Source: Eubacteriales bacterium (GTDB lineage Bacteria > Bacillota > Clostridia > Oscillospirales > CAG-272). From it: a stretch of 36,851 nucleotides of DNA. Made by a program: the position numbers and the translations under genes. The stretch lies in assembly GCA_045539485.1 (NCBI GenBank), contig JAZQFL010000057.1, positions 1 through 36,851 of the forward strand, written 5' to 3'. Shown here piece by piece: positions 1 to 36,851 of this stretch. A model generated the notes under the pieces. The model saw nothing but the letters and a program-made list of their open reading frames with translations. It made no database searches and was not told where the DNA came from. Each line of letters begins with the position of its first letter. Position 1 is the first letter of the stretch.

Positions 1-132
1 GTTACGGGCTCGGTTACGGGCTCGGTCGCAGGTTCGGTCACGGGCTCGGTTACGGGTTCGGTCGCAGGTTCGGTTACGGGCTCGGTCACGGGTTCGGTCA
101 CAGGCTCGGTCACGTATTCGGTCGCGGGCTCT
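1..132. repeat. Tandem 12-nt repeat, 11 units, consensus GTYRCRGGYTCG, encoding (TEPV/TEPA)n on the minus strand
   Basis: Read directly: units start at 1, 13, 25, 37, 49, 61, 73, 85, 97, 109 and 121 (gttacgggctcg, gttacgggctcg, gtcgcaggttcg, gtcacgggctcg ...). The repeat is in frame with the lipoprotein CDS and is cut by the window edge. Confidence 0.85.
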
Positions 133-266
133 GTGGTAACAACAGCTGGTTCGGTGGTATTCACGGGCAATGTATCCTCCGTTTTTGGAGTTTGGCTGCT
201 GCAAGCGGCTACAGTAATAGCGGATATTACCGCAGTGACAGCAAATATAAGCTTGGATGTTTTCAT
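1..266 (-). CDS. Lipoprotein, N-terminal part only (gene continues past the left edge): signal peptide, lipobox, then a (T-E-P-V/A)n linker
   Basis: It is absent from the ORF track because there is no stop codon in the window. Reverse-complement reading from the ATG at 266-264 gives MKTSKLIFAVTAVISAITVAACSSQTPKTEDTLPVNTTEPAVVTTEPATEYVTEPVTEPVTEPVTEPATEPVTEPV... It has a VAAC lipobox, and the frame stays open to position 1. Confidence 0.6.
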   Translation of the reverse strand, partial: MKTSKLIFAVTAVISAITVAACSSQTPKTEDTLPVNTTEPAVVTTEPATEYVTEPVTEPVTEPVTEPATEPVTEPVTEPATEPVTEPV

Positions 267-281
267 ATTTCACCGATAAAC

Positions 282-320
282 GGAAAGGGACTGTAAAATC
301 GGATTTTACAGCCCCTTTCC
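282..320 (-). terminator. Strong hairpin between the BNR-like gene and the downstream lipoprotein gene (terminator or attenuator)
   Basis: ggaaagggactgtaaaatc (282-300) pairs with gattttacagcccctttcc (302-320), about 18 bp with one mismatch. On the minus-strand RNA it is followed only by GUUUAUCGG. The better U-tract (ttatatttta) lies on the plus-strand side. Confidence 0.45.
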
Positions 321-351
321 TTATATTTTATGTTTCAGGATTTGCAAGGAT

Positions 352-1620
352 CTATTTTTTAAGATCGCCCACGTAAGCGCGTACGAGCTCAATGCAGCCG
401 CCAACGGGATCGTTGGTGCTGGTGTAGATGTAGAGGTAGTCGTTATGGATAAGCATTCCGGGCCAGTTGCCGAATTTGCCTATCATAGTATTGAAGGGAT
501 CATAGCTTTCTGTCCAGTCCCAAGAATGCGCCTTGGAAATATCAACGCCTTCCTTGGTCATAACTATCTTTGTAACCTTGCACTTGTCGTCGCCGGTGTC
601 AAAGGCAGTGCCGAGAGCATCCTCGTCGGTCTGGAATGCAACTACGATACGTCCGTCGGGAAGCTCGATCCAGAAGGGGGAGCCGCCGCTTGAGGTATTC
701 TCGGGGAAGAAGCATCCGGTAACGCCCTTCCAGTGTACTCCGTCTGCTGAGTAAAGAACATAGGGAAGAAGCGTGCTTCCGCGTGAGGAGTAGAAGCGCT
801 TGGTCTCAACGGTCATAAGATAACCGCCGGTGGAAAGCTTGTCAACGATGGGCATGCCGTTACGGTCGGTCTTTCCCGTATCGTCGGAGGTGTAGTGGGA
901 CTGAACCCACTTCTTTTCGGTCTCATCCCACTCGAAAATATCTGTGGAAGGAATGATCTGCTTGTCGTACACGGTCTTGCCTATAGCAAAGAAGCAGGTA
1001 AGCTTGCCGTTAACGTAGCAAAAATCAGGCTCCCAAAGTCCCCAGGAAACGCCGTCCTTGAGGCCGTTCTGCTGCAGCTCAAAAACTGTGGAGTGGGGGT
1101 AGAAGGTCTCGCAGTTGTCGTCGCTTGCGTGGATACGAATGGAGGAGTAACCCTGGGATGCGTTTCTGTCGTTGCAGCGGTAGGCCATAAGCACCTGACC
1201 GTTTTCAAGCTGGATGATATCCACGTTTGCAAGGGTCTTTGTTTGATCCTCGCCGTAGAAAAGCACCTTGATGGGGCCCCAGTTCTTGCCGTCGTTTTCG
1301 CTGAATACGGCCTTCATACAGCGCTTGCCGCCATCGGTAGAGGGCCAAGCACAGATCATTCTGCCGTCCTGAAGAACGTACATGCGGGAATATGCACTGC
1401 CGTTTCCGCCGTAAGCGGCTACGGTGATGGGGCGCTCGAACTTCAGTCCGTAGTAACCGTCATCGGGCTCCTTGCCGTCGTTATTTTCGGTGGTGTCTGC
1501 AGTATCTGCGGGGTCTGTGGTATCTGTGGTATCCTCGGTAACGGGGGGCTGCTTATCGCAGGAAAAGAGCGCTCCGCAAACGAAGAGGGAAGCAAGCAGG
1601 ATGCAAAGGATTCTTTTCAT
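352..1620 (-). CDS. Secreted lipoprotein with BNR/Asp-box repeats (sialidase-like beta-propeller glycoside hydrolase fold)
   Basis: 422-aa ORF with a GGAG RBS at 1627-1630. Signal peptide plus lipobox: MKRILCILLASLFVCGALFSC. Asp-box-like motifs SENDGKNW, STDGGKRC and SADGVHW. A T/D/P-rich linker follows the lipobox. Confidence 0.6.
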   Translation of the reverse strand: MKRILCILLASLFVCGALFSCDKQPPVTEDTTDTTDPADTADTTENNDGKEPDDGYYGLKFERPITVAAYGGNGSAYSRMYVLQDGRMICAWPSTDGGKRCMKAVFSENDGKNWGPIKVLFYGEDQTKTLANVDIIQLENGQVLMAYRCNDRNASQGYSSIRIHASDDNCETFYPHSTVFELQQNGLKDGVSWGLWEPDFCYVNGKLTCFFAIGKTVYDKQIIPSTDIFEWDETEKKWVQSHYTSDDTGKTDRNGMPIVDKLSTGGYLMTVETKRFYSSRGSTLLPYVLYSADGVHWKGVTGCFFPENTSSGGSPFWIELPDGRIVVAFQTDEDALGTAFDTGDDKCKVTKIVMTKEGVDISKAHSWDWTESYDPFNTMIGKFGNWPGMLIHNDYLYIYTSTNDPVGGCIELVRAYVGDLKK

Positions 1621-1640
1621 AATTAACTCCTTGGGGTAGA

Positions 1641-1669
1641 AACGGGCGTGAAGTTCACGCCCGTTTTTT
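1641..1669. terminator. Intercistronic hairpin plus T-run between the SBP-like gene and the BNR-like gene
   Basis: aacgggcgtg (1641-1650) pairs with cacgcccgtt (1656-1665), followed by tttttt to 1669 on the plus strand. On the minus-strand transcript the tail is only UUUCUACC, so termination is probably partial. Confidence 0.45.
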
Positions 1670-1682
1670 GGGTTTGGATATC

Positions 1683-3179
1683 TTAATACTGGTCCTTCAT
1701 CTTTTCGATGGCGGTGTTAAGAGACTTAACTGCAGCCTGTGCGGTGCTGAGACGCTGCTGAACGGTAGAAGCGAATGCGCCGTACTGACCCTCTTTTACA
1801 TAGCTGTACATAGCGGTGATGAGGTTAGCGATTCTGTAGTAGTGTCCGATATCAACGAACTTGTTGTTGAAGATGATATCAAGGCAGAACTTACTCTCCT
1901 CGTCACGGATCTTCTCGCCTTCAAGAGTCTTTACGTAGTAAGCGGGAACGGTGGTGGTAGAAGAGTAGTATCCCATAAGGTCCATGATAGCGCCGGTGCG
2001 CTCAGCATCCTCCTGAACGTAGGGCATTGCAACGAAGTTTGCAAGACCTGCGGAGAAGGTGCAGTACCAGTTTTCCTGAGCTGTGTCGTACTTGGGGTTG
2101 GGAAGGATACCGTAGTTGGAATCCATATCGCGGAAACGGGAGATCTCGTTGAAGAGAGACATGAAGAACATTGCCTGACCGTTGGAGAACACTGTGGGCC
2201 AGCCCACACCGCCGGTCATGGTCTGGAAGTTGATGCACCAGTCGCTTTGCTCGATCTCGCTGAACTTGTCAACGATAGCGTAAACGCGCTCGTTCTGAAG
2301 GGTGAACTCAACGTATCCGTCCTCGTTTACCTTAGCAACGCGCTCGCCTGCTGCCTGAATGGTAGCGTAAAGCTCGTCGCACCAGGTCATAAGGCCGTAT
2401 CTGTCGTTGGAGTCGAGAACGTCGTCTGCGTTAAGGTCCTCGCTTACCTGAGAAGCAAGGCGGGAGAGCTCGTCAAGAGTCCACTTGCCCTCTTCTACAA
2501 GCTTATAAACGTCGGTGCCGTCGGTAATGTGGGTCTTGTACATGTCTTTGTTGAAGATAACGCAGTACATGTAGTCGTTAACGTGGAGGCTGATATCGCC
2601 GGAGGTGAAGTAGATGGAATTCGCAATTCTTACACCGTCGTTGATGGTCTTGTCCCACCAAGGATTGGTGAGATCGAGGCTATCAACAGACTCCATGTTG
2701 TAAAGATAGCCTGCGGTAACGTAAGGAACGAGAGAGTAGGTGTGGCAAACGGTATAATCGTAAAGTGCCTCATTGCTTATGTACATCTGCTGAATTATCG
2801 CTGCGTTTGTTGCATAGTTGGTGCTGTCGATGTACTGGGTAGCCTCGATGATAACGCCGTTCTTTTCTTCAAGTCTTGCATTTCTGTCGTAAACCGCCTT
2901 ATCAAGCACGGTTCCGTTATCCTCGAACACAAGATCGTGAGGGGGACGGGTGGAACGGCTGACGAGCAGCACCTTGAAGGTGTAATCGCCAAACTTCTTG
3001 TCGATAGCGGAAGGGAGCACCTCGGGAGCGGGTGCATCGGTAACAGGCGCTTCGGTGGTTACGTTCGGGTCATCGGTAACGGCGGGAGTTTTTTCACCGC
3101 AGGAGCCGAAGAGAACAGCTGTACCCAAAAGCATAACGAGAGACAGCGCAAAAGACAAAAATCTGATGCTTCTTTTCAT
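1683..3179 (-). CDS. Solute-binding-protein-like lipoprotein (family-1 SBP fold), paralogue 1
   Basis: 498-aa ORF with a GGAGG RBS at 3185-3189. Lipobox LFGSC, then a T/P/D linker. Motifs shared with the 10027 and 28842 genes: EGKWTLD, YGILPNPK, WWDKTIN, YFTSGDISL. It also has the FNKD...G...EGKWT segment typical of SBP_bac_1-type proteins. Confidence 0.7.
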   Translation of the reverse strand: MKRSIRFLSFALSLVMLLGTAVLFGSCGEKTPAVTDDPNVTTEAPVTDAPAPEVLPSAIDKKFGDYTFKVLLVSRSTRPPHDLVFEDNGTVLDKAVYDRNARLEEKNGVIIEATQYIDSTNYATNAAIIQQMYISNEALYDYTVCHTYSLVPYVTAGYLYNMESVDSLDLTNPWWDKTINDGVRIANSIYFTSGDISLHVNDYMYCVIFNKDMYKTHITDGTDVYKLVEEGKWTLDELSRLASQVSEDLNADDVLDSNDRYGLMTWCDELYATIQAAGERVAKVNEDGYVEFTLQNERVYAIVDKFSEIEQSDWCINFQTMTGGVGWPTVFSNGQAMFFMSLFNEISRFRDMDSNYGILPNPKYDTAQENWYCTFSAGLANFVAMPYVQEDAERTGAIMDLMGYYSSTTTVPAYYVKTLEGEKIRDEESKFCLDIIFNNKFVDIGHYYRIANLITAMYSYVKEGQYGAFASTVQQRLSTAQAAVKSLNTAIEKMKDQY

Positions 3180-3221
3180 GATTTCCTCCGTAAATTTCTG
3201 ATAATTGTGGCTTGTAATTTC

Positions 3222-3250
3222 ATTTTACAAACTAATTAACTGCGTGTCAA
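3222..3250 (-). promoter_or_regulatory. Sigma-A-type promoter for the SBP-like/BNR operon
   Basis: The minus strand reads TTGACA (3250-3245), a 17-nt spacer, then TAAAAT (3227-3222), about 40 nt upstream of the ATG at 3179. Confidence 0.55.
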
Positions 3251-3368
3251 GTAAAAAAATATAGTGAATAGTACGAAAAATGTTGTTCAAATTTTTGGCG
3301 CGGAGTACATTATATTAAGTTAAAAGTGTTAAGAGAATGTAAATATGAGAATTTTTGAGTGAAAAACA

Positions 3369-3397
3369 TTGATTTGCTTGTCTGTTTGTTGTATACT
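3369..3397 (+). promoter_or_regulatory. Candidate sigma-A promoter for the AraC/CapA operon
   Basis: TTGATT (3369-3374), a 17-nt spacer, then TATACT (3392-3397). The GGAGGA RBS is at 3432-3437 and the ATG at 3446. Confidence 0.45.
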
Positions 3398-3445
3398 TGG
3401 TGTGTAAAGTGTTGAATTATCCTATGTATTTGGAGGACTGTTAAG

Positions 3446-4336
3446 ATGAAAGACCGCATAATGTCCGATAACGCAAGGATCTATTATTTCAATCCAACGC
3501 CGAAGAACTCGAATAACGGGCTGTATTTTATCCGTATGGGCGAAAATATGCCCGATAAAAACTATTTTGTGGAGCGCTACGGCGAGACCCGCCGTAAGAG
3601 CCTCGGCGGTCTCTACGTGCTTGAATACGTTATTTCCGGTCAGGGCTATATTGAGTGCGACGGTAAGGTATATCACGTCAAGGGCGGGGACGTTTACTTC
3701 CTCAACCGCGGCTTTGCGCACAGATATTATTCGGATAAGGACGATCCGATGCACAAAGTATGGCTGAACTGTGCGGGGCCGTATATTGCGGGGCTTTTCA
3801 CTTCCCTTGGCATAACCGAGGGTGTTTACTGCTCGCATTTCGATGCGGAATCACTTTTTAAGCGTCTCCGCGACTTGCTTGTTTCGGTTGACTACAAGAA
3901 TATCGATAAGGTCTACGACCGCGCCGCCCTTATCGTTACGGAGATGATACTCAGTTCCGCAACGGCAAACCGTATAAAGCATTACGAAAACGAGGACGTT
4001 GTGTACGAGGTGAAGCGTTATATAGATTCCGAGGCGGGTCTGCGCTCATCGCTTGACGAGATCTGCGCAAAGTTCTATCAGAACAAATCATATCTTATCT
4101 TCCGATTCCGCAAGGAATTCGGCATTACTCCGCACAAATATGTGCTCGAACGGAAAATGGAGGCGGCAAAGGAAATGCTTGCCTCGGGATATATGCAGAT
4201 AAAAGAGATCTCCAACATGCTCGGATTTGCAAGTCCGCAGTATTTTTCCTCGGCATTTAAAAGCCATTACGGCAAAACTCCGCTCGAATACCGCGCGGAG
4301 CTGCATATTCAGAATAAGGACGGTTTTCTTGTATGA
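3446..4336 (+). CDS. AraC-family transcriptional regulator (N-terminal cupin-like sensor plus C-terminal double HTH)
   Basis: 296 aa. The C-terminus FGITPHKYVLERKMEAAKEMLASGYMQIKEISNMLGFASPQYFSSAFKSHYGKTPLEYR is a classic AraC HTH. Confidence 0.85.
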   Translation: MKDRIMSDNARIYYFNPTPKNSNNGLYFIRMGENMPDKNYFVERYGETRRKSLGGLYVLEYVISGQGYIECDGKVYHVKGGDVYFLNRGFAHRYYSDKDDPMHKVWLNCAGPYIAGLFTSLGITEGVYCSHFDAESLFKRLRDLLVSVDYKNIDKVYDRAALIVTEMILSSATANRIKHYENEDVVYEVKRYIDSEAGLRSSLDEICAKFYQNKSYLIFRFRKEFGITPHKYVLERKMEAAKEMLASGYMQIKEISNMLGFASPQYFSSAFKSHYGKTPLEYRAELHIQNKDGFLV

Positions 4337-5709
4337 ATAACAATCATGACGGATACAGAAGACGTAAGATAAAACGTAAGGCACACGACGGGGTGTTAAG
4401 AGGCGCATTTATGGGCCTGCTCGCCTTTACCGTGCTTGCGGTGGTGGTCTTCGGTGTTATGCTCATCTCCCGTACGGCGGGAAGCGGCACTCCCGCAGTT
4501 ACAACGGATGCCGTAACTACCGATGCACCGCAGACAGCACCCATTACAGATGCTCCCGATACCTTCGTAACGGACACTCCCGCAACAGACCCCGTTACGG
4601 ATACTCCCGCAACGGAGCCGCCGAAGACCGAGCCGCCCGTTACCGATCCCCCCGCACCGCCCGAGCCGCAGGATAAGCGTGTGTCCTTCCTTGCGTGCGG
4701 AGATAATATAGTGCACGATGCGGTACGCGAGGATGCCCAGAAGCGCGCAAATGCGGAAAATCCCGGCTTTAACTTCTACGATATGTTTGCGGGAGTTAAG
4801 GACGAGATAGCAGAAGCGGATATTTCATTTATTAATATGGAGGGCTGTGTAGGCGGTGCCTCGCTCGGATATCTCGGTTATCCCAACTTCAACGCGCCGA
4901 ATCAGATAGGCGAAGCCTTTGTAAAGCTGGGCTTTGACGTTGTAAACCTGCTTAACAACCACACTCTCGACTATGACGAAAAGGGATATAAGAACACTAT
5001 AGACTTTTTCAACACTCTTCCCGTGCTTACCATCGGCGGATATACGAAAAGCGATTTTGACAATTTGAGGGTAATAGATAAAAACGGTGTAAAGATAGCT
5101 TTCCTTTCTTATACCACGATGGTGAATTTTAAGTATTTCGGCGAGCAGCTTCCCGGCTCGCAATATTATATTGCGTATGCGGAGGATGCCGACATCAAGC
5201 GCCAGATAACTGCGGCAAGGGCGGCGGCTGACTTCGTTGTCGTTTCCATGCACTGGGGCGCGGAGGATTCCTTCTATCCCGACGGGGAGCAGAAGCGCCT
5301 CGCACAGCTTTGTGCGGATATGGGCGCTGACGTTGTCGTAGGCCACCACAGCCACACCGTACAGCCCGCAAAGTGGCTGACGGGCAAGGACGGAAACAAG
5401 ACCTTCGTTGCTTATTCGCTCGGTAATTTCATTTCCACCATGCACTATTCGCAGAATATGGCGGGCGCGATGCTTTCGCTTGATTTCGTCATAGAAAAGG
5501 ACGGCACCAAGTACGTTGATACGCCTACCCTTATCCCTACCGTATGCCATTACAGTTTAAAGCGTGATGCGCTTCAGATATACCGTATGTCCGATTACAG
5601 CGAGGATCTGGCAAAAACTCACGGCAGTACCTTGCAGAACAGCTTCTCTTATGCTATACTGAAAAAGTACATCACCGATAATGTGGATGCGCAGTTTATC
5701 GAGTGGTAA
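4333..5709 (+). CDS. CapA-family (PGA_cap, metallophosphatase-like) membrane-anchored exoprotein
   Basis: 458-aa ORF. The ATG at 4333 overlaps the AraC stop (ATGA). A basic N-terminus and TM helix are followed by a T/D/P-rich linker (4489-4671). CapA-like motifs: VSFLACGDNIVH, NNHTLDYDEKG, VVSMHWGAED, GADVVVGHHSHTVQ. An alternative start is the ATG at 4411, preceded by AAGAGG. Confidence 0.75.
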   Translation: MNNNHDGYRRRKIKRKAHDGVLRGAFMGLLAFTVLAVVVFGVMLISRTAGSGTPAVTTDAVTTDAPQTAPITDAPDTFVTDTPATDPVTDTPATEPPKTEPPVTDPPAPPEPQDKRVSFLACGDNIVHDAVREDAQKRANAENPGFNFYDMFAGVKDEIAEADISFINMEGCVGGASLGYLGYPNFNAPNQIGEAFVKLGFDVVNLLNNHTLDYDEKGYKNTIDFFNTLPVLTIGGYTKSDFDNLRVIDKNGVKIAFLSYTTMVNFKYFGEQLPGSQYYIAYAEDADIKRQITAARAAADFVVVSMHWGAEDSFYPDGEQKRLAQLCADMGADVVVGHHSHTVQPAKWLTGKDGNKTFVAYSLGNFISTMHYSQNMAGAMLSLDFVIEKDGTKYVDTPTLIPTVCHYSLKRDALQIYRMSDYSEDLAKTHGSTLQNSFSYAILKKYITDNVDAQFIEW

Positions 5710-5770
5710 CAGATTATAAGCGCAAAACGCGCATATAATATAAAAACAAAAAAATAAAAGGAGAAAAATA

Positions 5771-6925
5771 ATGGATTTTCTTAACAGGATCTGGGCAATG
5801 GATCTCGTACGCTTTGTCGTTTTCCTTCTGCTCGCGTTTGTTGCCGCTTGGGTGGCACAGTTTGCGGTTGTAAAGCTGCTTAAGCTTATCAAGCTTGACA
5901 AAAAGCTCGATAAGTGGGGTGTAAACGAGGGTCAGGTCGGCACCTCGATGTCGTTTGTAGGAAAGCTTGTATACGCTATCGTATTCCTGCTTTTCCTTCC
6001 CGCTGCTCTTAATGCTCTCGGCATTACCGGCGTTTCCGGCCCCATCAACAATTTTGTTTCCGCATTTATCGACTATCTTCCCAAGATAGTTGCCTCCGGC
6101 ATTCTGCTTTACGTAGGCTGCTTTGTTGCTGTTCTCGTGGGCAATATCGTTTCCGTTCTTCTCAAGAAGACCAAGCTCGATTCTCTCATCAAGAGAAAGG
6201 ATGAGGACAAGAACACCGTTCTCATTTCCGACGTTCTTGTAAAGATCCTCGGCGCTGTTATCATCCTTGTTACCGTTATCCAGTGCCTGCTCATTCTTGA
6301 TATCGACGCTATCTCCCAGCCCGCTATGCAGATAGTTTACACCGTATTCGGTGCTATCCCCTCCATCGTTCTTGCGGCTGTTGTTATCGCTGTCGGCCTT
6401 CTTGTTGCAAGCATCGCTTCCGCACTTCTTGCAAACGTGCTTGTTGGTGTTAACTTTGATAACCTTGTAAAGAAGATACTCCCCGCTCTCAAGGTTTCCG
6501 CTACCAAGATAGTTGTTAACACCGTAAAGGCTCTTATCGTGCTTTTCGTTGCCGCTCAGGGCATCGAGGCTCTCGGCCTCAGCGTGCTTACCGCAGTTGT
6601 TGCCGCTGTTGTTGCTTATCTCCCCGCTGTTATCAAGTCTGCGGCTATCGTGCTTGTTGCTTACATAGGCGCATCCCTGCTTGAGGGCGCACTCGCAAAG
6701 ACAAGCGGCAAGCTTGCTCTTTGCGCTAAGTATGCAAAGACCGCAGTTTACGTGCTTGCGGGCTTCATGATCCTCAGCCAGCTCGGCATAGCTACCGAGA
6801 TAGTTGAAAAGGCATTCATCATCGGCTTTGCGGCTATCGCGCTTGCATTTGCTCTTGCCTTTGGCCTTGGCGGAAGAGATTTCGCAGCTAAGACCCTTGA
6901 AAAGAAGGACGAAGAGAACAAGTAA
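5771..6925 (+). CDS. Polytopic membrane protein built from conserved-TM-helix repeats (MscS N-terminal-like), with no MscS beta-domain
   Basis: 384 aa with an AAGGAG RBS. Repeated units of the type LPKIVASGILLYVGCFVAVLVGNIVSVLLKKTKLDSLIKR and IPSIVLAAVVIAVGLLVASIASALLANVLVGVNFDNLVKK. The family assignment is from memory of Pfam TM_helix and has not been checked. Confidence 0.55.
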   Translation: MDFLNRIWAMDLVRFVVFLLLAFVAAWVAQFAVVKLLKLIKLDKKLDKWGVNEGQVGTSMSFVGKLVYAIVFLLFLPAALNALGITGVSGPINNFVSAFIDYLPKIVASGILLYVGCFVAVLVGNIVSVLLKKTKLDSLIKRKDEDKNTVLISDVLVKILGAVIILVTVIQCLLILDIDAISQPAMQIVYTVFGAIPSIVLAAVVIAVGLLVASIASALLANVLVGVNFDNLVKKILPALKVSATKIVVNTVKALIVLFVAAQGIEALGLSVLTAVVAAVVAYLPAVIKSAAIVLVAYIGASLLEGALAKTSGKLALCAKYAKTAVYVLAGFMILSQLGIATEIVEKAFIIGFAAIALAFALAFGLGGRDFAAKTLEKKDEENK

Positions 6926-6941
6926 GCTTTGACGATTCAAT

Positions 6942-6977
6942 AAAAAACTCAGCCGTGTTATAGCGGCTGAGTTTTTT
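6942..6977. terminator. Bidirectional Rho-independent terminator between convergent genes
   Basis: ctcagccg (6948-6955) pairs with cggctgag (6964-6971). It is flanked by aaaaaa (6942-6947) and tttttt (6972-6977). Confidence 0.8.
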
Positions 6978-6989
6978 GCTGTTTGAGGA

Positions 6990-7847
6990 TCATTCGAAAT
7001 ACTCCGAAGGTACAACGCCGTAGTAATCCTTGAACACACGGGAAAAATAACTGACGCTGGAAAACCCGAGGTAGTTTGCGGTTTCGTTTACGTTCATATA
7101 CGTATAGCGCAGGCAGTATGCGGCATGCTTCATACGGGTGGCGATGATGTAATCGTTTATCGTGGTGTGCAGATGCTTTTTAAATATTCGCATGCAGTAC
7201 TGCTTTGACATATTCAGCTCCGCGCACAGCTCGTCAAGGCTTATTTTGCGCATATAGTTTGCGTTAATGTACGAAATTATTCTGTTGACTGCGGGCGGGT
7301 GGCTCTCGTCGCTTTCAAAGCGCGTGCAATATGCGCGCGAGGTATGGAAAAGCACCTCGCAGAAATAGAGGGAGATAAGCAGGTCGGCGGCGCTTCCGTG
7401 GCGGAATTTTGCGTTAACGCATTTTGTAAGCAGCATCTCGATCTCGGAGGCTTCCTCGCCCGCTTCCATCTTCGTATCGAATACCAGATTGCCCGCATCG
7501 GGCTCCATTACGCCGTAGATCGGCGTTTTTTCATTTCTTGAGATAAATGGAATATCGGGAAGCGAGCTTTCGCCGCGGAATTCAAGCTCTCCGTCGAAAT
7601 GGAAAAAGGTATATTCCGTTCCCGTATCGGTATGCGGGCGGTAGGGCGTGTTCTTCGGAACTATGGCGATGTTTCCTTTTTTGTATTCGAATGTCTTGCC
7701 GTCGATATCAAAAACACATTCGCCGCCGTGGAAATATACGAACAGATTGTATTGCATCTGCCGCCCCGAGTGGCTCCAGCCCTTTTTTTCCTTTGTTTTC
7801 CCCGACATGCTTACGCGCGGCAGGGTGCCTATATTATATGTAAACAT
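6990..7847 (-). CDS. AraC-family transcriptional regulator
   Basis: The ORF track starts at 7889. I place the start at the ATG at 7847 (MFTYNIG...) because AAGAGG (7860-7855) sits 7 nt upstream. C-terminal HTH: LNMSKQYCMRIFKKHL...ETANYLGFSSVSYFSRVFKDYYGVVPSEY. Confidence 0.85.
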   Translation of the reverse strand: MFTYNIGTLPRVSMSGKTKEKKGWSHSGRQMQYNLFVYFHGGECVFDIDGKTFEYKKGNIAIVPKNTPYRPHTDTGTEYTFFHFDGELEFRGESSLPDIPFISRNEKTPIYGVMEPDAGNLVFDTKMEAGEEASEIEMLLTKCVNAKFRHGSAADLLISLYFCEVLFHTSRAYCTRFESDESHPPAVNRIISYINANYMRKISLDELCAELNMSKQYCMRIFKKHLHTTINDYIIATRMKHAAYCLRYTYMNVNETANYLGFSSVSYFSRVFKDYYGVVPSEYFE

Positions 7848-7957
7848 AATTGTACCTCTTTGCCGGATGCTTCCATATTCATTATACACCGACTTACAAC
7901 CGAATTCAATACTTTACGCAAGTTTCATATTTTGAAATAAAGTGCGGTATGAGTGTA

Positions 7958-7986
7958 TTGTAATTTTTAAGCCGTGTTGATATAAT
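7958..7986 (+). promoter_or_regulatory. Sigma-A promoter with an extended -10 for the GH-like/SBP operon
   Basis: TTGTAA (7958-7963), a 17-nt spacer ending in TGa, then TATAAT (7981-7986). Confidence 0.55.
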
Positions 7987-8032
7987 AAAAATATAAAAGG
8001 GTAATGCCCGAAAATAAAGACGGAGAACAGTT

Positions 8033-9997
8033 ATGCTTTCTATCAATGCTCACAATCTTGCGTTTCATATTGCAGAGGACGCAACCGATGCGTTTTTTAC
8101 TGCTGAAGGCGCTTCCGGTGTCAGAGGCTCCGATTTCTGGCGTCTGATACTTGATGACGGTCTGCGTACCGAAATTCCCGTATTCTCCTCCAAGCAGCAG
8201 GGAACTGCCGCTATGTGCGGCGATAAGCTTGTTGTTAAATACGATGAGGTCGTATCCGAATACGGCGATAAGTATGATGTTAAGCTCACCGTTACAGTAT
8301 GGGAGCAGGACGGACATCTTTACTTCGTTCCCGAGCTTGATAACGGAAGCGATGCAAGAGTAAACGAGTGCTTCTGCCCGCTTGCGGATTTTGATTCTCT
8401 CGGCGGCGAAAAGAAGGAGGATACCTTCTATCTTCCCTACGGCCTCGGCACAAGAGTATATAACCCCTGGCAGGCAATGGTCAATATGACCACCAACTAT
8501 TATTATCACAACGAGTTTGAGGTGTTCTGGCATCAGCACTATCCCCGTGCTACCATGGGCTGGTTCGGTGTACAGAGCGGTGACCACTTCCTTTACGTAG
8601 GCCGCCACGACCCCGAGCACCGTCATTGCTTTATGACTATGCGCCAGCGCATCCACGCTAAACCCACCAATCTTATGTTCGGTATCGACCATTTCCCCAT
8701 GGCACGCCCCGGTGAAAAGCTTCTTATGCCTCCCACGGTGCTTGCGTTCCTTGACGGCGACTGGAGAAAGGGTGCAGACCTCTACCGCGCATACGCGGAA
8801 AAGACCTTCTACCGCGTGCCCGAAAAGGCAGAGTGGGTCAAGTATATGTCCGGCTGGCAGCGCCTTATCATGCGTTCCCAGTACGGCGAGGATTACTTTA
8901 CTGCAGACGACCTGCCCGAGCTTTACAAGATCGGCGCAAAGTACGGCATACACACCCTCTTCCTCTTTGCTTGGTGGAAGCAGGGAATGGACAGAAACTA
9001 TCCCATCTACGAGGAGCCGTACGAGGGAGCTTGGAAGGACCTTACCGAGAACATCAAAAAGGTTCAGGAGCTCGGCGGACGTGTTATCCTTGAGTGCAAC
9101 TGCCACTTTATGGATCCCCAGGTCGATTACTACAAGGAGCACGGCGAATACATAAGAATGCTCAACATAAACGGCGACGAGATCCGTCCCGCATTCGTAT
9201 ATCCCGGCTACGGCGAGGTCCGCGCTACCTACGGCGCAAAGCAGTTTGCGCTCTGCTGCTCCGCTACGAAGATGTGGCGCGATCAGGTTCTTTCTCAGAT
9301 CAAGCTTATGGATGAGCTCGGCGCTGACTGTACATTTGCAGACTGCTACGCAGGATGCCCCTATCAGCTCTGCTTTAACGATAAGCACGAGCACGGCAAC
9401 CGCGTAGACGAGGACTGGAAGTACCACAAGATGTTCTTTGAAGAGGCAGAGGCTTACTGCCGCTCCAAGGGCAAGGTGCTTGCAGCTGAGGTCGTTACCG
9501 ACGTTGCCGCTTCCTATAACCAGTTCATCCACGGCCTTGTAAACGTAGACTTCAAGATCAAGGGCGATAACTTCCCCGAGATGTTCCGTTACACCTTCCC
9601 CGAGGTCATCACCACCGAGCGCGGTATCCGCGATGAAGAGGGCGATTTCGCAAGACGTTTGCGCTGCTCTCTCGTTTACGGTCTCCGTGTCGATGCAGAG
9701 CTTTACGTTTGCCGTACTCATCTTGACAGCGCTCCCCTTTATGCGGCGGCTGTTAAGGAGTATACCGATACGATGATGAAGTACAAGGAATTTATGTATG
9801 AGGGTACCTTCACCGTTATAAACAACGAGCGTCTGCCCAAGTACGTGCGCCGCGGCGAGTACATCAGTGCAGACGGTACCAAGGTGCTTTGCATTACCTA
9901 TAACCCCCTTGACCATGAGGTACCGATCGGAGATAAGACTCTCGGCGCCGATGAGATGACCTTCGAGATATTTGACAGAGATACCTACTGCAAATAA
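8033..9997 (+). CDS. Cytoplasmic glycoside-hydrolase-like protein of uncharacterised family (possibly DUF6259-like TIM barrel)
   Basis: 654 aa with no signal peptide. Rich in W/Y/F/D/E as in glycosidases (GIHTLFLFAWWKQGMDRNYPIYE). A Cys/His-rich segment spans 9095-9397 (CNCH, CC, CTFADCYAGCPYQLCFNDKHEHG). The coding call is firm. The function is a guess from composition and operon context. Confidence 0.5.
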   Translation: MLSINAHNLAFHIAEDATDAFFTAEGASGVRGSDFWRLILDDGLRTEIPVFSSKQQGTAAMCGDKLVVKYDEVVSEYGDKYDVKLTVTVWEQDGHLYFVPELDNGSDARVNECFCPLADFDSLGGEKKEDTFYLPYGLGTRVYNPWQAMVNMTTNYYYHNEFEVFWHQHYPRATMGWFGVQSGDHFLYVGRHDPEHRHCFMTMRQRIHAKPTNLMFGIDHFPMARPGEKLLMPPTVLAFLDGDWRKGADLYRAYAEKTFYRVPEKAEWVKYMSGWQRLIMRSQYGEDYFTADDLPELYKIGAKYGIHTLFLFAWWKQGMDRNYPIYEEPYEGAWKDLTENIKKVQELGGRVILECNCHFMDPQVDYYKEHGEYIRMLNINGDEIRPAFVYPGYGEVRATYGAKQFALCCSATKMWRDQVLSQIKLMDELGADCTFADCYAGCPYQLCFNDKHEHGNRVDEDWKYHKMFFEEAEAYCRSKGKVLAAEVVTDVAASYNQFIHGLVNVDFKIKGDNFPEMFRYTFPEVITTERGIRDEEGDFARRLRCSLVYGLRVDAELYVCRTHLDSAPLYAAAVKEYTDTMMKYKEFMYEGTFTVINNERLPKYVRRGEYISADGTKVLCITYNPLDHEVPIGDKTLGADEMTFEIFDRDTYCK

Positions 9998-10026
9998 TTT
10001 TTTCAAAAAATCAAAGGAGAAAAAAC

Positions 10027-11517
10027 ATGAAACCCATTCTTTGTCTTATCCTTGCGGCAATGATGCTTCTTTCCATCGTTGCATGCGGCGGGAAAACACC
10101 CGCCCAGACCGATGCTCCCTCCACTGACCCTTCAACTCCCTCCGGCTCCGGTGAGGTAACTACCGAGGCGGTAACCACCGAAGACCCCAACAAGCTCCCC
10201 GATTACATCCCCACCGATAAGTATGACGGACACGAGTTCGTTGTACTTATGACCAATCTCAACCCCGATGCGGTGATAGTCCGCGACTTTAACTGGACCG
10301 AGGGCGGTACGGTTCTTGACGATGCTCTTTATAAGAGAAATATGGGAGCTATGGAAGCGCTTGACATTACCATTACCGGTATTGAAAAGTACAGCTCCTC
10401 CAACACCGGTGTTGCCGACGTAAGAAAGGCTAACACCGCAGGCGACTCCTCCTACGATATGTGCATCATCTCCACCTACGATGCAGGTAAGCTTGCCCTT
10501 TCCAAGGACCTTGTAAACCTCCGCGATTACGGTGTTATCGATCTCGATCAGGCTTGGTGGGATCAGAACATCAACCGCGACCTTACCGTAAACGATAAGC
10601 TTTACTTCACCACAGGTGATATCAGCCTTGTTGCTACTCAGGCAATGTACAATATTGTATTCAACAAGGATCTTTACAGAGAAAAGTTCGGCGAGACTTC
10701 CCAGCTTTACACCCTTGTAAAGGAAGGCAAGTGGACCTTCGACAAGATGAAGGAATTGGTAATTCAGGTTTCCGAGGACCTTGACGGTAACGAGATCATG
10801 GACTCCAACGACCTTTACGGAATGGTATACATCCACTCCTCCGTAATTGCCGCTCTCGGTATGTCCGGTGAGAGAATGGCAAGAGTTGACGATAACGGCG
10901 ACGTTGTTATAACCCTCGGCACCGAGCGCGCAGAGAGCGCCATCGTAAACTTTATCGAGCTTACCCTCGACAAGCAGCACGTATACAACGGCCAGACAGG
11001 TACCGGCGGACTTACCGCTGTACAGATGTTCAGCGAAGGCCACTGCCTCTTCAGATGGATAGAGCACATCGGCTTCCCGCACTTCCGCGATACCGAGCTT
11101 GATTACGGTATTCTTCCCCTTCCCAAGACCGAGGATACTCAGGATAGATACTACACTCCCTTCGGCGGCTGGGATGCTGCATTCGTTTGTATCCCCACTC
11201 AGACCGAGAACGTTGAGCGTACCTCCGCTATCATCGAGTACCTTGCATTCACATCCAAGCAGATCGTTACCCCCGCATACTACGAAAAGACCCTCACCGG
11301 CCGCTACGTACGCGATGACGAGAGCTACGATATGATCACTCTTGAGATGGAGAACCGCGGCTTCGATATCGGTTACATCTACAATATCGGTAATATGAAG
11401 AACGCAGTAGAGAACCTCTCCAAGGGCTACTCCACCGCATTCTCCTCCATGTGGGCTGCATACAAGAACTCCGCAACCAGACAGTGCACCACCGTTAACA
11501 AGACTCTTCATGAGTAA
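10027..11517 (+). CDS. Solute-binding-protein-like lipoprotein, paralogue 2
   Basis: 496 aa with an AAGGAG RBS. Lipobox SIVAC and a T/P/S linker (10084-10191). Shared motifs: EGKWTFD, YGILPLPK, WWDQNIN, YFTTGDISL. Confidence 0.7.
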   Translation: MKPILCLILAAMMLLSIVACGGKTPAQTDAPSTDPSTPSGSGEVTTEAVTTEDPNKLPDYIPTDKYDGHEFVVLMTNLNPDAVIVRDFNWTEGGTVLDDALYKRNMGAMEALDITITGIEKYSSSNTGVADVRKANTAGDSSYDMCIISTYDAGKLALSKDLVNLRDYGVIDLDQAWWDQNINRDLTVNDKLYFTTGDISLVATQAMYNIVFNKDLYREKFGETSQLYTLVKEGKWTFDKMKELVIQVSEDLDGNEIMDSNDLYGMVYIHSSVIAALGMSGERMARVDDNGDVVITLGTERAESAIVNFIELTLDKQHVYNGQTGTGGLTAVQMFSEGHCLFRWIEHIGFPHFRDTELDYGILPLPKTEDTQDRYYTPFGGWDAAFVCIPTQTENVERTSAIIEYLAFTSKQIVTPAYYEKTLTGRYVRDDESYDMITLEMENRGFDIGYIYNIGNMKNAVENLSKGYSTAFSSMWAAYKNSATRQCTTVNKTLHE

Positions 11518-11525
11518 TTTTAAAA

Positions 11526-11578
11526 AATGAAAAAGAAGGATCAAATGCGATTTGCGCATTTGAGCCTGCTTTTTCATT
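11526..11578. terminator. Compound hairpin between convergent genes (bidirectional terminator)
   Basis: The outer stem is aatgaaaaag (11526-11535) with ctttttcatt (11569-11578). The inner stem is caaatgcg (11542-11549) with cgcatttg (11555-11562). Confidence 0.55.
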
Positions 11579-12132
11579 CATTTAGTTTCGTCAAGCTTTG
11601 CTTTTATCTGCTTCATGTCATCAAGCATATCCGCTTTTTTCCGAGGGTCGCGGAGGAGGGCGGAGGGGTGGTAGACGGAGGTGATGGGGCGGCCGCGCTT
11701 TTCAAACCATATACCGTGCTGTTTCGTTATCATAAAATTTTCGGAAATGAGGCGCTTTGCGGAAATTCTGCCGAGGCAGACAATTATTTTGGGATCTATA
11801 AGCTCTATCTGCTTATAGAGATGCTCAATGCACGCATCCTCCTCTGCGGGCAGAGGGTCGCGGTTGCGCGGCGGACGGCATTTGAGGATATTTGCGATAT
11901 AAACGCTCTCGCGCGGGAGATCTACGGCAAACAGATACCTGTCAAAAAGCTGACCCGCCGCACCGACAAAGGGCACGCCCGTTTCGTCCTCCTGCTGTCC
12001 GGGTGCCTCTCCTATGAACATAATATCCGCATTTGGGTTGCCCGTACCGAAAACGAGGTTCTTTCGTGTTTCCCACAAGGGGCAGGCGCGGCAAGTGCCG
12101 CATTCCGCTTTCAGTTTTTCAAGCTCTTCCAT
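11578..12132 (-). CDS. Uracil-DNA glycosylase, family 4 (Fe-S type)
   Basis: 184 aa with an AGGAGG RBS. Motifs CGTCRACPLWETRKNLVFGTGNPNADIMFIGEAPGQQEDETGVPFVGAAGQLFD. Confidence 0.9.
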   Translation of the reverse strand: MEELEKLKAECGTCRACPLWETRKNLVFGTGNPNADIMFIGEAPGQQEDETGVPFVGAAGQLFDRYLFAVDLPRESVYIANILKCRPPRNRDPLPAEEDACIEHLYKQIELIDPKIIVCLGRISAKRLISENFMITKQHGIWFEKRGRPITSVYHPSALLRDPRKKADMLDDMKQIKAKLDETK

Positions 12133-12159
12133 ATACGCCTCCTGTGAACAGTTTGTAAC

Positions 12160-12188
12160 ATTTTATCACATGGCGCGAAATATGTCAA
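12160..12188 (-). promoter_or_regulatory. Sigma-A promoter (extended -10) for the UDG gene
   Basis: The minus strand reads TTGACA (12188-12183), a 17-nt spacer ending in TGa, then TAAAAT (12165-12160). Confidence 0.6.
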
Positions 12189-12195
12189 ACTCTGC

Positions 12196-12224
12196 TTGAA
12201 AATAAACGTGGGTTATGTTAAAAT
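12196..12224 (+). promoter_or_regulatory. Sigma-A promoter (extended -10) for the nuclease/ATPase operon
   Basis: TTGAAA (12196-12201), a 17-nt spacer ending in TGt, then TAAAAT (12219-12224). It lies back to back with the UDG promoter, with the two -35 boxes 7 nt apart. Confidence 0.6.
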
Positions 12225-12254
12225 CAACGTGTAGAGAAAATGGGAGGAAAACCT

Positions 12255-13382
12255 ATGAAAGATAGAAAACTGAGGATATTCCACACGGCGGATATCCATC
12301 TTGATACCCCCTTTTCGCGCCTTGACCTCCGACGGGGTGAGGCAAGACGCAACGACCTGCGCGCTACCTTTACGGCAATGATGCTCTACGTGCGCCGTAT
12401 GGAGGCGGATATAGCTCTTCTTGCGGGTGACCTTTTCGATGACGGCTCTGCAACAAAGGAGACCGTTGAACTGATGATACGCGAATTTGAGGGTGCAAAG
12501 AACTGCAAGTTCATCATTGCGCCCGGTAATCACGACCCTATAAGTGCGGGCTCTGTTTACGCATCGAAAAAGTTCCCCGATAACGTTTATATATTCAAGG
12601 ACAGCAAGCTGTCGAGATTCGAGTTCCCCGACTTGGGGTGCGACGTTTACGGCTGGGCATTCACTTCGCCCGCATTGACGGAAAATCCCCTCACGGGTGC
12701 GGAGCTTGAGCAGAACGGCAGAACCAAGCTTTTGTGCGCTCATTGCGATACCACTTCCCCTATATCGCGCTACTGCCCCGTAAGCGAGGGCGACATCGTG
12801 CGCGCGGGCTTTGATTATGCCGCGCTCGGCCACATCCACAAAAAAGGCGAGATAAAGCGCGTTGATAACACCGTTTACGGATACAGCGGAGCGCCCGAGG
12901 GCAGAAGCTTTGACGAATGCGGCGTGCTCGGTGCTTACATAACCGACATAGGCTATAACGGCGAGTATGAGATCAGCTTTGTTCCGTTCTCGCGCCGCCG
13001 CTATGAGATAGCGGAATGCGATCTTACGGGCTGTCTTACCCGCGAGGCGGCAGAGGAGAAGGTGAATGCGCTTGTTGCCGCAAATAAGTACGGCACAGAT
13101 ACCGTGCTCCGCTTGGTGCTCACAGGCTCCGTTGCGCCGGACGTGCGCTTTGACGGCTTCCCCGCGGTTGCGGCAAAGCTGTTTGACTTGGAGATAAAGG
13201 ACAAAACAAGCCCCACCTTTGACGGTGAGAGGCTTGAGCGGGATATAACCATACGCGGCGCTCTTTACCGCACGCTTCTGCCCGAGCTTAATTCTGCCGA
13301 TGAGGAGACGCGTGCGATAGCAGCAGAAGCGTTGAGATACGGGTTAGCTGTATTAGACGGGGCGCTACCGGGCGGATTTTAA
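12255..13382 (+). CDS. SbcD/Mre11-like metallophosphoesterase DNA-repair exonuclease (YhaO-type)
   Basis: I place the start at the ATG at 12255, after GGGAGG (12242-12247). Motifs: FHTADIHLD, AGDLFDD, APGNHDP, ALGHIHK. Confidence 0.8.
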   Translation: MKDRKLRIFHTADIHLDTPFSRLDLRRGEARRNDLRATFTAMMLYVRRMEADIALLAGDLFDDGSATKETVELMIREFEGAKNCKFIIAPGNHDPISAGSVYASKKFPDNVYIFKDSKLSRFEFPDLGCDVYGWAFTSPALTENPLTGAELEQNGRTKLLCAHCDTTSPISRYCPVSEGDIVRAGFDYAALGHIHKKGEIKRVDNTVYGYSGAPEGRSFDECGVLGAYITDIGYNGEYEISFVPFSRRRYEIAECDLTGCLTREAAEEKVNALVAANKYGTDTVLRLVLTGSVAPDVRFDGFPAVAAKLFDLEIKDKTSPTFDGERLERDITIRGALYRTLLPELNSADEETRAIAAEALRYGLAVLDGALPGGF

Positions 13383-13436
13383 AAGCATATCATAATTTGG
13401 TTGGCGGATGATATCCGCCACTACAGGGGTATGAAT

Positions 13437-15719
13437 ATGATAATAGAAAAATTACACATAGACAAGTTCGCGGGGCTTTCGGACTTTAACGTGGAGCTTG
13501 GCGCGGGACTTAACATAATAGAGGGAAAAAACGAAAGCGGAAAGAGCACCATCGCCGCGTTTATCAAATTCCTTTTCTACGGTCTTTCGGGTCAGAAGGT
13601 GAACGGCGAGGAGCTTTCCGAGAGGGAGAGATACCTGCCCTTTGATTCCGCCTTTGCGGGCGGAAGCGCAGTTATACTCAGCGGCGGAAAGCGCTACGTT
13701 CTGGAGCGCCGTCTTTCCGTTTCGAGCAGCGGTATACGCGAATCGGTGCGCGATGAGGTCATACTTATCGACGAGGAGAGCGGGGAAAAGGTTGCTATAG
13801 GCAAGGATGCGGGTCAGGTGCTTTTCGGTGTTACCGCCAAGGTATTTACCGACACGGCATATTTCCGCCAGCTTGCAGATTCCGCACCGAACAGAACCGA
13901 GCTTGCCGAGGCTATCGGCAATATTCTGTTCTCGGGCGAAGAGGGCACGGATGCGAAAAAGGCGATGAAGCGCCTTGAGGAGCTCCGCACTGCGCTCAGG
14001 CATAAAAAAGGCACGGGCGGAGAGCTTGCAGACCTTGAGGCGGAGATAGCCGCACTCAGGTCAAGGCTTGAAAGCGCCGAGACCTCCAATAAGGCTGTAA
14101 TTGCCCTTGAGGGCGAGATAAGCGAGCGCACATCCAAGCTTGAGATGCTCGTTTCGCGCGCTGAGAACGCAAAAAAACGGGCAGAGGCGGGCTCTATCTG
14201 CCGCAAGCTTGCAATGAGAGAGGAAAAACGCCTTTGCGAACAAAAGGCGGAGGAGATACGCAAGGCACTTGACGAGCTTTCCCCGGGCGGTGTTCTGCCG
14301 TCAAGCGAGAGCATCAGTGCCGCGCGTGTTGCCGCCGCAGAGATACCCGTAAAGGAAAATGCCGTTTTTTCCGCAGAAAAAGAACTCAGAAATATAATCG
14401 GAGAGCTCGATGCTCTTCCGCAATATGATGATATAACCGATGCAGTTGATACTTACGGCGGGGCAGATGCTCTGCGCGCAAGGGTAAGCGCGCTTCTGCG
14501 CGGTGCGCGTGCACGTGTGATCTGGGGACTTGTGTTCCTTATCCCCGGTATTGCCGCGCTTGTTTCGGCATTTATGGGTCTGCTTGCGCCTTATATTACC
14601 GTGCTTTACGGTGCTGGCGCGGGGCTTTGCGCCTTAGGTGTTCTTCTTATCCTGCTTTCTGCGGGTAAGAGGGGTAAGGCCCGCTCGCTTACAGAGCTTT
14701 TTGGGCGCGGATGCTCCTATGAGGATTTCTGCGACGGAATGGACCGCTACGAGCGCGATAACGCTGAGTTCTGCAGACTTGTTGAGAAGAGAAGCGCTTC
14801 AGAGGAAAAGCTTACCCTTGCACGTGCGGAGCTCGATGCCGTAGAGCGCAGTGCCGCCGCACTGCTTACGGAGCTTGGATGTAAGAGCGAGGGAACGTTT
14901 GCGGAGAGACTTAACACAGCAGCCGCTCTTGCGGAAAAGAAGCGTGCGGACGCGGCTGAGCTTGGTGCCGCATATACCGCGGCAAAGGCAGGCGCTGCCG
15001 CCGCGGAACGCGAGATAGGCGGCGAGAGCGACGAGGCGCTTAAAAACCGCCTTGCGGAGCTTGGTGTGGCGGATACGGAGAATATCGATATTGCCGCCGC
15101 GCGCAAGGAAACGGAATTTTACCGCACTCAGGCAGAAATGCAGGAAAAAGAGATATACGCGCGCAAGATCTCCCTTGCGGAGCACAAGGCAAAGAGCGAG
15201 GATCCGTGCGAGATAGCGGGTAAATTAAGCGAGGCCGCAACGGCTTATACGGCAAAAACGAGGCAGTTCAATGCCGTAGTTAAGGCGATAGATGCGCTTG
15301 GAACCGCGGGTCAGAATCTGCGCGGAGGAGTTGCCCCCTTCCTTTCCGAGGGCGCTTGCCGCCGTATGAATGCCGCAACGGGCGGAAAATATGCGGGGCT
15401 CCGCGTGGACGGCGAGCTTTCTGCCGTGTGCATTTCCGAGAACGGCGTGCGTAGTATGGAGCATCTCAGCGCGGGTACAAGGGACCTTGCTTATATCTCC
15501 CTGCGCCTTGCGCTTGTTGACCTGCTTTATAAGCGCGAAAAGCCGCCGCTTGTGTTTGACGAAAGCTTTGCGCATCAGGATAAGGACCGCACCGCGCTTG
15601 CATTGAAGCTCCTTTCCTCCGAGGGGGAGAAGGGCTTGCAGACATTGTTGTTTACATGCCGCAATTATGAGGCACAGAGTGCGGAGGGCGGTAGCTTTAA
15701 GCATATAACTTTGCCTTGA
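13437..15719 (+). CDS. SbcC/Rad50-like AAA ATPase (YhaN-type) with coiled coils and a central pair of TM helices
   Basis: The track start at 13401 is a TTG. The ATG at 13437 follows AGGGG (13424-13428); the ATG at 13431 is also possible. N-terminal Walker A EGKNESGKST. C-terminal signature and Walker B LSAGTRDLAYISLRLALV...PPLVFDESFAHQD. Hydrophobic hairpin VIWGLVFLIPGIAALVSAFMGLLAPYITVLYGAGAGLCALGVLLILLSAG at 14517-14666. Confidence 0.75.
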   Translation: MIIEKLHIDKFAGLSDFNVELGAGLNIIEGKNESGKSTIAAFIKFLFYGLSGQKVNGEELSERERYLPFDSAFAGGSAVILSGGKRYVLERRLSVSSSGIRESVRDEVILIDEESGEKVAIGKDAGQVLFGVTAKVFTDTAYFRQLADSAPNRTELAEAIGNILFSGEEGTDAKKAMKRLEELRTALRHKKGTGGELADLEAEIAALRSRLESAETSNKAVIALEGEISERTSKLEMLVSRAENAKKRAEAGSICRKLAMREEKRLCEQKAEEIRKALDELSPGGVLPSSESISAARVAAAEIPVKENAVFSAEKELRNIIGELDALPQYDDITDAVDTYGGADALRARVSALLRGARARVIWGLVFLIPGIAALVSAFMGLLAPYITVLYGAGAGLCALGVLLILLSAGKRGKARSLTELFGRGCSYEDFCDGMDRYERDNAEFCRLVEKRSASEEKLTLARAELDAVERSAAALLTELGCKSEGTFAERLNTAAALAEKKRADAAELGAAYTAAKAGAAAAEREIGGESDEALKNRLAELGVADTENIDIAAARKETEFYRTQAEMQEKEIYARKISLAEHKAKSEDPCEIAGKLSEAATAYTAKTRQFNAVVKAIDALGTAGQNLRGGVAPFLSEGACRRMNAATGGKYAGLRVDGELSAVCISENGVRSMEHLSAGTRDLAYISLRLALVDLLYKREKPPLVFDESFAHQDKDRTALALKLLSSEGEKGLQTLLFTCRNYEAQSAEGGSFKHITLP

Positions 15720-15762
15720 AAATTCTTCCGTATGCGTCAGAACGCGCGACAGGCACGACCTC

Positions 15763-15846
15763 AGCGTATGAAAATACGCTATCGCCCAACCGTATCTCGT
15801 GCAAGCGAGATAGACGCGACCGAAGGGAGCCGACCGCTTGCGGTCG
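15763..15846 (+). other. Three consecutive tetraloop-capped RNA hairpins in a non-coding gap
   Basis: agcgtat-GAAA-atacgct (15763-15780). tatctcg-tGCAAg-cgagata (15793-15812). cgaccg-CUUG-cggtcg (15831-15846). All stems are perfect. Confidence 0.4.
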
Positions 15847-15931
15847 ATGATGGCACCTATCTTCGTTCTTCGCCTACGAAACAATTTTCGGCGGCAGTAT
15901 GCAATTGGATCAAAAATAAGTTCACATACAA

Positions 15932-15969
15932 AAAATCACGCAAAAATTTTGATTTTTGCGTGATTTTTT
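15932..15969 (+). terminator. Rho-independent terminator (16-bp perfect stem)
   Basis: aaaatcacgcaaaaat (15932-15947) pairs perfectly with atttttgcgtgatttt (15952-15967). The loop is tttg and the T-run extends to 15969. Confidence 0.8.
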
Positions 15970-16128
15970 GCTTTCTTTGTGCTACAATAAAATTGTAGCC
16001 AAGCTACCGTGGGAGTGTATCTCTATGGGTGTTTGCGGCAGCAGCATCCTGCGACGGACGTTCATCTCTCCGCATTATGGGTCGTATCCCAACTGCCGTG
16101 ATGATCGTACCGAAGGGGGTGATAGAAA

Positions 16129-16359
16129 ATGACGCTTCAAAGTGTAAAGGCAATGGTAGAGCTGCTTTACCGTACATCGCCCGACATATACGTTAATGTG
16201 AACGTGAGCCATCCGCGAGTGGTGCTTGACAAGGTGCCCGTTACTATCACGGGCGTCTACCCACACGTTTTCCGTGTTGTGGAAAGGGGAACCTCAAACC
16301 CCAAAAGCTACACTGTGCAGTATACCGATCTGCTTACAAAGCAGGTGACTATTGTGTAA
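16129..16359 (+). CDS. veg: Veg-family small protein (DUF1021)
   Basis: 76 aa with a GAAGGGGGTG RBS. The pattern GVYPHVFRVVERG...KSYTVQYTDLLTKQVTIV parallels B. subtilis Veg (ETYPSVFVIQLD...RVSYSYADILTETVEL). Confidence 0.75.
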   Translation: MTLQSVKAMVELLYRTSPDIYVNVNVSHPRVVLDKVPVTITGVYPHVFRVVERGTSNPKSYTVQYTDLLTKQVTIV

Positions 16360-16362
16360 AAT

Positions 16363-16397
16363 AAGGCTTGTCTGTTTTAGCAGACAAGCCTTTTTTT
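16363..16397. terminator. Bidirectional Rho-independent terminator between veg and mntP
   Basis: aaggcttgtctg (16363-16374) pairs with cagacaagcctt (16381-16392), followed by a T-run to 16397. Confidence 0.85.
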
Positions 16398-16980
16398 ACA
16401 CAAATACGTTGGTAACGAATATCTCAATACCGATGAGGATAAGTATAACGCCGCCGAGGATTCCTGCCTTGCCCGCAAGCTTGGTGCCTGCCTTTTTGCC
16501 GATAAGGATTCCCGCAAAGCAGATAAAGAAGGTAACAACGCCGATAAGCAGACAAGCGATAAGCGCCTGAATGAAATTATGGCCCGAAATGGTAAAGCCT
16601 ACGGAAAGCGCGTCGATAGAGGTTGCGATACCCTGCACGATAAGTCCCTTAAGGCCTACTGCGGGCTTTTCTTCTTCTCCGTCACCGCCCTTGATGCCCT
16701 CGATAAGCATCTTGCCGCCGATAAAGCCGAGCAGGATAAGAGCGATCCACGGGATGCACTTTTCGAATATCGCAAAATACTGAGCAACGGTAGATACGCA
16801 TATCCAGCCTATCATGGGCATTGCAAACTGGAAAAGCGAGAATATGCCTGCGATACCGCACACTCTGCCGCCCTTCATTTTGGGCTCGTTTAAGCCGTTA
16901 GCGAGGGAAACGGAGAAAGCGTCCATAGCAAGTCCGATTCCGAGAAGAATACTGTTCACAAAAAAAGTAAGGTTAAACAT
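16396..16980 (-). CDS. mntP: Manganese efflux pump, MntP family
   Basis: 194 aa. N-terminus FVNSILLGIGLAMDAFSVSLANGL and an internal repeat GIATSIDALSVGFT, six predicted TM helices, and a GGAG RBS. Confidence 0.85.
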   Translation of the reverse strand: MFNLTFFVNSILLGIGLAMDAFSVSLANGLNEPKMKGGRVCGIAGIFSLFQFAMPMIGWICVSTVAQYFAIFEKCIPWIALILLGFIGGKMLIEGIKGGDGEEEKPAVGLKGLIVQGIATSIDALSVGFTISGHNFIQALIACLLIGVVTFFICFAGILIGKKAGTKLAGKAGILGGVILILIGIEIFVTNVFV

Positions 16981-17013
16981 TATAACTCCAAATTTTTAAA
17001 TATATGCCACGGT

Positions 17014-17043
17014 AGTTTAGCACACTTTATGTCGTATTGTCAA
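17014..17043 (-). promoter_or_regulatory. Sigma-A promoter (extended -10) for mntP
   Basis: The minus strand reads TTGACA (17043-17038), an 18-nt spacer ending in TGc, then TAAACT (17019-17014). This leaves a leader of only about 27 nt. Confidence 0.55.
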
Positions 17044-17065
17044 TGATTAAATCGAAGTTTAGCGG

Positions 17066-17094
17066 TTGACACGGTAGTGAAGATGGTGTAAAAT
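17066..17094 (+). promoter_or_regulatory. Sigma-A promoter for hprK
   Basis: TTGACA (17066-17071), a 17-nt spacer, then TAAAAT (17089-17094). The GGAGGTG RBS precedes the ATG at 17120. Confidence 0.55.
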
Positions 17095-17119
17095 ATTTAC
17101 AAAGCTACGGAGGTGTATT

Positions 17120-18061
17120 ATGCAAAAGATAAGTGTTTCCCTTGAGCGTATAATATCGGAGTTTTCCCTTGAGACATTTTACCTTCCCTGTGATGCTAAG
17201 GATATTCAGGTATACTGCAACGCGGTAAACAGACCCGGATTGCAGATAACGGGATATTACGACCACTTCGAAGAGGAAAGAATTCAGATAATCGGACACG
17301 TTGAGCACGATTATCTCGGACATATGAGCGTGGAGGAAAGGACCTTCCGCCTTAACGAGTTTTTTGCGCACAAGCCGGTTGCGGTCGTGGTTTCCACCGA
17401 CCTTGAGATCTTCCCCGAGCTTCTGAATGCGGCAAAGGAATACGGTGTTCCTCTGCTTCGTACATCCACTACAACTACCGCATTCCTTGCGGCTATGATA
17501 GCATTCCTTGACCTTGCGTTAGCCCCCCGCATCACGCGCCACGGAGTTCTCGTTGAGGTATACGGCGAGGGTATTCTTATCCTCGGTGACAGCGGTATCG
17601 GTAAGAGCGAGACCGCTATCGAGCTTGTAAAGCGAGGCCACCGACTAATTGCCGATGATGCGGTTGAAATCAAGCGCGTTTCGGCAAAGACACTTGTCGG
17701 CTCCGCGCCCGAGATCATCCGCCATTACGTAGAGCTCAGAGGTATCGGCATCGTGGACGTGCGCCGTATCTTCGGTATGGGTGCGGTTAAGATGACGGAG
17801 AAGATCGACCTGATAATCAAGTTTGAGCATTGGGATCAGAACAAGATGTACGACCGCTTCGGCCTTGATAACGAAAAGACCGATATCCTCGGCATCAATA
17901 TTCCCACGATCACCATTCCCGTCCGCCCCGGACGTAACCTTGCGGTCATTCTTGAGATAGCTGCAATGAACAACCGCCAGAAAAAGATGGGCTACAATAC
18001 CGCCGAGGAATTCAATAAGCGCCTTATGGGCATTTATGAGGGAAAAGGCGACGATAGATAA
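17120..18061 (+). CDS. hprK: HPr kinase/phosphorylase
   Basis: 313 aa. GVLVEVYGEGILILGDSGIGKSETAIELVKRGHRLIADDAV, plus a full N-terminal domain. Confidence 0.95.
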   Translation: MQKISVSLERIISEFSLETFYLPCDAKDIQVYCNAVNRPGLQITGYYDHFEEERIQIIGHVEHDYLGHMSVEERTFRLNEFFAHKPVAVVVSTDLEIFPELLNAAKEYGVPLLRTSTTTTAFLAAMIAFLDLALAPRITRHGVLVEVYGEGILILGDSGIGKSETAIELVKRGHRLIADDAVEIKRVSAKTLVGSAPEIIRHYVELRGIGIVDVRRIFGMGAVKMTEKIDLIIKFEHWDQNKMYDRFGLDNEKTDILGINIPTITIPVRPGRNLAVILEIAAMNNRQKKMGYNTAEEFNKRLMGIYEGKGDDR

Positions 18062-18071
18062 ATATAACAAC

Positions 18072-18103
18072 AAAAAAGCAGATGCGTGAGCATCTGCTTT
18101 TTT
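18072..18103. terminator. Bidirectional Rho-independent terminator shared by hprK and the A2M-like gene
   Basis: gcagatgc (18078-18085) pairs with gcatctgc (18090-18097). It is flanked by aaaaaa and tttttt. Confidence 0.85.
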
Positions 18104-18112
18104 GTTGGTTTG

Positions 18113-21100
18113 TCATTTAAGTGTTATAACATCCCTTTCGCTTATCGCGAAGGCACCGCTGTCGGTATTCTGTGCGAATGCGGCTTCAACTACGTATTCG
18201 CCGGGGATAGCCGTGCGAACGTAGTAGGAGAAGGAGCCCGTATAAGTGCGGGAAACAAGGCCCGAAAGCCCCTTTGAGGAGTTATAGCAGCAGAGCCGGC
18301 CTTCCATAGTCTGTGCGCTGTTTGAGAGCCACATATAGGAATTTTTGGAGTGAGTGCTGTTGGTGCCATGGCGTAAGAAGCGAGCACCGGAAGGGATGGT
18401 GTCGGTGATGCGGAACTGCACGTTATCCTTATCGCTTACCAGCTTATAGGTAACGGTTATCTGATAAATGCCGTTGCCTTGCGGTACTACGGTCTTCTTT
18501 ATCTCAAGCTCGCCGCTTCTCATATTCTCGCCTGCGGCTTCCTCTGCGCTTGCGGTATATCTCGCGTATACGGAAAGTCCGTCGGCTTCTGTTACCTTGA
18601 AGCTTTCAAACTCGCTCTTTGTAAGGGTGAGGCGCATAAAGCGGCCTGCCTTAAGCGTTTCGGTATATTCCTCGCCGTTTATCTCATAGCGGAGAGTGCT
18701 CTCGGTACCTGCGGGTGCAATGTAATTAGAGAGGTAGAATGCAAGCTGCATAGAGTAAAGCTCTGTGCGCGATGTGTGGGAGAGGAGGTAGTTTTTCAGA
18801 AGCTGGGCATCCTCTCTTGCACATACGGATGCGGGGATGAGTGCGGTAGCGGTAAGAGCTATTCTGTTTTCCGTGCTCATCGAGGAGGTTCCGAAGTATG
18901 CGATCGTGCCGTTGTCGGTAACGGTATACAGCTTCTCGCGGATATCGGAATATATCTCCCTTGCGGCGCCGTGATCACCTATAACGGCAAATGCGGCGGC
19001 AAGGATGAGCTTGCTCTCATCCGAGAAATTCTCGCATCCCGAGGCAACGTGTGTAAGGTCCGTGAGTATCGGCTCTCCGGACGCGGCAAGACCGAGCAGG
19101 GAGTAAACAAGCTCCTCCTCGGTGCACTTTCCGCCCGCGTAGCGGTAAAAACTCTGGGAAAGCATATCAAGTGTGCTCTTTGTGAGTGCATCCTTACAGC
19201 AGGCGGCTATAAGCGCGGAAAGCTTTAATTCGCCAGAGGAGTAGGGAAGCAGGGAGAGAAATTCGCTGTTAAGATAACGGGAGTTTAACGTGCTCTTCAG
19301 CTTTGCGGTGTCTGAGCTCGTTCCCGCAAATGCACTAAGCAGCTCTTTTGCAACTATCGCGGTGGCTATTGCATCGCTTCTGGTGCTTCCCGTGAAGGCA
19401 AGTCTTTGGCTAAGCTCGGTAAACGCGCGCTGTTCGCGGTTTACAAAGGAAAGCACAACGGGATATTTCGCGGGGGAAATAGTGTTGATCTCGCCGATAT
19501 CAAGGAGCTTTTCCGTGGTAGCGAGTACTGCCGTCTTAACAACGGAGAAGGGGTATTCCACAGCATCGCCCGCGCCCTTTGCGGTGCAGGTAATGCGAAG
19601 CACGTACTCACCGATATCGAGCTTGCCGAAGGAGAAATAGGAGAAATCGCCCGCGTTTGCCTTTGCCGTAATGCTCTTTATAAGCTTGCCGTCCTCGCCG
19701 TAAACGGATGCAACCGTTTCAAACGAGCCGCTTACATCCTTGCCGTAAACACGTGCACTGCAGGTGATATCGTCGCCCTCTATATAGCTGTCAAGATATC
19801 CTGCGTTTATAAAGAAGGGAAGCGTGGATATAACGCCTGTTGCGGAGTTGCCCGCAAGAAGCTTTTCGGGAGCGTTTTCCGCGGTGTATGCCGCGCCTGC
19901 GGTCAGGCGCCATTCGGTGATGTTATCGGGTGCGGTGAAGGTGAACACTGCCGTGCCGTTTTTCGAGAGCCTGTTTTCGAATACGGGATTATCCGCAAAG
20001 TACTTGCGCACGCGTACTTCCTCCACAACTCCGTTTGCGCCGGCGGTGGGCGCTTCCGTCATTGCCGCATCCTCGGCAACCTCGGTTTTAATATCGCTGT
20101 TGTACAGATAAGTCCTCATATTGTACGCATAGAACAGCGAGAAGGAGGAATTGCGGTTATTGTGAGGCGTTCTGAAGGAGTCAAAAAGCTCGGAGAGAAT
20201 ATCAAGATTTTGCTCGCCGAGGGCAAAGCACGCTTCATCCACAACAGAGAGGGTAACACGGGTTCCCGCCTTTGCGGCATTGCCGTTTTTATCGGTAACA
20301 CGTACTGTTACTTTTACTTCGTCGCCCGGCTTATACTCGGTCTTTTCGGGGATTATCTCCACTTTGAGGCTGTTGTTTGCCATGTAGTCGTAGCGCGGTA
20401 CGGAGCGCAGCTGTGTAAAGCCGCCCTTTTCAAGCGCCGTTACGTTTACGCACGCACCGGTTATCATTTCCGCCTTGTAGGGAATTTCAAACTTCGGTGA
20501 GTCGGTAACAAAATGCTCGCAGCTTTCACCGTAATACACTGTAACAAGGTAGGTGCGCTTGGTGTCCGTTACCTCGGGGTATTCGGTTACGGTAAATTTC
20601 ATTATATCGCCTACGCTGTAGTACTCCTTGTCGCAATCAAGCACAAGACCCGAGTACATGGAATCGTAATAGTCTGTATTGCGGCTTGAAGCGTTAACGC
20701 GGAGTGTGTACTTACCGTAGGTGACGGTATAGTAATAATAGCCGTTGAAGGAGCTGTCATCAATATGCTCGAGGCGGATAACTCCGTCATTGAACACGCG
20801 CACCTCGGTTTTTATCGTTTCCTCGTGTCTGTCATAGGTAAAGCTTTCGCGCGTGACCTTGTTTATCGGGTCGTATTCCGTGCCGAGGCTGCGGCGCACG
20901 TAGGTGACCTTGGTAAGAGTTACCCTTGCATCTCCCTCCATAGGCTTTCCGACGGTGTTCGCGGGGAACACGCTGTAGCTGAGGTCGGATGCGCTTTTTA
21001 TAGCAGAGGTATCAACGCGGTTTAAAAGTATCTTGCTGTAGGAAGTTCTGTTATCGCTTGCCGTTTCTGCGGTGAAGTAGAATTTGCTGTGGATATAAAC

Positions 21101-23158
21101 GGCGGAATTTGAGGTGTAAAGATAAGCGGTTTCCGTACCCATAAGCTCGGCAGATGCGGAAACGTAGGTGGGATAAGTGCTTGAAACGTCGGGCGAGGGC
21201 AGTCTGTAGCTTACCATTGCAGTGCCGTCCTTACCTGTTGTTACGTCATAATTCTTGCGGCTGCCGGGGACGTTTGCGTAGATGCGGAATTTAAGTCCCG
21301 ATGCGGGCGTTCCGTCAAAGAAGGATGCGGTGACTGTTATATTTGCAGTGTCGCCCGATACGTAGAAAAGCTTATCAAACGCAAGGGATGCTGTGTAAAC
21401 GGGCTTATCCTCCGCCGTTACGCGCACGTATTTGGAGAGGAGCATCTTTCCGTTTTCGTCAATAAAACGAAGGGTGATGCTGTAGCCCGAGAAGCCTTCA
21501 AGAACGTAGCTTCCTTCAAACGAGCCGTCGGGATTTACGGTAACGGGGTACTTGGCGCCTCTGTAGTTTACCTGAAGCCATATCTTTTCGGGTGCTTCGC
21601 CGTTTTGGGGAATAATGGCACCGCCGAAGTTTATCTTATCGTCGCCGAAATATACCTCACGGTCCGTGAAGAGGTATCCGTAATTCGGTTCGGAAACGGT
21701 TTCGTCAAGCGAGCCGGGGAACAGAAGCAGGCTTTCTCCGCCCTTTTCAAGCAGGCAGATAGCGGCGTTCTTTCCTTCGGGTATATCTATGCGGGCAATG
21801 CCGTCGTCTCCCGTTTTTGCGGTAAGCTTTGTGTAGCTCGACTTATCGTTTTTAACGGAAAAATCCGTGTATCTTTCGAAAAACTCCGCGCTTGCGGAGA
21901 TATTCTTTTCGGGCAGTCCGTCCTTTGTGCCCCAGAGGATAAGCTGGTCGTTGTTATTTTCAAAATACGCGGCAAGCTCGCTTACCTGCAAAAGTGCCTG
22001 AGTTGTTTCGTTTACGGTCTTGCCGTTATACTTAATAACGACCGTGATGTTAACAAGGTAAGCGCCGTTATCAAGCTCGGGCAGGTATGCGTAATACTGG
22101 CGCACACCCGTGCCGTTTTCGTATTTAACGGAGCCGCTTGAAACGCTTGTAAGTCCGCTTGTCGAATACTTATATGCTTCGCCTTTTGCGATAAGCTCCG
22201 CGCCCTTTTCGTTAAATTCCTTTACCGCGTTGAGCATCGCGGTGTGGCTGCGGTATGCAAATATCTCCGCCTTGACGTCTGTAAGCTCCGCATTAATGCC
22301 GTTTCTTGCATAGAAGCTGAAGCCGTATACGGCATTTTCGCCCGCTTTGGCGATGATCGCGGCAGGGCTGAGCGAGAGATAATACTTGCGCTCGTCCTGC
22401 GAGGATGCATTTGCCTCGGTACGGAAGCGCAGGGGAATATCCTCGCTGAGGGCTTCTCCGTTTGCGGAAGGAAGTCCCTTTTTAAGGATAACGGTGTATT
22501 CCGTATTCTTATCAAGCTTCTTTTGAGGTATCAGCACAAGGCGCCTGCCGTTGGGGTAAAGCTCTGCTCTGTATTCAAACTCGGGCTCTACGGAAACGTA
22601 TTTCGAAATATCCGTTCCCGCCTTTACCTGAGAGGTGAACTCGAATTCTATACCCGTGTTTATCGGCACGTTCGTTGCCAGGTGGGCGGGAATTGAGGAG
22701 GAGAGGGCAAACGCGCTTTCCGTTTGGAAGGCAAATGAGATCTGCGCCTTGCCGTCCGAGCCGAGGGAGAGGCGGTATACAGTGCCCGCATCAAGCTCGC
22801 TTTCGGGTGTTACGGTGAACTCCGTATCGGAAAGGCGGTCTATCTTAATTGCCGTTTCGGGATTGACCGACAGATACTTCTCAACGGTGGCGGTGTCCGT
22901 CGGTTTTTCAAAGCGCAGGGTAAAGGATGTGTTTGTGGGTACGGTGCGTCCCACACTGTTTTTTGCCGTAACGCTGACAGCGCACAGCTCATCGGGCAGA
23001 CCCGTGCCCGTGGGTGCGCTTCCCACAAGGGTGGAGGGCAGCTCGTAGCCGCTTCCCACGTCTATGGTAACCGGCGGCTTTTGCGGTGCGCAGGCAAAAA
23101 GCATCGGCGCTAATGTAACTGCTGTCAGCAGTATTGCAATTATCCTTTTTGTTTTCAT
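18113..23158 (-). CDS. Alpha-2-macroglobulin-family giant lipoprotein (1681 aa) with N-terminal Ig-like domains and no thioester motif
   Basis: I place the start at the ATG at 23158 (MKTKRIIAILLTAVTLAPMLFAC lipobox), after GGAGG (23171-23167). The track start at 23203 adds 15 aa with no RBS. Hallmarks: repeated MG-like segments, SVVDEACFALGEQ, APDNITEWR (motif DNITEWR at 19907-19927), and C-terminal ITDTIPSGARF. The position expected for the CxEQ thioester reads FTGSTRSD (TGSTRSD at 19373-19393). Confidence 0.8.
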   Translation of the reverse strand: MKTKRIIAILLTAVTLAPMLFACAPQKPPVTIDVGSGYELPSTLVGSAPTGTGLPDELCAVSVTAKNSVGRTVPTNTSFTLRFEKPTDTATVEKYLSVNPETAIKIDRLSDTEFTVTPESELDAGTVYRLSLGSDGKAQISFAFQTESAFALSSSIPAHLATNVPINTGIEFEFTSQVKAGTDISKYVSVEPEFEYRAELYPNGRRLVLIPQKKLDKNTEYTVILKKGLPSANGEALSEDIPLRFRTEANASSQDERKYYLSLSPAAIIAKAGENAVYGFSFYARNGINAELTDVKAEIFAYRSHTAMLNAVKEFNEKGAELIAKGEAYKYSTSGLTSVSSGSVKYENGTGVRQYYAYLPELDNGAYLVNITVVIKYNGKTVNETTQALLQVSELAAYFENNNDQLILWGTKDGLPEKNISASAEFFERYTDFSVKNDKSSYTKLTAKTGDDGIARIDIPEGKNAAICLLEKGGESLLLFPGSLDETVSEPNYGYLFTDREVYFGDDKINFGGAIIPQNGEAPEKIWLQVNYRGAKYPVTVNPDGSFEGSYVLEGFSGYSITLRFIDENGKMLLSKYVRVTAEDKPVYTASLAFDKLFYVSGDTANITVTASFFDGTPASGLKFRIYANVPGSRKNYDVTTGKDGTAMVSYRLPSPDVSSTYPTYVSASAELMGTETAYLYTSNSAVYIHSKFYFTAETASDNRTSYSKILLNRVDTSAIKSASDLSYSVFPANTVGKPMEGDARVTLTKVTYVRRSLGTEYDPINKVTRESFTYDRHEETIKTEVRVFNDGVIRLEHIDDSSFNGYYYYTVTYGKYTLRVNASSRNTDYYDSMYSGLVLDCDKEYYSVGDIMKFTVTEYPEVTDTKRTYLVTVYYGESCEHFVTDSPKFEIPYKAEMITGACVNVTALEKGGFTQLRSVPRYDYMANNSLKVEIIPEKTEYKPGDEVKVTVRVTDKNGNAAKAGTRVTLSVVDEACFALGEQNLDILSELFDSFRTPHNNRNSSFSLFYAYNMRTYLYNSDIKTEVAEDAAMTEAPTAGANGVVEEVRVRKYFADNPVFENRLSKNGTAVFTFTAPDNITEWRLTAGAAYTAENAPEKLLAGNSATGVISTLPFFINAGYLDSYIEGDDITCSARVYGKDVSGSFETVASVYGEDGKLIKSITAKANAGDFSYFSFGKLDIGEYVLRITCTAKGAGDAVEYPFSVVKTAVLATTEKLLDIGEINTISPAKYPVVLSFVNREQRAFTELSQRLAFTGSTRSDAIATAIVAKELLSAFAGTSSDTAKLKSTLNSRYLNSEFLSLLPYSSGELKLSALIAACCKDALTKSTLDMLSQSFYRYAGGKCTEEELVYSLLGLAASGEPILTDLTHVASGCENFSDESKLILAAAFAVIGDHGAAREIYSDIREKLYTVTDNGTIAYFGTSSMSTENRIALTATALIPASVCAREDAQLLKNYLLSHTSRTELYSMQLAFYLSNYIAPAGTESTLRYEINGEEYTETLKAGRFMRLTLTKSEFESFKVTEADGLSVYARYTASAEEAAGENMRSGELEIKKTVVPQGNGIYQITVTYKLVSDKDNVQFRITDTIPSGARFLRHGTNSTHSKNSYMWLSNSAQTMEGRLCCYNSSKGLSGLVSRTYTGSFSYYVRTAIPGEYVVEAAFAQNTDSGAFAISERDVITLK

Positions 23159-23267
23159 TTTTATTGCCTCCTTGGCGTGATACCCTTTAGACGGAGAACT
23201 CATAAATAAGTTCCGATATTTGGTAAAAATCCGCTATTTTTACAAATCGAAAGGGCTTGGATTGTGC

Positions 23268-23304
23268 ATATACAACAAATGCGCGCTCAGCTTTGAGCGC
23301 GCAT
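23268..23304 (-). terminator. Hairpin overlapping the peptidase stop codon (moderate terminator)
   Basis: atgcgcgctca (23279-23289) pairs with tgagcgcgcat (23294-23304), with loop gctt. The minus-strand tail is UUGUUGUAUAU. Confidence 0.45.
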
Positions 23305-23760
23305 ATAGATAGCTTCTTTTTTATAGGTAGGGGAAGTACGGCGCAAAACAAACAGAGCGCAACGGCGCAAAAACAGGGAGGCACACCATAGTCTTACGTA
23401 GATCTTGTACCAAATCGGCTTTGAAAAATCAATGTATTTTTCTCCGCGCAATATGCCGTGCACGTAGCCGATCACCGCATCCTTGCGTATTTTTTCCTTT
23501 ACTATCTGGTTGTCGCCGCACATGATCAGAGTGCCGTCCGAATTGCACTTCAGCGCACGGTGCGCGATTATGCCGTGTGCGTTGGAATATACAAGCACGT
23601 CGTAATTTTTCGGCTCTCTCGGAAGGGGCTTTATGCACATTCTGTCGCGCGAATTCGCGATAAGGGGAAGCATGCTCATTCCCTTGCCCTGTACAACGGC
23701 AAAACCGTGTTTTTCAAGCGTTTCTTTGAGCGAGAGCGCCTCTGTGTTTTGATTATTCAT
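23287..23760 (-). CDS. S24/S26-clan Ser/His peptidase (SipW/Sec11-like catalytic boxes) without an N-terminal membrane anchor
   Basis: 157 aa from the ATG at 23760 (the track start at 23763 is a TTG). Boxes GKGMSMLPLI (Ser), GIIAHRALK (His-Arg, as in the VTHRIV box of SipW) and MCGDNQ (GDN). The C-terminal tail IWYKIYVRLWCASLFLRRCALFVLRR is hydrophobic and basic. Confidence 0.65.
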   Translation of the reverse strand: MNNQNTEALSLKETLEKHGFAVVQGKGMSMLPLIANSRDRMCIKPLPREPKNYDVLVYSNAHGIIAHRALKCNSDGTLIMCGDNQIVKEKIRKDAVIGYVHGILRGEKYIDFSKPIWYKIYVRLWCASLFLRRCALFVLRRTSPTYKKEAIYMRAQS

Positions 23761-24019
23761 CAAGCAGACCTGCGGTTCTTATGGCATCGATAAAAGCACG
23801 GATGTCTTTTTCGGCCGTTTCCTTATCCGTTTCGTAAGCATCAAGCATAGCATCGACCATTGCGGCTTCGTCCGTATCGGTCTCAAGCAGCTTCCAAAGA
23901 AATGCGCCCGTGGGATTGAGGCGGATCATGCCCTTGAACTGAATTGCGGCCTCTCCAACGGCGATAACTACGTTCTCGCCCGCGACCTCTCTCATAAGAA
24001 AACCTTTTTTAATCTTCAT
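23753..24019 (-). CDS. PqqD-family protein (RiPP recognition element-like peptide chaperone)
   Basis: 88 aa from the ATG at 24019, after GGAGG (24028-24024). MKIKKGFLMREVAGENVVIAVGEAAIQFKGMIRLNPTGAFLWKLLETDTDEAAMVDAMLDAYETDKETAEKDIRAFIDAIRTAGLLDE. It overlaps the peptidase start by 8 nt. Confidence 0.7.
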   Translation of the reverse strand: MKIKKGFLMREVAGENVVIAVGEAAIQFKGMIRLNPTGAFLWKLLETDTDEAAMVDAMLDAYETDKETAEKDIRAFIDAIRTAGLLDE

Positions 24020-24029
24020 AATTCCTCCG

Positions 24030-25157
24030 TTACGCATCCTCGCGTTCAAAGTGGTATTTTTTAGCGTGGGTACAGATGCTTTGCACTATTCCGATCATCA
24101 TATAGAGGGAAAGCACGGACGAACCGCCGTAGCTGATGAAGGGAAGTGTGATCCCGACAACGGGAAGCATTGCAAGCGCCATTCCCACGTTTTCCGTGAC
24201 TTGCGCAAGCAGCAGTGCGCCGCACCCCACGGCAATATATGCACCGCAGTCCTTGCGGGCGTGGATGGCGATGATAAATATTCTGATAATAAGCACGGCA
24301 AACAGCAAAACAACGACAGCACATCCCACAAAGCCGAATTTTTCGCCTATCATGGAAAGGACGAAGTCGTTATTTGCCATAGGCACATCCTCATAATATC
24401 CGCCGCCGTTAAGACCTGTGCCGAAGATGCCGCCCGCAGTGATGGCACGGCGCGACATAAGCGCCTGCATACCGAAATCCGTGGGGTCAAGCTCCGGGTC
24501 AAAGCCCACAAGTATTCTCATTCGCTGATATTCGCCGAGAAGCGGCCACACGTGAGGAAAGGCAACAACGGCAAGCGTGCCGCCTATTATGTAGTACCAA
24601 AGGCTCAGTCCAGCCGCAAACATCATCGCAAGTGCGATAACTATGTAAACAAGCGAGGTACCGAGGTCGTCCTGCAAAAACACAAGCCCCGCAAGTATAC
24701 CGACGTGCACAAGCAGCCGCAGTACTGATAGGGGGTGGTTTAACTTCGGGCGAAGCACCTCAAGGTGCTTTGCAAACGTAACTATCAAAAACAGCTTCAC
24801 AAACTCGGACGGCTGGATCGTTAGCGGTATACCCGGTATCTGTATCCAGCTCTTGCCGCCGAACATACCCGTGGAACCGATAACGAGCGTAAGCAGCAAT
24901 GCCGCCGCACCGCCGATGAAAAGGGGCAGTGCAAGCTTATCGCAGATATCCTGATAGTCAAGCGTTGCTATCATCAGTGCGATGGCGATGCCGAGCGCCG
25001 TTGCAAACGACTGTACCAGAACACGGCTGACACCGTACACCTCTCTCGCGCCCCAGTGCGTGAGTATTCCGATAAAGGAAAGTGAGAGCACGCATATTAC
25101 GATAATGGGGTCAAGAAGAAGGAGGCGCCGGCGTATGGAATTTAGAAACGAACTCAT
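24030..25157 (-). CDS. FtsW/RodA/SpoVE-family (SEDS) peptidoglycan glycosyltransferase
   Basis: The track start at 25166 is a GTG. The ATG at 25157 lies 8 nt after GGAGG (25170-25166). SEDS motifs VPMANNDFVLSMIGEKFGFVG and LPVVGITLPFISYGGSSVL, with about 10 TM helices. Confidence 0.9.
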   Translation of the reverse strand: MSSFLNSIRRRLLLLDPIIVICVLSLSFIGILTHWGAREVYGVSRVLVQSFATALGIAIALMIATLDYQDICDKLALPLFIGGAAALLLTLVIGSTGMFGGKSWIQIPGIPLTIQPSEFVKLFLIVTFAKHLEVLRPKLNHPLSVLRLLVHVGILAGLVFLQDDLGTSLVYIVIALAMMFAAGLSLWYYIIGGTLAVVAFPHVWPLLGEYQRMRILVGFDPELDPTDFGMQALMSRRAITAGGIFGTGLNGGGYYEDVPMANNDFVLSMIGEKFGFVGCAVVVLLFAVLIIRIFIIAIHARKDCGAYIAVGCGALLLAQVTENVGMALAMLPVVGITLPFISYGGSSVLSLYMMIGIVQSICTHAKKYHFEREDA

Positions 25158-25200
25158 GCGCGGCACCTCCGTAAATTTTTAGTTATAGATCCGTTAAGAA

Positions 25201-26643
25201 TTAATATGCGTTACCCCAGTAAACGAGGGTGTCTGCGTCCTTGCCGCAGCATACGCATTTGTCACCGTTAGGCTCGATGCCGAAGGGAATGCAGCGCGAG
25301 CTTACGCCCGTGAGCTCCTTAACCTTCTTCTCGCACTCGGGGGAGCCGCACCACATAGCACGGATAAATCCGTCGCCGTTCTTTTCGAGAACTTCCTTGA
25401 TCTCGTCTGTGGTCTTGCAGTCATAGGTGCGCTTCTCGCGGTTTTCAAGAGCTTTGTTAAAGAGTCCGTCACGTACCTCTGTGAGTTTTTCTTTAACTGC
25501 CTCGCCGATGTTCTCAAGGGGAAGAACGGTCTTTTCGCCGTTGTGGCGTGTAGCTACTACGCAGCAGCCGTTCTCTATATCGCGGGGGCCGATCTCGATG
25601 CGGACGGGAACGCCCTTCATCTCATATTCCGCAAACTTCCAGCCTGCGCTGTTATCGCTTGCATCAAGCTTTGCGCGGATGCCTGCGGCCTTAAGCTGCT
25701 CGGTAAGAGCGGTAGCAGCTTCGATAACGCCTTCCTTGTGCTGAGCAACGGGAATAACGATTGCCTGAGTGGGTGCGATAGCGGGGGGAAGAACAAGACC
25801 GTTATTGTCGCCGTGGGTCATAATTACCGCGCCGATAAGACGGGTGGTAACGCCCCAAGAGGTCTGGTGCGGGTAGCACTTCTTGTTCTCACTGTCGGTA
25901 TACTGAATGTCAAACGCCTTTGCAAAACCGTCGCCGAAATAGTGGGAGGTACCTGCCTGAAGCGCCTTGCCGTCGTGCATAAGAGCCTCGATAGCGTAGG
26001 TGGAGACCGCGCCCGCGAACTTGTCGCTTTCTGTCTTCTTACCCTTAACTACGGGAATAGCGAGAGCCTGCTCGCAGAAATCTGCGTACACGTCAAGCAT
26101 ACGCTCGGTCTCGATGATAGCCTCCTCGGCGGTCTCGTGGATGGTATGGCCTTCCTGCCAGAGGAATTCTCTGGAGCGGAGGAAGGGGCGGGTAGTCTTC
26201 TCCCAACGGACAACGCTTACCCACTGGTTATAGAGCTTCGGAAGGTCGCGGTAGGAGTGAATGATATTGGAGTAATGCTCGCAGAAAAGAGTCTCGGAGG
26301 TGGGGCGCACGCAAAGGCGCTCCTCAAGCTTTTCGCTGCCGCCGTAGGTTACCCATGCAACCTCGGGCGCAAAGCCTTCAACGTGGTCCTTTTCCTTGTT
26401 TAAGAGGCTCTCGGTGATGAACATAGGCATGCATACGTTCTCATGTCCGAGCTCCTTGAAGCGTGTATCAAGTATCTTCTGTATGTTTTCCCAGATAGCG
26501 TAACCGTAGGGACGGATTACCATACAGCCCTTAACGCTGGTGTATTCGATAAGCTCTGCTTTCTTAACTATGTCGGTGAACCATTTTGCAAAATCCTCGT
26601 CCATGGAGGTGATCTGTTCTACCTTTTTCTTGTTGTCTGCCAT
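25201..26643 (-). CDS. proS: Proline--tRNA ligase (archaeal/eukaryote-like type with a C-terminal Cys cluster)
   Basis: 480 aa. N-terminus [38 protein letters not shown], and a C-terminus of the form [10 protein letters not shown]...[18 protein letters not shown]. Confidence 0.95.
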
Positions 26644-26684
26644 AATAACCCCTCTGGTAAAAAGAATAATTAATTAATAAGGGT

Positions 26685-26713
26685 ATTCTATCATAGTAAA
26701 GCGCGGATGTCAA
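26685..26713 (-). promoter_or_regulatory. Sigma-A promoter (extended -10) for proS
   Basis: The minus strand reads TTGACA (26713-26708), a 17-nt spacer ending in TGa, then TAGAAT (26690-26685). The leader to the ATG is about 35 nt. Confidence 0.6.
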
Positions 26714-26939
26714 TGTTATGTGAGGAAAAATTGCAGATAAATACGCGGTTTTTGATGCAAAAAGCATTCGGCGAAATTGACAAAATTACTGATTTTCAAC
26801 CCTGCGAATTCATCGTTTTACACAAATTTATATTGTCAAAAAATTCGAGATCTTGGCAATGAAAGCGTTGAAAGCGTAACGCAGCCAATGCCCTTTGCAT
26901 ATTATTATATTATAAGAATTAAAATATTGGTCAAAGGCA

Positions 26940-26968
26940 TTGAAAAGAGAGAAAAGCTGTGGTATAAT
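26940..26968 (+). promoter_or_regulatory. Sigma-A promoter (extended -10) for the alr-containing operon
   Basis: TTGAAA (26940-26945), a 17-nt spacer ending in TGg, then TATAAT (26963-26968). Confidence 0.6.
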
Positions 26969-27006
26969 ACGCAGATAGTAAAGTATATTGGAGAGGTATG
27001 CCGCGG

Positions 27007-27537
27007 ATGGATAACGGAATCAATTTGTTCGGGTACTCATACAGGGTAAAAATGCGCGGTGCTTATTTGCGCCGATGCGTGCTTACGGTCCTGCTTTGGG
27101 TGCTTATCTGTATCGCAAACGTCCTTGCGGCGCTTTGGATGCAATCGCCCGCGGCGATAGTGCTTGCGCTGTTCGTTGAGATACCGCTTGTTATACTTAC
27201 CGCACCTGTATTCAGGCAGGAGTACGACTATGAGATCGAGGACGGCACGCTTACCGTTGCGCGGATAAGCGGACGCTCCCGACGCAGGGAGGTTGCCGAA
27301 ATTCCCCTCAGAAAGGCGATACTCGTTGCAAGGATGAACGATGATGTTCTCCGCAGATGCGAAAACGAGCGTCCTGCGCGCACGCTTGACGTTACAAGCG
27401 GAGCGGAGGGGTCTGAGCCTGCCGTGATGCTTTATTCCGATGAAAAGGGCAGGCTTACCATGCTCGCGTTTGATGCAAACGAACGCTTTTTTAAGGCCGC
27501 AAGATTTTACTGTCCGTCGGCTGTAAGCCGTTTTTGA
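27007..27537 (+). CDS. Small membrane protein: two TM helices plus a bacterial PH-like (bPH_2/YdbS-like) domain (tentative)
   Basis: The ATG at 27007 is 10 nt after GGAGAGG (26990-26996). The track ATG at 26998 is too close to that RBS. Two hydrophobic helices are followed by YEIEDGTLTVARISGRSRRREVAEIPLRKAILV. Confidence 0.4.
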   Translation: MDNGINLFGYSYRVKMRGAYLRRCVLTVLLWVLICIANVLAALWMQSPAAIVLALFVEIPLVILTAPVFRQEYDYEIEDGTLTVARISGRSRRREVAEIPLRKAILVARMNDDVLRRCENERPARTLDVTSGAEGSEPAVMLYSDEKGRLTMLAFDANERFFKAARFYCPSAVSRF

Positions 27538-27546
27538 GGCGAGGAT

Positions 27547-28686
27547 ATGTACGATTTGGAAGAAAAACTCAAAACATACGCAAAGATAGATCTCGGCGCT
27601 CTGGAAAGAAACTATCTTGCAATAAAGGAGCGCATAGAGAGAGAAACACCAGATTGCGAAATTATGTGTGTCGTTAAGGCGGATGCCTACGGCCACGGCA
27701 CGGAAAGATGCGTAAAGCGTTTATCAAGTCTCGGTGCCGTTTGCTTCGGTGTTTCATGCATTGAGGAGGCGCGCGAGGTAAAACGGCACGCTTCCGAAAA
27801 CAGCAAAATACTTATACTTGGCTACACACCCGTGGAAAACGCGGATGAGCTTGCAAAAGAAGGCTTTATACAGACTGTCTACAGCCTCGAATACGGCACT
27901 TCGCTTTCCGAATGCGCATCCCGTAACGGGGAGACGGTGAGAATACATTTAAAGCTTGATACGGGAATGAACCGCCTCGGCTTCTGTGCCGCGGATGCAG
28001 AGAAATGTGCACTTGAGGTGCGCGAGGCAATGGCTCTTCCTTACCTGCACACGGAGGGTATATTTACCCACTTTGCGTGTGCCGACAGTGCGGAGAAGGA
28101 CGCGACCGAGCGCCAGCACGCAAGCTTTATGCGTGTTATAGATATGCTTGGTGATGCGGCAAAGGGGCTGTGCGTGCACTGCTGTAACAGCGCCGCCGCA
28201 CTCAGATATCCGCAGTTCAGACATTCAATGGTGCGCGCGGGAATAATTCTGTACGGCCTTTCGCCCGACAGAGGATACGCACTTCCTTTGAAGCTTGAGC
28301 CCGCAATGACGTTTATGACTACCGTAATGCACGTGCACACGCTAAAAAAAGGCGAGAGCATCAGCTACGGCGCGCATTTCACGGCGGATAGAGATATGAG
28401 GATAGCTACCCTCGGTGTAGGCTACGCGGACGGATTTTTGCGTGCCTTCTCGCAGGGCGGAGAGGTGCTGATAAACGGCATTCCCGCTCCCGTTGTGGGC
28501 CGTGTTTGTATGGACCAGTGTATGGTCGACATAGGAGAAAATAACGTTAGGATAGGCGACCGCGCAGTGATATTTGACAGCGAGGGCGAAAATATTGAAA
28601 GGCTTGCCGCTTTTGCGGATACGATATGCTACGAGCTTATCTGCCTTGTGGGTAAGAGAGTAAAGAGGATATCGGACGGCGAATGA
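27547..28686 (+). CDS. alr: Alanine racemase
   Basis: 379 aa. PLP-lysine box VVKADAYGHG, plus GVGYADGF and VCMDQCMVD. Confidence 0.9.
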   Translation: MYDLEEKLKTYAKIDLGALERNYLAIKERIERETPDCEIMCVVKADAYGHGTERCVKRLSSLGAVCFGVSCIEEAREVKRHASENSKILILGYTPVENADELAKEGFIQTVYSLEYGTSLSECASRNGETVRIHLKLDTGMNRLGFCAADAEKCALEVREAMALPYLHTEGIFTHFACADSAEKDATERQHASFMRVIDMLGDAAKGLCVHCCNSAAALRYPQFRHSMVRAGIILYGLSPDRGYALPLKLEPAMTFMTTVMHVHTLKKGESISYGAHFTADRDMRIATLGVGYADGFLRAFSQGGEVLINGIPAPVVGRVCMDQCMVDIGENNVRIGDRAVIFDSEGENIERLAAFADTICYELICLVGKRVKRISDGE

Positions 28687-28692
28687 CGCGGT

Positions 28693-28796
28693 GTGCTCCG
28701 GCTGTCATCCTTGAGTGAATCCGCCGAGATTCTTCGGTCGCTTCGCTTCCTCGAGAATGACAACGGCGGATGAAACGAAGGATCTTGTCGGAGCAC
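28693..28796 (+). other. About 104-nt rod-like imperfect hairpin (four helical segments) in the alr / SBP-like intergenic region
   Basis: gtgctccg (28693-28700) pairs with cggagcac (28789-28796). atcctt (28707-28712) pairs with aaggat (28778-28783). atccgccg (28719-28726) pairs with cggcggat (28764-28771). attct/cg (28729-28736) pairs with cg/agaat (28752-28758). No U-tract follows. Confidence 0.45.
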
Positions 28797-28841
28797 GATG
28801 CTGCCGAGAAGTCAAAGACCCCCTGTGAGGGAGGAAAGAAA

Positions 28842-30275
28842 ATGCAAAACAACACAAACGACCGCAGTGCGGTCCCAAAGCGGCGCATTGCCGCAGTGAT
28901 ACTTATACTTGCCGTGTGTATGGCAACGGCGTTTGCCGTGGGCAAGGGTATCAGCACAGAGGATACCGTTGAGGTGACCCTTACCGAGGACATCCTTGCC
29001 GGACTTGTTACGGATGCCGCTAACGATGCGGCTGTTACAATTCAGCCGGGAGGAATAGAGGATTACGGCGGAGAGACCTTCAAGGTGCTTGTAACAAATA
29101 CGGAGCGCCTTACGTCATTTGACGGAGGCGATGCGCCCACATTCCTTTCAAGCACAAGCACCGAGGCCGCCGAGAGGCTTGCCTTTGATCTTAATATCAG
29201 CTTGAAAACAGTAAATCTTGACCACCCCATATCCTACGTTATGGCGGCAAAAGCCGCAAACGAAGGCGATACCGCGGATCTTTTGGTGCTTGACCTTTAC
29301 GCGGATACAGCATCGGAATTAAAGCACGATACCACCGACCTGCTTGCCGGCGGACTGCTTGCCGATCTGAAAAAGGTCGAGGGCGTAGATCTCTCATCGC
29401 AAGGATATTACAAGGACATAAACGAGGCGCTTTCCGTTTGCTCGCGTACTTATCTTGCGGCAAGCGATGCAACCGCGGGCTTCAGAGATTCGCTTACGGG
29501 TGTTATTTTCGATAAGCGGCTTGCGGGAGCAGAGGAGCTCGGGAAGCTTGTTTCCGAGGGGAAGTGGACGCTTGATGCGCTTGCCTCAAAGGTGAAAGCC
29601 ATTGGCGCCGGCGGACTTAATACTAACTGCGACGATGCAGTCATCTGGATGCTCGGTATGGGTGCAAGGGACGCAGTTCCCACTGCGGAAGGGTTCCGCG
29701 TTGCGGTTGCCGAGGGAAATGCGATCAAAAATTTCAGCAAGCTCAAAAGCCTGCTTTACGGTGATGTCCGTGCAGATGGCACGGTAGGACAGACGGGTGC
29801 GGCATTCCGCCTCGGCACTGTCGGGGAGTTCGGAGGGCTTGACAAGGCAACTTACGGCATCCTTCCCCTGCCGAAGGCTGATGCTTCGGATGAGTACGTA
29901 TCGGTTGCCGACCCCGCAAAAGCTACGGTTTTGGCGATAACTTCGTTTTGCAATAATCCCGCAAGAAGCGGAAAGGTGATGAATCTGCTTGTCAACCGCT
30001 CGCATGAGGAGTTTGCGGAGCTGTATGCCGCCGACGTTTGCAAAACGGATGAGGTAAGCGGAAAGAGCATTGAAATGATGCAGCAGAACCGAGCTATCTA
30101 CGTAATTGCCGTGCTCGGATATCCCGATACGCTTGAGGATGCGTGCGAAACGCTTATCCTCGGTAAAAATGATGATCTGGCCGCGTTTCTGAAGCAGAGA
30201 AGCTTTTTCCTGCAGAGCGCGCTTGACATAATAGTTTCCGACGTGCTTGACAGCATTGAGGAAGCAACAAAATAA
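28842..30275 (+). CDS. Solute-binding-protein-like protein, paralogue 3 (N-terminal signal anchor rather than a clear lipobox)
   Basis: I place the start at the ATG at 28842, after GAGGGAGGAAAG. Shared motifs SEGKWTLDAL and TYGILPLPKADA. N-terminal hydrophobic segment IAAVILILAVCMATAFAV. Confidence 0.6.
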   Translation: MQNNTNDRSAVPKRRIAAVILILAVCMATAFAVGKGISTEDTVEVTLTEDILAGLVTDAANDAAVTIQPGGIEDYGGETFKVLVTNTERLTSFDGGDAPTFLSSTSTEAAERLAFDLNISLKTVNLDHPISYVMAAKAANEGDTADLLVLDLYADTASELKHDTTDLLAGGLLADLKKVEGVDLSSQGYYKDINEALSVCSRTYLAASDATAGFRDSLTGVIFDKRLAGAEELGKLVSEGKWTLDALASKVKAIGAGGLNTNCDDAVIWMLGMGARDAVPTAEGFRVAVAEGNAIKNFSKLKSLLYGDVRADGTVGQTGAAFRLGTVGEFGGLDKATYGILPLPKADASDEYVSVADPAKATVLAITSFCNNPARSGKVMNLLVNRSHEEFAELYAADVCKTDEVSGKSIEMMQQNRAIYVIAVLGYPDTLEDACETLILGKNDDLAAFLKQRSFFLQSALDIIVSDVLDSIEEATK

Positions 30276-30315
30276 AGATATTGAAAGATGGGCATTGCCC
30301 GGAAAGGAACATAAA

Positions 30316-32109
30316 ATGGCAAATTTACTTTCGGAGAATGACAAGAGAACATGCAGATGCGGAGAGCTCAGCGAAAAGGATATCGGTAAAAGCGTTACCG
30401 TAATGGGTTGGACACAGCGCCAGCGCGACCTCGGCCAGCTTATCTTTATCGACCTCCGCGACAGAAGCGGAATTATTCAGCTTTCTTTTGATAAGGAGAC
30501 TTCCGCGGATAGCTTTGATACCGCCTACGGTGTAAGAAGCGAGACCGTTCTTATGGCAAAGGGCGTTGTACGCAGCCGCGGAGAGAATGCGATAAACCGC
30601 AAGATCCCCACCGGTGCTATCGAGATTGCCGTTAAGGAGCTTACCGTTCTTTCCCGCTCCGAGACTCCTCCCTTTGAGATCGTTGAAAACAGCCAGGTGC
30701 GCCCCGAGCTTCGTATGCGCTACCGCTATCTTGACCTGCGCCGTCCCGACCTTGCAAGAAACATTATCGCAAGAAGCGAGATCGCGCGCATTACCAGAGA
30801 ATACTATATGGGTGAGGGATTCCTTGAAATAGAGACCCCCAACCTTATCGGACCTACCCCCGAGGGCGCACGCGACTATCTTGTACCCAGCCGCGTTCAT
30901 CCCGGTAAGTTCTACGCGCTTCCTCAGTCCCCCCAGCTTTACAAGCAGCTTCTTATGGTATCGGGCTTTGACCGTTACTTCCAGCTTGCACGCTGCTTCC
31001 GCGACGAGGACCTCAGAGTTGACCGTCAGCCCGAGTTCACCCAGATAGATACCGAGTACTCCTTCGTTACTCAGGAGGACGTTATCGCTACCACCGAGGG
31101 CTACCTCAAGAAGGTATGGAAGGACTTCAGAGGCGAGGACATCCAGCTTCCTCTCCCCCGTCTTACCTACGCTGAGGCAATGGAGCGCTACGGCTCCGAC
31201 AAGCCCGACGTACGCTTCGGCTTTGAGCTGACCAACATCTCCGACATTGCTGCTAAGACCTCCTTTAAGGTATTTACCGGCTGTATCGAGAACGGCGGAA
31301 GTGTACGCGCTATCAACGTAAAGGGCGGCGGCTCTATGCCCCGTAAGGAGATAGACGGCCTCGGCGAGTTCGCAAAGACCTATAAGGCAAAGGGACTTGC
31401 ATGGTATAAGATGAACAAGGGAGAGGCCTCCTCCTCTTACGCAAAGTTCCTTACCGAGGAAGAGAACAAGGCTATCCTTGAGAGAATGGATTTTGAGGAC
31501 GGCGACCTTATCTGCATCGTTGCCGATACGGACGATACCGTATTTGCGGCTCTCGGTGCGCTTCGCTGCGAGTGCGCAAAGCGCCTGGGTCTGCTTGATC
31601 CCATGGAGACCAAGCTTCTCTGGGTCACCGACTTCCCGCTCTTCGAATACTCCGAGGAGGACGGCAGATACTACGCTAAGCACCACCCCTTCACCATGCC
31701 CAATCCCGAGGATCTCGACAAGCTTGATACCGACAGAGGAAACGTACGCGCTATCGCATACGATATCGTTATGAACGGTACCGAGATCGGCGGCGGTTCT
31801 ATCAGGATCCACGATCCCGAGATACAGCAGAGAATGTTTGCGGCACTCGGATTTACCCCCGAGGAAGCGCAGGCAAAGTTCGGCTTCCTGCTTGATGCTT
31901 TCAAGTACGGCGTACCTCCTCACGGCGGTCTTGCATTCGGATTTGACCGTCTGGTAACTCTCCTTCTCGGCCTCGAGGATATTCGCGACGTTATCGCATT
32001 CCCGAAGGCACAGAATGCTTCCGAGCTTATGACCAAGTGCCCCGCAGAGGCTGATGCAAAGGCTCTCGAGGAGCTTTCCATTGCAATTACCCGTACCGAG
32101 GAAGAGTAA
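30316..32109 (+). CDS. aspS: Aspartate--tRNA ligase
   Basis: I place the start at the ATG at 30316 (MANLLSEN...), after GGAAAGGAAC. Motifs: LIFIDLRDRSGIIQ, CFRDEDLRVDRQPEFTQID, GGGSIRIHD. Confidence 0.95.
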   Translation: MANLLSENDKRTCRCGELSEKDIGKSVTVMGWTQRQRDLGQLIFIDLRDRSGIIQLSFDKETSADSFDTAYGVRSETVLMAKGVVRSRGENAINRKIPTGAIEIAVKELTVLSRSETPPFEIVENSQVRPELRMRYRYLDLRRPDLARNIIARSEIARITREYYMGEGFLEIETPNLIGPTPEGARDYLVPSRVHPGKFYALPQSPQLYKQLLMVSGFDRYFQLARCFRDEDLRVDRQPEFTQIDTEYSFVTQEDVIATTEGYLKKVWKDFRGEDIQLPLPRLTYAEAMERYGSDKPDVRFGFELTNISDIAAKTSFKVFTGCIENGGSVRAINVKGGGSMPRKEIDGLGEFAKTYKAKGLAWYKMNKGEASSSYAKFLTEEENKAILERMDFEDGDLICIVADTDDTVFAALGALRCECAKRLGLLDPMETKLLWVTDFPLFEYSEEDGRYYAKHHPFTMPNPEDLDKLDTDRGNVRAIAYDIVMNGTEIGGGSIRIHDPEIQQRMFAALGFTPEEAQAKFGFLLDAFKYGVPPHGGLAFGFDRLVTLLLGLEDIRDVIAFPKAQNASELMTKCPAEADAKALEELSIAITRTEEE

Positions 32110-32117
32110 GCCGCGGT

Positions 32118-33041
32118 ATGCAGAATTCGCTACAAGGGGCGCCCTTCGGCGTTCTGCTGATAGATAAGCCGGAGAATATGACAAGCCACAACGCGGTAAA
32201 CCGCGTAAGGCGGCTGTTTAACACCCGCGAGGTAGGTCATACCGGCACGCTTGACCCAAATGCCACCGGACTGCTTATCCTTCTTGTTGGCAGGGCGGTA
32301 AAGGCATCCGAGTATTTTTGCGACGGCGATAAGAGCTACTCGGCAAAAATGCGTCTCGGATACGTCAGCGATACAGAGGACATATGGGGCGAGGTGCAAA
32401 GCACCGGCGCCCCCGTGCCCGATAAGGATGCGGTGGTGCAATGCGCCCCTCATTTTACGGGCAATATTATGCAGGTGCCTCCCATGTACAGCGCACTTAA
32501 AAGGGACGGGCAGAAGCTCGTTGACCTTGCAAGAAGCGGTAAGACTGTGGAAAGGGAGGCAAGACCCGTTTCGGTGCATTCGCTTGATATAAGGGAGTGC
32601 GGTTACGGAGAGTATGCTTTTGACGTTACCTGCTCCAAGGGCACGTACATCCGCACGCTTTGCGCGGATATCGGTGCGTATCTCGGCTGCGGTGCGGTCA
32701 TGAGCTCGCTCAGACGCACAGCCGCCTGCGGATTTAAGCTTAGCGATGCGCATACCTTTGAGGAGCTTGAGGGTATGACAGAGGAGGAGCGCTACGGCTT
32801 GCTTCTTCCCACGGAAGCCGCTTTTGCAGATATGCCCGCAGTGCATCTGCCCGATTTTTTTGCAACGCTTGCGCACCGCGGCAACGAGGTGTACCAGCAC
32901 AAGATCGGTACTGCGTTTGCAGACGGCACGCGCGTACTGCTTTTCGATAAAAAAGGCTTTTTCGCCTTTGCCGAAGCGCGCAGATTTAAAGACGGTGCGG
33001 CATTAAAGCCGATCAAACAGATAAGACTTGACGAAATATGA
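32118..33041 (+). CDS. truB: tRNA pseudouridine(55) synthase
   Basis: 307 aa. GVLLIDKPENMTSHNAV...VGHTGTLDPNATGLLILLVG. Confidence 0.9.
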   Translation: MQNSLQGAPFGVLLIDKPENMTSHNAVNRVRRLFNTREVGHTGTLDPNATGLLILLVGRAVKASEYFCDGDKSYSAKMRLGYVSDTEDIWGEVQSTGAPVPDKDAVVQCAPHFTGNIMQVPPMYSALKRDGQKLVDLARSGKTVEREARPVSVHSLDIRECGYGEYAFDVTCSKGTYIRTLCADIGAYLGCGAVMSSLRRTAACGFKLSDAHTFEELEGMTEEERYGLLLPTEAAFADMPAVHLPDFFATLAHRGNEVYQHKIGTAFADGTRVLLFDKKGFFAFAEARRFKDGAALKPIKQIRLDEI

Positions 33042-33048
33042 GGTGGAT

Positions 33049-33858
33049 ATGTTCAGACCTATACGGGCGGAAAACGGAGTTTTATACTACGTAAGCGATA
33101 TGCTTGGCGGTGCGGTGCACGGCTTTTCCACCCGTGTGGGCGGTGTATCCGACCTTCCGCACACAAGATCGCTTAACCTCGCATTCGGACGCGGCGATGA
33201 GGACGGAGAGGTCATTCAAAACGTACGTCTGTTTGCGGAGGCTGTCGGCTTTGATGCCGCATACCTCGTTTCCGTGCCTCAAATACATTCCGATATCATT
33301 ATTTCCGTAAGCGGGGATATGCTCTGCGAGGGTGTTTTTAAGAAAACACAGCTTGCAGGTGACGGATATATAATCACCGAGCCCGGACGGTTTGCGGCAA
33401 TAAAGACCGCCGACTGCGTGCCCGTGCTTTTGTATGATCCCGAAAAAAAGATATGTGCCGCCGTACACGCGGGCTGGCGCGGGACGTTTTCGCTTATCGC
33501 AAAAAAGGCGGTTGAGAAAATGACCTCGCTCGGATGCGGCCCGCAGAATATACTTGCGGCGATAGGTCCTGCTATCGGCGGGAATTGCTACGAGGTAGGC
33601 ACAGACGTGTACACGGAAGCGGCGAATGCCTCGCCTCTGCTTGCGGAAGCGGTGTTCACACCGAGAGAGGAAGAGGGTAAATACCTTTGCGACCTCAAAA
33701 ACGCGAACCGCATCATTCTTGAAGGCGCGGGAGTAAGTGCAGAGCACATCGACGTATGCGCACTTTGTACACATTGTGAAACGGATATTTTCTACTCGCA
33801 CCGCGCATCGGGCGGTGTAAGAGGAACGATGATGTCCGTTATAGGTATGAAGAAATGA
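33049..33858 (+). CDS. pgeF: YfiH/PgeF-family (DUF152, laccase-domain) protein
   Basis: I place the start at the ATG at 33049, after GAGGTGG. Motifs: HGFSTRVGGVS, AVHAGWRGT, CALCTHCETDIFYSHR. Confidence 0.8.
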   Translation: MFRPIRAENGVLYYVSDMLGGAVHGFSTRVGGVSDLPHTRSLNLAFGRGDEDGEVIQNVRLFAEAVGFDAAYLVSVPQIHSDIIISVSGDMLCEGVFKKTQLAGDGYIITEPGRFAAIKTADCVPVLLYDPEKKICAAVHAGWRGTFSLIAKKAVEKMTSLGCGPQNILAAIGPAIGGNCYEVGTDVYTEAANASPLLAEAVFTPREEEGKYLCDLKNANRIILEGAGVSAEHIDVCALCTHCETDIFYSHRASGGVRGTMMSVIGMKK

Positions 33859-34352
33859 AGGATAATACCTGCTGCTTCACGGGTCACAGGTTCATTGCAT
33901 CAAAGGACGTTGACCCGATAAGGGAGCTTTTAAAAAAAGAGATAGCACATCAAACGGAAAACGGCAGAAGCGTTTTCTGTGCGGGCGGGGCGATGGGATT
34001 TGATATGCTTGCCGCCGAGTGTGTGCTTGAAGCGAAAAATGAAAATTCCGATATCAAGCTGCTTCTTTTCCTGCCGCACAAGGGACAGGCTTCAAGCTGG
34101 CGTGAATCGGATAAGCGCCGTTATGAGGAAATACTTCGGCGCGCGGACGGAATAAGCTACGCCTGTGAGGAGTACGTTCAGGGCTGTATGTTCACCCGTA
34201 ACCGACAGCTGTGCGATGCTTCTTCCGTTTGTATCGCCTTTCTGGAGCATGGCTCGGGAGGCACCTTTTACACAGTAAAATACGCCCGATCAAGCGGGCT
34301 TGAGATAGTTAATCTTGCAAAAAGACTCAGAGGTTTGGAAAATGAGAACTAA
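33855..34352 (+). CDS. SLOG-superfamily protein, YpsA/DUF1273-like
   Basis: 165 aa. CCFTGHR... FCAGGAMGFDMLAAECVL ... GGTFYTVKYA. The start overlaps the pgeF stop (ATGA). Confidence 0.65.
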   Translation: MKDNTCCFTGHRFIASKDVDPIRELLKKEIAHQTENGRSVFCAGGAMGFDMLAAECVLEAKNENSDIKLLLFLPHKGQASSWRESDKRRYEEILRRADGISYACEEYVQGCMFTRNRQLCDASSVCIAFLEHGSGGTFYTVKYARSSGLEIVNLAKRLRGLENEN

Positions 34353-35169
34353 AAAGACGGTTTTGCTCTGTTTAATAATTTCCCTTGTAACGGGATTTTT
34401 AGGTTCGGTGCTCCGCACAGTGACTTTGCTTGCGTATTACAGCGCGGAGAGCGGACACTTTACAAAAGGAGATGCCGGCATACTTCCCGCGCTCGGTTGG
34501 GGCGTTTGTGTTGCCGGTGCGCTTGCTTGCGCTTTGCTGTGCTTTGTGCACCGAGAGGGGCTTTCAAATTACGAAAAGAGAAACGGAAAGCTGTATACTG
34601 CGGCATCTACCGTGCTTGTATGTGCTATGCTTACCGTTATCTTTGAATCTTTTTCCGCATTTGCCAAGGGAGATCCTTCGGCGCGGTCTGTCAATATGAT
34701 CATTGCTGTCGGAGCTCTCATTTCATGTATCACGGTGTTTATGAACACGTTTTTGCCCATAAAGGGTATTGATCCCATACGTGCAGGTGTATCGGTCATT
34801 CCTGCCATATTTGTTGTTTTACCCGGCTACAGACTGTACTTTGATCCGAATCTGGTAATGAACTGCCCCAATAAGAACGTGTACATTATTGCATCATGCC
34901 TTGCGGCGGCAATGATAATATATGAATGCCGCTTTAACACCGAGCTTCGAAATACTGCCGTTTATGCAATGGCTTGCTGCGGAACACTTATTTTCGGTAT
35001 GTTCTGCGGTATACCGAACCTTATCTACTGCGCTCTCCACGGAGGAGCTTCTGTTATAAACAGCTTGGCGTCCGATCTGCTTATTACATGCCTTGCGGTA
35101 TTTGCGGCAGCACAGCTGTTATCCGTCCACCGCAGCAAAACAAATATCCGAACGGAAGAAAAACAATGA
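34342..35169 (+). CDS. Polytopic membrane protein of unknown family (about 7-8 TM helices)
   Basis: I place the start at the ATG at 34342 (MRTKKTVLLCLIISLV...), which overlaps the SLOG gene by 11 nt. Its stop overlaps the polA ATG (ATGA at 35166-35169). Confidence 0.55.
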   Translation: MRTKKTVLLCLIISLVTGFLGSVLRTVTLLAYYSAESGHFTKGDAGILPALGWGVCVAGALACALLCFVHREGLSNYEKRNGKLYTAASTVLVCAMLTVIFESFSAFAKGDPSARSVNMIIAVGALISCITVFMNTFLPIKGIDPIRAGVSVIPAIFVVLPGYRLYFDPNLVMNCPNKNVYIIASCLAAAMIIYECRFNTELRNTAVYAMACCGTLIFGMFCGIPNLIYCALHGGASVINSLASDLLITCLAVFAAAQLLSVHRSKTNIRTEEKQ

Positions 35170-36851
35170 AAAAGTTGCTTGTTATTGATGCCAACAGCAT
35201 ACTCAACCGTGCTTTTTATGGAATAGCTCCGCTGTCTTCGCCCTCGGGAATACCTACAAATGCGGTGTACGGAATGATAAACACCGTAACGGCACAGCTT
35301 GCTGCGCTTTCTCCCGATATTTGTGCCGCCGCGTTTGACGTTAAGGCGCCTACCTTCCGCCATAATATGTACGGCGAATATAAGGCAGGCAGAAAGCCTA
35401 CACCACCTGAGCTGCTTGCACAGTTTCCCGTTGCAAAGGACTGCCTTACCGCTATGGGCATCTACGTTGCGGAAAAGGCGGGCTTTGAGGCGGATGACAT
35501 TCTCGGTACCCTCGCCGCTGAAGCAGAGGGGGAGGGAATGGAGGTCTACCTGCTTACGGGCGACCGCGACAGCCTCCAGCTTATTACCGATAAGACCACG
35601 GTGCTTCTTTGCACGAATAAAGAGACTCTGGCAATGACTCCCGCGGCATTTAAGGAAAAATACGGAGTGCCTGCGGAAAATTACGTTTATTGCAAGGCGC
35701 TGATGGGCGATAGCTCGGATAATATCCCCGGTGTGCCGGGAATCGGAGAGAAGACCGCATTTAAGCTTATCGGAGAGTACGGCGATCTTGACACTATGTA
35801 TGCCGCTCTCCCCGATGCCGCTGTTCCCGCAGGTCAGAAGGCTAAGCTTGAAGCGGGGCGTGAGCTTGCTTATCTTTCCCTTGAGCTTGCAACCATAAAA
35901 CGTGATGCGGAGCTCGGCTTTGGCTTGAAGGAAGTGTCGGAAGCACAGCGAGACAACGCAAAGCTTGCTTCGCTTTTCGGCGAGCTTGGATTTGCTAAGC
36001 TTACGGAAAAGCTCTCCGTTAAGGCGGACAAGCTTGAATATACAGACCCCGAGAAAACCGAGAAGGTCGATGCCGCAGAGCTTTGCGCCTTTACGGTCGG
36101 AAAGACCGCCGTGTTTTATATTGATGCGGACGGTATGCTCGTTCTTTGCGAAGGCAGATATATGCGTATATCCGCCGATGAGATAAAAAAAGCCGATGAG
36201 TTTTTTGACGGCAAAGTAAAGCTCGTCTGCCACGATCTTAAGGCGGCTTGCCATGCGGCAGGGCGCAGGATACGCGGATGCGTGTTTGACACTATGCTTG
36301 CCGACTATATTCTGGAATCGGGAACGTCCGATCACAGCCTTGACGCCGTTTGCGCAAAGCATCCGCTCGGAGCGGGCTGTGTTATAGATTATATAAACGC
36401 ACTGTGGCACGACGAAGAAAAAAGACTTGAGGAAAACGGAAATCTGCAGCTTCTCACGGATATGGAGATACCCGTTGCGGAGATACTTTATTCAATGGAA
36501 GAAAGCGGATTCCTTGTTGATACCGAGGGGCTTCGTAAGTTTGGCGATACGCTGTCGTCTCTTGCATCTGAGCTTGAAGCGCGTATCCACTTCCTTGCGG
36601 GCAGGGAATTTAACATTAATTCCCCGAAGCAGCTCGGAACCGTGCTTTTTGAGGAAATGGGACTCAAGGCACCGAAAAAGACCAAAAACGGATATTCAAC
36701 CGCCTCCGACGTGCTTGACAAGCTCTCTCATCACGAGATAGTTTCCCTTGTTCTTGAGTACAGGCACGTTACAAAGCTCAATTCCACCTTTGTCTCGGGG
36801 CTTATCAATGCCGCAGACGGAGAGGGAAGGGTGCATACCACCTTCCACCAG
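35166..36851 (+). CDS. polA: DNA polymerase I, N-terminal 562 codons (continues past the right edge)
   Basis: It is absent from the ORF track because there is no stop before the window end. Translation: MKKLLVIDANSILNRAFYGIAPL...EADDILGTLA...LTGDRDSLQL...GDSSDNIPGVPGIGEKTAFKLI... and later NINSPKQLGTVLFEEMGL...VLEYRHVTKLNSTFV...RVHTTFHQ. Confidence 0.95.
   Translation, partial: MKKLLVIDANSILNRAFYGIAPLSSPSGIPTNAVYGMINTVTAQLAALSPDICAAAFDVKAPTFRHNMYGEYKAGRKPTPPELLAQFPVAKDCLTAMGIYVAEKAGFEADDILGTLAAEAEGEGMEVYLLTGDRDSLQLITDKTTVLLCTNKETLAMTPAAFKEKYGVPAENYVYCKALMGDSSDNIPGVPGIGEKTAFKLIGEYGDLDTMYAALPDAAVPAGQKAKLEAGRELAYLSLELATIKRDAELGFGLKEVSEAQRDNAKLASLFGELGFAKLTEKLSVKADKLEYTDPEKTEKVDAAELCAFTVGKTAVFYIDADGMLVLCEGRYMRISADEIKKADEFFDGKVKLVCHDLKAACHAAGRRIRGCVFDTMLADYILESGTSDHSLDAVCAKHPLGAGCVIDYINALWHDEEKRLEENGNLQLLTDMEIPVAEILYSMEESGFLVDTEGLRKFGDTLSSLASELEARIHFLAGREFNINSPKQLGTVLFEEMGLKAPKKTKNGYSTASDVLDKLSHHEIVSLVLEYRHVTKLNSTFVSGLINAADGEGRVHTTFHQ

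Follow-up and report, generated by a model that had tools for sequence, protein, structure and literature searches.

A Clostridial RRE and SipW-like peptidase pair as the probable recognition and cleavage module of a dispersed LPP-type RiPP pathway

Linear polyphosphorylated peptides (LPPs) are products of a RiPP pathway described in Paenibacillus alginolyticus DSM5050 (Bacillota), with the components LppA, LppK, LppB, LppS, LppD and LppN (Popov et al., Nat Commun 2026; PMC13381572). According to the sections of that report on which we draw here and below, LppA is cleaved by LppS only when LppB is present, the residues N33, Y60, D70 and F74 of LppB grip the YxxP motif, the S29A, H68A and D93A mutants of LppS are dead, and LppK polyphosphorylates Ser3 of the core (PMC13381572). 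The same sections describe a collection of 199 SipW-like peptidase/RRE proteins and a table that files a few Clostridial SpI and RRE pairs under ‘RRE others’ in SSN clusters 4 and 9, with precursors entered as not determined; the table gives this Clostridial subfamily an ‘LPP RRE count 0’, so that the authors did not treat it as LPP (PMC13381572). An HprK-like kinase and a nucleotidyltransferase, which also occur in the system presented here, serve as tailoring enzymes in the paeninodin and pseudomycoidin lasso peptide clusters (PMC7533575, PMC13381572).

The window (the whole 36,851-nt stretch of DNA that was analysed) carries on its minus strand two adjoining genes, one for a RiPP recognition element (RRE) and the other for a peptidase, both at the place where a preliminary description had reported them (Table 1). 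We consider that the pair very probably serves for recognition and cleavage in an LPP-type RiPP pathway with genes dispersed across the genome. Membership in the LPP pathway, the basic mechanism of which was already described in 2026, resolves the puzzle of an RRE and a peptidase without an apparent substrate. The peptidase ATG falls inside the 3’-terminal codons of the RRE ORF, and the resulting 8-nt overlap makes translational coupling plausible, as had been proposed; an alternative TTG start at 23763 would lengthen the peptidase to 158 aa. The RRE gene has a GGAGG sequence 7 nt 5’ of its ATG, and only 10 nt separate the stop codon of the RodA/FtsW-family gene from the start of the RRE gene, a spacing that makes co-transcription of the two likely. 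The RodA/FtsW gene is nevertheless genomic context and not a pathway member. At the other end, the hairpin over the 3’ end of the peptidase gene has 7 GC pairs in its 11-bp stem and runs into a T-rich tail, which suggests that the transcription unit may end there, before the gene for a 1696-aa A2M-like lipoprotein that forms the other flank of the pair.

Table 1 Features of the pair in the window and of its candidate partners elsewhere in the same genome (locations without a contig name are window positions)
Feature	Location	Strand	Basis
LppB-like RiPP recognition element, PqqD family, 88 aa	23753..24019	-	Pfam PF05402
LppS-like soluble SipW/Sec11-type leader peptidase, 157 aa; S29, H67, D83, E89	23287..23760	-	profile, AF2, Foldseek
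8-nt overlap of RRE stop codon and peptidase start codon, ATGAATAA	23753..23760	-	read from sequence
Terminator-like hairpin over 3’ end of peptidase ORF	23279..23304	-	consensus scan only
RodA/FtsW-family gene, directly upstream of RRE	24030..25166	-	PF01098 E 2.9e-74
Candidate precursor, 48 aa, MKMNNNNKKAEYLRPEVEIVVFQTAEVLTGNGLSAFNVESSFNNWLLG	C143:227-373	-	HMM E 3.1e-5, AGGAGG upstream
HprK-like kinase, unlinked	C23:44-742		cassette-kinase HMM E 2.5e-79
PF14907 protein, unlinked	C243:4353-5504		cassette HMM E 4.3e-69

The assignment of the first gene as an RRE was borne out by its match to the Pfam PqqD family (E 2.5e-18; 66.6 bits, above the gathering cut-off of 23.4). It also matches the NCBIfam lasso PqqD models, all below their cut-offs, and the ScmD model (1.2e-5). 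Among PDB entries, the lasso B1 protein TbiB1 (5v1u, E 2e-5) is a better match than LppB (9x8z_B, E 3e-4). Nevertheless, N35, Y62, D72 and F76 of the window RRE align with the four leader-binding residues of LppB, and their equivalents are invariant in an alignment of 31 Clostridial RREs.

The peptidase contains all three of the motifs GMSMLP, IAHRAL and CGDN. A family alignment of 12 sequences shows no variation at G27, S29, M30, P32, H67, R68, C81, G82, D83 and E89; when 103 sequences are aligned, G27, S29, M30, P32, R68, G82 and D83 remain invariant, and at least 90% of the sequences retain H67 and E89. Judged from these alignments, the motifs are not a product of chance. The window protein itself has no match in Pfam or NCBIfam, even at E 10, and so reaches none of the signal peptidase models TIGR02228, NF046067, PF00717 and PF10502. 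Relatives fare better: three of the five family members and fusion proteins scanned match TIGR02228, and two of these also match the SipW model NF046067, at E 2e-5 to 3e-6 and at 24–27 bits, below the curated cut-off of 51.85. PF00717 is found in three family members, two of which pass its cut-off of 23.3 (P0099, 27.7; P0134, 24.3) and one of which stays below it (P0085, 20.6). The best PDB matches of the family profile are SEC11A and SEC11C, weak in score (E 0.098–0.48), with SM, HR and GDN aligned. The AF2 model (pLDDT 94) places an amphipathic helix at residues 4–18 and three helices at residues 116–156, and its top Foldseek matches are SipA, LexA, SEC11C/A, SpsB and UmuD’; the protein, as modeled, has the S24/S26 fold. 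Together with the conserved S29 and H67 and the SEC11A/C alignment, this upholds the earlier view of a Ser/His peptidase of the SipW/Sec11 type, and the identity and fold of both proteins are established. No transmembrane helix is predicted in the peptidase, as its highest 19-residue Kyte-Doolittle mean is 1.36 (residues 120–138) and its N-terminal maximum is 0.81. The preliminary description had likewise noted that the enzyme lacks an N-terminal membrane anchor and is unlikely to be a secretory signal peptidase; since there is no N-terminal membrane anchor, the peptidase should be cytosolic.

To place the pair in context, we counted its linkage to other genes in 81 places, i.e., 80 related loci and the window. 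The RRE gene adjoins the peptidase gene in 67 of them, and a recurring set of partners emerges, consisting of an HprK-like kinase (within 10 kb in 53 places), an MsbA-like ABC exporter (adjacent in 25), a PF14907 nucleotidyltransferase (within 3.5 kb in 28) and a small ORF that resembles a precursor and has a YxxP leader (within 10 kb in 22). In 16 of the 81 places the five parts are all found near one another, and 27 places have bare trios of kinase, RRE and peptidase within his or pyr operons. The partner kinases have a Walker A motif and weak matches to ScmC (TIGR04249, E 7e-8) and HprK_rel; a Pfam scan of the kinase gave no match. Furthermore, the parts occur as fusions of RRE and peptidase (P0155), of kinase and peptidase (P0046, P0074) and of peptidase and PF14907 protein (P0087, P0099, P0125). 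In the window, HMMs for the kinase, the ABC exporter and PF14907 had no match within 10 kb of the pair, and the precursor HMM had none anywhere, in agreement with the earlier statement that no maturase, exporter or precursor is encoded nearby. A gene 5 kb away (17120–18061) was considered as the pathway kinase and rejected: it encodes a full-length, bona fide HPr kinase/phosphorylase (TIGR00679, 1.5e-109), and a separate kinase of the cassette type is present on contig C23 of the same genome.

The precursor-like ORFs form a conserved family found in 18 loci, mostly with a clear Shine-Dalgarno-like sequence upstream and mostly beside the kinase gene. Their leaders share the motif Y-x-x-P-E-[IV]-E-[IV]-x-x-F-x-T-E, in which the Y and the P do not vary across 25 sequences. 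F-x-T follows the Y after 10–12 residues, compared with 13–15 in LppA, and is itself followed by a second conserved T-x-[S/N]; this shorter spacing and the second T-x-[S/N] make the cleavage site ambiguous. In the clade of the window, Asn instead of Ser stands two residues after the second T. The motif occurs once in the genome to which the window belongs, against 0.18 occurrences expected, and this single occurrence is the 48-aa ORF on contig C143. Orthologues of this ORF in genomes of the same genus share a conserved core, NGLSAFN[VI]ES...W. These results favor the option, raised in the preliminary description, that the substrate is encoded elsewhere. Precursor genes can also be scattered, as one genome (G005) has six precursor matches, and at one locus (L048) the same leader precedes a Cys-rich core and is accompanied by two radical SAM genes. 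In the kinase-RRE-peptidase trios, the region immediately upstream of the kinase gene yielded no conserved small ORF except at locus L012. Apparent conserved ‘peptides’ upstream of the trio kinases were rejected as off-frame readings of a neighboring 219-aa gene.

The leader also bears on whether the pair might belong to a lasso-peptide pathway, with the RRE acting as B1 and with the cyclase and the B2 protease encoded elsewhere. The YxxP motif is of the lasso type, the best matches of the RRE are lasso B1 proteins and lasso PqqD models, and the own-genome precursor, if cut after T-G-N, would give a core that starts with G and has E at position 8. However, Transglut_core3 (B2, PF13471) was found in none of the four genomes searched, of which the 72%-complete own genome is one, the Asn_synthase (PF00733) matches are marginal and span only 27–54 residues, and the Pfam-scanned neighbor families include neither a cyclase nor a B2 protein. 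Moreover, the cleaving enzyme linked to the RRE, and fused to it in P0155, is a Ser/His peptidase. With neither B2 nor cyclase found (B2 having been sought in the four genomes), we rejected the lasso reading as extremely unlikely.

The LPP-type reading is strengthened by the rest of the genome, a metagenome-assembled genome that is 72% complete and split into 267 contigs, so that distances between contigs are not given by the assembly. Candidates for all partners are present in it, the kinase and the PF14907 protein being encoded on contigs C23 and C243. Directly upstream of the PF14907 gene lie genes for a GHMP kinase and a sugar-1-phosphate nucleotidyltransferase, which suggests a possible source of the LppN co-substrate sought by the LPP authors in the sections of their report considered here. 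An ABC protein is encoded 2 kb from the PF14907 gene; it contains ABC_tran with no Pfam ABC_membrane match, and is only the 14th-best match to the exporter HMM in this genome. Our literature search on PF14907/NTP_transf_5 returned nothing bearing on it, apart from one unrelated phosphonate paper. The same-genus genomes likewise have their kinase, PF14907 and precursor genes on contigs that differ from the peptidase contig or, in G011, at a distance of 50 kb on the same contig. A predicted complex of the RRE, the peptidase and the C143 precursor scored 0.75, and a control with a replaced peptidase scored 0.65, so we count this prediction neither as support nor as evidence against an interaction.

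Because the partners are absent for 13 kb on one side of the pair and for 23 kb on the other, while full five-part clusters exist elsewhere, the pair could be seen as a decayed, functionless remnant of a broken-up LPP-type cluster. The preliminary description had proposed that this copy would be a decayed fragment if homologous pairs always lay inside canonical RiPP clusters. Homologous pairs are indeed often found in five-gene clusters, but in this copy both ORFs are intact with all catalytic and leader-binding residues kept, and candidate partner genes and a precursor are present in the same genome. In addition, the order rodA-RRE-peptidase-A2M is preserved in five related loci (L001–L005), and 8 of 8 genomes from the genus encode the peptidase. 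The dN/dS values against L001 and L002 are 0.13–0.15 for the peptidase and 0.06–0.08 for the RRE; these low values argue against decay, the pair is under purifying selection, and we regard a remnant as highly unlikely.

The same conserved gene order, with the pair between rodA/ftsW and the A2M-like lipoprotein gene, and the short distance to the RodA stop codon could instead indicate that the RRE was recruited for an envelope protein encoded next to the pair, RodA or the A2M-like lipoprotein, which it would pass to the peptidase, as had also been considered earlier. Across the 75 loci outside the clade of the window, however, the neighbors are unrelated and vary, including his or pyr operons, M23 peptidases and S-layer proteins, and it is the kinase, the ABC exporter, PF14907 and the precursor that recur with the pair. 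The terminator-like hairpin separates the peptidase gene from the A2M-like gene, and the RRE retains the residues that bind YxxP, the only leader motif of the YxxPE type in the genome being that of the C143 ORF. The envelope-delivery option of the preliminary description is thus not supported, and we rate it as very improbable.

Returning to the LPP-type reading, we propose the following mechanism, in which RRE-dependent cleavage, phosphorylation, export and the residue at which the cut is made are inferred from LppA, LppK, LppB, LppS, LppD and LppN. The RRE would bind the YxxP of small precursor leaders, with the C143 ORF as the candidate from the own genome, and would then offer the leader-core junction to the cytosolic peptidase, which, by analogy with LppS, may depend on the RRE. 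The peptidase would remove the leader with S29 as the nucleophile, H67 as the base and, most likely, E89 as the acid. A core Ser would probably be phosphorylated before cleavage by the unlinked HprK-like kinase, and the C243 operon (GHMP kinase, sugar-1-phosphate nucleotidyltransferase, PF14907 and the ABC ATPase protein) would probably add a further group and export the product.

Three aspects extend what is described in the sections of the LPP report considered here. First, the 199 proteins collected there represent only a small part of the SipW-like peptidase/RRE module, which comprises 11,811 clusters at 50% identity (E <= 1e-3), many of them from gut and rumen Clostridia; the subfamily comprises 3,726 such clusters at E <= 1e-10. 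Second, the Clostridial ‘RRE others’ subfamily has the LPP partner set and its own, newly identified family of YxxP-leader precursors. Third, the genes of the pathway can all lie apart from one another in the genome, and therefore cluster-based genome mining will miss both the pair and the precursors. Many prochlorosin precursors encoded at scattered places share one lanthipeptide synthetase, and we tentatively raise the possibility of a comparable, trans-acting LPP-type system in this gut Clostridial lineage, in which one RRE-peptidase hub in the proS-rodA housekeeping operon would serve several scattered precursors, with the kinase and the sugar-activating/PF14907/ABC operon at further loci. 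Its products might be widespread, unrecognized, housekeeping-linked peptides and not those of a sporadic antibiotic-type cluster; a core conserved across species and the large size of the subfamily would point to such a peptide class in gut anaerobes. The function of the peptide would then perhaps lie in signaling or in the cell envelope.

Among known systems, the SynChlorMet-type cassettes (HprK-like ScmC, PqqD-type ScmD and radical SAM enzymes) are resembled in the weak ScmC match of the kinase, in the ScmD match of the RRE and in locus L048 with its two radical SAM genes, whereas the window and most of the related loci have no radical SAM gene close to the pair. SipW/Sec11/archaeal-type signal peptidase I (MEROPS S26B; TIGR02228, NF046067) shares with the peptidase SM.P, HR, GD and an acid six residues on, as well as the fold; unlike these enzymes, the peptidase lacks an N-terminal membrane anchor, and the window protein falls below all curated cut-offs. 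The split lasso systems with B1 (RRE) and B2 (TbiB1, PDB 5v1u) resemble the present one in the RRE fold, in the [Y/W]xxP leader and in the presentation of the leader to a separate protease. In contrast, the protease here is Ser/His and S26-like where lasso B2 is a transglutaminase-like Cys protease, and no macrolactam cyclase was found here. 

With LPP itself, as far as the sections considered here describe it, several differences are apparent. The parts are spread over at least four unlinked loci instead of being grouped in one BGC, the RRE matches LppB at no better than E 3e-4, and E89 aligns with D93 of LppS in a comparison with the LppS sequence made by eye. Furthermore, F-x-T follows Y more closely in the leader, which also has an additional conserved stretch, E-D-I-I-T-x-S, and many relatives of the pair are the bare trios in his or pyr operons. 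Against these differences stand a discrete PqqD-type RRE gene beside a SipW-like peptidase with a Ser/His/acid site and no transmembrane segment, a precursor with a YxxP leader together with conserved RRE residues for holding it, and the partner set of HprK-like kinase, PF14907-type NTP transferase and, in related loci, MsbA-like exporter with no lasso cyclase. The pair is the Clostridial counterpart of LppB/LppS, in a dispersed and divergent variant of the known LPP type.

The gene of the RiPP recognition element (RRE) and the peptidase gene overlap by 8 nt (ATGAATAA), the peptidase ATG lying within the final RRE codons, and 10 nt separate the RRE gene from the stop codon of the RodA/FtsW-family gene. 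On the other side, an A2M-like lipoprotein gene, whose product has no NCBIfam match, starts 83 nt past the peptidase gene and its terminator-like hairpin. In three related loci (L003-L005), the same gene immediately follows the pair, while the contigs of L001 and L002, two further loci, stop short of a complete copy. This site, behind rodA and ahead of the A2M-like lipoprotein gene, is kept in the window's clade (L001-L005) but not in the wider family; therefore, we treated it as context.

Features of the window, of other contigs of its genome (C numbers alone) and of related loci (L) and genomes (G)
Feature	Location	Strand	Remarks
RRE gene	window 24019 to 23753	minus	88 aa; GGAGG 7 nt ahead of ATG
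Peptidase gene	window 23760 to 23287	minus	157 aa
RodA/FtsW-family gene	window 24030-25166		upstream of RRE; PF01098, E 2.9e-74
Terminator-like hairpin	window 23304-23279		11-bp stem, 7 GC pairs; overlaps 3' end of peptidase ORF; consensus scan only
A2M-like lipoprotein gene	window 18113-23203	minus	1696 aa; Big_5, A2M_BRD (bait-region), MG2, A2M domains
HPr kinase/phosphorylase gene	window 17120-18061	plus	TIGR00679 E 1.5e-109; Hpr_kinase_N and _C domains
Cassette-type kinase	C23:44-742	minus	HMM E 2.5e-79
PF14907 protein, cassette type	C243:4353-5504	minus	E 4.3e-69
Sugar-1-phosphate nucleotidyltransferase	C243:5526-6290	minus	PF00483
GHMP-family sugar kinase	C243:6260-7240	minus	in the row directly upstream of the PF14907 gene
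Candidate precursor	C143:227-373	minus	HMM E 3.1e-5; AGGAGG upstream; MKMNNNNKKAEYLRPEVEIVVFQTAEVLTGNGLSAFNVESSFNNWLLG
Secreted repeat protein	C143:388-2961	minus	857 aa
Second compact rows	G007:C57:1672-4008 and G009:C13:40025-42319		additional to rodA-linked copy
Hybrid cluster	L048:6144-13490
Conserved protein upstream of kinase	L016:8206-8865		219 aa

The preliminary description had read the peptidase as a Ser/His enzyme of the SipW/Sec11 type with no transmembrane (TM) anchor, and this motif reading is right because both the sequence and the structural evidence bear it out. Even at E 10, neither Pfam nor NCBIfam gave a model match for the protein. A word-based search gave 19 relatives among 31 candidates, and G27, S29, M30, P32, H67, R68, C81, G82, D83 and E89 are invariant in an alignment of 12 sequences. 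Searched against 1.84 billion 50%-identity representatives, the profile of this alignment found 11,811 hits at E <= 1e-3, 3,726 at <= 1e-10 and 261 at <= 1e-30. Its best matches among PDB sequences were SEC11A and SEC11C (E 0.098-0.48), with which the SM, HR and GD boxes align, E89 standing opposite the second Asp of the SEC11A VDD. Three of the five scanned family members or fusion proteins match the archaeal-type signal peptidase I model TIGR02228, two of them also SipW NF046067, at 2e-5 to 3e-6 and under cut-off; PF00717 (Peptidase_S24) hits three family members, two of them above its cut-off. The AlphaFold2 model (103 sequences; mean pLDDT 94, pTM 0.86) opens with a helix (residues 4-18), which is followed by a beta core and, at the C-terminus, by three helices (116-156); its top Foldseek matches in the PDB were SipA, LexA, SEC11C/A, SpsB and UmuD' (E 2.6e-3 and weaker, probability 1.00, TM about 0.45-0.5). 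The peptidase, in which no TM segment is predicted, belongs to the S26B type as a soluble Ser/His enzyme.

Both proteins have counterparts in the linear polyphosphorylated peptide (LPP) pathway of Paenibacillus alginolyticus DSM5050, the core genes of which encode the precursor LppA, the HprK-like kinase LppK, the RRE LppB, the SpI-like peptidase LppS, the MsbA-like exporter LppD and the NTP transferase LppN (Popov et al., Nat Commun 2026, PMC13381572). The window RRE matches Pfam PqqD at E 2.5e-18, while its matches to the NCBIfam lasso-PqqD, ScmD and PqqD models all stay under cut-offs; in the PDB, it matches the lasso B1 protein TbiB1 (2e-5) and LppB (9x8z_B, E 3e-4). In the alignment with 9x8z_B, numbered from the published LppB sequence, its N35, Y62, D72 and F76 correspond to LppB N33, Y60, D70 and F74, and all four are invariant across a 31-sequence RRE alignment. 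In the LppB-leader crystal structure 9x8z, D70 holds Y-16 of the leader, Y60 being part of the pocket; P-13 lies between V35 and F74, and N33 fixes the kink (PMC13381572). Compared by eye with the published LppS sequence, peptidase S29, H67 and E89 correspond to LppS S29, H68 and D93, the acid residue following the GD motif by six residues in both, although it is Glu in the window and Asp in LppS. The LppS mutants S29A, H68A and D93A are inactive, and LppS is poorly soluble and has no partner-independent activity (PMC13381572).

Related pairs often carry other parts of such a pathway nearby. Taking one genome per species, we used the best 80 of 168 relatives, all of them Clostridia or Bacillota represented by MAGs and isolates of mainly gut or rumen origin, and built HMMs from recurrent neighbours; the linkage and architecture counts, over 81 places (80 loci and the window), are lower bounds, as contig ends cut many loci. 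The RRE is directly adjacent to the peptidase in 67 places. A 234-aa P-loop protein is no more than 10 kb away in 53, directly upstream on the same strand in 34 of these; it has the Walker A motif SGTGKST and no Pfam match, its hits being ScmC TIGR04249 (7e-8) and, weakly, HprK_rel_A/B. An ABC_membrane+ABC_tran exporter of about 550 aa adjoins in 25 places, and a PF14907 (NTP_transf_5) protein lies within 3.5 kb in 28. All five parts occur together in 16 places, the kinase, RRE and peptidase only in 27, typically within his or pyr operons, and the RRE and peptidase only in 12, including the window and L001-L005; the remaining places are mixed. Fusion proteins link cassette parts to one another: RRE-peptidase (P0155), kinase-peptidase (P0046, P0074) and peptidase-PF14907 (P0087, P0099, P0125). 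Other flanking genes vary (e.g. Ig-repeat surface proteins, an ECF sigma factor with an M23 peptidase, BrkB, a GH2 glycosidase), and no lasso cyclase or B2 protease was found among the flanking genes scanned. In the his- and pyr-embedded trios, a conserved 219-aa protein that belongs to no family of Pfam or NCBIfam sits just upstream of the kinase, as in L016 (equivalent gene in 12 loci), and an HD-domain protein and a Trp-repressor-like protein often follow such trios.

To find precursors, we clustered all unassigned ORFs of 18-110 aa near the cassettes. One family stood out, present at 18 loci, usually just upstream of the kinase and in most cases behind a clear Shine-Dalgarno-like sequence. 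Its N-terminus is conserved (M-K-K-x-Y-x-x-P-E-[IV]-E-[IV]-x-x-F-x-T-E-D-I-I-T-x-S), and its C-terminal part is variable and acidic, often ending in Trp plus one or two residues. When relatives from other genomes join the alignment (25 sequences), Y and P are the sole invariant positions. By a refined HMM, 22 of the 81 places have an ORF of this kind no more than 10 kb from the peptidase, and the window has none. The L048 hybrid cluster holds a kinase, two radical SAM genes, the RRE/peptidase, an ABC exporter and a PF14907 gene; its precursor has a Y-x-x-P-E-L-E leader as in this family but a Cys-rich core.

The HMM scan likewise found no partner genes in the window, which extends 13 kb from the pair in one direction and 23 kb in the other. 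The parts are found elsewhere in the source genome, a 1.9-Mb MAG of 267 contigs (72% complete) in which the window is an entire contig. It has one PqqD gene, the window's, and one peptidase of the family, a second match at E 0.0023 being marginal. The cassette-type kinase is on contig C23. A genuine HPr kinase/phosphorylase is also encoded in the window, at a distance of 5 kb from the pair; we rejected it as the pathway kinase in favour of the HprK-like protein of C23, and its closeness looks coincidental and could mislead annotation. Of two PF14907 proteins, that of C243 is of the cassette type, whereas that of C54 matches this type at just 2.7e-7. The C243 gene belongs to a minus-strand row (388-7240) encoding, in order, a GHMP kinase, a sugar-1-phosphate nucleotidyltransferase, the PF14907 protein, a 662-aa protein of no family and a 609-aa ABC ATPase protein, the assignment of which as the exporter is weak. 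The candidate precursor on C143 is the sole significant match of the precursor HMM. In the six-frame translation of this genome (3.0 million residues), the leader motif Y..PE[IVL][EDT][IVY]..[FLI] occurs a single time, where composition alone would give 0.18 occurrences; since the pattern was drawn up after the family was seen, this checks consistency and is no independent test. Immediately upstream of the precursor ORF is the gene of a secreted repeat protein with no Pfam family; at L085, the orthologous precursor likewise follows a large surface-protein-like gene.

The scattering of the parts is real and conserved. The peptidase occurs in 16 of 31 related genomes including its own: in 8/8 of the same genus, in 12/18 of the same family and patchily beyond. 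Of five same-genus genomes, all have the kinase and a PF14907 gene, and four have a precursor at E <= 0.01. In G008 and G013, every partner is on contigs other than that of the peptidase; G011 (97% complete) also has its kinase and PF14907 genes away from the peptidase contig, and its precursor shares that contig at a distance of 50 kb. Judged by identical contig numbers and coordinates, these three are G001, G002 and G004 (via L001, L003 and L005) and not extra genomes. In both G007 and G009, PF14907, kinase and peptidase genes form a second, compact row in addition to the first peptidase, and a TGA lies inside one of the two second-row peptidase frames. In G005 (1.7 Mb), six precursor-like ORFs with YxxP-type leaders lie on six contigs (L084, L089, L092, L093 and two more places), and the kinase-RRE-peptidase trio is within the his operon (L016). 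Relatives' precursors keep the core NGLSAFN[VI]ES...W[LI]. Against L001 and L002, respectively, dN/dS was 0.15 and 0.13 (peptidase) and 0.08 and 0.06 (RRE); L003-L005 were left out, as they gave saturated comparisons and the peptidase start of L004 had been set wrongly.

We read the pair as belonging to a Clostridial sister subfamily, in which it would be the LppB/LppS-type module of an LPP-like pathway, apart from its partners. Directly established are the parts list and the residue conservation; the chemistry would follow the Paenibacillus system, where LppK adds up to four phosphates to core Ser3 and LppS removes the leader after T-1 with LppB required (PMC13381572). Most likely, the C23 kinase would phosphorylate a core Ser of C143-type precursors, the RRE would bind the leader at Y12-x-x-P15, the peptidase would make the cut, and the C243 genes would further modify and export the product. 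There are two candidate cut sites: past F-Q-T, giving the core AEVLTGNGLS..., or past the second conserved Thr (V-L-T), giving GNGLSAF.... A cut after the second Thr would leave Ser at core position 2 in most family members and Asn in the window's clade. The consensus of LppA is YxxPxVLxHQxIxFETxxS (PMC13381572); F-Q-T resembles its F-E-T but lies three residues nearer the Tyr.

The kind of system is already known, as LPP. LppN had no visible effect, and its authors suspect a missing partner outside the core cluster (PMC13381572). On C243, a GHMP kinase and a sugar-1-phosphate nucleotidyltransferase gene stand directly upstream of the cassette-type PF14907 gene; they may represent this partner, supplying activated sugar to the LppN-type enzyme. 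Earlier work summarised in PMC7533575 describes HprK-like kinases that phosphorylate a C-terminal Ser of paeninodin-type lasso peptides, and pseudomycoidin glycosylation associated with the nucleotidyltransferase PsmN. In a table of the LPP study, SSN clusters 4 and 9 include a small number of SpI+RRE pairs from Clostridia (Ruminococcus, Anaerocolumna, Desulfosporosinus, Dehalobacter), scored as 'RRE others' with an LPP RRE count of 0 and the precursor not determined, and the terms 'Clostridia', 'orphan' and 'dispersed' are absent from its main text (PMC13381572). New relative to that system are the findings that a Clostridial subfamily has all the partners and a precursor family of its own, that this subfamily is large, and that its parts can be fully dispersed.
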